Positions 1-64,000 of a DNA stretch of 64,000 nucleotides are shown here, one piece after another; position 1 is the first letter of the stretch; every line of letters starts with the position of its first letter. Under the pieces are notes generated by a model. The model was given only the letters and a program-made list of their open reading frames with translations, did no database searches and was not told the origin of the DNA. The position numbers were made by a program, and so were the translations under genes. The stretch lies in sequence record NC_023719.1; one strand, written 5' to 3'.

Positions 1-2
1 CT

Positions 3-188
3 CAATGTATTGATGTAGTTGCAAGATATGTAAAAAATAACTATTTAAATAATGATGGTCAACATTACAATGGTTCAACTTTAAAAGGTATGAATGTTAA
101 ATACGCTTCAGACACTGCGTGGGCAGAGGGTATTGGGAGTATTATGAAAAAGTTTGTAGGTGACGCTAAAAAAATTAATCAAATTTAA
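3..188 (+). CDS. C-terminal fragment of a GH73-like N-acetylglucosaminidase (cell wall hydrolase), truncated by window start
   Basis: Own translation: QCIDVVARYVKNNYL...YNGSTLKGMNVKYASDTAWAEGIGSIM; the MNVKYASDxxWA motif resembles glucosaminidase C-termini; terminator hairpin follows at ~199-232. Confidence 0.7.
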   Translation, partial: QCIDVVARYVKNNYLNNDGQHYNGSTLKGMNVKYASDTAWAEGIGSIMKKFVGDAKKINQI

Positions 189-310
189 ACATATACAAAA
201 GGCTAAGATATTATTAATATATCTTAGCTTTGAGCTATAAAAACTGTTTACATAGTATGCAACTTTAGTTATAATATATATATAAGGATTTAATAAGGAG
301 TGGTAAAGAA

Positions 311-1246
311 TTGAATACTACAAACGAAGAATCATTTGATAAATTATTAAGTTTAATAGATGAAGCAACCAACATGCTAGATAGGTTAAAAACAATTAAT
401 GAAACACTTGAAGAGATGCAAGGAAATAGTGAAGTTGGAAGACGAGTACCTTTTGGTATGAATTACACTATGCTTTTTGACGCTATTGATAACTTAGAGG
501 ATTTCTTGAGAATTAAAGGGCAAGTTGAAAAAGCAAAAGAAGACTTTAGTCTAATTGATACTTTTGAAATAGGCGATATTGCTAAAGCTAAAGTTGATAT
601 TAGAATTGGTGGTAGACAAGAAATGCATTATAGTAATGCTCGTTTAGATGTAACTGGATATGTTCGTTATTCAAAGGATAAAACATTTTCTATTATTGAT
701 TTTGATGGTGTTGATTATGTATTAGAAGATTTTACTAACAATTATTTATTATTTGTCGATAAGGGTTTAATGAATACGTTTTTTAATAAAACCGAAGAAA
801 AAGAGACTAGGAGTTTCTTAAGAGTTGATTTTTTATTTACTGGGATTAAGAAGAAGTATTTAAAGAATTTATCTAGTATACGTTTATTTTCAGAAAAAGC
901 TAGAGAGCGTACTAATAATAGTTGGGAATTTGGGCAGAATTATGATGATCAAACTCCTTTAGTTAAATTAACAATCGATGAGACATTTGGTAATATGTGT
1001 TCAGTTTATTTTAATGAGAAGTTAGCTCAAAATTATACTGACTTTATATTATATTTTAATGATATTTTTGCAGTAGGTTTTAGTCAAAGTAAGAGTAATA
1101 AAGATATTTACAAATATAATGGAAAGATTAGTTTTTATACAAAAGAGAAGGGAAAGTATGGAGTTCATTATTTCCCTAAAGATGTTTTGTATGGAACAAC
1201 AAGTGATCGTATTTTAACTTTACTTGAAGTAAAACAATTAAATTAA
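311..1246 (+). CDS. hypothetical protein
   Basis: 311 aa ORF behind promoter and AAGGAGTG RBS. Confidence 0.85.
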   Translation: MNTTNEESFDKLLSLIDEATNMLDRLKTINETLEEMQGNSEVGRRVPFGMNYTMLFDAIDNLEDFLRIKGQVEKAKEDFSLIDTFEIGDIAKAKVDIRIGGRQEMHYSNARLDVTGYVRYSKDKTFSIIDFDGVDYVLEDFTNNYLLFVDKGLMNTFFNKTEEKETRSFLRVDFLFTGIKKKYLKNLSSIRLFSEKARERTNNSWEFGQNYDDQTPLVKLTIDETFGNMCSVYFNEKLAQNYTDFILYFNDIFAVGFSQSKSNKDIYKYNGKISFYTKEKGKYGVHYFPKDVLYGTTSDRILTLLEVKQLN

Positions 1247-1250
1247 AATA

Positions 1251-1472
1251 ATGGAAGGGAGAAAATATATGATTAATACAAGAGATATTGCTTTAGATAT
1301 TCTTATGGGAGAATTAGATACGTCTGATTTAGTGAATGATGTTGAGTTTCTAAAAGAAGTTGATGAGTCTATTTTACTATTAGTTAAGAAAAATAATACT
1401 TGGTCAGATTCTTTTGTTGCTAAGAAGCGTAAAGCAATATTGATTAAAATTGAGAAATTGTCAGAAGGGTGA
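1251..1472 (+). CDS. hypothetical protein
   Basis: ORF in operon; start may be ATG 1269. Confidence 0.7.
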   Translation: MEGRKYMINTRDIALDILMGELDTSDLVNDVEFLKEVDESILLLVKKNNTWSDSFVAKKRKAILIKIEKLSEG

Positions 1473-1478
1473 ATGTAA

Positions 1479-1925
1479 GTGGATGTATTTAAAGAGTTAG
1501 AAGATATTAATAAGAATCTCAAGAAGTTGAGGGATTCAATTTACGAGAACAATGTATTTGAAAAGTCTACTAAATTACAGCAAGATACGTTTTATAGAAT
1601 GTTAAAGGTCTTGATAGATAAAACTATTACTTACATGGATAACTTCAATGATAAAAATCATGTAATTAAGACTAGTGAAGATATTGTTAAAATGCAAAAC
1701 GAATTGAAAAATAGTGAAATAACTTTTTATTTAAATACTTTTCAACAAAAGTTGAGTTGGTATTATGAAAATGATAAGTCTGGAGACAGTTTTATCCCCG
1801 CTTCAGATATGATGATTTTATGGCCATTAAGAGCTATTAATGAAAGAATGTATCGCTACTTATTTAATCAAACTCACGATCATAAGTTTGATAATTTCTT
1901 TAATGAAATAGATGAACAAGTGTAA
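1479..1925 (+). CDS. hypothetical protein
   Basis: ORF in operon; terminator hairpin after. Confidence 0.8.
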   Translation: MDVFKELEDINKNLKKLRDSIYENNVFEKSTKLQQDTFYRMLKVLIDKTITYMDNFNDKNHVIKTSEDIVKMQNELKNSEITFYLNTFQQKLSWYYENDKSGDSFIPASDMMILWPLRAINERMYRYLFNQTHDHKFDNFFNEIDEQV

Positions 1926-1983
1926 TAGATATAAAAACTTCTCTTATTTTGTAGTTAAATACGAATAAGAGAGGTTTTTTATT

Positions 1984-2304
1984 GTGTCTAGACTTAGAAA
2001 ATTAGCAAACTTATCAGAAGAGCTTGGAGAAGAATACTCAACAGCGAGCGGGAAAGTAACTCCTTATCATATATTGTTTAAAGATAATGGTGATGAAATT
2101 GCTTCTATGGATGTGGAAGCCGCTATACAATTTTGTTCTACAAAAATAGATGACTTAAATGAACAATATAAGAGTGACCCAAGTTACTATATGATTATTG
2201 ACCAAGAGAAAGAAGAGTTCTTGCAGTCATTGCGTGATTGTCAAAATGGTATGGATGTAGTATTTACTATTAAAGATTATTTATTAAGAGCAGATGAGAA
2301 GTAA
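1984..2304 (+). CDS. hypothetical protein with MSRLRKLAN leader
   Basis: ORF track; basic leader shared with 13196 and 48597. Confidence 0.75.
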   Translation: MSRLRKLANLSEELGEEYSTASGKVTPYHILFKDNGDEIASMDVEAAIQFCSTKIDDLNEQYKSDPSYYMIIDQEKEEFLQSLRDCQNGMDVVFTIKDYLLRADEK

Positions 2305-2416
2305 GTATTTAAAGTAGAGGGAAATCCTTTACTTTTTCATTTTTTTATGTATAATTCACTATATAGTTGTATATAATGATATTAAATAAGGATTATAAAA
2401 AAATGAAAACGGAGGA

Positions 2417-2839
2417 ATGAAGATTATGAAGATTAAGCCAATTCCATTTAATTACGGTTTGTTAGTAAAGGATTTTCCTGGGACAGAAGTAAAGGTACAA
2501 AGAAAAAATGTAGTAGTTGATAATGACATTATTGGTATGTGGGGAGAAAACATTGATGAAGAAAATCAAATTATGTTACTTACTAATATTTCAGTGAAAC
2601 GCGAGCATTCAAAAAATTCAAAGGAAAACTTAATTAGCCTTTGGGAATCAACTTTTAACCAATATGCAACAGATGAGCAGCCAGAAGAGATTTTAGCTCG
2701 TATTCAAGAAAGACAAGATAAAGAAGCAGAAAGAATGAAGAAGGCTGAGGAAGCTGCAAAGAAAGCAGAAGAAAAAGCTAAAGCGTTAAAAGATCAAATT
2801 GAAAGTAAAGAAAATAAAGCTAAAGAGCAAGTATCTTAA
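2417..2839 (+). CDS. hypothetical protein, C-terminal coiled coil
   Basis: GGAGG RBS; E/K/A-rich tail. Confidence 0.85.
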   Translation: MKIMKIKPIPFNYGLLVKDFPGTEVKVQRKNVVVDNDIIGMWGENIDEENQIMLLTNISVKREHSKNSKENLISLWESTFNQYATDEQPEEILARIQERQDKEAERMKKAEEAAKKAEEKAKALKDQIESKENKAKEQVS

Positions 2840-3087
2840 AGAAGGAGGGTTTCCCCTTCTTTTTTTTTGTTTTTAAAAACAGTTTACAATGTTATTTTAA
2901 TATGATATAATGTCTTTATAAGGTAACATACATAATCTAATAGTTATTTTACTGTTTAAACTTAGGGTTTTTATTTCTAATATTAAATTATAATTTTTAA
3001 AAATCCTTAAAAAACAGTTTACACGAAAAACTATTTATGGTATAATTAATTTATAAGGTAATAAATAAATTAAATATAGAGTAGGGA

Positions 3088-4584
3088 GTGTTGGTATTGG
3101 TATTAATTAAGGAAGAGGAAGTTTTATCCCCAGCAGCAGCTTATGAGTTTTTAACTACTCCTTTTAGTCATCAGGTAGAGAGTTTTAATTATGCTCTTGA
3201 GCATGATAAGTTTTTATTAGGTGACGAGCAAGGATTAGGGAAGACAAAGCAATCTATTGATATGGCAGTATATCGAAAGCAAACTGAAGGAATTAAGCAT
3301 TGTTTAATAGTTTGCGGAGTTAATAGTTCAAAGCGAAACTGGGTAAAAGAAATACACACTCACTCTAATGAGGATGCTTTAATACTTGGTACGAGAGTAG
3401 GGAAAAGAGGAAAACTATATATTGGTGGCTCAGTGGAAACAAGAATTGAGGATTTAGAGGAAGTATTACAAGGTGGAATAAGTCAGTATTTTTTAATTAC
3501 AAACGTAGAGACTTTGAGAAATAAAAAAGTACGTGAGTATTTAAATGACTTGACAGAAGCTGGTATGATTGGCTTTACTATTTTTGACGAAATTCATAGA
3601 GCGAAAAATGCTGAGAGTAAACAGGGAAAAGCTATTCATTGTATTAAATCAAAATACAAAGTAGCCCTTACGGGAACACCGCTTATGAATAACCCTATAG
3701 ATTTATTTAATGTCATGAAGTGGTTAGATGCTTATGAATTTGCATTTTATACTTTCCGTCATAGATATTGTGAAATGGGTGGTAAGGGTGGTCACGCTAT
3801 TGTAGGATACAAAAACCTAAAAGAGCTGCGTGATATGTTCGAAAAAATAATGCTAAGACGTAAGAAAAGTGATGTACTTGATTTACCAGATAAGATTCGC
3901 CAGCTTGAAAGAGTTCAAATGACTCCTAAGCAAGCAATGATTTATAAAGATGTACGTGAGTGTATTATGGCAAATATCCAACAAATAAAGTTGAGTCCTA
4001 ATCCGCTCGCTCAATTAATTCGATTAAGACAAGCTACTGGTTATACAGGTATTTTAAGTGATACTATTCAGGAGTCCGCAAAAATTAATCGTCTAAAAGA
4101 GATGTTGGAAGAAGTAGTTGCAAATGGTCATAAAGCTTTAGTGTTTTCTAACTGGACTTCTATGACTAATGTATTAAAAAGAGAATTAGAAGAGTACAAC
4201 CCAGCTGTGATTACTGGTGAAACAAAGGATGTTGACTTCGAGAAAGAAGTATTCCAAAATGACCCTGATTGTAAGATCGCTATTGGTACAATCGGAGTTA
4301 TGGGGACTGCTCACACATTAACAGAAGCCTCTTATGTTTTCTTTGTAGATAAGCCATGGAACTTCGCAAACGTCGAACAAGCAGAAGATAGAGCTCACCG
4401 TATTGGTACAACGAAGAATGTTACTTGTATTACGTTAGTTTGTGAGAATACTATTGATGAACGCATAGAAGAAATTATATTCAATAAAGCCGAGTTATCA
4501 CAAGGTTTAGTTGAAGGTGACAATGATGTAATTGAAAGACTTAATGTCGATACAGATTCATTAGTAGACCAACTACTTTCTTAA
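3088..4584 (+). CDS. SNF2-family (SF2) helicase/ATPase
   Basis: GDEQGLGKT Walker A, DEIH Walker B, LTGTP motif III, QAEDRAHRIG motif VI. Confidence 0.95.
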   Translation: MLVLVLIKEEEVLSPAAAYEFLTTPFSHQVESFNYALEHDKFLLGDEQGLGKTKQSIDMAVYRKQTEGIKHCLIVCGVNSSKRNWVKEIHTHSNEDALILGTRVGKRGKLYIGGSVETRIEDLEEVLQGGISQYFLITNVETLRNKKVREYLNDLTEAGMIGFTIFDEIHRAKNAESKQGKAIHCIKSKYKVALTGTPLMNNPIDLFNVMKWLDAYEFAFYTFRHRYCEMGGKGGHAIVGYKNLKELRDMFEKIMLRRKKSDVLDLPDKIRQLERVQMTPKQAMIYKDVRECIMANIQQIKLSPNPLAQLIRLRQATGYTGILSDTIQESAKINRLKEMLEEVVANGHKALVFSNWTSMTNVLKRELEEYNPAVITGETKDVDFEKEVFQNDPDCKIAIGTIGVMGTAHTLTEASYVFFVDKPWNFANVEQAEDRAHRIGTTKNVTCITLVCENTIDERIEEIIFNKAELSQGLVEGDNDVIERLNVDTDSLVDQLLS

Positions 4585-4649
4585 TGAAAGTAGTTTTTTG
4601 TTAAATTGACAACACTCTCTATATAGTATTATTATAGAGGTGTTGTTAA

Positions 4650-5282
4650 ATGAAAATATGCGGAATTTATTGTATAAAAAACATTAAAAACAATAAAGTA
4701 TATATTGGAAGTTCATCCAATATGAAATACAGATGGAGTAGACACAAAAGTGATCTAAATTGCAATAGACATGACAATAAACACTTGCAGAATTCGTGGA
4801 ATAAGTATGGTGAGAACAATTTTATATTTATTAGTTTAGAAGAAATTGAAGGAGATAAGTTGACAGAAAGAGAACAATTTTATATAGATAAATATAATTC
4901 TATGGATATTAAGTTTGGGTACAATAAAAGAGAAGCAAGTAATAATGGTTCTCCATCAGAAGAAACAAAAAGAAAGATGAGTATATCTGCTAGAAATAGA
5001 CCTAAGATTTCTGAAGAAACGAAAAAGAAGATAAGTGAAAACAATAAAAAAATGTGGGCATCCGGTAAAATGTCAAATGTAGTAAAAGCAAATAAAGAAA
5101 AACGAGTTTCGCAAGAAACGAGAGATAAAATAAGCAAGTCTTTAATGGGTAGAAAAAGACCACTAGAGGTAGGGAAAAAATCCGGAGATACCCAAAGAGG
5201 TAAAAAATTATCTGAGGAAACAAAGGCAAAAATGAGAGAAGCTCAAAAATTAAGAAGAATGAGAGAGAAAGGTTCTATTTGA
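4650..5282 (+). CDS. GIY-YIG homing endonuclease with NUMOD3-like repeats
   Basis: ICGIYCIKN...VYIGSS, E in EREQFYI, GYN motif; repeated SEETKxKMS/ISxS units. Confidence 0.93.
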   Translation: MKICGIYCIKNIKNNKVYIGSSSNMKYRWSRHKSDLNCNRHDNKHLQNSWNKYGENNFIFISLEEIEGDKLTEREQFYIDKYNSMDIKFGYNKREASNNGSPSEETKRKMSISARNRPKISEETKKKISENNKKMWASGKMSNVVKANKEKRVSQETRDKISKSLMGRKRPLEVGKKSGDTQRGKKLSEETKAKMREAQKLRRMREKGSI

Positions 5283-5327
5283 CCAACTACTAGCTTAACG
5301 GCTAGTAGTTTTTTATTGTCTATAAGT

Positions 5328-5410
5328 AATCACACAGAGGGATTAAATTTCTGGTTATATATTTATATTAAATCAGATTTTAAATCCCTCTGAGTGAATC
5401 TCAGTGATTT
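5328..5410. repeat. Dispersed inverted-repeat element (CAGAG family), copy 1
   Basis: AATCACACAGAGGGATTAAA ... TTTAAATCCCTCTGAGTGAAT flanking TATATATTTATAT. Confidence 0.75.
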
Positions 5411-5517
5411 AAAATTACTATATACATAGTTCTATAAATAAAAAATATTAGTTATTTACAAATGATGGGAATTATTATATAATAAATATATAAGGTTTTG
5501 TAGAAGGAGGAGTAGAA

Positions 5518-6756
5518 ATGAACATTCGAGAGCAAGCGGAAGAGTTAATGAAAGCTAAATTAAATGGTATGTTTCTTAATATTTTAAATGATTTCCCGCA
5601 ACTTTCTGATTCTCAAAAAGAAGAGTACCTTAATCAGTTTAAACATCGTTTCCCTTCTGATAAATTTAAAATAATATCACAAATGCAAAAAGCTGAAACA
5701 AATTTAGGGATACTTCGAGTAATCGAACGTCACTTGGGCAATGGTTCAAGTAGATTATCAGATGAAGCTGAAAGAAAAACTAAGCATCGACTTATGAGAG
5801 ATTTTGGTATAACACCAGATCAAACTGAAACTTTTGATGAATATTTGCGTTCAGTAATTGCTGATAACAAAAAAGAGCGTGTGTTTACATCAGAACCAGA
5901 AGCGATTGAAGAAGAAAAAAAAGTATCTTCTTTAGAGTCTTTAAATAAACTAATAGGGTTAGAAAAAGTAAAAGAACAAGTTCAAGGGTTAATAGCCCAC
6001 GAAGAGATCTCTAAATTAAGGGCTTCTCATGGATTAAAACATCAAAAGCATACATTACATATGATGTTTAAGGGTAACCCAGGAACTGGTAAAACAACAG
6101 TGGCGAGATTATTAGGTGAAATATTTAAAGAAATAGGAGTCTTAAGTACAGGGCATGTTGTTGAGATTGATAGAGCAAGCTTAGTATCTAGATATCAAGG
6201 TGACTTTGAAGAGCGAGTAACAGAGTTTGTAAATAAAGCTAAGGGTGGAATTTTATTTATTGATGAAATTTACTCATTATTTGACTCTGGTAAGGGTGAT
6301 GACCAATCTCAACGCGGTATACCAGTACTCCTTAAGTTAATAGAAGATCAAAGAGAAGATTTTATTTGTATTGGTGCAGGTTATACAAAAGAAGTTAATC
6401 AATTTTTAGAAAGTAACCCTGGCTTGAAATCTCGCTTCCCAGTTCATATTGAATTTGATGATTATACTGAAGAGCAGTTAATAGCAATAGCTACAAGCAT
6501 GCTTGGAAGTCAAGATTATAAAATGGATGATGAATTTATAGAGAAGTTTAAAAAGTGTGTCGAAGAAGAGAAGCAACATAAAGACTTCGGTAATGCACGT
6601 ACAGTAAGAAATATTATTGAATCATCTATTCGTCAGCAGTCTTTGCGTTTATTTAGTATTGATAAACAAGATTTAAATAAAGATAAGCTTTCAACAATTA
6701 TTGGCGGAGACTTTAAATATGAACCATTAAGACTTGAGGAAGAAGAAGCTCTATGA
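5518..6756 (+). CDS. SpoVK/CbbX-like AAA+ ATPase
   Basis: LIGLEKVK, HMMFKGNPGTGKTTVAR, GGILFIDEIYSL, NPGLKSRF, FGNARTVRN. Confidence 0.92.
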   Translation: MNIREQAEELMKAKLNGMFLNILNDFPQLSDSQKEEYLNQFKHRFPSDKFKIISQMQKAETNLGILRVIERHLGNGSSRLSDEAERKTKHRLMRDFGITPDQTETFDEYLRSVIADNKKERVFTSEPEAIEEEKKVSSLESLNKLIGLEKVKEQVQGLIAHEEISKLRASHGLKHQKHTLHMMFKGNPGTGKTTVARLLGEIFKEIGVLSTGHVVEIDRASLVSRYQGDFEERVTEFVNKAKGGILFIDEIYSLFDSGKGDDQSQRGIPVLLKLIEDQREDFICIGAGYTKEVNQFLESNPGLKSRFPVHIEFDDYTEEQLIAIATSMLGSQDYKMDDEFIEKFKKCVEEEKQHKDFGNARTVRNIIESSIRQQSLRLFSIDKQDLNKDKLSTIIGGDFKYEPLRLEEEEAL

Positions 6757-6858
6757 GTTTCTTTTTTTTAATTATTTTTAAAAAAATAGTTTACAAATGC
6801 AATATATTATGTTATAATTTATTTATAAGGTTAATCAATTATAAGGAGGCAATACAAT

Positions 6859-7203
6859 ATGAATGTTAAACAAATTGGTTTTTCAGAATTCAATGAGTCA
6901 ATGAAAGAAAGTAATGGAGATGGGATTGTATTATTAGGTGCTGGTGGACCTGCTGATGAATGGATTGATGGAGTGACTGGTATGTTACATGATAAAGGTA
7001 TTGTAAGTAGTGCGAATCCTGAAGAGGTTTGGGGAGAGGCATTTAAACTTTCAACATCCGGAGGTCGAACAGACTTAGCATTGACTTTCAATAGTAAAAT
7101 GGAATTTAAAATGGGAATGATGGCTATGTGGCGTATTGGATTTGGGGATTGTTCTTGGATAAGTGATTATGTAGTGAATTATCAAGATCAACATATATCT
7201 TAA
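6859..7203 (+). CDS. hypothetical protein
   Basis: Promoter, AAGGAGG RBS, terminator. Confidence 0.85.
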   Translation: MNVKQIGFSEFNESMKESNGDGIVLLGAGGPADEWIDGVTGMLHDKGIVSSANPEEVWGEAFKLSTSGGRTDLALTFNSKMEFKMGMMAMWRIGFGDCSWISDYVVNYQDQHIS

Positions 7204-7334
7204 GTCAATAAGGGCTGACAAGAAGTCAGCCTTTTTTTATACATATGTTTAAAATATTCATATCTTATTTATATAATATTTAATAAATTAAAATGAATTA
7301 GATCCTATTTCATAAGTGTGGAGGGTTTAGATAA

Positions 7335-7886
7335 ATGAAGATTAATAATGTAAGCGCACAAGATAAGAGGAAGTTTTTACGTATTATGTTGGATAAGTTA
7401 GATTTCAGTAAGCGCGATTTCGCATGGGTAAAAGATTTTTTATTACATCGACAGAATTATGCAAAAACACTAAAGAAAATACATTTTGTCGATAACCCTG
7501 AAGGGCTGAATAATATTATTATTTTATCTGACAAATATAAGTTGGGTGGAACTGCTTTGCATCTTGTGACAGATAATACTATCATCACTGATGTAGATCA
7601 AATTAATGAAATGATAAATGAAGCAACAGCTAGAAAGCGTTTTTATCTTTATGTCAATACTGATGAGAATTTAATGAAGTTTGAAAGTTTTATTAATATA
7701 GTGTTAGACAATAATAAAGCTAAAATGCCTGAAGAGTATGTTAAAGCAGCTGATGATATAATTGCGCAAGCAATGAAAGAAGCTGAGATACAGCAGTTAT
7801 CTAAAAAAATTGATGAAGCTCTTGATGATAATGATAAAGAATTATTTTATGATTATACTAATCAATTGAAAGAGTTGAGAAAATGA
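7335..7886 (+). CDS. YpiB/ReoY (UPF0302)-like protein with C-terminal IDEAL domain
   Basis: KRKFLRIML..KRDFAWVKDFL..IHFVDN resembles YpiB; IDEALDDNDKELF. Confidence 0.75.
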   Translation: MKINNVSAQDKRKFLRIMLDKLDFSKRDFAWVKDFLLHRQNYAKTLKKIHFVDNPEGLNNIIILSDKYKLGGTALHLVTDNTIITDVDQINEMINEATARKRFYLYVNTDENLMKFESFINIVLDNNKAKMPEEYVKAADDIIAQAMKEAEIQQLSKKIDEALDDNDKELFYDYTNQLKELRK

Positions 7887-8236
7887 ATCAAGAAGAATTA
7901 TCCAAGAGAGTTGATAGCATACGCAATTGTTTGGTAGATATGAAGCAGAGATTAAATAATAGGTTATACTATATAAATAACTTGGATCAAGCAAGTGATG
8001 AAATCGTTGTTTCAATTGTAAATGAGCAACTTGCGAATGGCATTACTACAGATGTATTAAAAAGTATTCTTTTTATATTGGAGACAAAAGAAAATGATTT
8101 AAATTTGTTATTAGATATACTTAATGAACGGAATGATGTAGAAGTAGATACAAGAGAAGGTTCTTTTATTAATGACATGTTTATTGATATTGAAGCTTAT
8201 TTAACAATGATTGAAAAAATGTTTACAAATGTTTAG
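7883..8236 (+). CDS. hypothetical protein
   Basis: Overlaps upstream stop (ATGA coupling). Confidence 0.8.
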   Translation: MNQEELSKRVDSIRNCLVDMKQRLNNRLYYINNLDQASDEIVVSIVNEQLANGITTDVLKSILFILETKENDLNLLLDILNERNDVEVDTREGSFINDMFIDIEAYLTMIEKMFTNV

Positions 8237-8289
8237 TAATGTGATATAATTAATTTATAAATAAAAATAAATTAATTGGAGTGGTAAAT

Positions 8290-8463
8290 ATGAATTTTCA
8301 ACAGTATCTATTTAAAGAGTATCGTAAGGGTTGGGATGAAATACGTGATGATTTAATCTTTAATGGGTTAGAAGAAGATGAAATACGTGAAAGAGAAAAC
8401 CAATTAATTGAAGAGTATGAAGATTATTGTGAAGAATCTGGTATTGATCCTGAAGTTGTGTAA
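8290..8463 (+). CDS. small acidic hypothetical protein
   Basis: GGAGTG-gtaaat-ATG; the track starts at the GTG inside the RBS. Confidence 0.8.
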   Translation: MNFQQYLFKEYRKGWDEIRDDLIFNGLEEDEIRERENQLIEEYEDYCEESGIDPEVV

Positions 8464-8514
8464 AATTATTTGAAAATTGTAAATAATTTCTCAGTTTTGG
8501 TATATAATATAATT

Positions 8515-8700
8515 AAGAGGAACGCTACCCTCGAGGATGATCGTTTAACGGCTAGGCAGGCGTCAGCCATCTGTGTTTTAACAGTTGCCTGGGCTTTCAC
8601 TGAGCAATCGCATACCAGTTATGCATAATGATTGCCTTCTGAAACGTATAGGGTCATATTTACAAAGAGAACTTGGGACGGAACCCCTAAGTTCTCTTTT
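8515..8700 (+). ncRNA. candidate structured small RNA
   Basis: TATAAT at 8503-8508, no ORF, GC-richer, nested stems, strong terminator 8664-8700. Confidence 0.65.
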
Positions 8701-8835
8701 ATTTTGTAGTTAAATGAAGCTTAAAATAGTTAAAAAATAGTGTTTACATTGTGAATTGAATATGATATAATTAATTTATAAGGTAGGAAGGAAATAAACC
8801 TTATAAAATAATTAATTATATTGGAGGAATTATAA

Positions 8836-9129
8836 ATGAATTATTTTGACAAAGTGTATATCGAGGAAATGGGTTTCTATGGTGACGAGGAAATGGCTAA
8901 GGAATTTAAAGGCGCGGTAAGCGTAGAACAAGTAAAGGAATTTAAACAAATCTTAGAAAACAATGATTTAATGAAAAAAAATGAAAAACTATGCGATTTC
9001 CATGTTACAACTCTTGACGATGTGTTAATGGTAATGAAACGAGACAAAGTTGATTTCAAGCAAGCTGTTGATTACATGATTCAAGAGTATAATGGCCAAT
9101 TAAAGGAAATCGCGGGAGTTTTAAATTAA
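8836..9129 (+). CDS. hypothetical protein
   Basis: Cassette promoter, GGAGG RBS, terminator. Confidence 0.85.
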   Translation: MNYFDKVYIEEMGFYGDEEMAKEFKGAVSVEQVKEFKQILENNDLMKKNEKLCDFHVTTLDDVLMVMKRDKVDFKQAVDYMIQEYNGQLKEIAGVLN

Positions 9130-9170
9130 ATAAAAAAGGATAGGGGTAAAATCCTATCCTTTTTTTTATT

Positions 9171-9245
9171 TCACCAGAGATTGGTTCAGGTGAATCGAAA
9201 TTTCAATTCCAATATAAATATATTATTAAAATTCTCTGGGTTCAT
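9171..9245. repeat. Dispersed inverted-repeat element, copy 2
   Basis: TCACCAGAGATTGGTTCAGGTGAATC identical to 28792-28817. Confidence 0.85.
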
Positions 9246-9328
9246 TTAAAAAAAATATAAAAACGGTTTACAAATGTATAGTAATGGGATATAATATATA
9301 TAAGGAAATAAAATATAGGGGTGTTATA

Positions 9329-9700
9329 ATGAAATACACAGCGGAAGAATTTATTGAAAAATACAATGTAAAACCTGGGGTAGTCGCAGTTTTTAAAAAA
9401 TTCTTGAAAGATAATGGTCTCTTAGGATCAAGAGGTAAATTATCCGAAGAGCATTGTGAATTTTTTATAAAAGCAAAAGAAATAAAAGAAAATCAAAATC
9501 ATACTTGGGTTGATTCATTTGATTTAGCACTAAATACACAAGAAATAAGGGATCAATTTCCAGAAACATCTGATCAAAAACAGGTTCAATCCTCAGCGTT
9601 ATCTGCACAAATAAAAGGAATATTATCATTATATGATGACAATACTCTAGATGAAAAACAAGTAATATTAGTTATAAAGAAATTAGTAGAAGCAGAATAA
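9329..9700 (+). CDS. hypothetical protein, possible N-terminal HTH
   Basis: Track ORF 9284-9700; likely start ATG 9329 after the promoter. Confidence 0.75.
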   Translation: MKYTAEEFIEKYNVKPGVVAVFKKFLKDNGLLGSRGKLSEEHCEFFIKAKEIKENQNHTWVDSFDLALNTQEIRDQFPETSDQKQVQSSALSAQIKGILSLYDDNTLDEKQVILVIKKLVEAE

Positions 9701-9801
9701 ATAAAATTAAGGTTAGGGGTAAAACCCTATCCTTTTTTATTAAAAAACCGTTTACAAAATGATAGTTATATGATATAATAAATATATAAATAAGAAACGG
9801 A

Positions 9802-10131
9802 GTGATATTGGTGGAATTAAGTTATGATTTTTTAGAGGAGAATGTTGTTCAAGTTGAAGTGTTGGATGATTTTAAAATGGGTCCTTGGAGTTGGCATTTT
9901 AAAGAAAAGCCAGTATGTTCACAAATTGTTTTCTGTGGAGATGAACTTATTATTCCTAAAGGAACAGTTGGAATATTTAAACAAAGTTGTAACCATAAAA
10001 TTGGATTGGAATTAGAAAACGATTTTGTGATAGATGTGTTTTTTGAAAATGATGAAGAATTAAATGAATATGTGAAGTTTATAAAAGTTATTGGTCCTAA
10101 TGAAAATTTCATTAGAAAGTCTGATAGATAG
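9802..10131 (+). CDS. hypothetical protein
   Basis: Cassette ORF. Confidence 0.8.
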   Translation: MILVELSYDFLEENVVQVEVLDDFKMGPWSWHFKEKPVCSQIVFCGDELIIPKGTVGIFKQSCNHKIGLELENDFVIDVFFENDEELNEYVKFIKVIGPNENFIRKSDR

Positions 10132-10249
10132 ATAGAAAATAAGGGTAGGAGTAAAATCCTATCCTTTTTTTATTAAAAAACAGTTTACAAATATATAATA
10201 GCGTGATATAATAAATATATAAAGGAATACAAATAAAGGAGAGATAATA

Positions 10250-10624
10250 ATGAGTCAATTAACTGAAGAGCAAATCGAAGAAGTTGTAGAAGCTATATTC
10301 GATATGGTACCAGAAGATCTTTGTGGTATGGGTTATTTTGGTGAAGCAATAAAACACAATGGGTTAGAGCATCTCTTTACAGAAGAACAAATGAACACAT
10401 TTCACGAATGTCAAATAGTGTATGGTCCGTTGGGATCAGATGAAGAAGAAGAAGAAAATGAAGATGAAGATGATGACGGTGAAGACAATGGATGCGATTA
10501 CGAAGTAAGACATAGTTATCCATGGATGAGTGGTAGTTGGTATGACTATGAAGAATCACTTGATGAAAGAATTAAAGAAGAAATAACTACTGTAGTCAAA
10601 GTAGTTATTAAAAATGTTAAATAA
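10250..10624 (+). CDS. acidic hypothetical protein
   Basis: Cassette ORF with D/E tract. Confidence 0.85.
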   Translation: MSQLTEEQIEEVVEAIFDMVPEDLCGMGYFGEAIKHNGLEHLFTEEQMNTFHECQIVYGPLGSDEEEEENEDEDDDGEDNGCDYEVRHSYPWMSGSWYDYEESLDERIKEEITTVVKVVIKNVK

Positions 10625-10661
10625 ATAAAAAGCTGCTTCCTGTATATTAATTATACAGGAG

Positions 10662-10850
10662 GTGATTATAGTGTTAGAGAAGATCAAAAGATTGTTTTTT
10701 AAGCCTATGATAAAAGGTAACATAAAGACAAACGGTGAGAGAGTATATCATGTTCCTGGTGGGCAGCTGTATGATGCAACAAGAGCTGAAAAGATGTTTT
10801 ATACTGAAGAAGAAGCGATCAAAGCTGGATTCCGTAAGTCTAAAAGGTAG
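10662..10850 (+). CDS. small protein resembling the C-terminal IKGN..YHxPG domain of thermonucleases
   Basis: IKGNIKTNGERVYHVPGGQLY...FYTEEEAIKAGFRKSKR. Confidence 0.7.
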   Translation: MIIVLEKIKRLFFKPMIKGNIKTNGERVYHVPGGQLYDATRAEKMFYTEEEAIKAGFRKSKR

Positions 10851-10892
10851 GGGGTTAAACTCCTATCTTTTTTACATAATATATATTAAGAG

Positions 10893-11156
10893 GTGATTCA
10901 TATGGAAAAAGAAATAGATGTTCCCGAGCATGTAATAAGAGACATAGAAACAATCAGACGTAGCGGTAAGTACAATATGATAGATGGAGCTTCGGTGTGG
11001 TTAGAAATGAATAACAACCCTAGTATGGCTAAGTCTTTATTATGGTTAGCGGAACAACGAGGAGATTATTATTACGTAGATTATAAAAAGTATGTAGCTG
11101 CATTGGGTGAGCTTAGCGATTTAAAAAAGATGATGAATGATCTTGCAAATAGTTAG
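10893..11156 (+). CDS. DUF5049-like protein
   Basis: IETIRRSGKYNMID motif. Confidence 0.55.
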   Translation: MIHMEKEIDVPEHVIRDIETIRRSGKYNMIDGASVWLEMNNNPSMAKSLLWLAEQRGDYYYVDYKKYVAALGELSDLKKMMNDLANS

Positions 11157-11309
11157 AGAGACTTGGTCTCTCTTTTTTTATGTCTATAGTTTACTATAGG
11201 AAACTTTTAAATATAATATTTAAAAAACAGTTTACATGATAAAATTAACGATATATAATAGAAATATAAGGCAAACACCTTATAAATAAATTTTAAGGGA
11301 GTAGTTTAC

Positions 11310-11663
11310 ATGAATTTAAGCACAGAGAATAATAAGTATAATCTTGACTTGACAAATTCAGAGGAGTTAAAAGATTTTAGAGAGTGGTTAGAAAAGACTT
11401 ATCACGAAAGTTCTAAGAAAAACGTTAATTTACATGTTATAACAGAGACATGCTGTTATCCCGCAGAGATAAACGAAAGCAAAGGCAGTTTAAAAGATTG
11501 TTTAGATGAGTTATTTGGTTATTTTACAAAACCAGAAGATCCAACTTACGAAATTGCAGTTTACACGAAAGAAATCGAAGAAATCTGGAACGAAGATTTA
11601 ATATTTTCTACTAGAAGTGGAGTTAGTACTTACGAAAAAGGTGTACGTAAGTTAATCGGATAA
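11310..11663 (+). CDS. hypothetical protein
   Basis: Cassette ORF. Confidence 0.8.
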   Translation: MNLSTENNKYNLDLTNSEELKDFREWLEKTYHESSKKNVNLHVITETCCYPAEINESKGSLKDCLDELFGYFTKPEDPTYEIAVYTKEIEEIWNEDLIFSTRSGVSTYEKGVRKLIG

Positions 11664-11721
11664 ACGGTATAGAAAGAAAGAAATAATTAAATATAAGGGC
11701 TTCGGCCCTTTTTTAATGCCT

Positions 11722-11905
11722 TGTGCCAGATAACTCTGGGAAAACGAATAATATAAATATATAACCATGTTAATTTCGAATCACGAGAACCAATCTCTGG
11801 TGACTGGGTTTTTATTTATTAGGGTTACCCTGAGTATTTATTTATGGTATAATATAAATATATTAAAAATAAATAAAAAACCCAGACAGGGTATCTGAGT
11901 GAATT
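11722..11905. repeat. Two adjacent dispersed inverted-repeat elements (copies 3a, 3b)
   Basis: 11772-11803 is the reverse complement of the 9171/13039 motif; CCCAGA-N7-TCTGAGTGA at ~11880-11901. Confidence 0.8.
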
Positions 11906-11970
11906 AGAAGTTAGCTTTATTAATAATATATTAGAAAACACAAAAAAGGAGAGGGAATCTCTCCTTTAAT

Positions 11971-12528
11971 TTAGATTACTTCTTTATCTTCAGCTTCTGT
12001 ATTTTCATCTACTGGTTTTCCATCACGTTCACGTAATTCAACTCGGTCGAAGTCAACTGATAGGAAAGTTTTTTGTAGTTCACCAGTAGTTGGATGGATT
12101 AAGTATCCTTTGAAAGCATTTTTCTTCGTACTTGGTTGTTTAACTTGAACTTTACGTCCAATTAAATCTTTACCACTTACGATTTCCACAACATCTCCTT
12201 CTTTGAAGATAAATGCTCCTTCTTCTTCAAACCATTTTTGAGCTTTTGCAACTGTTACTCGGCGGCGTGGTTGGTTTTCACCATTTCCAGAAGTTTCATT
12301 TGTTGTATTTTCTTCAACTTCATCTTGGTACTCTTCAACTACTGGCATTTCAGCTTCACCATTGTTGATTTTAGTAATCATTTGGTTAACTTTTTCAAGT
12401 AAAGTATCTTTTGGAACACCTACGTATGGAATATTTAATCCTTTTGCTTTTTCAGCGATATCACGGTAACCCGCATCCTTCGGTAAAAGTTCCATTGCTA
12501 CCACTTCTGTGTTTTGAATTGTTTCCAT
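11971..12528 (-). CDS. paralog family A protein (N-terminal helical domain + KW(F/Y)EEEG + SH3/KOW-like domain)
   Basis: Clear homology to 33083 and 40972; start ATG 12528 after GGAGG. Confidence 0.9.
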   Translation of the reverse strand: METIQNTEVVAMELLPKDAGYRDIAEKAKGLNIPYVGVPKDTLLEKVNQMITKINNGEAEMPVVEEYQDEVEENTTNETSGNGENQPRRRVTVAKAQKWFEEEGAFIFKEGDVVEIVSGKDLIGRKVQVKQPSTKKNAFKGYLIHPTTGELQKTFLSVDFDRVELRERDGKPVDENTEAEDKEVI

Positions 12529-12733
12529 TTTCAATTCCTCCAATGTTTTATTATATTTTTATTATACCACATAAGGTCCATTTTGTAAATACCTTTTTTA
12601 AAAATTTTTAGGGATTTTTTAAATTTGGTATTTACCTTCCTTCCTTATGATTTAATAATATCACATTATATAGTAATTGTAAACTATTTTTTATGGTTTT
12701 TTTAGTAATGTTACTATATAATAGGAAAGAATA

Positions 12734-12958
12734 TTATTGAGCGCTTTTCTTTTCGTTAATACGATCAATAATTTCTTGTTTTCTTAAGCCCGTGTAATCA
12801 ATGCCTAGTTTGTGAGCTTCTCTAGCGACATCTTCAAAACTTACGTATTCAGAAATCTTTTGTTTGATTTCTTCAATACTTAATCCTTTACAATTAATAT
12901 AACATTTTTTTGCTTTTTCAATCCAGACTTTTCTTTCTTCTCGTTTAGTTAGTGTCAT
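12734..12958 (-). CDS. small protein with the family A N-terminal domain
   Basis: AHKLGIDYTGLRKQEIIDRIN matches AKELGIKYVGVKKEVIIENIN. Confidence 0.8.
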   Translation of the reverse strand: MTLTKREERKVWIEKAKKCYINCKGLSIEEIKQKISEYVSFEDVAREAHKLGIDYTGLRKQEIIDRINEKKSAQ

Positions 12959-13035
12959 TATCCCACTCCTTTTTATATTATGGATTAATTATATCACAAA
13001 AACTAGTCATTGTAAACTGTTTTTATAAAAAAATC

Positions 13036-13112
13036 ATTCCCTCAGGGTTGGTTCTGGTGAATCGAAATTTCCTTGGTAATATGATTATAAATACCAATTA
13101 TTCTCAGGGCAC
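13036..13112. repeat. Dispersed inverted-repeat element, copy 4
   Basis: CCCTCAGGGTTGGTTCTGGTGAATCGAAATTT. Confidence 0.8.
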
Positions 13113-13195
13113 AATATATTTTTTAAAAAATTATTTACAAAATATAGGGTATATGATATAATTAAATTATAAATAAATAAGGAGTGTTTTTAATA

Positions 13196-13843
13196 ATGAA
13201 GAGATTAATTAAAAAAGGCAATATGTCATTTTTTCATGGAACTGATTTGTCTTCGCTTGTTGGTATTATATCGCGAGGTGTCTTAACTAATTCAAGTGTT
13301 AGTGGGCAAAAAAACCCAATAAGCGAAAATTTTGGAGATAATGTATTTCAAAACTGCGTTTATTTAGCGAGTTCATATGACGTTGCTAAAACTTACGCTA
13401 ATATTGATGATGAATTTAATGAAAGTTTTATTGATTATTTACCAGTGGTTTTAGAAATTGAAGTTGATTTTAATAATGCTAATGTATTTATTGATGAAGA
13501 CGCTTTTGATGGTTGGATACCTAATGATGAAGAATGGTATAACTTCATGCTCATGTGTAATGAGAAAGGCTTATTAACTAATTATAGTGTATCTACAGAA
13601 GATAATAAATATATCTTCCCAAGCCCAAATGATATTTATAAAAATAAAGATTTAGAAATAATGAAATTGTATCCTATTGAAAAAGGATTACAGCAATTTG
13701 GAAATATAGCTGTAGAAGATGATATACCAATTTCTCAAATAAAAAATATGACAATTTATTTAGATGAGTCTAGAAAACTCTCATCTTCTACTATAACTTT
13801 AGATGAAATCGAAAAATTAAAAAATGAATTGTTAAGCTTATAA
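13196..13843 (+). CDS. ADP-ribosyltransferase-fold protein (H-Y class)
   Basis: FFHGT, VYLASSYDVAKTYA, VVLEI; MKRLIKKG leader; start ATG 13196. Confidence 0.65.
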   Translation: MKRLIKKGNMSFFHGTDLSSLVGIISRGVLTNSSVSGQKNPISENFGDNVFQNCVYLASSYDVAKTYANIDDEFNESFIDYLPVVLEIEVDFNNANVFIDEDAFDGWIPNDEEWYNFMLMCNEKGLLTNYSVSTEDNKYIFPSPNDIYKNKDLEIMKLYPIEKGLQQFGNIAVEDDIPISQIKNMTIYLDESRKLSSSTITLDEIEKLKNELLSL

Positions 13844-13948
13844 ATAAGCTAATTTAAAAGGAGAGAAGTTCTCTCCTTTTAAAAAATTGTTTACAAAATA
13901 TAAAATGTATGATATAATAAATATATAAATAGGAATGGAGTGATGTAA

Positions 13949-14305
13949 ATGGATATTACAATGGAAAAGTTTAATAGAGATAAACATAACTTTCCTGGTG
14001 AAAATATCGAGCCAAGTCATGTCTTCTATGATGGGGATAAAATTGTTGGTAGAGCTAAGTTAGTTGTTTGTGAAACAGAAGTTTATATTGCTACTATAAC
14101 TGCAGAAGTAAAAGGCTTAGGGTATGGAAAAAAAATGATTGAACTTATTAAACAAAAATATAATAACTTTGATTTATTAACTGGTGATACTACCCCTAAA
14201 GCTAGAGGATTTTGGGAGAAAATGGGTGCAATTATAGACGAGACTTATGAAGATTTTTTCTATATTCAAATTGATCCAGATAAAAATATTAAGCCTATTT
14301 TTTAA
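13949..14305 (+). CDS. GNAT-family acetyltransferase
   Basis: VYIATITAEVKGLGYGKKMIE (motif A); KARGFWEKMG. Confidence 0.8.
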   Translation: MDITMEKFNRDKHNFPGENIEPSHVFYDGDKIVGRAKLVVCETEVYIATITAEVKGLGYGKKMIELIKQKYNNFDLLTGDTTPKARGFWEKMGAIIDETYEDFFYIQIDPDKNIKPIF

Positions 14306-14404
14306 AGAAGGAGTAACTTCCTTCTTTTTTATTTAAAAAATAGTTTACAATACAATAGTAATGTGATATAATTAAATTATAAATAAAGAAATGGAGTGGT
14401 TTAA

Positions 14405-14872
14405 ATGAAATTTAAAAAAGAGTTATTAAGTAAAATAAGTTGTTTTTATGACCATTTAATAACAGAGTATGGGTCAGAAATAGATACAAATAAGCGTTCC
14501 AAAAGTATTGGTGGAACTTATTATGGTTCAACTCAATTATATAGCACTCAATCAGCTATGTTTGAAAAAGAAGAGGGATTTGTAAACCATGGATATGGTG
14601 GAAGTAGAACTGCTTATGATTTTGCAATAAAAGTTGGTGGTTTAAACTATGATGAGTTTAGAGGTATTTGCCATGACCTTTATGCTGAGTTTGTAAATGG
14701 CATAGAAGATATTTTATTTGAATATGGTTTTGTATTAATGGAAAATAGAGAAGGGTTTAGGAATTTTGGAATAAAAGAAGGAAATGAGCGTTATTCAATT
14801 TTCTTAAACAACAAAGTAACTCATGGTACAAACTTCTCAGTACATTGTGGATTTAAATTAACTAAAGTATAA
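14405..14872 (+). CDS. hypothetical protein
   Basis: Cassette ORF. Confidence 0.85.
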   Translation: MKFKKELLSKISCFYDHLITEYGSEIDTNKRSKSIGGTYYGSTQLYSTQSAMFEKEEGFVNHGYGGSRTAYDFAIKVGGLNYDEFRGICHDLYAEFVNGIEDILFEYGFVLMENREGFRNFGIKEGNERYSIFLNNKVTHGTNFSVHCGFKLTKV

Positions 14873-15039
14873 GGGTGCCATCTTGGCCCCTTTTTTTATT
14901 TTTATATATGAATTATAATAAAGAAAATTGGAATTAAATCTGGGTGATTCTAGTGATTTAAAAATAATTGTAAAAACTATTTACATAATACTATTGGTAT
15001 GATATAATAAATATATAAATAAGGAATGGAGTGGTAAAT

Positions 15040-15360
15040 ATGAATCAAAGAGCAGCAAAAAGAGAAATGGACAATTTAATGGGAATTTCAGAAGAGATGG
15101 ATAATAGGTTTAATTCTAAAGAGTTAACTCCTCAATTGAGAAAAGAGTTATTTCAGTATATAAAGAACTTAATATCCAATGTTGGAATGGTACGAGAAGA
15201 TAAAGATAAAACAATTCAACTTTGGGTAAGTCAATCTTATAAAGATTACAAGATGGCTCCTGATATCGTAATTTATGAAGAAAAAGGTTGTGTATTTATT
15301 CATGATGAAATTCTTTGGAAAACAATTTCAGGGTTAAATGAAGTCGTAAGAGGGGATTAA
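15040..15360 (+). CDS. hypothetical protein
   Basis: Cassette ORF (track 15031; ATG 15040). Confidence 0.8.
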   Translation: MNQRAAKREMDNLMGISEEMDNRFNSKELTPQLRKELFQYIKNLISNVGMVREDKDKTIQLWVSQSYKDYKMAPDIVIYEEKGCVFIHDEILWKTISGLNEVVRGD

Positions 15361-15435
15361 TTCCTCTCTTTTTTTTAAAAACAGTTTACATAATGCTAGT
15401 TATGTGATATAATAAATATATAAATAAGGAATGGA

Positions 15436-16161
15436 GTGATAGGGATGGCTACTAATGGAGTTTATGGTTTTAGAAAGAACGGAGTAGAAAAGTTGAATTA
15501 TCAGCATGGTGATGCTTATTTGGAATGCTTAGGTAGAGAAATACTGCAATTTATTAAGTTAGTAGAAACAAAGAGAATGATTAGTTGCTTTGACAACATA
15601 GAGATGAAAGAGGGTAATTCAGATTTTGAATATGTAGATTTAGGTCTTTACGTTACTGGTGAAGAAACCTCTATGATCAATGGTGATAAGTATTATGCAG
15701 ATTATAAGTATATATTAGATTTGGATAAAAAAGTATTAGAATATAAATGTCCAGGTGGCGTTTTTGAAATTAGTTTTAAATTTATTAAAAGCAATAAAAT
15801 CGATTCTATAATGGAATTTATTGAAGTTGAAGAATTAAAAAAGAAATTTGATTCTCTAGAGTTGGAAAAACTTATTAGTAAAGCATTAAAAGATAAAAAC
15901 AACTTTTTCGTTTTAGAGATTGATAGATGTAATGATTTTGATTTTACAAGTCGTTATTCTGAAGATTTCTGTCAAGAGTGCAATCACATTGACAATGATA
16001 TTGACGAAGAAGATATTAGTGAAGATACTAAGTACATTCTTCTCTGGGATGTTGGTCGTCAAAATATTACCATTGACACTTTAGATCCTAAAATTAAAGC
16101 TGTAGTTGAGAAAGTAGAAAGAAAACATGACATTAAAATACAATCATTAAATATTTTTTAA
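15436..16161 (+). CDS. hypothetical protein
   Basis: Cassette ORF; GVYGFRKNG...HGDAYLECLG. Confidence 0.85.
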   Translation: MIGMATNGVYGFRKNGVEKLNYQHGDAYLECLGREILQFIKLVETKRMISCFDNIEMKEGNSDFEYVDLGLYVTGEETSMINGDKYYADYKYILDLDKKVLEYKCPGGVFEISFKFIKSNKIDSIMEFIEVEELKKKFDSLELEKLISKALKDKNNFFVLEIDRCNDFDFTSRYSEDFCQECNHIDNDIDEEDISEDTKYILLWDVGRQNITIDTLDPKIKAVVEKVERKHDIKIQSLNIF

Positions 16162-16225
16162 AAACTGTTTACAACTATTTGATAGTGTGATATAATAAAA
16201 ATATAAATAATAAAGGAGTGGGCTA

Positions 16226-16615
16226 ATGGAATATTTATTTGGTGGAGAAGTTAGTGTAAAAGAAGTTAATGGGGAAGAAATTGTAGTTTGTGAAAACTTT
16301 GATACAAAGGAAGCTTTAGAATACATGCAAGAAGAGATGGGTGAAGAAGAAGAGCTAAACAAAATCTTATCCAATATGGAAATTACTTATGTGGAACATC
16401 CACGAGAAGAGGATGGATGCCCTGGAGTATATATGAAGCTTAAGGGTAAATACAAGGGCGAATCATTCGATTTAGAAATCAATTATGATGATCACGATGA
16501 AGAGGCTCAAGAAGCTCAAGGGTTCCCATATATTAATGCTCCTCAAGAATTAAAAGAAGACATTAATAAGTTTATGTGGGGCGGAGATTGGACAACAGCA
16601 TTATTCTGGACATAA
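16226..16615 (+). CDS. acidic hypothetical protein
   Basis: Cassette ORF. Confidence 0.85.
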   Translation: MEYLFGGEVSVKEVNGEEIVVCENFDTKEALEYMQEEMGEEEELNKILSNMEITYVEHPREEDGCPGVYMKLKGKYKGESFDLEINYDDHDEEAQEAQGFPYINAPQELKEDINKFMWGGDWTTALFWT

Positions 16616-16715
16616 CATAGGGGGGATTAATTCCCTCTTTTTTTATTTAATTTTTAAAAAACAGTTTACATAATACTAGTTATATGATATAATAAATATA
16701 TAAATAAGGAATGGA

Positions 16716-16943
16716 GTGATAGTTATGGATTTAAAAGAACAATTGAAACAAACAATAAAAGAATATGGAAATGAGCTTAGTGCTCAATTTAGCGATGGTC
16801 TTATTGATAGAATTGCTGAACACATGGAAGAAAGATATAAGCTAAAAGGTCTTAATCAATCTGAACTGGATGACTTTTTGGATAGTGACGCTATAGGAGA
16901 AGCTGTTAGTTTCTTCTGGAATGATTACTTAAATGAAGAATAA
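16716..16943 (+). CDS. hypothetical protein
   Basis: Cassette ORF. Confidence 0.8.
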   Translation: MIVMDLKEQLKQTIKEYGNELSAQFSDGLIDRIAEHMEERYKLKGLNQSELDDFLDSDAIGEAVSFFWNDYLNEE

Positions 16944-16983
16944 TATGAAGGGGGAAACCCCTTCCCAAAAAGGAGTGTTTTAA

Positions 16984-17313
16984 ATGACAAATCTTATAGA
17001 TGCAAATATTAAAAATGAAGAAATACGCGAAAAATTTAATCAATTTGTAAGTAAATTAAAATCAATGGGTTGTGGGGTTCTTGTTTGTAAGACTTGGAGT
17101 ACTCAATTAGCTATACGTTTTTCTAAAAACATACGTTTAGATGAAGCAACCTGTAGTGAAGTATTGATAGATGTTAGTCATGGAGAAGTAAAATGCATTC
17201 GTGTAGATATGACTGAAGGAGAAAATCAAATTAACTTCTCTCATGATGTAAGAGAAATCAGACTTGATAGAATGTTTAAAATACTAGAGAGAATTATTGT
17301 TTGGATAAGTTAA
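16984..17313 (+). CDS. hypothetical protein
   Basis: AAGGAGTG RBS. Confidence 0.8.
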   Translation: MTNLIDANIKNEEIREKFNQFVSKLKSMGCGVLVCKTWSTQLAIRFSKNIRLDEATCSEVLIDVSHGEVKCIRVDMTEGENQINFSHDVREIRLDRMFKILERIIVWIS

Positions 17314-17390
17314 ATTATTTTAAAAAACAGTTTACAAAATGATAGTTGTATGATATAATTAAATTATAAATAAGGAATGGAGTGATTTAG

Positions 17391-17606
17391 ATGTTAGATG
17401 GAATTTTATATAACATTATTTATTCAGAGAGAGAAGGTACTATTAGATTTCATAATGATGAAAAAAGTCCAATGAAATGTTCAAATGGTGAAAGATTGAT
17501 TGGGCAAGTTCAAGGTTCTGAAGATGCATATGGAGTTGCAGATGTTATTAGAATACTTAGACCTGATTTAAAAACTAATGACAGTGAGATAGTGGGAGAG
17601 GAGTAA
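17391..17606 (+). CDS. hypothetical protein
   Basis: Cassette ORF. Confidence 0.75.
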   Translation: MLDGILYNIIYSEREGTIRFHNDEKSPMKCSNGERLIGQVQGSEDAYGVADVIRILRPDLKTNDSEIVGEE

Positions 17607-17637
17607 ATCCTCTCTTTTCTTTTTAGGAGAGTGCATA

Positions 17638-17727
17638 GTGGAATTTTTCATAATCTTATTTCTTACAGCATTGTTTACCGCTACAATAGCTTTTTCTCTT
17701 TGGGTCTTATTGGATCATTGGGACTAA
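17638..17727 (+). CDS. 29-aa single-TM micropeptide (not in track)
   Basis: AGGAGAG RBS; MEFFIILFLTALFTATIAFSLWVLLDHWD. Confidence 0.6.
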   Translation: MEFFIILFLTALFTATIAFSLWVLLDHWD

Positions 17728-17835
17728 AAGCGAAGCATAATTTATCTTTATTTTTATAAAAAACTTTTAATTAAAAAACAGTTTACAATATTTTCAATAT
17801 ATGATATAATAATCATATAAGGTAAGAAGGGAGTA

Positions 17836-18345
17836 ATGGATATGTCAGTAGTGAAATGGTGGGTGGAAAATGATTTAAGCGCAGTTGAGCAAGGTAAAAT
17901 GAAAAGACGCGCAGAAACTACATTGTCTGATATTTTGTTGAACTGGGGAAAAGACGCTACAGCTGCAAAAGAAACGCATGTTAAATTCATCAAAGTAACT
18001 AACGGAAGAAGTAAAGCTATTGAGTTTGAAATACACACTTCTGAACCAATTACAAAAAAAGAAAATCGTATGTACCAAAACATTCCCATCATTATAGGTA
18101 AATATCAATTAGTTTTTAGAAGAGCAAATTTAAAAAGAAAAGATGGACCTCAAGGGAACTCTATTAATATACAAATTGCAAGAGAAAAATTAGACGATAT
18201 TTTGGATTCTCATCCAATTTCAGCGTTTAAAGCTGCAAATAGAAACTGGGTTGATTTAGATGAGTTGAATGTTATGTTAATGGAAATTGATGAATTTATG
18301 CAAGAAATAGAAAGTTATGAAGTTATGGATACATTAATGTTTTAA
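17836..18345 (+). CDS. hypothetical protein
   Basis: Cassette ORF. Confidence 0.85.
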   Translation: MDMSVVKWWVENDLSAVEQGKMKRRAETTLSDILLNWGKDATAAKETHVKFIKVTNGRSKAIEFEIHTSEPITKKENRMYQNIPIIIGKYQLVFRRANLKRKDGPQGNSINIQIAREKLDDILDSHPISAFKAANRNWVDLDELNVMLMEIDEFMQEIESYEVMDTLMF

Positions 18346-18378
18346 AAAAAGAATTAAGAAAAAAAGGATAGATTATTT

Positions 18379-18549
18379 ATGAGTAAAGATATTATTAACC
18401 TAGGGTTATCAAATTTTACAGGAAGTCTATATGCAATAAAGAGAGATGGTAAGTATTTTTTAATCCTAGGAAATTACTTAGATGACAAAGAACGCGAAAT
18501 TAGTGAAGAATTTTACTTATCAATTGTTAATGAATTTGTTAAAAAATAG
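18379..18549 (+). CDS. 56-aa hypothetical protein (not in track)
   Basis: AAAGGA RBS; MSKDIINLGLSNFTG... Confidence 0.6.
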   Translation: MSKDIINLGLSNFTGSLYAIKRDGKYFLILGNYLDDKEREISEEFYLSIVNEFVKK

Positions 18550-18680
18550 TTTACATAATATTATGACTATGATATAATTTATACAATAATAGTACATTAA
18601 ATTATAATTATTTGAATCACTGTAGTTCATTCTCAGTGATTTTATTTAAAATATAAATATATTTATTGAGAGGATGAAAA

Positions 18681-19016
18681 ATGATGTTAGAAGCAGCATT
18701 AGTATTAGATAAAGAAGAATTAATTCAATATAAAGAATTCTTAATGGATAAAACAAATTTAAATCAAAAAGAACAATTTACATTATATAAGGTTAATTTA
18801 GCTCTTCAAAAAATCAAAGAAACAGAAGATTTGATGAATAAACCTGTCTTATTTAATGCTGTTTATGATTCAGGTGTTGGCTTTTATGATGGGGTAACAC
18901 GTGGTCAAGAGTACCCTGTGCTTGAAGAATTAGAAGATCAATATGTCATCATTAATGATAATCTTAAAATGAGCATGTTAAATAAATCTAAGTTTACAAG
19001 ACCTGAACCCCATTGA
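18681..19016 (+). CDS. hypothetical protein
   Basis: GAGAGG RBS; no canonical terminator before the downstream RNA. Confidence 0.8.
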   Translation: MMLEAALVLDKEELIQYKEFLMDKTNLNQKEQFTLYKVNLALQKIKETEDLMNKPVLFNAVYDSGVGFYDGVTRGQEYPVLEELEDQYVIINDNLKMSMLNKSKFTRPEPH

Positions 19017-19019
19017 TAT

Positions 19020-19690
19020 GTTCCACTTGCTTAGCAAGTTCCACAGAGAGGTTATCCAACCTCTCGCCTTCTCTCTTTTCTTTTGCTTCTTTTTTTTGAT
19101 CTCTTCTTTGATCTCAAGATGTACTTAACACTTCTTCAGGTAGGCAAGCTTGAAGTGTAGAAGTGGACACACTTCTATCCCCCTGACAGTAGAAAACACT
19201 CAAGAAATACGAGAGAGCACACTACTATCTAAAAGGGGAGATCACTTAACTCTTCTTCAGTATAGGCTAAGAATTTCGTGCCGTAGCGTATCTTTTGCAA
19301 GACTCTTCCAGGTCTGTCGTTACAGAGTATGTTATTTCTAATATTTGGCTACGTTCCCTCACTTGCAGCTTAATTATGAATCCAACAGTTTCCAGTGGTA
19401 ATTAAGAAGCATCACAGGACGGTTAACTAACATGGTGAGTGTTAGTTGCTTCTGGAAATGATTGACGTTCCCCATCTAACGGACCATCTATGGACTGGTA
19501 TCACCATTCACTATTACCATGAGTTTATCCATAGGTGGTCACTATCCACTACTCCTCAGTTGACGGCTGAACAGGTTTTGTAAAGTATCTTTTAGATCAA
19601 CTTCATTGTTAAGAGTTTAGATACTTAGCTACAATCGTTATTACACACAAAAACCCTTACTAACAACGTACGCTAGTAAGGGTTTTCTAC
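19020..19690 (+). ncRNA. candidate large, highly structured ncRNA
   Basis: No credible ORF; GC-richer; many 6-13 bp stems; G-U pairs favour plus strand; terminator 19650-19690. Confidence 0.7.
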
Positions 19691-19694
19691 TTTG

Positions 19695-19875
19695 CAAATT
19701 TGCTCACTAAAAATTTAAATATCTTTTAAGATATTGTTATAAAATGAGTGCCACTTTCATATAATGTATATGAAAGAGCTTTGGAAAATAGAAAACAACT
19801 AGTACCAGTAGTTGTTATTCTAGTTATTGAGATGCTGTCAACATTTCAATAACCCAAGTTCTTTTTTATTTTGAA
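19695..19875 (+). ncRNA. tandem hairpin array downstream of the large RNA
   Basis: Back-to-back stems such as CTTTCATATA/TATATGAAAG, AACAACTA/TAGTTGTT, GTTATTGA/TCAATAAC. Confidence 0.5.
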
Positions 19876-20055
19876 CTTAACGAGTATTATGTATTTTTTT
19901 ATCTTTACGTTTATTGAATACAAGTTGTTTTATGCAATATAACCATTTTTACATACTTATTTACAAAGACAACTAAAATTTATTTAAAAAACAGTTTACA
20001 AACTATGCATATCGTGATATAATTAAATTATAAATAAGGAACGGAGTGACGTAAA

Positions 20056-20301
20056 ATGAAAATCACAGTAAAGTTTATTCAAGAACGCAACGAAGATGGC
20101 GAGAGATATTATGCTTTTCTTGATAGAAGCAGAAATGAGTTTCGTTTATATATAGAGAATAAAATTGATATGAAAATATACGAATGGTACGAAATAAGTG
20201 CAACAATTCTAGGAGAAGGTTATAGTTCACCAGTAGAATCACAAGCGATTCATACGATTATTACGGATGTAAAAGTAATTAGACAAGTTGAAATTGAGTA
20301 A
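20056..20301 (+). CDS. hypothetical protein
   Basis: Cassette ORF. Confidence 0.8.
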   Translation: MKITVKFIQERNEDGERYYAFLDRSRNEFRLYIENKIDMKIYEWYEISATILGEGYSSPVESQAIHTIITDVKVIRQVEIE

Positions 20302-20405
20302 GAGATCTATTAAAAGTAAAGGAGTGTAATGCTTCTTTTTATTTAAAAAAACAATTTACAAATAGTTGGATATATGATATAATTAAATTATAAATAAGGA
20401 ATGGA

Positions 20406-20609
20406 GTGATACAAATGGAATTAAACGAAAAAGAAAAAATGTTGATAGAAGCTGTTAGAGAAATGGGAGAGGTACCAGTAAACGTTTTACTTTGGTATGT
20501 TGCTGGTTTAGAAGAAGCAGTGAAAACAGAAGTAGCAATTCATGGAAAAGAAGTTCGTGGTAATTCAAGAAATATAGAAATAGCGAGAAGCTATATGAGG
20601 TCGATGTAA
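20406..20609 (+). CDS. hypothetical protein
   Basis: Cassette ORF. Confidence 0.75.
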   Translation: MIQMELNEKEKMLIEAVREMGEVPVNVLLWYVAGLEEAVKTEVAIHGKEVRGNSRNIEIARSYMRSM

Positions 20610-20610
20610 T

Positions 20611-20763
20611 ATGAAAAAGTTAAATATAGAAGATAATTGGGAAAAAATATATAAAGCTGCTAATGAATTAGGGTTAACTGTAATAAGCGGCGTAAAAGAA
20701 GATGTAGTAAAAGATGTTAATAAAGAAATTGATAAAAAGATGTGGGAGGCGAAATGTGAGTAA
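20611..20763 (+). CDS. 50-aa protein resembling the family A N-terminal domain (not in track)
   Basis: IYKAANELGLTVISGVKEDVVKDVN. Confidence 0.55.
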   Translation: MKKLNIEDNWEKIYKAANELGLTVISGVKEDVVKDVNKEIDKKMWEAKCE

Positions 20764-20878
20764 CAGGGAAGAATATTTAGTGAGTAAAAATTTCGACAGA
20801 TTCTTCTTAGTTTTTCTTTTAGCTAGTAGTATTGGATTATTTGTAATTCTTCCTATATTAGTTATGCTTAGTAATTAA
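20756..20878 (+). CDS. 40-aa single-TM micropeptide (not in track)
   Basis: GGGAGG RBS; FFLVFLLASSIGLFVILPILVML. Confidence 0.6.
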   Translation: MSNREEYLVSKNFDRFFLVFLLASSIGLFVILPILVMLSN

Positions 20879-20898
20879 GTGATTGAAAGGATGATAAT

Positions 20899-21162
20899 AT
20901 GAGTAAACCTATCTTTACCTATCGAGAAACTAAAAACGTTGTTATTAAAATGTGTTTATCTTGTCGTCATGTACAAGAATTTCCTGAATCAAGAATTGAA
21001 TGCCCATCATGTAAGTTAGTTGGTCACATGGGTTTCTGGGATAAACCAGAAGGGTTTCAAAAATATGTAAGGTTAAATAAACCAACAGGTTTAAAAATAA
21101 TTGGAGAACATCTCCAGTATATTTATGATGAAGAAATGGGTAATGAATTGGAGGCAATTTAA
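20899..21162 (+). CDS. zinc-ribbon protein
   Basis: CLSC...CPSC. Confidence 0.75.
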   Translation: MSKPIFTYRETKNVVIKMCLSCRHVQEFPESRIECPSCKLVGHMGFWDKPEGFQKYVRLNKPTGLKIIGEHLQYIYDEEMGNELEAI

Positions 21163-21239
21163 ATTGCCTCTTTTTTATTTAAAAATAGTTTACATAACGC
21201 TATTGGTGTGATATAATTAATTTATAAGGTAATACTAAA

Positions 21240-21647
21240 TTGAAAGGATTGATGAGAATGGCAAAGGAATATTACAAATTTGGAAAGAAGCACTTCGAAT
21301 GGGAGTTAAGAAGTATGAGGTTAGGTGTAGTAACTGATATTACTGATGAGCTTCTAGATGAAGGAAAAAACATTTGGGAGAGAGTTTATTCTATTTCAAC
21401 TAAGAATAAGTCAGTAGATGTTATTGTTTTCTCTTCTATAGATATGAGAACAGATTTCGTAAGAGATCATGGAGCAGATATGGTGAGAGTAGTTCTCCGA
21501 TGGAAGACAAAACGTGGATATGTTTATAAGAAAGTCCAGCATAGAGAAAGAATTAAAACTTTATTTAATAACTTAAAAGTTACAATTGAAGGAGCACAGT
21601 CTCAAGTATTTGATTTAAGTTTTAGCGAGTTTTCAGAGGCGATATAA
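21240..21647 (+). CDS. hypothetical protein
   Basis: Cassette ORF; start may be ATG 21257. Confidence 0.8.
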   Translation: MKGLMRMAKEYYKFGKKHFEWELRSMRLGVVTDITDELLDEGKNIWERVYSISTKNKSVDVIVFSSIDMRTDFVRDHGADMVRVVLRWKTKRGYVYKKVQHRERIKTLFNNLKVTIEGAQSQVFDLSFSEFSEAI

Positions 21648-21677
21648 TTCGCCTCTTCTATAAAAGGGGGAATTTAA

Positions 21678-21968
21678 GTGATTACAATGCAAGACAAGAT
21701 TTTAAGTCATATTGATTCAGTTGCAAGAGATAATGGGTTTGAAGCAGTTGTTTCGGACAGTGGAAATCGTGATGGTACAATATATATTATGGATGGCATC
21801 AAAACAATTTTAACTATTTCTTTTAAGTTTAATATATCAGATTGTTACTTAAGAAGTTTTGTGTTAAATAACTATAATGCTAATTTAGATTATGAAGATT
21901 CAATTGGGTTTAGTAATTTATTTGATTATCTCGATGTGTATTTACGTAAATTTCCATCTAATTTCTAA
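21678..21968 (+). CDS. hypothetical protein, paralog of 22649
   Basis: MQDKILSHID...FEA shared with 22649. Confidence 0.85.
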   Translation: MITMQDKILSHIDSVARDNGFEAVVSDSGNRDGTIYIMDGIKTILTISFKFNISDCYLRSFVLNNYNANLDYEDSIGFSNLFDYLDVYLRKFPSNF

Positions 21969-22039
21969 TTTATAAAAACAGTTTACAAATAATTAATTAT
22001 ATGGTATAATTAAATTATAAATAAATAAGGAGTGGTTAA

Positions 22040-22558
22040 ATGGAATTTACTATTGAAGTAGAAAATGTTGAACAATTAGGGTTAAATAAAACTAAAAGGA
22101 ATTATTTAATATTTGCTTTTATAAATAATGAAAAAGTTGGATATTTACGTTTTGAAGATCAAACAAATTGTGACTTATCTTTTTATGGTGGAGAAGATAA
22201 AGTAGTAAGTAGAATTATTTATTTAGCTATGGTAAATGTTCACCCTAATCACAAACAAAAAGGTATAGGTATGGAATTATATAAAGAGTTTGGTAAGTAT
22301 TACAAGCAAAACTTTAATGGTGTACCTGTACTTCACTTGTTTAATAATTCAATTGCGGATTATATGTTCCGTAAGTCTGTTGCAAGTGATGATATTCCAA
22401 TAGAAGCATATAATGAAGAGTATTTTTATAAAGATGATATGAGTGAGGAAAACAATATTAATTGGAGAAACTTAAGAGAAAAACTTCCAAAACAATTCCA
22501 AGGAAGCGCAATAGATTGGGATTATGAAGCTCTTTATGGAGAAGAAGTAGAGGGGTAA
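22040..22558 (+). CDS. GNAT-family acetyltransferase, homolog of the repeats in 50887
   Basis: VGYLRF, VNVHPNHKQKGIGMELYKEFG, FNNSIADYMFRK. Confidence 0.8.
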   Translation: MEFTIEVENVEQLGLNKTKRNYLIFAFINNEKVGYLRFEDQTNCDLSFYGGEDKVVSRIIYLAMVNVHPNHKQKGIGMELYKEFGKYYKQNFNGVPVLHLFNNSIADYMFRKSVASDDIPIEAYNEEYFYKDDMSEENNINWRNLREKLPKQFQGSAIDWDYEALYGEEVEG

Positions 22559-22648
22559 ATCCCTCTCTTTTTTTTTTATAAAAACAGTTTACATAATGCT
22601 AGTTATGTGATATAATAAATATATAAATAAGGAATGGAGTGGTTTTAA

Positions 22649-22969
22649 ATGATGAAAATGCAAGATAAGATTTTAAATCATATTGATAAAATAGCAAGTG
22701 ACAATAGTTTTGAAGCAACTATTTCATATTCTGCTTCTAATGTAGGTAAAGTATTCATTATAGATGATTATTTTAAAAGTGTTTTAATTATTTCATTTAA
22801 TTTCCAAACACAATATTGTACAATAACAAGTACTGATTGTGCTGAAGTGGCTAAACCAAATTGTAGCAATAGTTATTTAGAATATAAAAATTCAGATGAG
22901 CTTAATCGTTTGTTTGATAACATTGGTCAATACTTGCACAAAGTTTATTGGTCAAGTAATATGGAATAG
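22649..22969 (+). CDS. hypothetical protein, paralog of 21678
   Basis: MQDKILNHID...FEA. Confidence 0.85.
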   Translation: MMKMQDKILNHIDKIASDNSFEATISYSASNVGKVFIIDDYFKSVLIISFNFQTQYCTITSTDCAEVAKPNCSNSYLEYKNSDELNRLFDNIGQYLHKVYWSSNME

Positions 22970-23055
22970 AGGGATTAATTTCCCTCTAATTTTTAAAAAA
23001 TAGTTTACATAATATTGTTAATGTGGTATAATAAATATATAAATAAGGAAATGGA

Positions 23056-23388
23056 GTGTTAGTAATGACATTAATTACAAACGAAATTAAAGAAAAGATT
23101 GAACAATTAGTGATAAGTAAAAAACAAGCTAGACGTCTCGCTTATACTGTACAGGAAACAGAAAAGTATATTGAACGAAATGAACGAGGATTAGCGGGGG
23201 CTAAAGAAGCACTTGAAGAGTTAGAAAAACACGATAATAAATTCCCAATAGGAATAGGTTTAATGTCGGGTCAAATAGAAGAGTTTAGTAATGCTTTAAA
23301 ACATAACAAATTTGAAAGAGATAGAGCTTTTCAATATTTAACAAATATCCTTAATAAAGGGGAAAATTTCGTACATAAGGCAGAGTGA
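23056..23388 (+). CDS. coiled-coil hypothetical protein
   Basis: Cassette ORF. Confidence 0.8.
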   Translation: MLVMTLITNEIKEKIEQLVISKKQARRLAYTVQETEKYIERNERGLAGAKEALEELEKHDNKFPIGIGLMSGQIEEFSNALKHNKFERDRAFQYLTNILNKGENFVHKAE

Positions 23389-23455
23389 TCTGCCTTTTTT
23401 ATTTGTTTGGATATTTTCAGTTTACATCAGATAAATGGTATGATATAATGTAAAT

Positions 23456-23878
23456 ATAAATAAAGGAATGAAGATTTAAGAACTGACAGAGTCACAGGGT
23501 GATTCTAATAAGGAATCAAATAGTTGATTATTTACTAGAGGTATAACCCTCAATTTGATGTTTACTCCCATCAAAAAAATTTTCTTTTTTCTTTCTTTCT
23601 TGTCACATGGAACTTGTATCTATTCATGGAGATACAATGAAACTCTGAGTTGATGGTTTAAAGAGTTTCGAAGTTTATCTTGAGCATTAGACTTTTTCTA
23701 ATGTTGAATATAAACTACTCTTTAGATCAAGTGGTTTATGCACTATCACTTCCTCTAATTTATTTACCTTATATGGAGCCCTCATCTAAGAACGTTATGG
23801 AGATGAGCAGTAAGTTTGGCAGATGCGGTTTTGGAACTTACACTAAAAGAGATATCTTAAATGATATCTCTTTTTTTA
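23456..23878 (+). ncRNA. candidate multi-hairpin sRNA from its own early promoter
   Basis: Promoter 23421-23449, no RBS-led ORF, about 10 consecutive stems, terminator 23847-23878. Confidence 0.6.
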
Positions 23879-23968
23879 TTTTGTTTAAAAATATTGTTTA
23901 CGTGATTCGATTTTTATGATATAATGTAAATATAAGGAATACCATAAAAAATCGAGGAGGTACCAGAA

Positions 23969-24526
23969 ATGGGACAAGTAAAAAAACAATTAAGAAGCGA
24001 TGCATGGACAGAGAAAGATGATAAATATTTAGTAGAAACAGTAATTAAATTTGTGCAGCACGGTTTCCCTCAATTAAGAGCTTTTGATGAAGCAGCTGCG
24101 AAATTAAAAAGAACACCATATGCGTGTGGGTATCGTTTCAATCAATTCTTAAGAAAAGAATATGCTGAGGAAATTGAAGCAGCAAAATCAATCGCGCTTA
24201 AAAATAAACAAAGTGTTGTTAAGACTGCCACTTTTGTTCCAGAAGTTACAAACGTACCAAAAGTAGGATCAATTGGAAAAAGTGATATAAGTGATCAAAT
24301 CTCAGTTATTATAGAAGGTGTTCAGCAATTAGAAAATCTTGTTACAGATTTAGAAGTTAGTACCAAGCAAAACGAGCACTTAGCAGTTGAAAATAAAGAA
24401 CTAAAAGAAGAAAATGCTGGGTTAAAAAATGATAAGGAAATCTTATTAGAAGAAAATAAGCAACTAAGAGACAGAGTACAAGACTTCGAAAGCGTATTGA
24501 TGCAACTTAAATCACTTAATTTCTAA
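23969..24526 (+). CDS. rsfA: RsfA-family sporulation transcriptional regulator
   Basis: RSDAWTEKDD..L.ETV...QLRAFDEAAAKLKRT..ACGYRFN..LRK; coiled-coil tail. Confidence 0.85.
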   Translation: MGQVKKQLRSDAWTEKDDKYLVETVIKFVQHGFPQLRAFDEAAAKLKRTPYACGYRFNQFLRKEYAEEIEAAKSIALKNKQSVVKTATFVPEVTNVPKVGSIGKSDISDQISVIIEGVQQLENLVTDLEVSTKQNEHLAVENKELKEENAGLKNDKEILLEENKQLRDRVQDFESVLMQLKSLNF

Positions 24527-24537
24527 GGAGTCTATAT

Positions 24538-24936
24538 ATGGGAAAAGTTAAAGTAATGGCCAAGCGAGTAAGGGTAGAATATACTTTGTATGGTAGTCGC
24601 GATGAGGTTTATGCTGGCAAGTACCATAATGAAGCAGGAGAAAAGGTGCTTTGGGAGGGTGAATTAGATTTTACGCTCCAAAAATATGAACATTTGTATA
24701 TTAAAGAATTAGATCTAGAAGTACAGATAAAAGAAATATCTAAACAAACAGATGGCATTGTTTATTATACTAATGTTACTGAAGAGTTTGAGGATGAGAG
24801 AACAGAAGAGAGTAGAATTGAAGCTGAAAGAGACGCTAAGAATCATAATCTTTGGATTCAAGAAAAGAAAGAAGCGCTTAAAGAAGAGCGTTTAATGAAT
24901 AGAATTAAAAAGAAAATCAAAAATTTATTTTCTTAG
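24538..24936 (+). CDS. hypothetical protein
   Basis: AAGGAG RBS; operon. Confidence 0.8.
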   Translation: MGKVKVMAKRVRVEYTLYGSRDEVYAGKYHNEAGEKVLWEGELDFTLQKYEHLYIKELDLEVQIKEISKQTDGIVYYTNVTEEFEDERTEESRIEAERDAKNHNLWIQEKKEALKEERLMNRIKKKIKNLFS

Positions 24937-25010
24937 AAGTCTTATTAAATATTAGAGTTTGATTTTTTTCAAACTCTTTTTTATTTTGACACTGAAAGTG
25001 AGCGATTAGC

Positions 25011-25538
25011 ATGGAAAAAAGAGTAAATAAGTTTTCAAAAGATCCAACAAAAATAAGATTGTATTTACTTATAGGTTTGTTAATGGTTCTTATTGCTTCA
25101 TTAGTATTGATTTTCATGGTAGAAAATGTATTAGATGATACAACAGTTGCTGTAGATACAGAAGCTCAAAAGACTTTAGATAAAGCGTATGAAGATAAAT
25201 CATATATGAGTTTCAATGTAACTGAAGAAGACTTTCAAAATATGTTACATAAGATGACACATCAAAAAGTTATAGCAACATTAAAGTATGGATCTATTAA
25301 ATTGACTGAAAAGAATGTTAAGGGTATGCTAGTTATTTTAGATCAAAATGAATATAAGCATGAAGATTTATATAGAGAAATTTTAAATGAGTGGGAAGAA
25401 AATGATTTTAGTAATATAATTGAAAATCATAATGATGTTTGGGAATTACTTGGAGAACCTGATGGAAAAGCAATATCAAAAGCAAGTGGAAGTAAAGAAA
25501 GAAAATTCATAGAGAAGAACTTTAAACAGAATGATTAA
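25011..25538 (+). CDS. DUF6241-like membrane-anchored protein
   Basis: N-terminal TM; LHKMTHQKV...KYG...HNDVWELLG..GKA. Confidence 0.75.
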   Translation: MEKRVNKFSKDPTKIRLYLLIGLLMVLIASLVLIFMVENVLDDTTVAVDTEAQKTLDKAYEDKSYMSFNVTEEDFQNMLHKMTHQKVIATLKYGSIKLTEKNVKGMLVILDQNEYKHEDLYREILNEWEENDFSNIIENHNDVWELLGEPDGKAISKASGSKERKFIEKNFKQND

Positions 25539-25850
25539 TTCATTCTGTTTTTAATTTTTTAAGGATATATAAAATAATACAAAAATACATACAAAATCAC
25601 CCTGTGATTAAAGTGAATCACTAAAGAATAATCTATTTATAATAGGAAAAAATAAAAAATTTAGTAAAATAGAATACAGTGCACAGCACTTATCTTTATA
25701 TATTTCTTTTATATATTATCTATAATATTAATTATATTTATAGCTGCACACTTTGAATCAAACTGCACCTTTTGAATTAGTTTTTATAAAAACAGTTTAC
25801 AAACTATACTAATGATGATATAATGTATATATAAGGAAGGAGAATACAAA

Positions 25851-25940
25851 ATGGAAATAGAAATAATGTTCGTTGTTATGTTTGTTTTGCTTTTTACCTT
25901 AGTTGGTTTTGTTATAGATGGAATAAAAAATGGAAAGTGA
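25851..25940 (+). CDS. 29-aa single-TM micropeptide (not in track)
   Basis: Promoter + AGGAG RBS; MEIEIMFVVMFVLLFTLVGFVIDGIKNGK. Confidence 0.65.
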   Translation: MEIEIMFVVMFVLLFTLVGFVIDGIKNGK

Positions 25941-26189
25941 GTGATTGTTATGCATAATGTAGAAATGGAAACAATTGAAATTAAGTATGTTGAACATGAA
26001 GGGAATGAACTTTTAGATTTCTTAAGGGCTTATACAGAAGATGAAGAAGTACAGGGCAATACTAAAATTGTCAAGTATGAAGTTCCTTCATCTTGGATTG
26101 AGAAAGTAATCAAGCCTTTTATTGAATCATATAATGAAATGGCGAGTATTAACGAGTCAAGCGCTAAAATCATTTTAGATCTCCCTTAA
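25941..26189 (+). CDS. hypothetical protein
   Basis: Operon ORF. Confidence 0.75.
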   Translation: MIVMHNVEMETIEIKYVEHEGNELLDFLRAYTEDEEVQGNTKIVKYEVPSSWIEKVIKPFIESYNEMASINESSAKIILDLP

Positions 26190-26287
26190 AAAGGAGATCT
26201 TTTTTAAAAAAATAGTAACATAATTGGCCGATACATAATATAATAAATATATAAGGAAATAAAAATTAAAAACGAAGGGAAGATGGA

Positions 26288-26743
26288 ATGAAAATCGAAA
26301 TTAAATTATTTGAGCCAAGAGGTATTACGAAAAATGGTGATGATTTAAGTTTCGTGTTAGACCCACATAATTTTAAAGTAGCTTTTAATGAATATAAAGA
26401 GCAATTTGTATTAATAGAAGGCAAGCGTTTTACAGTTAATCTTAATGACTATCAAATAGCAGGTAGAAATGATAAGTTAATGTTATGTAATAGTACTTTA
26501 CACGCGGTAGAGATTTCATTGGCAAGATTAATTGATTGTTCAAATATAGTAGATCACTTAGTAAAGTTTTTAATGGAGTATAATAGTTGTGTACCCGCAA
26601 AAGAAATAAGTGAATTAGTACAAGAAATGGAACTTATGAATATTAATCGTTTAATAGATGGTTCATTATTATTGAAAGATAAGAAAAAGTTTTATGAGTT
26701 AATTGAATATAAAAACAACTTATTAGGTAAGCAGGAAGTTTGA
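26288..26743 (+). CDS. protein with C-terminal IDEAL-like domain
   Basis: NRLIDGSLLLKDKKKFYEL. Confidence 0.65.
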   Translation: MKIEIKLFEPRGITKNGDDLSFVLDPHNFKVAFNEYKEQFVLIEGKRFTVNLNDYQIAGRNDKLMLCNSTLHAVEISLARLIDCSNIVDHLVKFLMEYNSCVPAKEISELVQEMELMNINRLIDGSLLLKDKKKFYELIEYKNNLLGKQEV

Positions 26744-26820
26744 AACGGGATTCCCACTGTTTTAAAAAGAGTAGCTAATTATAATATAATATATAAATAA
26801 CAAGATACAGAGGTAATGAT

Positions 26821-27018
26821 ATGAAGACAAAACTAATTAAGATAAGCACATCACAGTGGGAAGTACATAATAAAGAAAATGGTAAAATAGCTAATATAGA
26901 ACAAGTTTTTCATAATCATGGTAGTTCTTATCAAGTAGAGATTGATGGAGAATTAGAGGCTAAGAATTTAACAAACTTTCATCAAGCTAAAAGAAAAGCT
27001 GTACAACTTATTAAATAA
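26821..27018 (+). CDS. hypothetical protein
   Basis: GAGG RBS; terminator. Confidence 0.75.
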   Translation: MKTKLIKISTSQWEVHNKENGKIANIEQVFHNHGSSYQVEIDGELEAKNLTNFHQAKRKAVQLIK

Positions 27019-27117
27019 GAGAGGGATTTATTCCTTCTCTTTTTATTAAAAAATTGTTTACAATTACATAGAATTTGATATAATATATATATAAGGAGAA
27101 TACAAAGGAGGTTCATT

Positions 27118-27573
27118 ATGATTACGATTCAGTATATGAAACCATTTTATCAAAAAGTTAGTGCTAATGGAGAAACGTTAAGGCTTGTTTTCGCTTTTCA
27201 GTATTTCTCTATTTCAAAAGATCAAGAGATATTTCATTTTATCCCTATTGAAGGTAAAGAAGTAATTATTGATTTAAAGCAAAGAACAATTAAAAATATG
27301 TCTGAAGTCTTTGTTTTCCAAAAGGGTAATAGATTTATTAGATTACCTTTGTATCAATTAGCTTTGATTTCTAATTTTGATGAAATGTTAAGTGAGTTTA
27401 TTGATAAACATGAACCTAAAATTAATAAAATTGAAGTTACAAGAGAAGAAGCGAGTGAGTTGATGATTCAACTTGAAAATGCTAATATTGATAACTTAAT
27501 TGATATCGCTTTAGATAACAAAGACGAAGAAGCTTTTTATACTTTAGTGGCTCAAAAACAAAAGGGAGAATAA
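27118..27573 (+). CDS. IDEAL domain protein, host-like
   Basis: MKPFY..LRLVFAFQYFSI..VFQKGNRFIRLPLYQL; LIDIALDNKDEEAFYTL. Confidence 0.8.
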   Translation: MITIQYMKPFYQKVSANGETLRLVFAFQYFSISKDQEIFHFIPIEGKEVIIDLKQRTIKNMSEVFVFQKGNRFIRLPLYQLALISNFDEMLSEFIDKHEPKINKIEVTREEASELMIQLENANIDNLIDIALDNKDEEAFYTLVAQKQKGE

Positions 27574-27661
27574 TTTCTCCTCTTTTTTATTTAAAAACAG
27601 TTTACAAAGTACTAACCTTTTGATATAATATATATATAAGGTATTAAATATTATTGAAGGA

Positions 27662-28165
27662 GTGTTGAGTATGAATTATTGTAAAGTATTAGTAAAACCT
27701 TTCATGGTTAAGAAGCCTGGTGGAATGCCAATGAGAACGATGTTTGGAACAATTGTTAACGAGACAGCGAAAGCAATCCAAGTAAAGTTATATTGCAAAC
27801 CAGAGAAAAGCAGCGTATGTTTACATTGTAATCGTAAGTTAACACACCCTATTAGTAAGCTTTATGGACTTGGTCCAATATGCGGGCAGCATTATTACAT
27901 TGCTCCATTCCAATCTGAGGAAGCGTTGGAAGAAGGGTATAATGAATTAGATTCAAAACTTAAATCTATTACTTGGGAAGGTTGGATTCCAAAATCTCTA
28001 ATAATGGATTTAGAAAGACTAGAAGATTCAGCTGTGGAAGAACAAAGATTTGAAGTATCGTTTAAGTTTGATGGTCAATTATATAAGTCTGTTGTTGGAA
28101 AAGAAAACTTAAATAAAATTAGACATCATTCAGAAGAGATTGTGGAATTAGTGCAAATAAGTTAA
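27662..28165 (+). CDS. DUF6011-like zinc-binding protein
   Basis: CLHCNRKLTHPISKLYGLGPICG. Confidence 0.75.
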   Translation: MLSMNYCKVLVKPFMVKKPGGMPMRTMFGTIVNETAKAIQVKLYCKPEKSSVCLHCNRKLTHPISKLYGLGPICGQHYYIAPFQSEEALEEGYNELDSKLKSITWEGWIPKSLIMDLERLEDSAVEEQRFEVSFKFDGQLYKSVVGKENLNKIRHHSEEIVELVQIS

Positions 28166-28262
28166 GGGGGAGAAATAATCTCCCTTTTTTATTTGAAAAC
28201 AGTTTACAAAGTCAAGATATGTGATATAATTAATATATAACCAATACTAAAGGGGAAACCAA

Positions 28263-28370
28263 ATGGGTATATTGAAACTTATAATGGATGGATTTAATCT
28301 TGTATTTAGAGTGGTCGGATTTATTACTTTCATAATTATTCTTGTAGCATTATATTACTTATTTACTTAA
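28263..28370 (+). CDS. 35-aa TM micropeptide (not in track)
   Basis: Promoter + GGGG RBS; VFRVVGFITFIIILVALYYLF. Confidence 0.6.
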   Translation: MGILKLIMDGFNLVFRVVGFITFIIILVALYYLFT

Positions 28371-28382
28371 GGAGAGATATTG

Positions 28383-28466
28383 ATGAAAAACAACAATGAC
28401 GATTCATTGCTTTTGATTACGTGTATGATATTAATGGTTTTAGTAGTTATTCTAGCAATGTTTTAA
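28383..28466 (+). CDS. 27-aa TM micropeptide (not in track)
   Basis: AAGGAG RBS; LLLITCMILMVLVVILAMF. Confidence 0.6.
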   Translation: MKNNNDDSLLLITCMILMVLVVILAMF

Positions 28467-28554
28467 AAAATAGTTTACAAATAGTGATAGCTATGATATA
28501 ATTAAATCATAAGGAATAGGAAATAATAATAAAAACAGATTAGGAGTGGTTTAA

Positions 28555-28773
28555 ATGAAGAATTTTGTTAAGTTCGCAATTTTAGCAGTTATGATGGCGG
28601 TAGTGATTAATCAATTATTTGTATCAGCTGAAAGTAATACTGAAGAAGAATATAAACATGCTTATTCATCAAACGCTCAAATCAAGCAAGATAGACTGGA
28701 TGAAATCCTAGAAGATGGAATCATTGATCATACAGAAGAAGCTGAATATAAAGAATTAACAAAAGACTTCTAA
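28555..28773 (+). CDS. small secreted or membrane-anchored protein
   Basis: Signal-peptide-like N-terminus. Confidence 0.75.
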   Translation: MKNFVKFAILAVMMAVVINQLFVSAESNTEEEYKHAYSSNAQIKQDRLDEILEDGIIDHTEEAEYKELTKDF

Positions 28774-28790
28774 AAGGAGTCTTTTTTTAT

Positions 28791-28862
28791 GTCACCAGAG
28801 ATTGGTTCAGGTGAATCAAAATTTATTAAATAATATATATCTATTATTCGTTGTTTCTGAAA
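28791..28862. repeat. Dispersed inverted-repeat element, copy 9
   Basis: 26 bp identical to 9171-9196. Confidence 0.85.
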
Positions 28863-28917
28863 AACAATTTACAAATAGGGAAAAACGTGGTATAATATAT
28901 ATATAAGGAGTGATAAT

Positions 28918-29223
28918 ATGTTAGAAGGATACAATGAAAAGGAACTTCTTAGTATATTTGTTGATTATTTATATTCTCAGTCATCACAGTGTGATTTTAA
29001 ATTAGAATTAAATAGTTTATATATGGTCGGTAGTAGAGTGACTCAGACAAATAGAAATGATAGTGATTTAGATATAATATTGGTTTATTCTAATTCAATT
29101 AAAGATTATGTAATGCATGAAATATTAAATGAAGAGCTATTGTACGTAGATGGGATAAGAATAGACTTTATTCCATATAAAGATAGAGTTGAATTAAATG
29201 GAAAGTATATACGATTACTATAG
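28918..29223 (+). CDS. minimal nucleotidyltransferase (Pol-beta superfamily)
   Basis: LYMVGSR, DSDLDI, RIDF. Confidence 0.8.
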   Translation: MLEGYNEKELLSIFVDYLYSQSSQCDFKLELNSLYMVGSRVTQTNRNDSDLDIILVYSNSIKDYVMHEILNEELLYVDGIRIDFIPYKDRVELNGKYIRLL

Positions 29224-29236
29224 AGGAGTGATAAAG

Positions 29237-29650
29237 ATGAGGCTAAACGTTAGAAGAAGACATAAACCAGATATAATTGAACAGAGAAAAGCAGAGAATT
29301 TAAAAAGAAAAGATGAAGTTGATAAAGTAGAAGAGCTTATATCTAATGCGTTTTTAATGAAAGCTTTAGTTAATGGTTGGGAACTTAAAATTAATAAGCC
29401 ATCTCACTATGCAGTCCCTGTAATAGAAGTTGAAGTTAATGGTAAACTAATTCTTGACATAACGTTTAAGCAACAAGAGATAAGTGAGATATGGGCAGAA
29501 ATAACAATGTCTCACCTTGAGTATAAAGAGAAATTTGAAGAATTTAATTATCGTTATAGTAGCAGTTATTGTTTAAAGAATGATACTCAAATAACTAAGT
29601 TTATGGATATTATGGCTGAGTGCTATGAACATTATGTAACAACTTTATAA
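29237..29650 (+). CDS. hypothetical protein
   Basis: Track 29198; likely ATG 29237 after GAGGAG. Confidence 0.75.
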   Translation: MRLNVRRRHKPDIIEQRKAENLKRKDEVDKVEELISNAFLMKALVNGWELKINKPSHYAVPVIEVEVNGKLILDITFKQQEISEIWAEITMSHLEYKEKFEEFNYRYSSSYCLKNDTQITKFMDIMAECYEHYVTTL

Positions 29651-29706
29651 AAATAGTTTACAAATAGCCACTACTATGATATAATTAAATTATAAATAAT
29701 AAAGGA

Positions 29707-30054
29707 GTGGTTAATATGTTAGATAAAAAAGCAAAGGTGATTTTAAGGGAGTTAATTAGATCAAACAATGCATCTTATTTAGTAATTCTTAAAAGTTTTT
29801 ATCCACATGGTTCCTGTACTAATCCTTGCGTAAAAGCAAGAGATTTAGGAGCAAACTATGAAATTTGGGCAGATATTTACAAGTTACACGAAAGATACAG
29901 AAGATTCCGTTATTATATGAGTGACATTAAACCTCAATGGAAAGATGTTGAAACAATTCCATATGCTGATAATTCAGTAGAAGTAATACAAGAAAATATA
30001 AATGGAGAAAGAAGAAAGATAATGACAAAAGCTCCATCGGGAGACATTTGCTAA
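29707..30054 (+). CDS. hypothetical protein
   Basis: Cassette ORF. Confidence 0.8.
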   Translation: MVNMLDKKAKVILRELIRSNNASYLVILKSFYPHGSCTNPCVKARDLGANYEIWADIYKLHERYRRFRYYMSDIKPQWKDVETIPYADNSVEVIQENINGERRKIMTKAPSGDIC

Positions 30055-30149
30055 GAGGGATTAATTCCCTCTTTTTTATTTAAAAACGGTTTACAAATAA
30101 ATAGTAGTATGATATAATAAATATATAAATAAAGGATGGAGTGAGTTAA

Positions 30150-30554
30150 ATGGAACTTAAAGATTTTAATTTAAATGAAGTAACAATGAAATTAGTTGAT
30201 TATGTATATCTAGAAAGACAAGATATCATAAAGAAAGCATTTGAAGTGGGGAGAAAGATTAAACTTAAACATTCTACTTGGGGAGCGCCTGAAAAATATA
30301 TAGAGGAATGCGAATCATTTTTACTTGAAGGTCAAGTAGTTGAATTGGATGGTTCACATTATAAGTTACCAGCAGGAGCTGAAATAGAAATAGTTAAAGG
30401 CTTATATGGAAGTAAAACTGAGTTTGCTGGTGGAGCTGGGATTGATTTTAAGTATAAAGATGTTGTTTTTGCAAGTGATTTATTTCCAATTTGGGAAGAT
30501 GAAAAAGAATTTGAGAATTTTTTTAGTGAAGAATTTCTAATGACATTTTTATAA
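30150..30554 (+). CDS. hypothetical protein
   Basis: Cassette ORF. Confidence 0.85.
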   Translation: MELKDFNLNEVTMKLVDYVYLERQDIIKKAFEVGRKIKLKHSTWGAPEKYIEECESFLLEGQVVELDGSHYKLPAGAEIEIVKGLYGSKTEFAGGAGIDFKYKDVVFASDLFPIWEDEKEFENFFSEEFLMTFL

Positions 30555-30573
30555 AATTAAGGAGTGAGTTTAG

Positions 30574-30861
30574 ATGCAATTATCAGATGAGTTATATGAA
30601 ACTCAAGTATTTGTAGGTAATGATGATTTAAGTGACTATAAGATTGTGTGGTTACAAGAAACAAATGAACAAGAATTTGAAATAGACTTTATTGAAGAAC
30701 CAGAACCAGAAGAAGAGGAAGATGGATTTGAAAGTTTGTATGATTTAATAATCGCCTGTGCAGAATCCCAACCACGTTTCGTAAGACTTATAAGAAAGTC
30801 AACTGGTGAAGAGCATTTGGTATTTGACCAAAATAACAATTCAATATTATTAGATGATTAA
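30574..30861 (+). CDS. acidic hypothetical protein
   Basis: AAGGAG RBS. Confidence 0.8.
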   Translation: MQLSDELYETQVFVGNDDLSDYKIVWLQETNEQEFEIDFIEEPEPEEEEDGFESLYDLIIACAESQPRFVRLIRKSTGEEHLVFDQNNNSILLDD

Positions 30862-31106
30862 TGATTTTCAAAAACCTCTTTTTGTGTTATAATAAACATA
30901 TAACATGAAGGAGGTTTTTGTTTTGAGTAAATATACATATGATTTTAGAGTTGAGCCTATTGAAAGACTTAGTAATCAATTACCAAGTAAGGAACAAACT
31001 TGTCAGAAATCTAAGAAATCAAACAAAACTTCTTTTAAAGAAATATTGAAAAACAGTTTACAAAGTACTAGTAATATGATATAATTAAATTATAAATAAA
31101 TAAGGA

Positions 31107-31373
31107 GTGGTAAATATGAAAAAAGTAAGACAAATGGATATAGTTTTAGGAGTAAACGTTAAATGGGATAGTATGTTTGATGATGAAGAAGAATTAATTA
31201 AATATTTACGAAGTGTAGATGTTGAAAAATTCAAAAGAGATCATAGAAAAGGTTATGCGTATGTTGAAGGGTTCCAGAAACAGCTTGAAAGTGGAAAAGA
31301 ATTAAGCCCAAAGCAAGTAACTCAACTTAAGAGAATTGCAAAAGAGATTTATCGATACCACTTAAACTTTTAA
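31107..31373 (+). CDS. hypothetical protein
   Basis: Cassette ORF. Confidence 0.8.
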   Translation: MVNMKKVRQMDIVLGVNVKWDSMFDDEEELIKYLRSVDVEKFKRDHRKGYAYVEGFQKQLESGKELSPKQVTQLKRIAKEIYRYHLNF

Positions 31374-31495
31374 ATAGAGGGATTAATTTCCCTCAGTTTT
31401 TTGTAAAAACATTAAAAAACAGTTTACATCAAAACAATGATGTGATATAATTAATTTATAAATAAAATAAATTTACTCAATTGGAGGAATATAAA

Positions 31496-31870
31496 ATGGA
31501 AATGTTTCAAAAATTCAATGAATTATCAAAATTAAACACTGGTGACAAAGTTAAATTAACAAATGGTGAAGTTGCTGTATTTACAAAACTTAAGCGAAAA
31601 AACTTTGAAGGAACAATTGATGATAAAGCTTTTAATATCCCAATTGAGATGTTTGTAGAAGTAATTGAAACAGTAGATGTAAATGCAAAAGATGGAGAAA
31701 TTGTTTCATTAAAGAAAGGAGAGCCTTTCTTTATAAATAAAAATGGAAATGCACTGCTATTTACTTTTGAAAAAATCGAAAATGGAAGAATTATTGGAAT
31801 CAATCCTGTTTCTAAAAGCAGAACAAGAATTGATAAAAGTTTATATGCGGGTAAAGTAGAGGGTATCTAA
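31496..31870 (+). CDS. hypothetical protein with two SH3-like halves
   Basis: Track 31481; ATG after GGAGG; KLNTGDKV and LKKGEPF halves. Confidence 0.75.
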   Translation: MEMFQKFNELSKLNTGDKVKLTNGEVAVFTKLKRKNFEGTIDDKAFNIPIEMFVEVIETVDVNAKDGEIVSLKKGEPFFINKNGNALLFTFEKIENGRIIGINPVSKSRTRIDKSLYAGKVEGI

Positions 31871-31944
31871 CCCTCTTTTTTTTTGCCTTTAAATTCTTTA
31901 ACAATTATTTATATATTTATTATATAAAAATTGGAGGGAATAAA

Positions 31945-32409
31945 ATGAAGGCAAAAGAAAAAGCTCTTAAATATTTATCTGGTTATCCAGAAAGATATCC
32001 AGAAGGTTATACAAAAATAGACTCATTAATAGAGCCTTTATGTAAGCTTCTAACTGAAAAAGGTTACGTAACTTTGCATTCTTGTTCCAGTCATGTTAGA
32101 ATAAGAAGTTATAAAAAATCTATGTTTACAAAAGTAGAAGAGGATGAAAGATTTTTTAGCCCTTTTCTTGGGTGGTATGTATCTTTTGTGGTAACTCACT
32201 CTATAAAAGATATACAAAAGGCTGTAAAGATCATTAATAAAAAGTACGGTTATGGTATAAGAGTTTACAAACGACCAGCATTTCAAGGTGTAACTAGAAG
32301 ATGGATGTTAGAGAAGTTTATAGATACGTCTTGGAATGATGATAAAATTTATGAGTTGAATAAAAATGTATATTTAGAATTTAAAAAGTTTTTTGAAGAA
32401 TTAAATTAA
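31945..32409 (+). CDS. hypothetical protein
   Basis: GGAGGG RBS; TLHSCSSH motif. Confidence 0.8.
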   Translation: MKAKEKALKYLSGYPERYPEGYTKIDSLIEPLCKLLTEKGYVTLHSCSSHVRIRSYKKSMFTKVEEDERFFSPFLGWYVSFVVTHSIKDIQKAVKIINKKYGYGIRVYKRPAFQGVTRRWMLEKFIDTSWNDDKIYELNKNVYLEFKKFFEELN

Positions 32410-32480
32410 GCTCTCTTTTTGGTCTTTATGTTGATTGATTTTTATATAATATATAAACAATCAGTTAACGGAGGGAATGT

Positions 32481-32861
32481 ATGAGAAAGAAAACCAATGT
32501 GGTGAGTATTTTTGATTCCGATAAGAGTCAACTTGTTTTATCTGAAGAATTGATTTGGTTCTTCAAACAAGCTTTTAGATCAAACTTGCTTTGTGTTAGA
32601 AAAGACGGTGATGAAGTAGCTTTATTCGAATCGCATATTAATAGAAGTAGCTTAGATGAATACTTAGATTGCGACTTTTCTACTGATGATTCTACGATAA
32701 GAGTAATTATTGACTCCTTTGAACATGAAAGTTTTAAACTCGAATTAATGGAAGAAATAAATGATTTCCTATTTAAAGAAAGATTTGATTTAAGAATTAG
32801 CAATATATATTATGAGTACGATGATTTAAGGATAAAATTAATAGTAGCCTGTTTAGAGTAA
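32481..32861 (+). CDS. hypothetical protein
   Basis: GGAGGG RBS. Confidence 0.8.
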   Translation: MRKKTNVVSIFDSDKSQLVLSEELIWFFKQAFRSNLLCVRKDGDEVALFESHINRSSLDEYLDCDFSTDDSTIRVIIDSFEHESFKLELMEEINDFLFKERFDLRISNIYYEYDDLRIKLIVACLE

Positions 32862-33082
32862 AAAGTTTAAAAAAATTAAAAAAAGTTACAAAAAACAGTT
32901 TACATTACACAGAAATAGGATAAAATATAATTATATAAGGCACCAGGTACTAACTAAGAATAAAAATGAAAGGAGAGAAAAAGTTAAAAAAAATTAAAAT
33001 AAGGTATTTACAATACCAAGAAAACATGGTATAATAAAATTATAAATAAAAATAAAACAAAAACAAATTGGAGGAATGAAAA

Positions 33083-33892
33083 ATGGAAACAATTAAAAAG
33101 ATGGAATTATTACCTGAAAGCGCTGGGTACCGCGATGCTGCTAAAATTGCAAAAGAATTAGGTATTGCTTATGTTGGAGTTAGTAAAGGCGATTTAATCA
33201 CTAAAGTAAATGAAAAAATTGAAAAAATTAATAATGGCGAAATTGAAGTACCAGTTATTGAAGAAACTGCAGATCCAGTTGACTCTAAAGATACAACAAA
33301 TGAAGAAACTGTTGCTAAACCAGCAGGAACTGAAAGTCCGGCTCAACAAGCTGCACAAACTGCAAGAGCAAAACGTGAAAAAGCTCCAAAAGTTGAAGTT
33401 AAAAAATGGTACGAAGAAGAAGGTGCAAACCCTTACGAACCAGGTGATGTAGTTAAAATCATTGGTGGTAAAGACTTAATTGGCCGACTACTTAAAACAA
33501 TTGAACCATCAACTAAAAAAGATATGATCAAAGGTAAGTTAATCCACCCAGTAACTGGAAAATTACAAAATACAGTAATTTCAATTGCATTCGAACGACT
33601 TGAATTACATCAAAAAGCTGCAGAAGCAGAAGCTGCTGAAAAAGCAAAGGTTGAAGCAGAAGCTGCGGCAACAAATGTTGAACAAGCTACTGAAGCTCCA
33701 GTAAACCAACAAGCTCAAGTTGAAGAAGTAAAAAATGAAGAAGTAACTCAAACTGAAGATCAAGAAGTAAAAGAAGTAAATGAAAATCCTGAAAATCAAG
33801 AAAACAAGGAAGAAATTACTGCTGGCGCAGAAGAAGAAATTACTGTGAAACAAGAAGATGAGCAGCAAAATGAAGTAAAAGAAGCTGAATAA
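33083..33892 (+). CDS. paralog family A protein with long acidic tail
   Basis: Homologous to 11971 and 40972; tandem promoters upstream. Confidence 0.9.
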   Translation: METIKKMELLPESAGYRDAAKIAKELGIAYVGVSKGDLITKVNEKIEKINNGEIEVPVIEETADPVDSKDTTNEETVAKPAGTESPAQQAAQTARAKREKAPKVEVKKWYEEEGANPYEPGDVVKIIGGKDLIGRLLKTIEPSTKKDMIKGKLIHPVTGKLQNTVISIAFERLELHQKAAEAEAAEKAKVEAEAAATNVEQATEAPVNQQAQVEEVKNEEVTQTEDQEVKEVNENPENQENKEEITAGAEEEITVKQEDEQQNEVKEAE

Positions 33893-33942
33893 AAAACATA
33901 TAAACAAGGGCTGCGCTTCATGTGTGGCTCTTTTTATTTGAT

Positions 33943-34028
33943 TTTCACCAGAAAATACATAAAAATCAGTTTAATATAAATAATATAAACATAAAAACAA
34001 AAATCTCTGAGGGAATCTCAGTGACCCA
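33943..34028. repeat. Dispersed inverted-repeat element, copy 10
   Basis: TCACCAGA...ATATAAATAATAT...CTCTGAGGGAATCTCAGTGA. Confidence 0.75.
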
Positions 34029-34348
34029 AGGAAACAATTCGGATATATATTCATAATATCATAATCAATAAATTAGTTTTTACTAAAAAATATCAAAAAG
34101 TTGTTTACAAAGTATGTATTTTATGATATAATGATAGTATACTAAAAAGCAAAGGTATGGGATGTAATGACTAGTAAAGATTTCTTAGAGACTTGGCATG
34201 GACAAAGATTTCAAGAAAGACTTTTGAAATCATTAGAAACTATTGGTAGTGAATTAAGAAGAGCAAATGATTTAAAAGAAGAAGAATTAATAATGCACAA
34301 AAAAGACTCTACTAAAAAGTAGAGTCTTTTTTATTTACAACAAATAAA

Positions 34349-34630
34349 CTAGAAGGGAGGTAAGTTTGATAAGTTGTTGCTAGGGTCGCCATCTGGATAA
34401 GAACGTAAAGTTTTTCTTCTTTCTTTACCTCTTGTGGTACCAGTATTGACGTCCTCTATTAAATCTTGTTCTGCCATTACAATAGCTTCATCTATGGAGG
34501 CGATTTGGCCGTTTTGAAACTTAACTTCTGATATATCTCCATCGTCATCTTTCCTTACTGCTACAATTTGTAACTTTTTTGGATCTATATGATGCTTAGG
34601 GTTATTAACTCCACGATTTTGATAAGTCAT
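34349..34630 (-). CDS. DUF3892-like protein
   Basis: IVAVRKDDDGDISEVKF.NG...LRSYPDGDPSNNLSNLP; ATG 34630 after AAAGGAG. Confidence 0.8.
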   Translation of the reverse strand: MTYQNRGVNNPKHHIDPKKLQIVAVRKDDDGDISEVKFQNGQIASIDEAIVMAEQDLIEDVNTGTTRGKERRKTLRSYPDGDPSNNLSNLPPF

Positions 34631-34784
34631 ATAAGTTTCTCCTTTGTAATGATTTATTTTCCTTACATGATTATTATAACCCAAGAGTTCCCAATAATAC
34701 ATTGTTTTTTAATTTAAAAAACAGTTTACAAATGGTAGATACTAGGTTATAATTAATATATAAATAAGGAATGGAGTGGTTTAA

Positions 34785-35003
34785 ATGGAAGATAAATTAT
34801 TGGCTTCAAGTTCAACTGATGATATTGAGATTGAAATCTATGAAAACGGGATTACAGTTAATGGGAATTTCTTATCTACAAAAGATGTAGCGGATTCTTT
34901 AGACAAGATAGATGATTTCCTTACACTATCTGGAATTGAGTCTCAATGGGTAATACAAGATTTAGATGAGCAAATGGGTGCAGAAGAAGACGAAGAGGAG
35001 TGA
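34785..35003 (+). CDS. acidic hypothetical protein
   Basis: Cassette ORF. Confidence 0.8.
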   Translation: MEDKLLASSSTDDIEIEIYENGITVNGNFLSTKDVADSLDKIDDFLTLSGIESQWVIQDLDEQMGAEEDEEE

Positions 35004-35008
35004 TGTAA

Positions 35009-35650
35009 ATGTTTCAAGAAGTTATTGAAAAAACTCATGATTATAAAATTTTAGCTATAGGACGCGGATATGATGAAAGTAAAGCGACTGCGTACCGAAA
35101 TTATAAAGTTATACATTATTGGTATAAGGGTAAATGTTATTTAGTAAACATGTTTGGACAATATTATTATTTAGAAAGAATAGAGAAGAATCCTGACTTA
35201 AAAGAATTTAGTCATGAATTGTATTATGAAGCTAGAGCGATATTAGCAAGAAATGATGCACCCCGTAGGGTAAAATCATTAAAGGAAAAAGGACAAACAA
35301 AAACTCAAATAATGAATATGTTATCATGGTATGGAACTATAAAGTTAAGGGCAATTTGCGATGAATTAGAAGTAAAATATGATAACAAAGAGTCTAATGG
35401 GAAATTGAAACAAAAAATAGTTGATGCGTTAGGATTAAGTACTAAAAGTGATAAAGGTAAAAAGATAGTTGTTATTGTTGATACTATTGTCAAAGATAAT
35501 ACTTTTAATATTCGGGTTGAAGATGATGAATCTAAAGAAGTTACTGAACATACAAAATTAGGATTAACTTCTGAAGAATTAAATAAGTATACTGCTAAAT
35601 TGTTAAGTAAATTAAAAACAACAAATCTTAAAATTAATATTATAAATTAA
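35009..35650 (+). CDS. hypothetical protein with internal Rho-N/HeH-like helical motif
   Basis: IKLRAICDELEVKY...KLKQKIVDAL. Confidence 0.75.
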   Translation: MFQEVIEKTHDYKILAIGRGYDESKATAYRNYKVIHYWYKGKCYLVNMFGQYYYLERIEKNPDLKEFSHELYYEARAILARNDAPRRVKSLKEKGQTKTQIMNMLSWYGTIKLRAICDELEVKYDNKESNGKLKQKIVDALGLSTKSDKGKKIVVIVDTIVKDNTFNIRVEDDESKEVTEHTKLGLTSEELNKYTAKLLSKLKTTNLKINIIN

Positions 35651-35661
35651 AAAAAGAGGTC

Positions 35662-36201
35662 TCATGAAGAGACTTCTTTTGCTATATAATTTTCTTTTTT
35701 GATATAGAAAATTAAGTGAGTATCTTCTATTTTACCTTTATAGAACTCTCTTAACTCAGTATCTTCTGCAAAACTCATTTGTTTAATGTAAGAAATCTTA
35801 TTACAAGCCGCTATAGATCTTTCATTGTGTTTTCTAACAAGTAGGTAAATTGTATCAAGATGCGGTAGCGCAAATAGCTCATCAAAGAATAATTGTTTAG
35901 CTATTTGATTATATCCTCTTCCCCAGTGATTTTCCCCAATGACAGTAGCAAGAAACCCTTCTTGTCTAAAGAATGAATAGTCCCATAAGATAATTAGTCC
36001 AACTACGATATCCTCTTCGTTGATAATAACTCTAGGAATAACTCTTAATTCGTTTTCTTCGTTTTGTAAATACTTAATCATTTCTCCCATTTCCTCTACA
36101 GAGGTGGGTTTTAAACGAGAATACCTTGAGACGCAAGGATTAGAAAGATGGGAATAGAGAATAGCAGCATCGGATAGTTGAACTTGACGTAATGTCGTCA
36201 T
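35662..36201 (-). CDS. RimJ/RimL-like GNAT acetyltransferase
   Basis: LRQVQLSDA, HWGRGYNQ, HNERSIAA; ATG 36201 after GAGGTG. Confidence 0.85.
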   Translation of the reverse strand: MTTLRQVQLSDAAILYSHLSNPCVSRYSRLKPTSVEEMGEMIKYLQNEENELRVIPRVIINEEDIVVGLIILWDYSFFRQEGFLATVIGENHWGRGYNQIAKQLFFDELFALPHLDTIYLLVRKHNERSIAACNKISYIKQMSFAEDTELREFYKGKIEDTHLIFYIKKENYIAKEVSS

Positions 36202-36465
36202 AATTATCACCTCACGCCTCTGACTTAAAGTCACGAGTTATTTTATTTTTATCAACACATTTCTTGACGTAATAGTATATATGAAAAAAACAAAAAAATA
36301 ATAACAACCATTTGCGTCATTTTGTATGATATAATTTTATTATATAATGATATTAAATCATTTTTTTGACTTTGTAAATAGATTCTCCAAAATTATTTTT
36401 TATTTAAAAAACTATTTACAAATTAATGAATACATGATATAATAAATATATAAATAAGGAATGGA

Positions 36466-36942
36466 GTGGTAAATATGAATAGTTTACTCATTAATGCTTG
36501 GGATCAAACTAAACAGGAAGAAAAACAAACTAAAAAAGCATCAAAGGATTATAAATATTATTGTTTTTTATCATCAAAGGTTACAGGAGTAGAACAACAA
36601 CATTTGTTTTTCAATAATCCAAATGAATTAGACTTTGATCTGGATACAAAAGAATATATTATGGAATATTGTCAAGAAATAAATAAGGAAGCAATGTTTA
36701 TGAACAAAAAACAAATTAAAGAAATGCTTTGTTCAATGAATTTTAAGGAAGTTACTTTCCAAAGAAATGGAAACCTTAGATTAGTTTCAAATTTAATTTA
36801 TGAAAATGAAGAAACTTGGGAAAACTTTGGAAAACAACTTGAAGAAGTGATTTCAATTCTTCCACCAGGTTATATAAGTGGTAAATTTACTACTGTGGAA
36901 AAAGATATTTATTGCGGAGCTAATATTAGTTTATATATTTAA
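36466..36942 (+). CDS. hypothetical protein
   Basis: Cassette ORF. Confidence 0.8.
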   Translation: MVNMNSLLINAWDQTKQEEKQTKKASKDYKYYCFLSSKVTGVEQQHLFFNNPNELDFDLDTKEYIMEYCQEINKEAMFMNKKQIKEMLCSMNFKEVTFQRNGNLRLVSNLIYENEETWENFGKQLEEVISILPPGYISGKFTTVEKDIYCGANISLYI

Positions 36943-36982
36943 GTTTAATTAAATTCCACTAATATCATATATATAATCAGAG

Positions 36983-37180
36983 GTGATATTAGTGGAATTT
37001 AAAACTACAAGAGAAATAACTATAGAAAATCTTAATAGCATTCTAATTATTCCCGAAGGTGCTACTTTATATCAAATACCTAATGATCATTTAGGGAATG
37101 TTAGAGATGTTAATCATTATAGTTGGAATGGGGAAATCATTGCTATTGAGAAAGACTCTGATTCAGTAGAAAAAGTTTAG
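36983..37180 (+). CDS. hypothetical protein
   Basis: GAGGTG RBS. Confidence 0.7.
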   Translation: MILVEFKTTREITIENLNSILIIPEGATLYQIPNDHLGNVRDVNHYSWNGEIIAIEKDSDSVEKV

Positions 37181-37186
37181 AGGAGA

Positions 37187-37582
37187 GTGTTTTATATGTT
37201 AGCTATTGAAAGTTTTGCAGGGTTAAAAGGGATAATGGAAAAAGACTCTGGTGAAAGTTTAGATATGTATGAACATTGGGATCGTTTATTTATCAATGGT
37301 CAAGAAACAGAATTGATGTTACGATTCTTCAATCATACAAGTACATTAGTAATTGCTCGTATCAAAGTAAAAAATCGACGTACTGGTGTAGCCACTTCTA
37401 TTCTTGATTGGCTGAAAGAATACGCTAAACAAAACAAAATCGCTAACATTGCACTAGAAAGTACAACTACTCATGAGATCAATGCGTTTGCTGAAAAGCA
37501 TGGTTTTGAGAAAATCGAACAACAAGGGATGTACTATGAAGGAGTATTTTTTGGCAACTGGAATTTATCCTTAAATAATTGA
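37187..37582 (+). CDS. GNAT-family acetyltransferase
   Basis: VIARIKVKNRRTGVATSILDWL; NAFAEKHGF. Confidence 0.8.
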   Translation: MFYMLAIESFAGLKGIMEKDSGESLDMYEHWDRLFINGQETELMLRFFNHTSTLVIARIKVKNRRTGVATSILDWLKEYAKQNKIANIALESTTTHEINAFAEKHGFEKIEQQGMYYEGVFFGNWNLSLNN

Positions 37583-37668
37583 TTAAAAACAGTTTACAAT
37601 ACAATGTTTGTATGATATAATATATATATAAGGTAATAAAAATTCCAACATTGAAAGGATTCGATATC

Positions 37669-37857
37669 ATGCCACTATTATGCGAAGGTGAAACTGTAGA
37701 ATATAACCAAAAACATGCTTTAGAAGTTTTAACTGAAACAGAAGCAGTAATGCTTGATATGCTGGTTTCAAAAATACAACAGTACTCTGAAGATAAGATG
37801 ATTGAAAATTTCCATGAGAACAATGCTAAATGTACTGTTTATGCTCATAGTAAATAG
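37669..37857 (+). CDS. small hypothetical protein
   Basis: Promoter at ~37592-37620; AAAGGA RBS before ATG 37669. Confidence 0.55.
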   Translation: MPLLCEGETVEYNQKHALEVLTETEAVMLDMLVSKIQQYSEDKMIENFHENNAKCTVYAHSK

Positions 37858-38065
37858 CAGGGAGTTTTCCCTGCACCTTCTAATAAGGATTTAAATACTT
37901 TAAGTCTTTATTAGAGGGTCTCACTCCACCCTCTCGATATCATTCGATATTAGTATTACCTTTATATGGAACTGAGGACTGTAGCACCATGGAAGTCTCC
38001 AGAGAACTAGTTGGTATGTGGTTTGGGTTCTCACTTAAAAGACAGATAATTATCTGTCTTTTTTT
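37858..38065 (+). ncRNA. tandem-hairpin 3'-UTR or sRNA candidate upstream of tnpB
   Basis: Consecutive stems GCAGGG/CCCTGC, CTAATAAGG/CTTTATTAG, GAGGGT/ACCCTC, GAGAAC/GTTCTC; terminator 38037-38065. Confidence 0.5.
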
Positions 38066-38118
38066 ATTTAAAAAATATGTACTTTCTTTCTATAATTAAA
38101 ATAGAAAGGAGGGAAACC

Positions 38119-39318
38119 ATGAAACGTTCTAAATTAATTAGGATTTCTAAAAATAATAGTAAATATAAATTAATAGATTCTTTATCTTTAAAATCTAAAA
38201 ACTTGTATAATTACGCTAATTATTTAATTAGACAAGAGTTTATTTTAAATGGGAAATGGATAAGATATAATGAATTAAATAAAAGATTAAAAGAAGAAAT
38301 AGTATATAAAGAATTACCAATCCAAACATCTCAACAAACACTCATGTTATTGGATAAAAATTGGAAATCTTACTTTAACTCGATAAAAGATTGGTCTAAA
38401 AATAAAAGTAAATATTCAGGCAAACCAAAACTACCTAAGTATAAAAAGAAAGATGGGAGATTTAATGTAGTTTTTACTAATCAACAAGCAAAACATAAAA
38501 ATGGGATTATTAAAATTTGTCCAGCAAGTTTGGATCTTATTTTTAATATCAATATTGAAAACAAAATAAAACAAATTCAAATAATACCTAAAAATAATTT
38601 TTATCAATTGGAAATAATCTATGAAATTGATAAAAAAGAAGTGGAATTAAATGACGAATTATATTGTGGGATTGATTTAGGAATTAATAATCTTATAACT
38701 TTAACAGATAACCTGCATAATAATCCAATTGTTATCAATGGTAAAATTATTAAGTCTATAAATCAATATTACAATAAGAAAAGAGCCGAAATACAATCTA
38801 CTTTACTAATAAAAAATAAAAAAACTTGGTCAAATAAGCTAACTCAATTAACTGAAAAAAGAAATAATAAAATAAAAGATTATATGCATAAGAGTTCTAG
38901 ATATATAATTAATTATTGCTTATCTAATAAGATAAAAACAATAGTGATTGGATATAATCAAAATTGGAAAGAAAGACTTATTGTCTCAAAACAACAAAAT
39001 CAAAATTTCTTTCAAATTCCTTATTTAACTTTAATTGAAATGATACAATATAAAGCTGAAGAATATGATATAGATGTTATACTAACTGAAGAATCTTATA
39101 CTTCCAAAGCTAGTTTTTTAGATTTAGATGAGATGGAAAAAGATTTTAAATTTAATGGAGAAAGAATAAAAAGAGGATTGTATAAGACTAATAATGGTAT
39201 TTTAATAAATGCTGATGTAAACGGTTCTTATAATATAATTAGAAAAGTAGCTCCAAATGTTTTTACAGATGGAGTAGAGGGTGTAAAGTTACATCCATTG
39301 AAAATTAATTTTTCATAA
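38119..39318 (+). mobile_element. tnpB: solo TnpB (IS200/IS605 family, IS1341-like) RNA-guided nuclease
   Basis: GIDLGINN (RuvC-I), IVIGYN, TEESYTSK, NADVNGSYNI (RuvC-III), GVEGVKLHP tail; no tnpA nearby; ATG 38119 after AAGGAGG. Confidence 0.9.
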
Positions 39319-39431
39319 ACTTATAACTAGGAACTCCGATTGTATCATAATATAGATGATGTAAAGATACCTTTAATGGTATCTTTTTTATTTGTCTTCT
39401 ATCTCTATAACCTAATAGTTTACTATGGTAA

Positions 39432-39552
39432 ACACATACGCTCGCGCGTGTGTATATGTACTACACGTATGCATCTGTGCATCTATGTGCTCGTATATAC
39501 GTATGTGCATGTATACGCGCTTGCTATATATATACTTACGTACATGTATATG
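39432..39552. repeat. alternating purine-pyrimidine tract
   Basis: ACACATACGCTCGCGCGTGTGTATATGTAC...TACATGTATATG. Confidence 0.85.
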
Positions 39553-39979
39553 ACGAACTATGATAAAACAATTCAATAATTCTGTTAAGTACATAAAAGT
39601 AGAATCATAAGAGAAAATGAGACTTCAAAATTAGATAAGGAATATTTCATTTTGATAATAAATCTTAAATCAATCAACAATCATAACTCAGATGAAATCA
39701 GAAGATTAAATAATAATCTTTCTATATTGAGTATTAGAATATTTTATTCAAAATAATACGATTATTCTATCATAAAAATCTAATTTTGAAAACACATAAT
39801 AGATAAAGGTTGTAATCGCAAGTGTAATAAGAAAATAGAGTAATGCTTAATGGAAGAAACAAATTGATTTAGTAATGATATTAGCAATTGTTTTTAAAAT
39901 ATTGTTTACATAATTCGATAATTATGTTATAATGAATATATAAGGAAATGGTATATATATGAAGGGAGTAGTTTAAATA

Positions 39980-40294
39980 ATGGCAAAATCAAATAATCCA
40001 AGATATTTAAAACAGTATATGGGAGTTACAGAAGGTAGTTTTATGGGAAGAGACGATGGATATCCTGAAACAAAGAATGTAGTCTTTGATGATCTTGAGT
40101 CTTTGTCTCCCCAATTTGGAACGAAGAAAGATGAAAAGTATTATCAGCTGATTCCAATTGATATTAAAACTCTTGAAGGGGAAGTAAATGAAATAAAAGA
40201 GCTTCAAGATAAAGAGAAAAAAGAAGCTAAAAAGAAATCAATCGATGATCAAATCGCTAAGTTGCAAGCTCAAAGAGAATTATTAGAAGATTAA
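39980..40294 (+). CDS. hypothetical protein, C-terminal coiled coil
   Basis: Cassette ORF. Confidence 0.85.
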   Translation: MAKSNNPRYLKQYMGVTEGSFMGRDDGYPETKNVVFDDLESLSPQFGTKKDEKYYQLIPIDIKTLEGEVNEIKELQDKEKKEAKKKSIDDQIAKLQAQRELLED

Positions 40295-40971
40295 TAATCA
40301 TGATAAATTAATTAGCTACTAACTTTAAATTAGTAGCTTTTTTATATTTGTATTATTTTATATATTATAAGTAGTTACTCTATAGTTTGATTAAATATAG
40401 TATATTACATTAACTAACATTTGTAAATAGTTTTTTGATTATAAATAAAGAAAATGATAATCACTAGATGATTGCTGAGGATGACCCAGTTTTTATTAGA
40501 TATATATTTATATATCTCAAATAATCTCTGAACACAAAACTATTTTTATAAAAACAATTTACATAGCAATAAAGATGTCATATAATAAATAGATTTAAAA
40601 TGAAATAGAACTGGTTAAGAGATCATTACATTATTACGGGAGTTAAGTTGAGTTAAATTTGATTTGATAAACATATGAGAGAAACCGCCGATAAGATAAG
40701 TGTGAGTATATTATCTATAAGCACAAGTAAAGGATTAAACTCACTTAAATAATTTATTTAAAAAAAATTAAAAAACCATTTACAAATACAAAGTTATGTG
40801 ATATTATTAATATATAAGGTAATACAAATTCAAACCTTATAAAAATTATATCCTAAAAAATTAAAAAATTTTAAAAAAACTATTTACAAATACCAAGTAA
40901 TAGGATATAATAAATATATAAGGTAAGGAATTAAAAAAACCTTATAAAAAAAACTTAAGGAGTGTTCAATT

Positions 40972-41415
40972 ATGAAAAAAGTAAACATGGAAACTAAATT
41001 CAACGTGGTAAAGGAAATGGCTAATGAATTAGGAATTAAATATGTAGGAGTTAAAAAGGAAGTTATCATTGAAAATATCAATAACAAAATTGATGAAATC
41101 GAGGCTTCAAAATCTCAGGAATCACAAGAAACACCAAAGGAAACTAAAAAAGCTGGGAAATGGTATGAACAAGAAGGAGCATTTCCATACACAGAAGGGA
41201 CTCTAATGATTATTACAAATCACCCTAACAAAGCAATTGTTGGAAGAATGGTGGAAGTATCTGGACCATCAACAAAAAGAAATGCAGTTAAATGTTTCCT
41301 AATAAGTGGAAAGAATGGACAAAAACAAAAAACTCACCTATCTCTAGATTTCGATATGGTCACTGAACATACTCCACAATATCCAGCATTAATTCCTTCA
41401 ATCATCACAGCATAA
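40972..41415 (+). CDS. paralog family A protein
   Basis: ELGIKYVGVKK, KWYEQEGAF, VSGPSTKRN. Confidence 0.9.
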   Translation: MKKVNMETKFNVVKEMANELGIKYVGVKKEVIIENINNKIDEIEASKSQESQETPKETKKAGKWYEQEGAFPYTEGTLMIITNHPNKAIVGRMVEVSGPSTKRNAVKCFLISGKNGQKQKTHLSLDFDMVTEHTPQYPALIPSIITA

Positions 41416-41543
41416 TCAAACAGGGAGGTCCCTCCTCCCTCTCTTTATCTTTAAAATAACTTATAAAAACGGTTTACATATTTAAAGTAATGTGATATAA
41501 TTAATCTATAAGGTAATACAAATACCTTAATAAAAACTTAGGA

Positions 41544-41924
41544 GTGGTTAATATGAGATATCAAAGTTCTTTCTTAAGAGAAACAGGTAAAAATACAACG
41601 CTTGTATTCGAAAATGAAGCAATGGAAATTCTCTGGAAAAAAGAATTAGTTGGACAAATATCTGACGGGTATTGGGAAAATACTCAAAATAGTGGCTGGC
41701 AATTCTGGTGCAACGTAAATACAACTGTCGGAAGTGAAAACAAATTAATTGGTAAAATCCCTTATGACATCAAACGGAATTTTGGATTCACAAGATTAAT
41801 TCCTTACGTTGGTGATAGAATGGTCGAAGTAATTCAAGGAGTTCACCCTGGAGCTACAGAAAAAGATGTTAGGAAATACCTACAATTAATTTCAAAAACA
41901 CTTAAGGGTGACAAGAGGGATTAA
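41544..41924 (+). CDS. hypothetical protein
   Basis: Cassette ORF; GQISDGYWEN. Confidence 0.85.
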   Translation: MVNMRYQSSFLRETGKNTTLVFENEAMEILWKKELVGQISDGYWENTQNSGWQFWCNVNTTVGSENKLIGKIPYDIKRNFGFTRLIPYVGDRMVEVIQGVHPGATEKDVRKYLQLISKTLKGDKRD

Positions 41925-42047
41925 TCTCCCTCTCTTTCTTTCTATAAAAAGTTTATAAAAACAGTTTACAAATACTCAAAACTAGGATATAATAAATATA
42001 TAAGGTAAGGAATTACTTTACCTAATAAAATCTAAGGAGTGTTTTAA

Positions 42048-42401
42048 ATGAATTTAACAGAAAAGTTAATAAAAGGTTTTGATTTCCACCAAGCAAATTA
42101 TAATTTAACTTGCGATGGTAAATACGAGTTAGACCAATCAAACACTATCGACTTGCGATTTGGTAACTTAGAAGAAGACGGATTCAAAGTGCTTATATCA
42201 GTTTTCGTAATCGACGGGTCACTCAGTAAAATTATTGTATCGGACTATAGTAATTATATAGAAACAAGAGAACAAAACATCTTAGAGGATTTCCTGTACC
42301 ACACGGGCTACTTCATGGACTTCCTTCATGAATCACAAGACAAGCTAGAAGATAAATTGGAAAAAAGCTACGTAGGTAAATTAAAACCAAAGGGGAAATA
42401 A
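42048..42401 (+). CDS. hypothetical protein
   Basis: Cassette ORF. Confidence 0.85.
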   Translation: MNLTEKLIKGFDFHQANYNLTCDGKYELDQSNTIDLRFGNLEEDGFKVLISVFVIDGSLSKIIVSDYSNYIETREQNILEDFLYHTGYFMDFLHESQDKLEDKLEKSYVGKLKPKGK

Positions 42402-42510
42402 TTCCCCTCTCTTTTTTAAAAACTTTATAAAAACCGTTTACAAATACTCAAAACTAGGATATAATAAATATATAAGGTAAGGAATTACTTTATAAAAATA
42501 AAATTTAGGA

Positions 42511-42813
42511 GTGTTTCATATGACAAAAACAATTCAAATTGGTACAGAGGCTACAGGAAGATATTGGTCAGATTGTATCCCGTTAGAAGTAATCGAAATG
42601 ACAGCTTCAGGTAAAACAATTACACTAAGAGAACTAGACGCAGAACCTGCTGAAGGTTACGATTACTTCTCCAATCAAGTCCATACCTTCTCATCAAACC
42701 CAGAAAACAGAATTTTCAAAGCAAGATTCCGCAAACATGGCGGCTGGACTTCATCTTGTGGGTTAAGCATTTCATTCGGAACGGCAAGAAAATACACAGA
42801 CCCACAATACTAA
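42511..42813 (+). CDS. hypothetical protein
   Basis: Cassette ORF. Confidence 0.85.
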   Translation: MFHMTKTIQIGTEATGRYWSDCIPLEVIEMTASGKTITLRELDAEPAEGYDYFSNQVHTFSSNPENRIFKARFRKHGGWTSSCGLSISFGTARKYTDPQY

Positions 42814-43316
42814 GAGAGGGATTCCCTCTCTTTTCTTTCTAACAAGTTCATAAAACAGTTTACATATTAAAATTAATGTGATATAATCTATATATAAGGT
42901 AATAACAATACTTAATAAAGGAGAATAAAAATTAAATAAACGGTTTACAAATACCCAGCTGTATGTTATAATAAATATATAAGGTAATAGAGAGTTCCTC
43001 TGTCTGTAAAAGTGATTAGAAATAACCCAGAGGGCCCTCTGAGCGTGGGCAGATCCCTCTCGAATCACGGGTATATTTTTAGGTTGCGTTTTGACACTTC
43101 TACTGGTTTGATTGTTAGTGTATAAAGGGGGTATATGTGTTGTCTGATATACAATTGGCATCTATTCTGATAATAGGGGTAATAACCATTTGGGCAATTA
43201 TAGAGCACTATCTGACACATTAGGGGTGTTTCCAGAGGGGAAAGTGGGGATAGTAAAAAAATTCTCGGGAGTATTTTTAAGGCAAAAATTAACACTTCAA
43301 AGGGGAGAAATAGATA

Positions 43317-43676
43317 TTGAAACGTGACGAGTTTAATCAAAAGTTAACAGGAAGACTTAAAGCTAATGGACTTGATTATGAAACTATGATGAAAAAAATA
43401 GGGGACGATCTTGCTAAAGCTATGAATTATCATATGGAAGAAAAATATTCAAACCTACAAAAAACTTTAATGACAGTTACCAGGTGTGTAAGTGGCCATA
43501 TGTTTGGGTATATAGATAGTGATGTAATATCAGAAATAAATGGTAAAAAAATATGTAATAATTGTGAAAGAACATATCTGGAAAAATACGCAACCGAGAG
43601 AGTGGCTGAACATAGTACGTTTGAAGAGTTTGTAGAAAGTCAAGTTGTGTTAGAAAAATTAACTGAAGAAGATTGA
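43317..43676 (+). CDS. hypothetical protein, possible zinc-binding
   Basis: GGGGAG RBS; RCVSGH...CNNC. Confidence 0.75.
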   Translation: MKRDEFNQKLTGRLKANGLDYETMMKKIGDDLAKAMNYHMEEKYSNLQKTLMTVTRCVSGHMFGYIDSDVISEINGKKICNNCERTYLEKYATERVAEHSTFEEFVESQVVLEKLTEED

Positions 43677-43896
43677 TATATAGTGAATAAGAAGCAATTG
43701 TGCATAGGTTTAGAACGACATAAATGAACAAAATAGAAAGTAGTAAAAATAACGCACAGCGTTAAAATTACAAAAACAGAATAGTTCAAAAAGATCGATA
43801 GATTGATGAGTAAAAACCAACAAGTTGGTGATGAAAAAAAATAATCTATTGATTTAAAGTGTCGTAGATGTAGTTGCACATATAGGGGGTAATTAG

Positions 43897-44301
43897 TTGA
43901 ATGTAGAAGAAAAAATAGATAATATCATTGAAGAACAATCATGTAGAATGCAAGTAGCATGGGCGCTTGCTGGGTTTACGGGTAAAATTGTATATAAAAA
44001 ACAAATAGAAGAATCAGAGATACTTTGGGGTATAGGTGGGTATAGAAGTACTAATGTTAAGACGGCAAGAATGCCTATTAATATTATTTTTGAAAATAAA
44101 GAAATAACAATATCTCTTTCTAGGAGAGGATTAGGTATTCGTGAATCTGATTTAAAAGATTGTAAAAACTATTTTAGTAAAAATAATATTAAAAGAACTG
44201 ATAGTTTGCATCTTTTGGAATTTAAAGTAACCAATGTAGATGATTTAGTGCATTTATTTTATCTAATAGATAGAAGTAATTTCATAAAAGGATTTGAATA
44301 A
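43897..44301 (+). CDS. hypothetical protein
   Basis: GGGGG RBS. Confidence 0.7.
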   Translation: MNVEEKIDNIIEEQSCRMQVAWALAGFTGKIVYKKQIEESEILWGIGGYRSTNVKTARMPINIIFENKEITISLSRRGLGIRESDLKDCKNYFSKNNIKRTDSLHLLEFKVTNVDDLVHLFYLIDRSNFIKGFE

Positions 44302-44569
44302 GAGAAAGGGGAAATTCATGATGAGACTATTCAGTAGAAAAAGACCAGAACTTAAAAAAGTAAATTATGGCACCCTATTTGGAGAGAAGAAATTCGTAAA
44401 AGGGTATCAAATGATAAAGGATAGAGAGTTTTCAGATGTTGAGGTGAGAATCTTGTTGTCGATGTTGGGAGTTGCTTTACATAGGGGAGATATGAAAGAA
44501 TTTGAAGCATTTCTTGATGAAAAGAAGAAAGCGTTTGAAGAAATGAATAAGAAAGATAAAGTTCAATAG
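44294..44569 (+). CDS. hypothetical protein
   Basis: Operon ORF. Confidence 0.7.
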   Translation: MNKRKGKFMMRLFSRKRPELKKVNYGTLFGEKKFVKGYQMIKDREFSDVEVRILLSMLGVALHRGDMKEFEAFLDEKKKAFEEMNKKDKVQ

Positions 44570-44835
44570 AGTCTTCATATAGAGGATTCTAGAAAGAGTT
44601 TGATTTTGGACTGGGAGGCGATAATACCCCAGCTAAAGTAATATATAAAAAGGCACTTTAATGAGTGTCTTTTTTTTATTTATTTAGTGTATCTACATAG
44701 AGGTGGGCCCATTGTTATTAATTTAATTACTTATTTTATATTTTAAATAGACATAGTATGTCTGTACTAGTGTTTAAAAAACAAAATGTTTAAAACAATT
44801 AATTTGTTTTTTGCATGAAGGGAGGGAGTAATAGT

Positions 44836-47800
44836 ATGTCGTTTTCACGTAATGATAAGTTTAATGCTGATCGTAACTTTGTTAGAGTGAGATTTGGTAA
44901 GGGTAAAGTTTTATTAGAATCAGAATTAAACGAAATGCAGAAGATTCTTACACAACAAATTAGAAATAGCAACAAAATTATTTTTGAAGATGGTTTTGTA
45001 GGTATTCAACATGTAAAGTATGAAAATGCTATATTTAGATTTTTAGTTGATTACTACATTCAAGATGGATTAATTTATCCATTGGGAACTGAAATGGTAC
45101 TGAATATATCTAATACTAAAACAGAATATGATATTTATTTTGAAGCGCAAGAACTTACTGTAAGTTATGCTGATAAAATACCTAACAAAGGTAATTTAAA
45201 CATGAACGAATTAATTTCCATTTCTGATATTTTAGATGTAGAAGTAGAGATAGAAGATAAAGAAACATCTAGAAGAGTTCAATGGCAATATAAGCTAGTG
45301 TTGGTTGCTAAAGGTACAAATTATACTGGTAATGGTAAATTAATTGCTAATATTTCTTCTAATGGTGTACTTACTACGATAGTTGAAGAAAGTAAAAACG
45401 CGATCCAAACAATTTATGATGACCATCTTGTGCCTTTACAAAATGGATATGAAAACTTAAGAGAAAAAGTTGATTCTCAAGGTATCACTGTAACTTCTTT
45501 ACAAGATAAAGTAAACGTAATAGAAACAACAAGTGTTAGATCTGTGAATAATAGTTTCCCAAATGTTGATGGCGACATTACTATTGGTATTCCAACTAAC
45601 ACGAGTGAATTAAATAATGATAGTGAATTTACTACATCTAGTTTTGTTGATACAAAAGTTGAGGAAGTAAAGGATTTTGTAAAAACTGAAATAGACGCAA
45701 AAAATTATATCATTAATCCGAATAAATGGAAAGGAGCAAGCGTTTCTGTATTTGGAACTTACACATTTGATTCAATTTATCAATCCGTAAAGGATTTGAA
45801 TGTCAATATTTTGACAATACCCGTAAATGTTGAAGCAGTTAGTTTAACTGACTCTGAGCCGAAAATTAATCAAGCTCAATTTACTAAAGTGAAAGATGTT
45901 GTTGCTCGTTTATTAGAAAAAGGAATAAGAGTTATTCTAGAACCATTCCCATTAATTGGAGAAGGTAAATTGGTTGAAACAGAATGGAATCCATCAGATC
46001 CAAACTTATGGTTTACTCATTGGGGAAATGCATTAAAAGAGCTAGCTCAATATTCACAAGAAAATAATTTAGAAGCATTATATATAGCGAGTAACTTTAC
46101 GCACATGGAACAACACATAACTAAATGGGAATCTTTAATCTCAGATGTCAGAGCGATATATAATGGTAAGATATTGTATAGAACTAGCTGGTGGATTACA
46201 GCTTCTTGGGCTCCAGAAACAGTTACAGCGTATCAAGCTAAACTAAACAATCCAATTTATGGTTTAGTGGATGTTATTTCTATTGCTGCATACTTTGAAT
46301 TAACTGATAATTCAGATGCTAGTGTTGATGATTTAATAGCGAATATCTATAGTGTTTCTTTATTTGGAAGAGGACAAAATGTATTCCAAGAAATAAAGAA
46401 TTTTAATGATAAATGGAATAAGCCTATCTTCTTTGGTGAATTAGGTATTGCGCCATATAAAACTGCTTATTCTCAGCCTTGGCAATTCCAATTCGATGGA
46501 GCGTTATATGATGAGAAGATCCAAAGTAGATGGTTCGATGCTTTCTATCAAGTATTCCATAAGGAAGATTGGTTCAAAGGGTTCTCTATTTTCGCAGTAG
46601 ATGATGAAACTTCTGAATATAAAATAAGACAAAACAACGTCTCTCAATTAGCTCTATATGATTTTAATAAAAACAATGAAAATCCATTTAAAAATTATAT
46701 AGATAGTGAGTTAAAGAGAAAAGTTGATAATTCTCAATTAGAAGAATATAAGAAAAAGTTAGATGACGCTGAGTACACTATTAGCAAACTTGGATATGTA
46801 CCACCAAGTAGAAAAGGAAGGCTTGTTACAGATTTCAGTAAGTTTGTATTATGGTATGGAATAGTTGCGCAAGATACTGAACATGTAATAGTTGGTCCTT
46901 CTTCTGTGAAAGTCACAACAGATACTGCTAATACTACAGCAGCTGCTCGTTTACGTAGTACTAAATATAATTTCTCTAAAGCTAAAAATATGACAATTAG
47001 ATTTTATGTAGAAGATATAAATAAACTATCTAATATTGAGTTGAGATTATCTTCAGTAGATAATATGACTAGCTATTTATCTTGGAAAACCACAAAATGG
47101 AAAGTTGTAAATGGATGGAACGAAGTAATGATTCCACTTTCTAAACTCACTGCTACAGGCGGAGAGCTAATAACTAATACTATTACAACAATTCAAATTA
47201 GCGTAACTGGAGATCATACTTCTGTAATATTTGATAGTATTTTTGTTAATAGGAAAAGTAATGCTAATGTAATGTTCCAATTTGACGATGGTTGGTTATC
47301 AGTTTATACTAATGCATTCCCAGAAATGCGCAGTAGAGGAATGGTCGGTAATGTTGGTGTTATTAGTAACTCAGTTGGCACTAATAACTATATTACTTTA
47401 AATCAGTTTAAAGAATTGCAAAATTATGGTTGGGAAATGTTTAATCACACTGTAACACACAGGGATTTATCTCTATTAACAGAAGAAGAAATAAGAACGG
47501 AGCTTAATGGTTGTAGAGATTGGTTAATAGCGAATGGATTTAAAACTGCTGCTAATTTTGTAGCTTATCCTTATGGTAATTCAAACGATGCAGTATTTGA
47601 AGTAATGAAAGATTTTGAATTTGGAAGAACAGTGAGAGAAGAATATGAAGTGCTTCCGCCTATTAATCCACATCGTTTAAAGTGTTTTACATTTGATAAT
47701 GCTATAGACGTAAGTGTTGCTACAAATGCGATAGATCACGCTATAGAATGTGGTGACACAGTAATTTTCTTATTCCACAAAATAGAAGCAAACACTAATA

Positions 47801-47913
47801 CAGAAACAATTAATTACCCAATAGATAAATTTATACAAATTTTAGATTACATCTATGATAAATTAGATAAAATTGATGTAATCACTTGTAGTGAATTTGC
47901 AAATATTCGTTAA
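44836..47913 (+). CDS. virion/tail-associated multi-domain carbohydrate enzyme: DUF4815-like anchor + GH113-like TIM barrel + beta-sandwich + CE4 polysaccharide deacetylase
   Basis: FVRVRFGKGKVLLESELNEMQ; ILEPFP...DVISIAAYF...PIFFGELG; FQFDDG...WEMFNHTVTH...AYPYG...IFLFH. Confidence 0.75.
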   Translation: MSFSRNDKFNADRNFVRVRFGKGKVLLESELNEMQKILTQQIRNSNKIIFEDGFVGIQHVKYENAIFRFLVDYYIQDGLIYPLGTEMVLNISNTKTEYDIYFEAQELTVSYADKIPNKGNLNMNELISISDILDVEVEIEDKETSRRVQWQYKLVLVAKGTNYTGNGKLIANISSNGVLTTIVEESKNAIQTIYDDHLVPLQNGYENLREKVDSQGITVTSLQDKVNVIETTSVRSVNNSFPNVDGDITIGIPTNTSELNNDSEFTTSSFVDTKVEEVKDFVKTEIDAKNYIINPNKWKGASVSVFGTYTFDSIYQSVKDLNVNILTIPVNVEAVSLTDSEPKINQAQFTKVKDVVARLLEKGIRVILEPFPLIGEGKLVETEWNPSDPNLWFTHWGNALKELAQYSQENNLEALYIASNFTHMEQHITKWESLISDVRAIYNGKILYRTSWWITASWAPETVTAYQAKLNNPIYGLVDVISIAAYFELTDNSDASVDDLIANIYSVSLFGRGQNVFQEIKNFNDKWNKPIFFGELGIAPYKTAYSQPWQFQFDGALYDEKIQSRWFDAFYQVFHKEDWFKGFSIFAVDDETSEYKIRQNNVSQLALYDFNKNNENPFKNYIDSELKRKVDNSQLEEYKKKLDDAEYTISKLGYVPPSRKGRLVTDFSKFVLWYGIVAQDTEHVIVGPSSVKVTTDTANTTAAARLRSTKYNFSKAKNMTIRFYVEDINKLSNIELRLSSVDNMTSYLSWKTTKWKVVNGWNEVMIPLSKLTATGGELITNTITTIQISVTGDHTSVIFDSIFVNRKSNANVMFQFDDGWLSVYTNAFPEMRSRGMVGNVGVISNSVGTNNYITLNQFKELQNYGWEMFNHTVTHRDLSLLTEEEIRTELNGCRDWLIANGFKTAANFVAYPYGNSNDAVFEVMKDFEFGRTVREEYEVLPPINPHRLKCFTFDNAIDVSVATNAIDHAIECGDTVIFLFHKIEANTNTETINYPIDKFIQILDYIYDKLDKIDVITCSEFANIR

Positions 47914-48103
47914 GTAATTTTTAGAGAAGATATTCATTTATCTTCTCTTTTTTTATTTTACAATCATACAATATGATTATTATTTAATAACAGAGTTTAA
48001 TTCTGAGTGAAAATAAATGAATATGAATGATAAATATAATGATGGTAAAATATTTTAATTTCTTTTAACTTTTACATAAAATGAAAATAAAAAGGGGATA
48101 AAA

Positions 48104-48523
48104 ATGACATTAGAAAATCCAAAGAAGAAAAGGGTAATAGAGATATTAAATAACTTTATCGTAATAGATTCTTTAGCAGCGACTGATAAAACTTTTACAT
48201 TAGAAGTATACGAAAGATTAGCAAAAGATTGTTACTTATGGGAAATTAGATTTGTTGAAAATGCTCAAGAGGCTATAAGTTTTTCTCACAATTTAATAAA
48301 TATACGATTAAAGAATGGTAGAATAGAAGTTACATCTAATTTGTTTCTTGTAAAAAGTATTTTTAAGTATGAATTTCTTGGTTATAAAAAATCAGAAGTT
48401 GGAGATGTGCCGTTTAATAGGTTTTTATATGAAGTTACATTAGATAGTATAGAAGAGCTGTCTTATCTATTAGAAAGAGTCGTTTCAAAAGCAAGGTTAG
48501 AATTTGTATTAACGAAATTTTAA
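48104..48523 (+). CDS. hypothetical protein
   Basis: GGGG RBS. Confidence 0.75.
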   Translation: MTLENPKKKRVIEILNNFIVIDSLAATDKTFTLEVYERLAKDCYLWEIRFVENAQEAISFSHNLINIRLKNGRIEVTSNLFLVKSIFKYEFLGYKKSEVGDVPFNRFLYEVTLDSIEELSYLLERVVSKARLEFVLTKF

Positions 48524-48596
48524 AAAATGTGAATAGAATTAACTAAAAAGCCTATTTAAAAATAAAATTAGGTTTCAATAAAAAGGAGATAACAGT

Positions 48597-49124
48597 ATGA
48601 AAAGATTAAGAAAGACTGCGAATGTTGATATTGATATGTTCTTAGATTCATTATTAAATTTTAATCAATATTCTCAAGATGATATAGATAATTTAGTTAA
48701 AAATAATCCAGACTGTTTATATAATGGAGAAGGTTATAGAGTTTTTTTGTTTGAAATTGAAGATTTTAAACAAGCTAGAAAAGAGAGTCAAAAAGAAGGT
48801 TTATGGGGAACTATTGACAGATTGATTAGAGTTGATGATTCATTTCAATCTTTTTCTAAAAGTCTAAATGGGATAAATAATGTTACAGATAACTTTGAAC
48901 ATTCTGGTGAACATGGGGAAGTGAAAATTGTCATTAAATTTATTATAGATGATGGATTAGATATTTCAAAACTAATAGAGAAATTTAAGAATGAATTATC
49001 AGAAGAAACTGTCATGAGTTATGAAACCTATGCTAGCGAAGAAGAAGTTTTAGCTAGATTCAATTCGGAAGATTTTGAAATAGCAAATATGGAGGAATTT
49101 TCTAAACTTTATTATGAATTATAA
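48597..49124 (+). CDS. ADP-ribosyltransferase-fold protein (R-S-E class)
   Basis: LYNGEGYRV, FQSFSKS, SEEEVL; MKRLRKTAN leader. Confidence 0.65.
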   Translation: MKRLRKTANVDIDMFLDSLLNFNQYSQDDIDNLVKNNPDCLYNGEGYRVFLFEIEDFKQARKESQKEGLWGTIDRLIRVDDSFQSFSKSLNGINNVTDNFEHSGEHGEVKIVIKFIIDDGLDISKLIEKFKNELSEETVMSYETYASEEEVLARFNSEDFEIANMEEFSKLYYEL

Positions 49125-49181
49125 TGGAAATATGAATAGAATGCTATAAAAAACTTATTAAAGTAATAGATATAGCAGGAG

Positions 49182-49442
49182 GTGCAATTAAGCACAATGG
49201 ATTATGACCCCAGGGTGATTGAAGTTAACATCCAGTTGAGTGATTTACATCAACAAATGCAGCAACAAGAGGAATTAATTAAAAAGTCACATCTAATAAA
49301 GAAATTTATAGAATGGCGGAAGTTAAAGAATTTGCGAAATGAATATAAGAAGAAAAAAGAATTTAAGAAAACACTGGTAGCAAATATAAAAAGATCCTCA
49401 CAAAGAAGAAAAAGAAAAAGAAATGCTGCAAGATATAATTAA
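49182..49442 (+). CDS. basic coiled-coil hypothetical protein
   Basis: AGGAGG just upstream; start uncertain (ATG 49197). Confidence 0.65.
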   Translation: MQLSTMDYDPRVIEVNIQLSDLHQQMQQQEELIKKSHLIKKFIEWRKLKNLRNEYKKKKEFKKTLVANIKRSSQRRKRKRNAARYN

Positions 49443-49601
49443 AACTATCTATCTATTAGATAGTTTTTTTATTTATAGTAAAATGTAACCAGAAATCAAA
49501 AATCACATAAAATGTATATTGTATAAGAGATGTAGAAAAAGAAAGAATAATACAAAAGAATAGATTAAATAATAATCTTTCTATATTATAAGGAGAGGAT
49601 T

Positions 49602-49970
49602 GTGATGAATCTAATAGAGATAAACGATTATTACGAATACGAGATAGAAATTAGTTTAAAGAGAACATCGGGCCAGATAATAGAAAATACTGTAATAGTA
49701 GAAGTTCGGCTGTATGAAAAGAATACTCTAGGCGGGGAAAAGGCTGGCGGCGGAACGACGACACGATCTCTCATTAATACATTCAAAGAAGAAGTAAAAC
49801 GACCTAATATACTACAATTTCTATTAGGACTATCTTGGCAGGATAGAATAAACTCCGCGCGAGATTGTTTAAAGAATAAAGCAATTTATAATGCGGCAAT
49901 AAGATGGCATCAGGAGATATTCCCGAAAGAAATAAGACATTTATTAAGTGAAGAAGATAGAATTAGATAA
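49602..49970 (+). CDS. hypothetical protein
   Basis: AGGAGAGG RBS; runs into the repeat array. Confidence 0.6.
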   Translation: MMNLIEINDYYEYEIEISLKRTSGQIIENTVIVEVRLYEKNTLGGEKAGGGTTTRSLINTFKEEVKRPNILQFLLGLSWQDRINSARDCLKNKAIYNAAIRWHQEIFPKEIRHLLSEEDRIR

Positions 49971-50396
49971 TAGATAGAATAGAACAATGATTAATTGAAA
50001 CTATCTAATAGATAGAATAAAACATTTAGATAATAGATAGAAAGAACATTTAATTAAAAATATCTAATAGATAGAATATTATAGATAATACTAATAGATA
50101 GACCAAGCTACTCCTTAAATAGATAGAATAAAGGATTCATACAATCTATCTAATATTACAGTTAGGAGGACATACGACATTTTAATCTTTTATCTAATAG
50201 ATAGAGCTATAGAAATTACTAATAGATAGAATAGATAGTTGTCGTATTAGTTCTATTAACTGGTAGCTGAGCTATTAGCTTTGCATGAATAGATAGATTA
50301 CTCTAATAGATAGAATAAAGAATCTAATAGAATAGATAGAATAAAACTTTTTTATCTATTCATGCTATAATCATTTTGCTCATTTTATCTATTAGA
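49968..50396. repeat. iteron-like array of (TATCT)AATAGATAGAAT
   Basis: 12 direct ATAGATAG copies plus inverted TATCTATT copies at ~50353 and ~50386. Confidence 0.85.
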
Positions 50397-50437
50397 TTTA
50401 TGAATCAATAAACTTTTAGCAAAGGAGCGTTATGTAA

Positions 50438-50554
50438 TTGGAAAATAGTACTACAATAGTCGTATTGCTTTGCGTATTATGTACCGTTGAAATGATAAAC
50501 GTAACAAACTTTAGTTTATTTAAGCTTTATCTAAAAAACAAATTCTCAAAGTAA
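50438..50554 (+). CDS. 38-aa hydrophobic peptide (not in track)
   Basis: AAGGAG RBS, TTG start; STTIVVLLCVLCTVEMINVTNFSLFKLYLKNKFSK. Confidence 0.5.
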   Translation: MENSTTIVVLLCVLCTVEMINVTNFSLFKLYLKNKFSK

Positions 50555-50886
50555 TCATACCACGAGCGACAGCCGTGGTTTTTTACTGCCCCGCAGGGGC
50601 AGCTACGCGAGTGGAAAATGATTGAAAAGTGGATGATTGAGAGAGTAGGAAGGAGAGTTGTAATGAAGAGTAGGATTTTAGATTGGTAGGTCTGAGTACC
50701 CCTTCTAAAAACATGATGTCTTAAGACCAAATGGGCCAAGCAGGGTTTAGATCGCGAGGGAAAAGAAGAATAAAATAGAAAAATTGTTCTAAAAAGTTAA
50801 GACGATAGTATTTTACATAGAAAGCACTGTATATATTTATAGTAAGAATAGAAATTACAAAGTAAGAGGTAGGGAAGAGGAGTATT

Positions 50887-52500
50887 ATGGCTAAAGAGTA
50901 CATTTATCAAAATGATGACAATAATGAAGAATACAAGATAGATTGGGATAAGATTTCAATTTATGTTCAAGATACTATTAGAGATCTTAACACTAATAAT
51001 GCTAAATATGTGACTGATCATGAGATTTATTGTGATTATTATGGAGAGCAAATTGGATATCTTCATTTTTCAGAATTTCATGATGTAAATGCTAAAGATA
51101 TTCATCCATCTTTACCAAGCAAGTATTACAATAAATTACTTTATATTAACAACGTATTAGTAAACTTAGATTTTCGTGGATGGGGAATTGGAACCCAACT
51201 ATATAAAGAGTTTGGTGAAATTTATTCAAGGCAATTTAAAGATTGGCCATTAGCTCAAGTATTTGTAAACCCTATAGCGGAATATTCCTTTAGAAGAGCT
51301 ATAGAAAAGGGATCTATACCTAAAAGCGCTTATGTGGAAGAACTAATAGCTAGGGATTACAATGAAGAAGAAAAACAAAAAGCAAAAAATTTGTTTGATT
51401 GGTTACCGAAAGATGAACAAAAAGACTTTAAACAAAAGATGAAAAATATAAAAAAAGAAAAATCCGCAACAATAAACAAAGGGGAATTGAATAGAATGAT
51501 GAAAGATATGAGGCGAAAGTTAGATAAAGCATTAGATTTACGTAAAATAAAAGCTAATACAATTGTTGAAGCAATAGATGCTTCTGAAGCAGCTGATCTA
51601 AGAGCTGGTATCACATTTGATTATCAAAGTAATGTTGGTATTGATCAAAGTCAAACAGAAGAAACAGAAACTTTTCAAATAGTAGCTAATTTAGGTGGCC
51701 AACAAGCTGGTTATATGCTATTTACTGCTTATTTAGAAAGTCAAAAGATAACATTAGATATTTTACTAACTAATGGTAAATACAAAGATGTTGGTTTTGA
51801 AATGATGTTACTTGCAGAATTTAATACTATTTACGTTGATAGATTTAGTGGATGGCCATTAGCAAGACACTTTACTGATCCGTTTGCAGAACTGAAATTC
51901 AGACAAGCGCTAGAAGTTGGTTGGCTATCTAGAGATATGCTTAATGAAGAATATATCACTAGAGATTATAGTGATACTGACCAAAAGTTCTGGGATAACA
52001 CTTTGAAAAATGTTATAAATGATGAGAGAGTTCGTGGGGCTCATGTAATTAGAAAAGATTTAAGAAAAACAGCAACAAATATTACTATTGCTCCAATAGA
52101 AATTGAAAGAAATCAACTAAACAGTAGAGAACATAAGATAAATATCAGAAGAGATGGAGAACTTCTAGCAGAATTAAAATATACAGTTTATGCTGAAAAA
52201 GAAATAATATATGTTAATTACATTGAAGTTTTTGAACAATATAGACAAAATGGTTTAGCATCTTTACTGTACGAAGAGTTTTCAAAAGATTACAATGCCG
52301 ATTATTCAGGTTGGAAAATGACTAGAGTATTTATTAATCCTGTAGCTGAGTATGCATTTCAAAAGGCTGTTTCTGAAGGATTGTTCCCAGCAGAAACTCT
52401 AAATAGTATTAGAAGAGATTACAATCATGAAGATGAAGAGCTTTGGTATAATGAGTTAGAACCAAAATTGAAAGATTTAAGAAAACAAAAAGCTGTTTAA
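50887..52500 (+). CDS. protein with three tandem GNAT-like domains
   Basis: Three repeats of GY/AE...V..(F/Y)R..G...LY.EF...Y...F.GW.....F.(N/D)P.AE..F..A...G; homologous to 22040. Confidence 0.8.
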   Translation: MAKEYIYQNDDNNEEYKIDWDKISIYVQDTIRDLNTNNAKYVTDHEIYCDYYGEQIGYLHFSEFHDVNAKDIHPSLPSKYYNKLLYINNVLVNLDFRGWGIGTQLYKEFGEIYSRQFKDWPLAQVFVNPIAEYSFRRAIEKGSIPKSAYVEELIARDYNEEEKQKAKNLFDWLPKDEQKDFKQKMKNIKKEKSATINKGELNRMMKDMRRKLDKALDLRKIKANTIVEAIDASEAADLRAGITFDYQSNVGIDQSQTEETETFQIVANLGGQQAGYMLFTAYLESQKITLDILLTNGKYKDVGFEMMLLAEFNTIYVDRFSGWPLARHFTDPFAELKFRQALEVGWLSRDMLNEEYITRDYSDTDQKFWDNTLKNVINDERVRGAHVIRKDLRKTATNITIAPIEIERNQLNSREHKINIRRDGELLAELKYTVYAEKEIIYVNYIEVFEQYRQNGLASLLYEEFSKDYNADYSGWKMTRVFINPVAEYAFQKAVSEGLFPAETLNSIRRDYNHEDEELWYNELEPKLKDLRKQKAV

Positions 52501-52517
52501 TAAAAAGGAGTGTAAGT

Positions 52518-52814
52518 ATGATTCAACCTACTACAAAAGATATTATTAGAATTGTTAGAACATATGCTTATCAAAATGGTATTACTATTACACAATTTGC
52601 TAAAAAAGCTGATGTTTCTAAGTCTTGGATTTCTCGTTTAAAGAATGAAGATTCAGAAATTTCCTTACAATTAGCAAAACAATTATTAGAAACTGCTGGT
52701 TATAAGATTATCATTAAGCATCAGTCAAATATTGACTCAGATGACACTAAAGAAATTAAAACATTAACTGATGAGCAAATTAAAGAGTTAGAAAAGCAAA
52801 AGAAAAAGAAATAG
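52518..52814 (+). CDS. XRE-family HTH transcriptional regulator
   Basis: GITITQFAKKADVSKSWISRLKN...ISLQLAKQL. Confidence 0.85.
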   Translation: MIQPTTKDIIRIVRTYAYQNGITITQFAKKADVSKSWISRLKNEDSEISLQLAKQLLETAGYKIIIKHQSNIDSDDTKEIKTLTDEQIKELEKQKKKK

Positions 52815-52848
52815 TTTTTAAAAAAAATGAAAGGAGGTTGATGTTTTA

Positions 52849-54309
52849 ATGATTAGAAGACCAATAGAAAATAAAAATACTGGTCCATTTAGAAAAATAA
52901 TTATCAATATTTTAGGTGAACAAATTATTAATGGTTCAGATTTAAATAAAGTGTCTATATCAAAAGTAATTACTGATTTAGAAAGTAAAACCCCTGCTCA
53001 AAAAGAGGAAATCCTTACTTCAACTACTATTACAGACAATGATTATATGACACTTCTTGGTTTTTTTAAAGTTTGTTTAGCTTATTTAGATTTACCATTA
53101 CCTCCAGAAACTATAAACGACACTAAGACAATGATTAAACCAAAAGAAAGAGTTATAAGATATGAAGCATTTGGTTATCATTTAACTCTAATATCTGAAA
53201 AATTTGAGATAGTGTTTCCGCGTCAGCCAAAAGAGCCATTAAACACAACTCAGCGTCCAAGTTATGATCTAAGTAATGACCCAAATCCAAGCATTGAAAA
53301 TCGAGATATTAGCGACTATATAAGAAATACAACTGATAGTGACATAGAAATAAAAGGTAGTAATAAAGATGTTATTTTAACTTTTAAAAAGCACGACATA
53401 GATAATAAATTCCCTGGTGATTTAATTTCTATAGATGAGCCTTATGTTATTTGTTCAAATTGTTACACAATTGAAGAGTCTATGTTGAAAAATGACTTTT
53501 ACAACTTAGAGATAAATGATACTAGTTTAAAGGGAACACCTAAGAACACAGCCAGTGTTATAGATAATGGTTGGGAATTAAGTCAAGGCAGTGGAACTAT
53601 GGGACTTTTATACAACAACTTATTAGAGAAATTTACAAAAGAACTAAGACATGATGAAGTTAAAAGAACTTACTGGTGCAATGAATGTAAAAGTTTAATT
53701 TTTACAAGATTATTTGGGATGGTGAATAAAGATTCCTTTGAAATTGGGATAACAACTTTTGCAGGAGAAGAAATACCAGATAAGATCTTTATTGATTTCC
53801 CACAACAATTTGTTATGTTTATTGGAGGAAATATTGAAAATGTAGGTAACTTTATAATTTACAATAACGGAATTTCCTACTATACTCTAAAAAAAGAATT
53901 ATCAACAAAAATTAATATTTTTAGAGGCGATGAAATTGTTGGTTACATATCTTTTAATGTAGCTAAAAAGCGAATGGAAATTTCTATTGATAAAACAAAA
54001 ATAACAACTGGCGAAGATCAGATTAGTACGATTAATATAAATAAAAATACTACTTTCTTCTTTGAATTAGCTGGCGAAATTATTCTTAATGACCAAGTAA
54101 ACTCAATAGAAGAATATGAAATGATGAAATCAGAATTTTTATTTAGTAATGAAACTATAAAGAACTACAATGGTTGTATTATGAGAAATATGACGCTTGC
54201 TCCAGCTATTAAGTGGACTCCTAAGAGGATTACTTTTGGAGAATTGAAAAAATACACATTTGAAAGAGTTGGGATAGACTTAATGTTATTCCATACGTTT
54301 AAAGATTAA
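52849..54309 (+). CDS. hypothetical protein, possibly structural
   Basis: AAGGAGG RBS; coupled to the tailspike-like gene. Confidence 0.8.
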   Translation: MIRRPIENKNTGPFRKIIINILGEQIINGSDLNKVSISKVITDLESKTPAQKEEILTSTTITDNDYMTLLGFFKVCLAYLDLPLPPETINDTKTMIKPKERVIRYEAFGYHLTLISEKFEIVFPRQPKEPLNTTQRPSYDLSNDPNPSIENRDISDYIRNTTDSDIEIKGSNKDVILTFKKHDIDNKFPGDLISIDEPYVICSNCYTIEESMLKNDFYNLEINDTSLKGTPKNTASVIDNGWELSQGSGTMGLLYNNLLEKFTKELRHDEVKRTYWCNECKSLIFTRLFGMVNKDSFEIGITTFAGEEIPDKIFIDFPQQFVMFIGGNIENVGNFIIYNNGISYYTLKKELSTKINIFRGDEIVGYISFNVAKKRMEISIDKTKITTGEDQISTININKNTTFFFELAGEIILNDQVNSIEEYEMMKSEFLFSNETIKNYNGCIMRNMTLAPAIKWTPKRITFGELKKYTFERVGIDLMLFHTFKD

Positions 54310-54324
54310 TTAGGGGTGATAAAA

Positions 54325-56283
54325 ATGGCTAATAATGAGCTAAATGTTACTAAATTTTTAAGATTACTTAAAGGTGTAGATGGAGCTTACTTTGATTATA
54401 AGCAATATTTAAATGATAACTGGGATAAAGTTGATGAAAACGTTAAGATTATCTATGATAGAGATAACAACGTTTATGTAGGAGAGTTGACTTTAGAAAC
54501 AAAAGATGATTATTCAGCTATTATGGCAGCACTTCAAAAAGCTACATTAGAGAAAAAAACTTTAGTTTTCCCAAATGGTATTTACAGAGTTCCTAATTTA
54601 GACATTACTTCTTTTAATGTAGATGTTGTATTTGAAAAAGGAACAGTAATAGTAGGTAATGTAAAAATATACAATATTTCCGATGTTTCTTTTACTAATT
54701 TAAAAATAGAAGGTAATTTAACATTAGAATCAATAGAAAATTGCAAATTTATTAACGCAGAAGTTCAAGGTAATACTTTAATAGGTACTTCTGGTAAAGG
54801 TCACAATAAATCTAACTATTTTATAAATAGTAAATTCAATAGCCCAAACAGAGCGGTTGAATTCTATTGTACAAACCAATTAGCTGAAAGTAGTAATGCT
54901 TATTTAGAAGTATCGTATAATACTTTTACTAATTGTCAAATTACAGGCAGTTCAAATGGTATTTATTCTAACATTTTGGAAAATGTTACAAATGCTGAAA
55001 TTTCTCATAATTTATTTGTAAATTGCAAGACAGATGCTACTAACTTAAGTATTGACACTAATTCTGCTATTTATTTAGGTAGAAATACAAAAGCTTTCCA
55101 TTTCATTGAACAGAGAGCATCTGGATACAATTCTGTTGACGCAGAAAAATCTGGTGGTTTACACGTGTTTACTGGTGGTTTACTAAATGGAGAAATTAAA
55201 GGTACTGATAAGTTTTTAATTTATAAGCCTGCTGTTTCTAATACTGTTAGTTTTGATAAGATTGGTAACAACATTAACAATATGAGAAAAATGAAAGTAT
55301 TTAAAAATGAAGTACCTAAATGGACAAAGTTCAATGTAGATGTTGAAAACGCTAGTAACATAGTAGATATTACTGGTGATACTTGTCTAAAAATAATTAG
55401 TCCCGATAATGCATCTTTCCCTACTTTAGAAAGAACATTTCGTGCAAACGATCATTTGAATCAACCAATAAACGTAATTGCGAGAGTTAGGGTAATTCCA
55501 AACAAATATAGCACTGATGCAGCTCTTATTTTAACAAATGGGGTTAGCAGTAATACTGTCACCGTTCCAATAAAACCTGATAATAAATGGAAAATAGTAG
55601 CAGCTAAAATTGAAAACACTACGAATAAAGATATTGTCGTTAAATTATCACCAAATAATTCATATATTAAAAGTGACAACACTCTTTATGTTGATTGGAT
55701 TATCATAACATTAGGTGATTTCGCTCAATTTAGTTCTATCCCAACAGAAGAACATCACTATCGAGACTTAGAACACTATGGTAACTTTACAGTTTATGGT
55801 GATTCTAAAGTGGAGGGTAATTTAAGTGTTGGTGGTAATTTAGCTCTAACTGGTAACATTATGAACGATACGACTATTAAAAATGGTAACTTATCCCTAA
55901 TGAAAGATAGTAGTATGGAAAACAATAAGACATCTATTAACATTGGTAATGAAACAATAAATAGTGCTAATTCTTCTGTATTTAAATTCTTTAGAATTAA
56001 TATAGAGGGTACCGATAATAATCAAAGTTTAAAAATCTACTCAGTTACTGGTCAGAAGAGTGGAAACAACTATATAGAGACTGTAGAAGAAATGTTAAAA
56101 ATATCACATGATTCTATTACTTTTAAAGATCAAGAACTCTACAATGATAATAACTTTGGTGGGGCTGGTTTCCAAAGACCCGAAAACCCTAAAATTGGAA
56201 GAATGTTTTATGATATTTCTCTAAGACAACCAATTTGGTTTGATGGTTTTGATTGGAGAGACGCTGATAAAAATAAAGTTTAA
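54325..56283 (+). CDS. tailspike/fibre-like protein with beta-helix (pectate lyase-like) region
   Basis: DDYSAIMAALQKA...LVFPNGIYRV; N/F-rich beta-helix repeats; GAGFQRPENPKIG..FYD...PIWFDG tail. Confidence 0.7.
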   Translation: MANNELNVTKFLRLLKGVDGAYFDYKQYLNDNWDKVDENVKIIYDRDNNVYVGELTLETKDDYSAIMAALQKATLEKKTLVFPNGIYRVPNLDITSFNVDVVFEKGTVIVGNVKIYNISDVSFTNLKIEGNLTLESIENCKFINAEVQGNTLIGTSGKGHNKSNYFINSKFNSPNRAVEFYCTNQLAESSNAYLEVSYNTFTNCQITGSSNGIYSNILENVTNAEISHNLFVNCKTDATNLSIDTNSAIYLGRNTKAFHFIEQRASGYNSVDAEKSGGLHVFTGGLLNGEIKGTDKFLIYKPAVSNTVSFDKIGNNINNMRKMKVFKNEVPKWTKFNVDVENASNIVDITGDTCLKIISPDNASFPTLERTFRANDHLNQPINVIARVRVIPNKYSTDAALILTNGVSSNTVTVPIKPDNKWKIVAAKIENTTNKDIVVKLSPNNSYIKSDNTLYVDWIIITLGDFAQFSSIPTEEHHYRDLEHYGNFTVYGDSKVEGNLSVGGNLALTGNIMNDTTIKNGNLSLMKDSSMENNKTSINIGNETINSANSSVFKFFRINIEGTDNNQSLKIYSVTGQKSGNNYIETVEEMLKISHDSITFKDQELYNDNNFGGAGFQRPENPKIGRMFYDISLRQPIWFDGFDWRDADKNKV

Positions 56284-56300
56284 TAATAGAAAGGAAGACG

Positions 56301-56567
56301 ATGATGAACGAAGATATGTCATTTGAATCTCTAGATAGAACGATTGCTTCATTAACTCAGCAAATTGAATTGTTATCTAATAAATGTAAATTAGAAGACA
56401 ATAAGAAAAATACAAATTTTGAATATATAATTGAAGCAAGTTCTTTAATGCTTCAACTATCTCGTACATTAAATGAATTGTTAGTTACGAGAAGATTTTT
56501 AAAAGATTCAGATGGCGATGCGAATAGTTTCTTCAATTCAATTATGCATGGAAGGAAGATGAATTAA
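56301..56567 (+). CDS. hypothetical protein
   Basis: AAGGA RBS. Confidence 0.75.
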   Translation: MMNEDMSFESLDRTIASLTQQIELLSNKCKLEDNKKNTNFEYIIEASSLMLQLSRTLNELLVTRRFLKDSDGDANSFFNSIMHGRKMN

Positions 56568-56927
56568 GTGGTTAATAAAATAGAAGAGTTACAGAAATTA
56601 GTCAATCAAGAAATAAAAAATATCACCTATGAAGGTCAAATGACAATTGTAGAATTTGTGGATGGACAAATATTGCCTTTATATGGAGGGGTAGCGGGTA
56701 TTTCTGAACCGTTAAAAGCAATTCGTTATTGTTCTTTTTGTGGTAATGAGGGTACAAAAGAAAAACCAGTTGTATCTTTAAACTCTAAAGATGACCCTTT
56801 GATTTGTCCAGATTGTGCTATAAATGCTATCCAAACTCTCATTGAGAATGGTATTGAAGTAGAGCTTGATATTTCCAGTCTTGCATCTAATGAATTACTT
56901 GAGAAGCTATTAGAAGGGAAGAAATAG
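56568..56927 (+). CDS. protein with ClpX-type C4 zinc finger
   Basis: YCSFCG...LICPDCAINA. Confidence 0.8.
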   Translation: MVNKIEELQKLVNQEIKNITYEGQMTIVEFVDGQILPLYGGVAGISEPLKAIRYCSFCGNEGTKEKPVVSLNSKDDPLICPDCAINAIQTLIENGIEVELDISSLASNELLEKLLEGKK

Positions 56928-57023
56928 AGGACCTATCATTTAAGATAGGTTCTTTTTTTTTGCATAATGACGATTTCTTTTAATTAAAGCGGCTTCTTTG
57001 TATATAAAGATAAAAATGATATT

Positions 57024-57296
57024 TTGAAAGAATGCGGAGGTGACAATATGACTGTTAAAATTAGCACCAATGGTTACTATTTCGCAATAGCAAAACACCC
57101 AGATTTCAAATATGATGGAGTGAATTGCAAAATAAAGGGCTGGACTGTAATGTTTACTAGCTCACAAAGTAAATCTTTAGGTGTACCTTTAGAAGTTACT
57201 ATGGCAATTGTAAAAGATGATACTAAAATTGAAGTCAAATTAAGTAATCAAAAAGATGCTGAAATATTAGAACTCATCAATAAGTATTGTTCTTGA
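57024..57296 (+). CDS. hypothetical protein
   Basis: Likely ATG 57048 after GGAGG. Confidence 0.75.
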   Translation: MKECGGDNMTVKISTNGYYFAIAKHPDFKYDGVNCKIKGWTVMFTSSQSKSLGVPLEVTMAIVKDDTKIEVKLSNQKDAEILELINKYCS

Positions 57297-57317
57297 CAAG
57301 TAGTTATCGACATCGAG

Positions 57318-57833
57318 GTGAATTTTAACATGTATAAGAAAGATAACAGAACATTTAATGAAAAATTAGAGATAGGAAATAAAAAGGAGGATGAGCTTGT
57401 TGAAATATTGAATTGGTGTGGTATTCCAGCAAGAATAAACAATAAAGAAAATGTGCGAGATATAGACATAGAGTTAACTTATGACGATATGTTTGTTGAT
57501 TGTAAATTAGTAGAAACTCCTTTTTATAAATCAAAACAGTATGTAAACATTGATCCAGATAAGTGTTTACCTATGAATGTTAGTCATATTCAAGCTTATG
57601 ATAAAAAAGAAAAAGCGACAGGTAAAAAATGTTGGGTTGCATTCTTTGTTAATTTTAAAGATTTCAATGTGCGTGAGTTAATTTTTATCCCTAATTCACA
57701 GCTTGTTTATTTGGTGAATAATGGTTTGATAAAAGCTCACAATGACAAAGTGTCGTTTAGTAGAGAGATTGGTAGAGATGTATATTCATTTTTAGATTAT
57801 GTTAAGCAATTGAGAAAAATTAACAAAAAGTGA
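57318..57833 (+). CDS. putative PD-(D/E)xK nuclease
   Basis: GNKKEDE, RDIDI, VDCK. Confidence 0.55.
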   Translation: MNFNMYKKDNRTFNEKLEIGNKKEDELVEILNWCGIPARINNKENVRDIDIELTYDDMFVDCKLVETPFYKSKQYVNIDPDKCLPMNVSHIQAYDKKEKATGKKCWVAFFVNFKDFNVRELIFIPNSQLVYLVNNGLIKAHNDKVSFSREIGRDVYSFLDYVKQLRKINKK

Positions 57834-57905
57834 ATATAAAAGCTTTTTAATCCTATTAATAGACAAATAAGGTTTTAATAAATTCTCAATAAGGAGGTTT
57901 TTCTA

Positions 57906-58115
57906 ATGAAAAATCTAGTTGAAAAAATTACTTGTAAAAAATGTAATACAATTGAATATCGTGAGATTGAAACTTTAAATAATGAAAAAATTCAATTATC
58001 TGATAAGAGTTTAGTTGCAGTAGCGATTAAAAGAGTAAATTGTAAAGAATGTAATTCTTCAGAGCATAATCGAGAATTTGTTGAAAAGCCGAAAGAAAAT
58101 AAAGACGCAATTTAA
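57906..58115 (+). CDS. zinc-ribbon protein
   Basis: CKKC...CKEC; AAGGAGG RBS. Confidence 0.8.
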   Translation: MKNLVEKITCKKCNTIEYREIETLNNEKIQLSDKSLVAVAIKRVNCKECNSSEHNREFVEKPKENKDAI

Positions 58116-58279
58116 AACTTTAATATTATTTTCTATCACAAAAGCATCTTTGTAAGGTGCTTTTTTTTATTTTCATAAATATCGCTAGTATTACTAATAT
58201 TACGATTGGTTTACAATGTGATTGATAAATTAATAATTATCGCCATTTAAATTAATATATATTTATCGGAGGTGATTGG

Positions 58280-58681
58280 ATGCAAAATCCAAATAGAAAA
58301 ACCGCATCCGTTAGTAAGTTTGTAACTTGGAAAAATATTTTATTAGTTACAATTTCAATCTTACTAATAGGTTCGATGATTACTATCTGGGTAGGGTATA
58401 ATCAAATTACTGAGAGAAATGAGCAAATTGATAAGCTTAGTAATGACGTGGTTGAGATTAGCAAGCAATTAAAAGAAACCAAAACTAAGAATGAGGAGAA
58501 TGAGAAAGTTATTGGTGCGTTAAACGCCGAAGTAACTAAGCAAAAGGAAACTGTTTCATCTTTGAATGATGAAATCAATTCTCATAAGACTTTAATTGAA
58601 AAATTTAAAGTTGAAAATCAAAAGCTTAAAAACGACAATAACGATTTAACAAAAAAATACAGGGAATTCGTGAAGCCCTAA
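58280..58681 (+). CDS. TM-anchored coiled-coil protein (0-frame part of a frameshifted gene)
   Basis: GGAGG RBS, TM helix, heptad repeats. Confidence 0.85.
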   Translation: MQNPNRKTASVSKFVTWKNILLVTISILLIGSMITIWVGYNQITERNEQIDKLSNDVVEISKQLKETKTKNEENEKVIGALNAEVTKQKETVSSLNDEINSHKTLIEKFKVENQKLKNDNNDLTKKYREFVKP

Positions 58682-59049
58682 GTAGAAAAAGCGATAATAA
58701 CATAGAAACAACTCCTAGACAGAAACAATACTCTGTTTCAAGAGGAAATAGTTCCAACCCAAGAGAATTTGCAGGGGTATTTAAAGCCTCTCATTATACT
58801 CCTCATTGTAAAGGTTGTACAGGAAAAACAGCGAGTGGTGCACCAGCTACCCCTGGAGTTACCGTTGCGGTAGATCCTAGTTATTGGCCATTAGGAACTA
58901 AGTTCTATATTGAAGGTTATGGTTATGTCGTTGCACAAGATACTGGTGGTGCAATCAAAGGAAGGAACAGAATGGATATTTGCGTTTCTTCTACCGAAGA
59001 GGCTTACCGACTCGGTGTAAAAGATGTTAAAGTTTATGTAATACAATAA
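58642..59049 (+). CDS. 3D-domain (lytic transglycosylase-like) cell wall enzyme in the -1 frame, with no start of its own
   Basis: Own translation: ASHYTPHCKGCTGKTASG...VAVDP..WPLGTKFYIEGYG..VAQDTGGAIKG.RMDICV; open frame 58642-59049. Confidence 0.85.
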   Translation, partial: RFNKKIQGIREALSRKSDNNIETTPRQKQYSVSRGNSSNPREFAGVFKASHYTPHCKGCTGKTASGAPATPGVTVAVDPSYWPLGTKFYIEGYGYVVAQDTGGAIKGRNRMDICVSSTEEAYRLGVKDVKVYVIQ

Positions 59050-59159
59050 TTAATTTATTTCTTACTGTAAGTAAGCTATGACTCACTAAGTAATAAATAT
59101 TTATAATAGTGTTATTTATCTCTTGAAGGGTAAATGTTTCCCTTCAAGGGGGTCATAGA

Positions 59160-59465
59160 ATGGATGACAAAAAAGACATTAAACCAAAATTAATCTTATT
59201 GCCGAATAGTAATAAGAAGAAAATCAATCTCACATCAGAAGAAATAGAAATAAAATCTAAGTTAATCGATATTGAGAAAAAAATTGATTCCCTAGAAAAT
59301 ATTGTCGAAGCAATTTCTGATGAGCTACCAGAAACTTTTTATTCCAGCGATATTTTTATGACAATTATTGCGGGAGCTGCTTTAACGGCTGCAACTGAGG
59401 TTGTAAATGAAGTATTCGGCATAAAACAAAAGAATAACGAGGATGACAATGATCCTTTAATTTAA
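59160..59465 (+). CDS. hypothetical protein
   Basis: GGGGG RBS; terminator. Confidence 0.75.
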   Translation: MDDKKDIKPKLILLPNSNKKKINLTSEEIEIKSKLIDIEKKIDSLENIVEAISDELPETFYSSDIFMTIIAGAALTAATEVVNEVFGIKQKNNEDDNDPLI

Positions 59466-59516
59466 CAAAGAAAGGAAGTGACTGGGTACTAGAATTTATT
59501 TTAGTATCCTTTTTTT

Positions 59517-60209
59517 ATGAAAGACTTAACTGATAAGATTTTACAAATATTAAAAGAGGAAGGGATAGAAGATAGAGATATTAGAAGTCAATTATCTCAG
59601 GTTGTCGATAATATCGAAAGTAGATTGTGGATGAAAATACCTTTATCACTTCCTCTGTTATACAATTTAAAAGACACAGTTTGGTATAACTTAGAGCATT
59701 TACCAAGTGGCGGAAAAGAAAAAGGTATTGATGACTTAAGACTAATTGGTTCAAAATATCCAACATTTATGTTTTATGGAAATGATGATTTCTATATTAC
59801 TAATGATGTATTAAAAGATTTACTAAAAGAACTCGAGGATATTCTAAAACAATGGTCTAATGAATGGGTATTCGTACAATTGTTTACTAAATCTACTAAT
59901 GGTTGGAATGGTGGAGAAAACAATCCATCTCCAGTAGTTATTTATGATCCAAACAAAGGTGAATCTCCTTCGAAATATGGTTATCAACCTTCAAAGTCCC
60001 AATTTAAAATATTTAGTACAAACGGAGACATCATAGTTCCAGAAAAACAAGAAATGGTTTTATGTTCACTTGAAACAAAGTTAGGTATTTATGGTAGAGA
60101 ACCAATGATGAAAGCTCAGTTAGAAAGATTAATTTATACATGCAAGAAATGTATTGAAGGTAATAAGGGTATGTTGATTGACACTGAGAATTATAATTAT
60201 TCGAACTAA
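59517..60209 (+). CDS. hypothetical protein
   Basis: 230 aa ORF; terminator. Confidence 0.75.
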   Translation: MKDLTDKILQILKEEGIEDRDIRSQLSQVVDNIESRLWMKIPLSLPLLYNLKDTVWYNLEHLPSGGKEKGIDDLRLIGSKYPTFMFYGNDDFYITNDVLKDLLKELEDILKQWSNEWVFVQLFTKSTNGWNGGENNPSPVVIYDPNKGESPSKYGYQPSKSQFKIFSTNGDIIVPEKQEMVLCSLETKLGIYGREPMMKAQLERLIYTCKKCIEGNKGMLIDTENYNYSN

Positions 60210-60298
60210 TGAGATAACTATGTTATCTCATTTTTATTTAAAAAAATATTTTGCTTATCATAGAATATATATTACATAGGTTAGGAGGAAGAATTCAC

Positions 60299-61174
60299 AT
60301 GACAGAAACTTTATTAGTAGTAGATGGAAATTCAATAGCTTGTCGAGGTGCCTTTGTAAAACCAACATTGACAAACTCTAAAGGGCGAGAAACTGGAGGT
60401 AGTTTTAGATTTTTTAGTATGTTAGATAAAGCTATGCGAATGGTTAGAGCAACTCACGTAGTAGTTAGTTGGGATGTTGGTGGTCAAACATTCAGAAATG
60501 TTATTGACGAAACTTACAAAGCTAACAGATTACCTAAAGGTGATTCTTTATACCATCAATTTGATGACATCAAACTTATTCTTGATGCTGTAGGTATTAA
60601 ACATGTTGGGATTCAAGGATATGAGGGAGATGACATTGTTGGTACTTATGCATCTGTTATTGGTCCAGATAAGATTTATGTATTTAGTGGTGACAAAGAT
60701 AATTTCCAATTAATTGATGATAATGTTAGAGTTCTTTATCCATTGACTGGTAGCGAAATGAGAACTGTCGATAGAGAGTATTTTGAAAAGAGCTACGGTA
60801 TTAAAGTTGAACAATTTGTTGATATGAAAACTCTAATGGGTGATGGCGGAGATAATGTTAAGGGAATTGAGAAATGCGGAGAAAAAACAGCCGCTAAGTG
60901 GTTAAATACTTATGGTGACCTAGAAAACATCATCTTAAACGCTGGAGATATTAAAGGGAAAATTGGAGAAAACTTACGCAGTTGGATACCAGATGCTTAC
61001 AAAACAAGAGATTTAGTGAGAATCGACAGAACAGTTGAAGTTCCTTATAAATACGAAGACTTGAAGATTGATCTAAAATGGGAAGAAGCTGAACCAATTT
61101 TTAGAGAATTAGAATTCTTCTCCTACATTAAAAAAGCAAAACAAGGAGGATTTTATAATGTCTCAACGTGGTAG
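60299..61174 (+). CDS. 5'-3' exonuclease/flap endonuclease (Pol I N-terminal-like)
   Basis: VVDGNS, YKANR, YEGDDIVG, SGDKDNFQL, GDGGDNVKGI...GEKTA; ATG 60299 after AGGAGG. Confidence 0.95.
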   Translation: MTETLLVVDGNSIACRGAFVKPTLTNSKGRETGGSFRFFSMLDKAMRMVRATHVVVSWDVGGQTFRNVIDETYKANRLPKGDSLYHQFDDIKLILDAVGIKHVGIQGYEGDDIVGTYASVIGPDKIYVFSGDKDNFQLIDDNVRVLYPLTGSEMRTVDREYFEKSYGIKVEQFVDMKTLMGDGGDNVKGIEKCGEKTAAKWLNTYGDLENIILNAGDIKGKIGENLRSWIPDAYKTRDLVRIDRTVEVPYKYEDLKIDLKWEEAEPIFRELEFFSYIKKAKQGGFYNVSTW

Positions 61175-61925
61175 GAGAAATTATAAACCAAGACAGCAAA
61201 ATAATAATCAAATAAATAAAGAAGAGGCATCAGAGCAAAAAAATACTGATGACATAGTAAAAGAACCAACAGCTAAAATAATTGAGCCAGAAATTGAGAA
61301 AGAGACTGTTATTGAGAAACTTCAAGTGGTAGATCAAAAACCAATAAGTACAGAAGAGTGGATAGACGAGGTAATTAAATTAGAACCACCAAGTTCTACT
61401 CCCATAATCATTAATAGAGAAAAACAAAAAGAAAATAGAGATGAATGGTTGGAAGAAGTAATAAAACATAAGCCTGTTCAAGAAGAAATAGTAGTAGTTG
61501 AAGAACAGCCTGAAAAACAAATTGTTGAAAAGAAGCATGAAACAAAGAAAACTACAAAAGTAAAAGAGAGTAAAGAAAAAACAAGCAAGAAAGCCCACTA
61601 TGTTTTTGATAGAGATATTGAAACAGGTAAAATAAATAGAAAAACAGTTTCAGAAAATAAAAAAGAGGTGCAAACAATGAAGAGAGATAGTAAAAAAGAT
61701 ACAGGAAGAAAAATTAAACATTTAAATGCATTATATGAGCATAATGAAGATACAATTGCAAAATTAGAAATTGAAATTGAAGTTCATCAATTACAAAGAG
61801 ATAAAGAATTAGTACCAGAAAAGATTGCATCGTTAGAAGCAAAGATTAAAAATTACACAAATTCTTTAGAAGATATGATCACGAGAAAGAAAGTATTAGA
61901 AGAGTTAATAAGTAAATATCAATAA
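61158..61925 (+). CDS. low-complexity E/K-rich protein with C-terminal coiled coil
   Basis: AAGGAGG RBS; internal EW(I/L)(D/E)EVIK repeat. Confidence 0.8.
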   Translation: MSQRGRRNYKPRQQNNNQINKEEASEQKNTDDIVKEPTAKIIEPEIEKETVIEKLQVVDQKPISTEEWIDEVIKLEPPSSTPIIINREKQKENRDEWLEEVIKHKPVQEEIVVVEEQPEKQIVEKKHETKKTTKVKESKEKTSKKAHYVFDRDIETGKINRKTVSENKKEVQTMKRDSKKDTGRKIKHLNALYEHNEDTIAKLEIEIEVHQLQRDKELVPEKIASLEAKIKNYTNSLEDMITRKKVLEELISKYQ

Positions 61926-62014
61926 AAGAAAGGGATTAAATCCCTTTTTTTTATTAAGTAGGATAAAAACAAGTGAGTATTTGTATATATTAAATAATAA
62001 ATACAAATATAGAG

Positions 62015-62713
62015 GTGTACACATTGGCAGAAGGGTTAGTTCATAAAAATTTAAAAAGATTAGCTTTATATTTTTTGAAAGAGAAAGTAACGGATATCGT
62101 AGCAAACGAAGTAGACTTTGCAAATTCATGGTCAGTAGCTGATGCGGTTGGTTTAAATTTAAAAAGAAGAGAAGTAAGGGTTGTAGAGGTAAAAGCATCA
62201 AAAGGAGATTTTACAAGAGATAAGAAATTATTTGGTGATAAAACTTCTTATTTTTATCACGCTCATTATTCGTATATTATGTGTCCAACAAATGTTATTA
62301 AACCCGAAGAAGTACCATATGGCTATGGATTATTATGGGTTGATGAATATGATAAGATAGAAGTTATTAAAAAACCAATTAAGAATACTGCAAGACTGAA
62401 GACGTTATTTGATACAACACTTCGAAGAACCTGTAGATCATTAACTAATACTCATCTATATCATGAAGAAAATAAAGAAGCTAAAGACGAGACTCAAGGT
62501 CGCTTTAAGAGAAATGCAGATATTTTATTAGTGGCGGCAAGATGCCCTAATTGCAAGAAACATGCAAAAGAATTAATAAAGAAAGATGTTACTAAAACTA
62601 TTAAATGCAAGTGCAAGACTGAAATAGATATAACTAAAGCTAAAACAAGAGAAATTACAGGATTCAATAAAACATTTATTGATAAAATAAATAAATTAAA
62701 TGATACTGAATAG
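62015..62713 (+). CDS. MmcB-like PD-(D/E)xK nuclease with C-terminal zinc ribbon
   Basis: NEV, VADAVG, VVEVKASKGDF; CPNC...CKC. Confidence 0.7.
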   Translation: MYTLAEGLVHKNLKRLALYFLKEKVTDIVANEVDFANSWSVADAVGLNLKRREVRVVEVKASKGDFTRDKKLFGDKTSYFYHAHYSYIMCPTNVIKPEEVPYGYGLLWVDEYDKIEVIKKPIKNTARLKTLFDTTLRRTCRSLTNTHLYHEENKEAKDETQGRFKRNADILLVAARCPNCKKHAKELIKKDVTKTIKCKCKTEIDITKAKTREITGFNKTFIDKINKLNDTE

Positions 62714-62781
62714 TAGTATCATTTTTTTATTTGTCTCAAAAACAATTATAAAAACTATAAAGTTTTTTATATTTTTAAAAA

Positions 62782-63096
62782 GTGAGGGAGGATATATGTA
62801 TGACTGAAGAATTTTTGATTTCTAAGTTGGAGAGAGGTACTTTATGTAAAGTCGTAACAACCGAGCATAAGATGGTGAAGTCTGGTGATATAGTTGAATT
62901 CTGTTTTTTTAGTCATAATATAGGTTACAATTTTAAAAATAAAAAAGGCATTATGGTTTTATTTAAAAGTGATTCGGATTTTCAAGTAGTACCTCATGAA
63001 GATTCAGTAAGAGAGATTATAGATTTAGCATTATCAACGAAAGATGAAGAATGGTTTAATGAACTGTGTTTAAATTTAGCCAATAAAAATGATTAA
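62782..63096 (+). CDS. protein with C-terminal IDEAL domain
   Basis: IIDLALSTKDEEWFNEL. Confidence 0.75.
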   Translation: MREDICMTEEFLISKLERGTLCKVVTTEHKMVKSGDIVEFCFFSHNIGYNFKNKKGIMVLFKSDSDFQVVPHEDSVREIIDLALSTKDEEWFNELCLNLANKND

Positions 63097-63175
63097 ATGT
63101 GTTTCTCTTTTCTGTTAAAACGTCTGTTAGTATTACATATTATATATATAAACAGACATACGGAGGAACCTCTTA

Positions 63176-63898
63176 ATGGATAAATTACAAGTATATAACT
63201 TATTTAGAAAGAATAAAAAACTAAAAAAAGGAAAACTATTAACGTTTGAAGGCTTAGACGGTAGTTCGAAAGAAACTCAGACTAACAATCTTATTTCATA
63301 TTTGGAAAAAGAAGGTTACAAAGTTTTAAAAGTTGATTTTCCAAATTATGATAGTCCAATTGGTGAAGTAATTTCTTCTTATTTAAGAGGAGAATTTGGA
63401 AAATTAGAAGATGTACCGCTTAAATTAATTTCAATGGTGTATTCATCTGATAGAGCTAGATACGCTAATACAATTGAAAACCATATTAAAAATGGTGGAG
63501 TAGTTATAGCTAATAGATATACTTATTCTAACTTATTCCACGCTGCTAAAATGGAAAAAGAAGAACGAACTGAATTTATTGATTGGATAGAAGAAATAGA
63601 ATTCAACGAAATGAAAGTATTCCAACCAGATTACAATTTTTATTTATATGTTGACCCAACTATTTCTCTTAAAAGAATTGAAGAACGTGGAAAAAGAGGA
63701 TATCAAGAAGGTAAAGAAGATATTCACGAAAACAATTCAAAACTGTTAATAGACACAGCAGAAACATACTTAGATTTTGCAAAATCAAGAGATAATTGGG
63801 TAATAATTGATCAAATGAAAAAAGGTAAACAGTTACCAATAGATGTTGTTTTTGAAATGATAAAAGACGAAGTTAATAAAATTCTTATTGAAGAATAA
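63176..63898 (+). CDS. tmk: thymidylate kinase
   Basis: LLTFEGLDGSSKETQ, FPNYDSPIG, YSSDR, VVIANRYTYS, QPDYNFYL. Confidence 0.9.
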   Translation: MDKLQVYNLFRKNKKLKKGKLLTFEGLDGSSKETQTNNLISYLEKEGYKVLKVDFPNYDSPIGEVISSYLRGEFGKLEDVPLKLISMVYSSDRARYANTIENHIKNGGVVIANRYTYSNLFHAAKMEKEERTEFIDWIEEIEFNEMKVFQPDYNFYLYVDPTISLKRIEERGKRGYQEGKEDIHENNSKLLIDTAETYLDFAKSRDNWVIIDQMKKGKQLPIDVVFEMIKDEVNKILIEE

Positions 63899-64000
63899 TT
63901 TAATATAAGATGATTTAAACCTATAAAGTTATAACTTTATAGGTTTTTTTTATGTCTAAATAAAGAGTTTTTTAAAAGGTTATTTTTGAGGAGGAAGAAG

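Follow-up and report, generated by a model that had tools for sequence, protein, structure and literature searches.

RNA A and RNA B, two transcripts predicted in the 64,000-nucleotide stretch of the Bacillus phage G genome analysed here (record NC_023719.1; hereafter the window), are, judged from their sequences, paralogues (type I and type II, respectively) of one undescribed structured RNA family. Each contains a core, UUACCUU(U)AUA, that is unchanged and predicted to be single-stranded across the family. This core is exactly complementary to (U)AUAAGGUAA, with which a number of early transcripts are predicted to begin. The combination of an invariant exposed core, its exact complement, the promoter-ATAAGG arrangement of relatives and a second site makes base-pairing of the core with early leaders the best-supported reading, one to which we would give slightly less than even confidence. 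An earlier note on this DNA had drawn attention to the antisense complementarity. It is real, and is strengthened by the invariance of the core and by the ATAAGG(T) starts kept in diverged phages.

The same note had placed the two segments in otherwise unrelated RNAs, which is not borne out. RNA A and RNA B are homologous along the full length of RNA B; RNA A is longer by ~230 bases, some of which form an incomplete internal repeat of the module. A pattern scan of metagenomes revealed four further members, non-coding homologues in contigs from distant phage G relatives whose proteins share 30-43% identity with those of phage G. A covariance model trained on L040/L059 alone matches the others with E-values of 1e-19 (L058a), 8e-14 (RNA A), 7e-13 (RNA B), 1e-10 (L041) and 1e-8 (L058b), after which there is a clear drop to noise. 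The family core of RNA B is also related to L041 by blastn (78% over 85 nt, E 3e-8).

The family is missing from Rfam and so far confined to giant Bacillus phages of a lineage that has been poorly sampled. Rfam 15, which includes RsaE/RoxS, 6S, C4, IS605-orfB motifs, riboswitches and ribozymes, gives no match at gathering score in the whole window, and at permissive E-values only chance-level matches appear (E up to 5-10, for RNA A, L040, L041 and L058). Among GenBank phages the family is carried by phage G alone. Two pattern scans and one protein-based scan of IMG/VR returned coding or chance matches only, with no related phage. Logan contigs with gp631 are phage G itself, differing by one A-run indel only, and being near-identical they carry no covariation information. 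A search of phage G for further AUGGA-hairpin modules or family copies found none besides RNA A and RNA B.

What does the family look like? Its fold consists of a pseudoknot, two hairpins (P5 and P6) and a terminator. Compensatory changes occur at 23 of the 31 base pairs and 95.4% of cells are paired, a level attained by none of 500 shuffles and compared with 38-50% for slid controls. Although left out of the model, the pseudoknot shows 3:3 covariation at two pairs. Sequence is conserved in the loops of P5 and P6, and the RNA is identical (142/142 nt) between two loci whose overall identity is 93.7%. The alignment had to be model-guided, because MAFFT and RNAalifold on raw alignments misplace P5. 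Whatever its mechanism, then, the family represents a new structured RNA with good support, in which a covarying pseudoknot and two hairpins accompany an invariant single strand.

RNA A (~425 nt, 23456-23881; here and below, coordinates of RNA parts, promoters and genes refer to the + strand of the window) appears to be an independent non-coding unit, with a folding z-score of -4.4, flanked by the terminator of gp630 and the promoter of gp631. Its predicted promoter (23421-23449) is TTTACA-17-TATAAT with a TG extension, and the +1 region reads ATAAATAAAGG, not ATAAGGTAA. Comparison of sequence and fold identifies a 5' domain (23488-23575) with hairpins that share homology with the equivalent domain of RNA B. 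The partial internal repeat of the family module follows (23576-23701; E 0.002, 19.8 bits), with a polypyrimidine tract at 23578-23603, then CACAUGGAAC and a hairpin at 23614-23637. A long hairpin specific to RNA A (23654-23729) is supported by a natural strain variant with a compensatory change of U-A to C-G (23678/23710). The type I family core spans 23737-23882. Within it the family model, with covariation, places the pseudoknot strand (23777-80 with 23818-20), P5 (23781-87/23801-07) and P6 (23810-16/23835-41). The predicted terminator lies at 23845-23881, its helix within the family core being given as 23845-74.

RNA B (~213 nt, 37858-38070, z -4.0) is predicted to be the 3' untranslated part of the gp661 mRNA. 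The promoter of this joint transcript (37593-37621) is of the early type, with a predicted transcript start of AUAAGGUAAUAAAAAUU. The type II family core covers 37929-38070, in which the family model places the pseudoknot strand (37970-73 with 38009-12), P5 (37974-80/37994-38000) and P6 (38002-07/38027-32). An intrinsic terminator is predicted at 38037-38069, its helix (38037-62) lying within the family core. The adjoining gene, gp662 (38119-39318), encodes TnpB (OrfB_IS605 plus a Cas12f-like TNB domain) and is outside the RNA family. Neither RNA contains an annotated CDS, and the promoter, terminator and 3'-UTR assignments are predictions. A small-ORF reading of AUAUGGA can be rejected, since an RBS is lacking, the ORFs span 13-49 aa and are unconserved, and L058b has lost the AUG.

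The two segments that carry the core are TTACCTTATATGGA at 23764-23777 and TTACCTTTATATGGA at 37956-37970. As RNA they read UUACCUUAUAUGGA in RNA A and UUACCUUUAUAUGGA in RNA B, where a 1-nt insertion, an additional U, interrupts the core. A pattern search for TTACCTT[T]ATATGGA finds these two sites only in the entire 497,513-bp genome. Both segments had been described as exposed, and by prediction both are mostly unpaired (mean P(unpaired) 0.65). No invariant block in the alignment of family members is longer than the core, and the core is kept in six RNAs from at least four phages in spite of the protein divergence noted above. It is an unpaired stretch amid the covarying helices, as would befit a seed displayed in a scaffold.

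The complement of the core is found where transcripts are predicted to begin. ATAAGGTA stands 3' of the -10 box at 21 of the 139 consensus promoter-like sites of phage G (17 if a following A is included), with the predicted start at the A. The match reaches 1-2 nt upstream of that start (ATATAAGGTAA). Conversely, the + strand of the genome contains 27 complements of the core, of which 26 (all except the one at 161140) are at promoter +1 positions. The earlier note spoke of many, even dozens, of leaders. The number is rather 17-21 perfect matches genome-wide, 12 of them in the window; 68 others carry just ATAAGG. All related contigs retain TTTACA-N17-TGnTATAAT-N5-(T/C)ATAAGG, although the co-occurrence of core and ATAAGG in relatives is not independent evidence, since the two may have been inherited jointly. 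Nor is there seed-target covariation, as the core is identical in all six members. The three RNA genes with their own promoter are without ATAAGG at +1.

A second site of potential pairing is provided by tracts that resemble an anti-Shine-Dalgarno (SD) sequence. GGAGTG is a genuine RBS of the phage, with a start codon following 35 of the 37 copies in the window. Its complement CACUCC occupies the loop of the hairpin AGAGGGU/ACCCUCU in RNA B (37922-37927), ACTCC is in a hairpin loop of RNA A (23564-68), and CUUCCUC (23749-55) lies within the type I core, at the positions first noted. Another such tract, at 19555, belongs to another RNA region. Four of the five members with upstream flank sequence have a CCUCC-like anti-SD tract a short way 5' of the core, spaced from it by 7-10 nt. 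Folding predicts that the GGAG of the motif is able to pair in cis with this tract, which speaks against the base-pairing reading.

How stable would such duplexes be? The core duplex alone (9-11 bp, AU-rich) is predicted to be weak, at approximately -10 kcal/mol for RNA A and -8.7 for RNA B. Bipartite duplexes that engage both the 5' end and the SD of cognate leaders are predicted at -18 to -23 kcal/mol. Natural flanks give better leader duplexes than shuffled ones for RNA B (p 0.02), L040 (0.04), L058b (0.012) and L058a (0.024 for mean energy). The flank of RNA A shows no gain over base composition in leader duplexes (p 0.4-0.6). Cis-acting 5' hairpins in the leaders are not a general theme (3/21, compared with 2% in controls).

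If base-pairing is the function, the pseudoknot, P5, P6 and terminator would be a scaffold that displays the core. In trans, the core would base-pair with the 5' end that early mRNAs of the phage have in common, and the adjacent anti-SD tract could pair with their RBS. The RNAs might thus set the translation and/or stability of this class of messages post-transcriptionally. Any effect could be repressive, or it could shield the 5' end from RNase J1; stabilization of the mRNAs is as possible as their repression. The earlier note favoured shut-off, as a putative early-to-late switch. Counting against this, the early-type promoters that drive RNA A and RNA B are of the same kind as those of their putative targets. 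In addition, one or two RNA genes would face 20-70 strong transcripts.

A tentative and more general proposal, which we think may well be wrong, is that G-like jumbo phages tag a class of early mRNAs with 5' AUAAGGUAA, often directly before the SD. A dedicated pseudoknotted "reader" RNA, of two anciently diverged types, would then recognize the tag via its invariant loop. Timing in large lytic phages is normally ascribed to proteins, namely sigma factors, anti-sigma factors and phage RNA polymerases. In phage G, ~140 host-type promoters are nearly identical, and how it might switch off or differentiate their products is not obvious. With an RNA that recognizes the 5' end shared by some of its transcripts, the phage would have a simple regulator that acts globally after transcription. 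Perhaps one small RNA could exert timed shut-off, or protection from 5' exonucleases, over dozens of separately promoted cassettes. To our knowledge, no lytic phage has been described with a comparable layer of regulation.

An antisense RNA of the simple kind would not usually have so elaborate a pseudoknotted fold, which suits an RNA that binds a protein or ligand equally well. Could the RNAs be a protein scaffold or sponge instead? In this unlikely but substantial alternative, the fold together with the invariant elements (A)UGGA, CAUGGA and UGGUUUG would bind a host or phage protein, such as a CsrA-like GGA binder, RNA polymerase or a ribosomal component. The leader match would be secondary, for example if the RNA imitates or competes with leader elements. 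AUGGA occurs four times in RNA A and twice in RNA B, ~10 times the base-composition expectation by a rough estimate. One copy is always 5' of a hairpin and one in its loop, 19-24 nt apart. The strongly conserved complex fold and the conserved P5 and P6 loops fit as well, and the phage RBS AAUGGAGUG has the same AUGGAG in sense orientation. The hairpin train, with (A)NGGA in loops and linkers at ~20-nt spacing, even recalls CsrB/RsmZ. However, the core conserves just two GGA motifs, which are partly base-paired; the first overlaps the pseudoknot or Px helices in 5/6 members, and L058b alters both contexts. The phage G genome encodes no CsrA, and we know of no sRNA antagonist of CsrA in Bacillus. 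A GGA site leaves an invariant, GGA-free, AU-rich 10-nt exact complement of the leaders unexplained.

It is improbable that each RNA is a cis-acting element of its own transcript, be it a 3'-UTR stabilizer or terminator or a riboswitch-like leader or attenuator that gates read-through. In favour are the location of RNA B and L058a in 3' UTRs and the riboswitch-like combination of a pseudoknotted, aptamer-like fold with a terminator behind it. Moreover, the gene beyond the terminator of RNA B, L040 and L041 has an RBS and lacks a strong consensus promoter. Against this, RNA A, L040 and L058b stand alone, each with its own promoter and without a gene upstream, and full consensus promoters follow RNA A, L058a and L058b. 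The genes located downstream have no relation to one another (TnpB, an RsfA-like protein and a small membrane protein), so that the RNAs do not serve as 5' leaders of genes with related functions in which the terminator is the expression platform, and matches to Rfam riboswitches are absent.

It is very improbable that the core is a 6S-like promoter mimic, an RNA copy of the template strand near +1, presented in a loop, that traps RNA polymerase engaged on early promoters or serves as a template. The extension of the match 5' of the predicted start would fit, as would the position of the type I core in a 14-16 nt loop closed by CUCCA/UGGAG. This closing helix is weak and not kept in type II, however, there is no large bubble between long helices and no 6S match in Rfam, and the reading is purely speculative.

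Chance, or a decaying relic, deserves equally little credence and is largely refuted by conservation: the core is invariant in six RNAs of such diverged phages. The relic might be a fragment of an inverted promoter/leader cassette, and the reverse complements of RNA A and RNA B do resemble whole leaders. Yet Smith-Waterman scores for this antisense image are only ~2 sd above dinucleotide shuffles, suggestive and not significant, so the idea is unneeded. Alternatively it might be the left end of a TnpB (IS200/IS605-type) element. TTAC is a known target of IS608, RNA B lies directly 5' of the sole tnpB gene of phage G, and TTAC plus a subterminal hairpin recall the IS608 left end. However, the A/B homology spans this putative boundary and continues upstream of TTAC, and the other five members are without tnpB nearby. 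An IS200/IS605 left end or TnpB-associated RNA was rejected as an identity for the family: no large TnpB-like ORF occurs near RNA A, L040/L059 or L058a/b, and omega RNA is located at the tnpB 3' end, whereas RNA B lies upstream. TnpB relatives in other genomes are only 38-48% identical.

The base-pairing reading has its closest known counterparts among bacterial and phage small RNAs. RoxS/RsaE of Firmicutes is likewise a structured sRNA that ends in an intrinsic terminator and exposes pyrimidine-rich segments complementary to SD regions. It shares no sequence or structure homology with the phage G RNAs (there is no Rfam match), which are phage-encoded and pseudoknotted, have an AU-rich rather than C-rich core, and whose putative target is a tag shared by many transcripts. 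In Bacillus, pairing of RoxS at the far 5' end of the yflS transcript stabilizes the message by blocking RNase J1 (PMC5419742). This pairing activates, in contrast to the shut-off first proposed for the phage G RNAs.

The c4 RNA of P1/P7 and the CI RNA of P4 are small trans-acting phage RNAs whose complementary sites, short and repeated, lie in leaders of the phage's own early/lytic transcripts. The phage G RNAs are also small phage RNAs with putative trans sites in their own early leaders. The two sets are not homologous, and c4 and CI are processed from the very operon they control, serving one or two operons of temperate coliphages, whereas the RNAs of the lytic, 497-kb Bacillus phage G would address ~20 or more separately promoted cassettes.

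RNA A and RNA B, which the earlier note took to be two otherwise unrelated transcripts, are homologous. RNA A is a free-standing unit of ~425 nt that carries no annotated gene. Its promoter (23421-23449) follows the gp630 terminator, and its own terminator (23845-23881) precedes the gp631 promoter. RNA B (37858-38070) lies 3' of the gp661 stop codon, lacks its own promoter and is closed by a terminator at 38037-38069. Both are more stably folded than shuffled sequences (z-scores of -4.4 for RNA A and -4.0 for RNA B). Within the genome, blastn aligns 23503-23541 of RNA A with 37878-37917 of RNA B (80%) and 23823-23881 with 38016-38069 (73%), and pairwise alignments reveal an equal order of elements, in which the stems have diverged in sequence while their pairing is kept. 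RNA A has a surplus of ~230 bases over RNA B, including a polypyrimidine tract, a long hairpin and a partial repeat of the module "AUGGAAC + hairpin with ...AUGGA loop". At its 5' end RNA A is purine-rich (AAUAAAGGAAUGAAGA, 23459-23475), and this stretch is predicted to pair with the polypyrimidine tract at 23582-23601 (P 0.5-0.9), so RNA A might conceal an end that resembles a leader.

The relationship extends beyond phage G. When metagenomes were scanned with a gapped pattern, 21 loci matched, most of them by chance in coding sequence, but non-coding homologues with the architecture of RNA A and RNA B were found in L040/L059, L058 and L041, with a second copy within L058. These contigs stem from distant relatives of phage G; their ORFs have 30-43% identity to phage G early-region proteins, and they carry the same promoter type as phage G, including the (T/C)ATAAGG start. 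A covariance model built from the identical L040/L059 pair only recovers the first L058 copy, L058a (E 1e-19), RNA A (8e-14), RNA B (7e-13), L041 (1e-10), the second L058 copy, L058b (1e-8), and the internal repeat of RNA A (0.002). All remaining matches are noise, and in the phage G genome the model detects no additional copy. The alignment guided by the model was fitted to hairpins P5 and P6 and the terminator. In it, 95.4% of cells are paired, and 23 of the 31 base pairs have changed on both sides; no shuffle out of 500 equals this, and slid controls reach 38-50%. A pseudoknot, which lies outside the model, pairs the 3-4 nt that directly follow (U)GGA with the P6 loop, on its 5' side (92% of cells paired). 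Its pairs are G-C/C-G or A-U/U-A according to subtype: type I (GGAGCC) comprises RNA A, L040 and L058a, and type II (GGAACU) comprises RNA B, L041 and L058b. Phages with two copies always have one per type, which makes the duplication an old one.

Several further findings suggest that the RNA itself is under selection. It is identical at 142 of 142 positions between loci with 93.7% overall identity, a variant strain from one public run shows U-A replaced by C-G, a compensatory change, in RNA A's long hairpin, and L041 matches RNA B by plain blastn (E 3e-8). Rfam yielded no family matches, IMG/VR and GenBank phages no other member, and a literature search on phage G RNAs no paper. The RNA family itself, pseudoknotted, conserved among phage G-like phages and hitherto undescribed, is the solid new result. 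The strain variant, from run X6, differs from phage G by ~1-4% over 22500-25150, with 22 of 599 bases changed in adjoining coding sequence and 3 of 218 in the RNA A part (23639-23856). Phage G-like sequence also occurs in several soil, root, compost and gut metagenomes. Directly upstream of the type I copy in L058 is an apparent peptide deformylase (L058:2233-2694, - strand; HEYDH motif, by eye only).

What might such an RNA recognize? The window is the final 64 kb of Bacillus phage G (NC_023719/JN638751, 497,513 bp; base 1 is genome base 433,514) and is densely filled with small cassettes, each preceded by a near-identical host-type promoter. A whole-genome scan with a strict pattern (TT[TG]AC[AGT]-N16-18-TA[TA]AAT) finds 139 promoter-like sites, 119 on the + strand and mostly within the last 125 kb. 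The -10 box is followed by N5-TATAA at 119-126 of the 139 sites; ATAAGG is present at 68, ATAAGGTA at 21 and (T)ATAAGGTAA at 17. From the usual -10 box spacing, the A of AUAAGG should be the transcript start. The shared layout, exemplified at 9735-9789, 16649-16703 and 22572-22626, goes well beyond the -35 and -10 boxes and consists of an upstream AAAAACAG, TTTACA, N17 with a TG extension, TATAAT and N5-TATAA(G/A)(G/T). The +1 region is retained in ~90% of phage G copies and persists in phages whose proteins are no more than 30-43% identical, which argues that the transcript start itself is under selection. Some ATAAGGTA leaders contain their own downstream complement, CCTTAT or TACCTT (8772, 41502 and 42466; also 40912 and 41994), and 3 of 21 have the 5' end in a predicted terminal hairpin, compared with 2% of shuffled controls. 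Because a few leaders form such a cis hairpin from the AUAAGG bases, sequestering the 5' end would seem to be tolerated or useful.

The longest invariant block of the family is UUACC-UUAUA followed by (U)GGA, the exceptions being one extra U in RNA B and loss of the U before GGA in L058b. This core is single-stranded in all members, with the pseudoknot immediately 3' of it. UUACCUUAUA and UAUAAGGUAA are exactly complementary, and of the 27 +-strand occurrences of the core complement in the phage G genome, 26 are at promoter +1. Judged from sequence, the invariant exposed core mirrors the common start of early transcripts in phage G-like phages. All three RNA genes with their own promoter lack an AUAAGG start, which fits avoidance of self-targeting; the gp661-RNA B transcript, however, has tag and core together.

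Four of the five members with 5' flank sequence have a CCUCC-like tract 7-10 nt upstream of the core (CUUCCUC in RNA A, UCCUCCA in L040 and L058a, UCCUCCG in L058b). RNA B differs: its CACUCC lies 30 nt upstream, within a loop. The core alone gives a predicted duplex of about -10 kcal/mol for RNA A and -8.7 for RNA B; with the natural flank this becomes -16 to -20 kcal/mol in phage G (RNA B with leader 21218, -20.3) and -18 to -23 in the relatives. When the flank alone is shuffled and the core kept, the natural flank does better for RNA B (p 0.02), L040 (0.04), L058b (0.012) and, by mean energy, L058a (0.024), and RNA A shows no gain (p 0.4-0.6). Fisher's method combines these to p ~0.001, although the RNAs and leaders are homologous among phages and the tests are not independent. 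What the shuffle mainly picks up is whether a contiguous anti-SD block is present. The motif's UGGAG is another possible partner for the CUCCA tract, and their pairing would enclose the core in a loop of 14-16 nt; this helix is weak and is not conserved in type II.

Much of what the earlier note described holds. Both motifs are present (~23764 and 37956-37970), and TTACCTT[T]ATATGGA occurs at no other place in the phage G genome. CACTCC (37922-27), ACTCC (23564-68) and CTTCCTC (23749-55) are likewise present, GGAGTG is a real ribosome-binding site (a start codon follows 35 of 37 copies), and the shared segment, described as exposed, is predicted to be mostly unpaired (P(unpaired) 0.65). Its complementarity to the leader is real and beyond chance. 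The supposedly related tract at ~19555 (ACTCC at 19551) falls away: it belongs to a separate, GC-richer, gene-free region (19020-19690) outside the family, where model R1 has no significant match.

The best-supported mechanism is a putative, still unproven one, in which a trans-acting base-pairing RNA is antisense to the leader. It would recognize the common 5' end, and often also the Shine-Dalgarno sequence, of the early mRNA class. Several points do not fit easily. The core duplex is weak and AU-rich, RNA B has its extra U, there is no seed-target covariation, the regulator is itself under early-type promoters, the stoichiometry is unfavorable and the fold is more elaborate than a simple antisense RNA requires. 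These keep other explanations in play. A scaffold for protein binding, which such a fold would suit as well, is possible but unlikely. A cis element we regard as less probable again. That the RNA is a promoter mimic is very improbable, and so is a relic or IS end, the IS reading being largely excluded because tnpB is single-copy and absent near other members.

The tnpB in question, gp662 (38119-39318), encodes a single TnpB (OrfB_IS605 + Cas12f-like TNB) without TnpA and has only a weak promoter-like site upstream (38067-38096). Its closest relatives (38-48% identity) are in Clostridia, Ktedonobacteria, archaea and several other large phages. Annotated gp663 (39340-39579) contains a tract of ~140 nt of alternating purine-pyrimidine sequence (39420-39560; ACACATACGCTCGCGCGTGTGTATATG...), relatively GC-rich and very atypical for the phage, which follows shortly after tnpB and a terminator at ~39366-39392. 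The gp663 CDS call over this tract looks doubtful; the tract may be prone to form Z-DNA, or may belong to the right end or guide region of the TnpB element.

If the RNAs do act as antisense to the early leaders, in which direction? If they cover the ribosome-binding site, translation would be repressed, in line with the earlier note's proposal, whose extension to an early-to-late switch is speculation. Alternatively, pairing at the 5' end would protect the mRNA from RNase J1 and so activate it. This is how Bacillus RoxS acts on yflS, where pairing at the extreme mRNA 5' end protects from RNase J1 and activates expression (PMC5419742).
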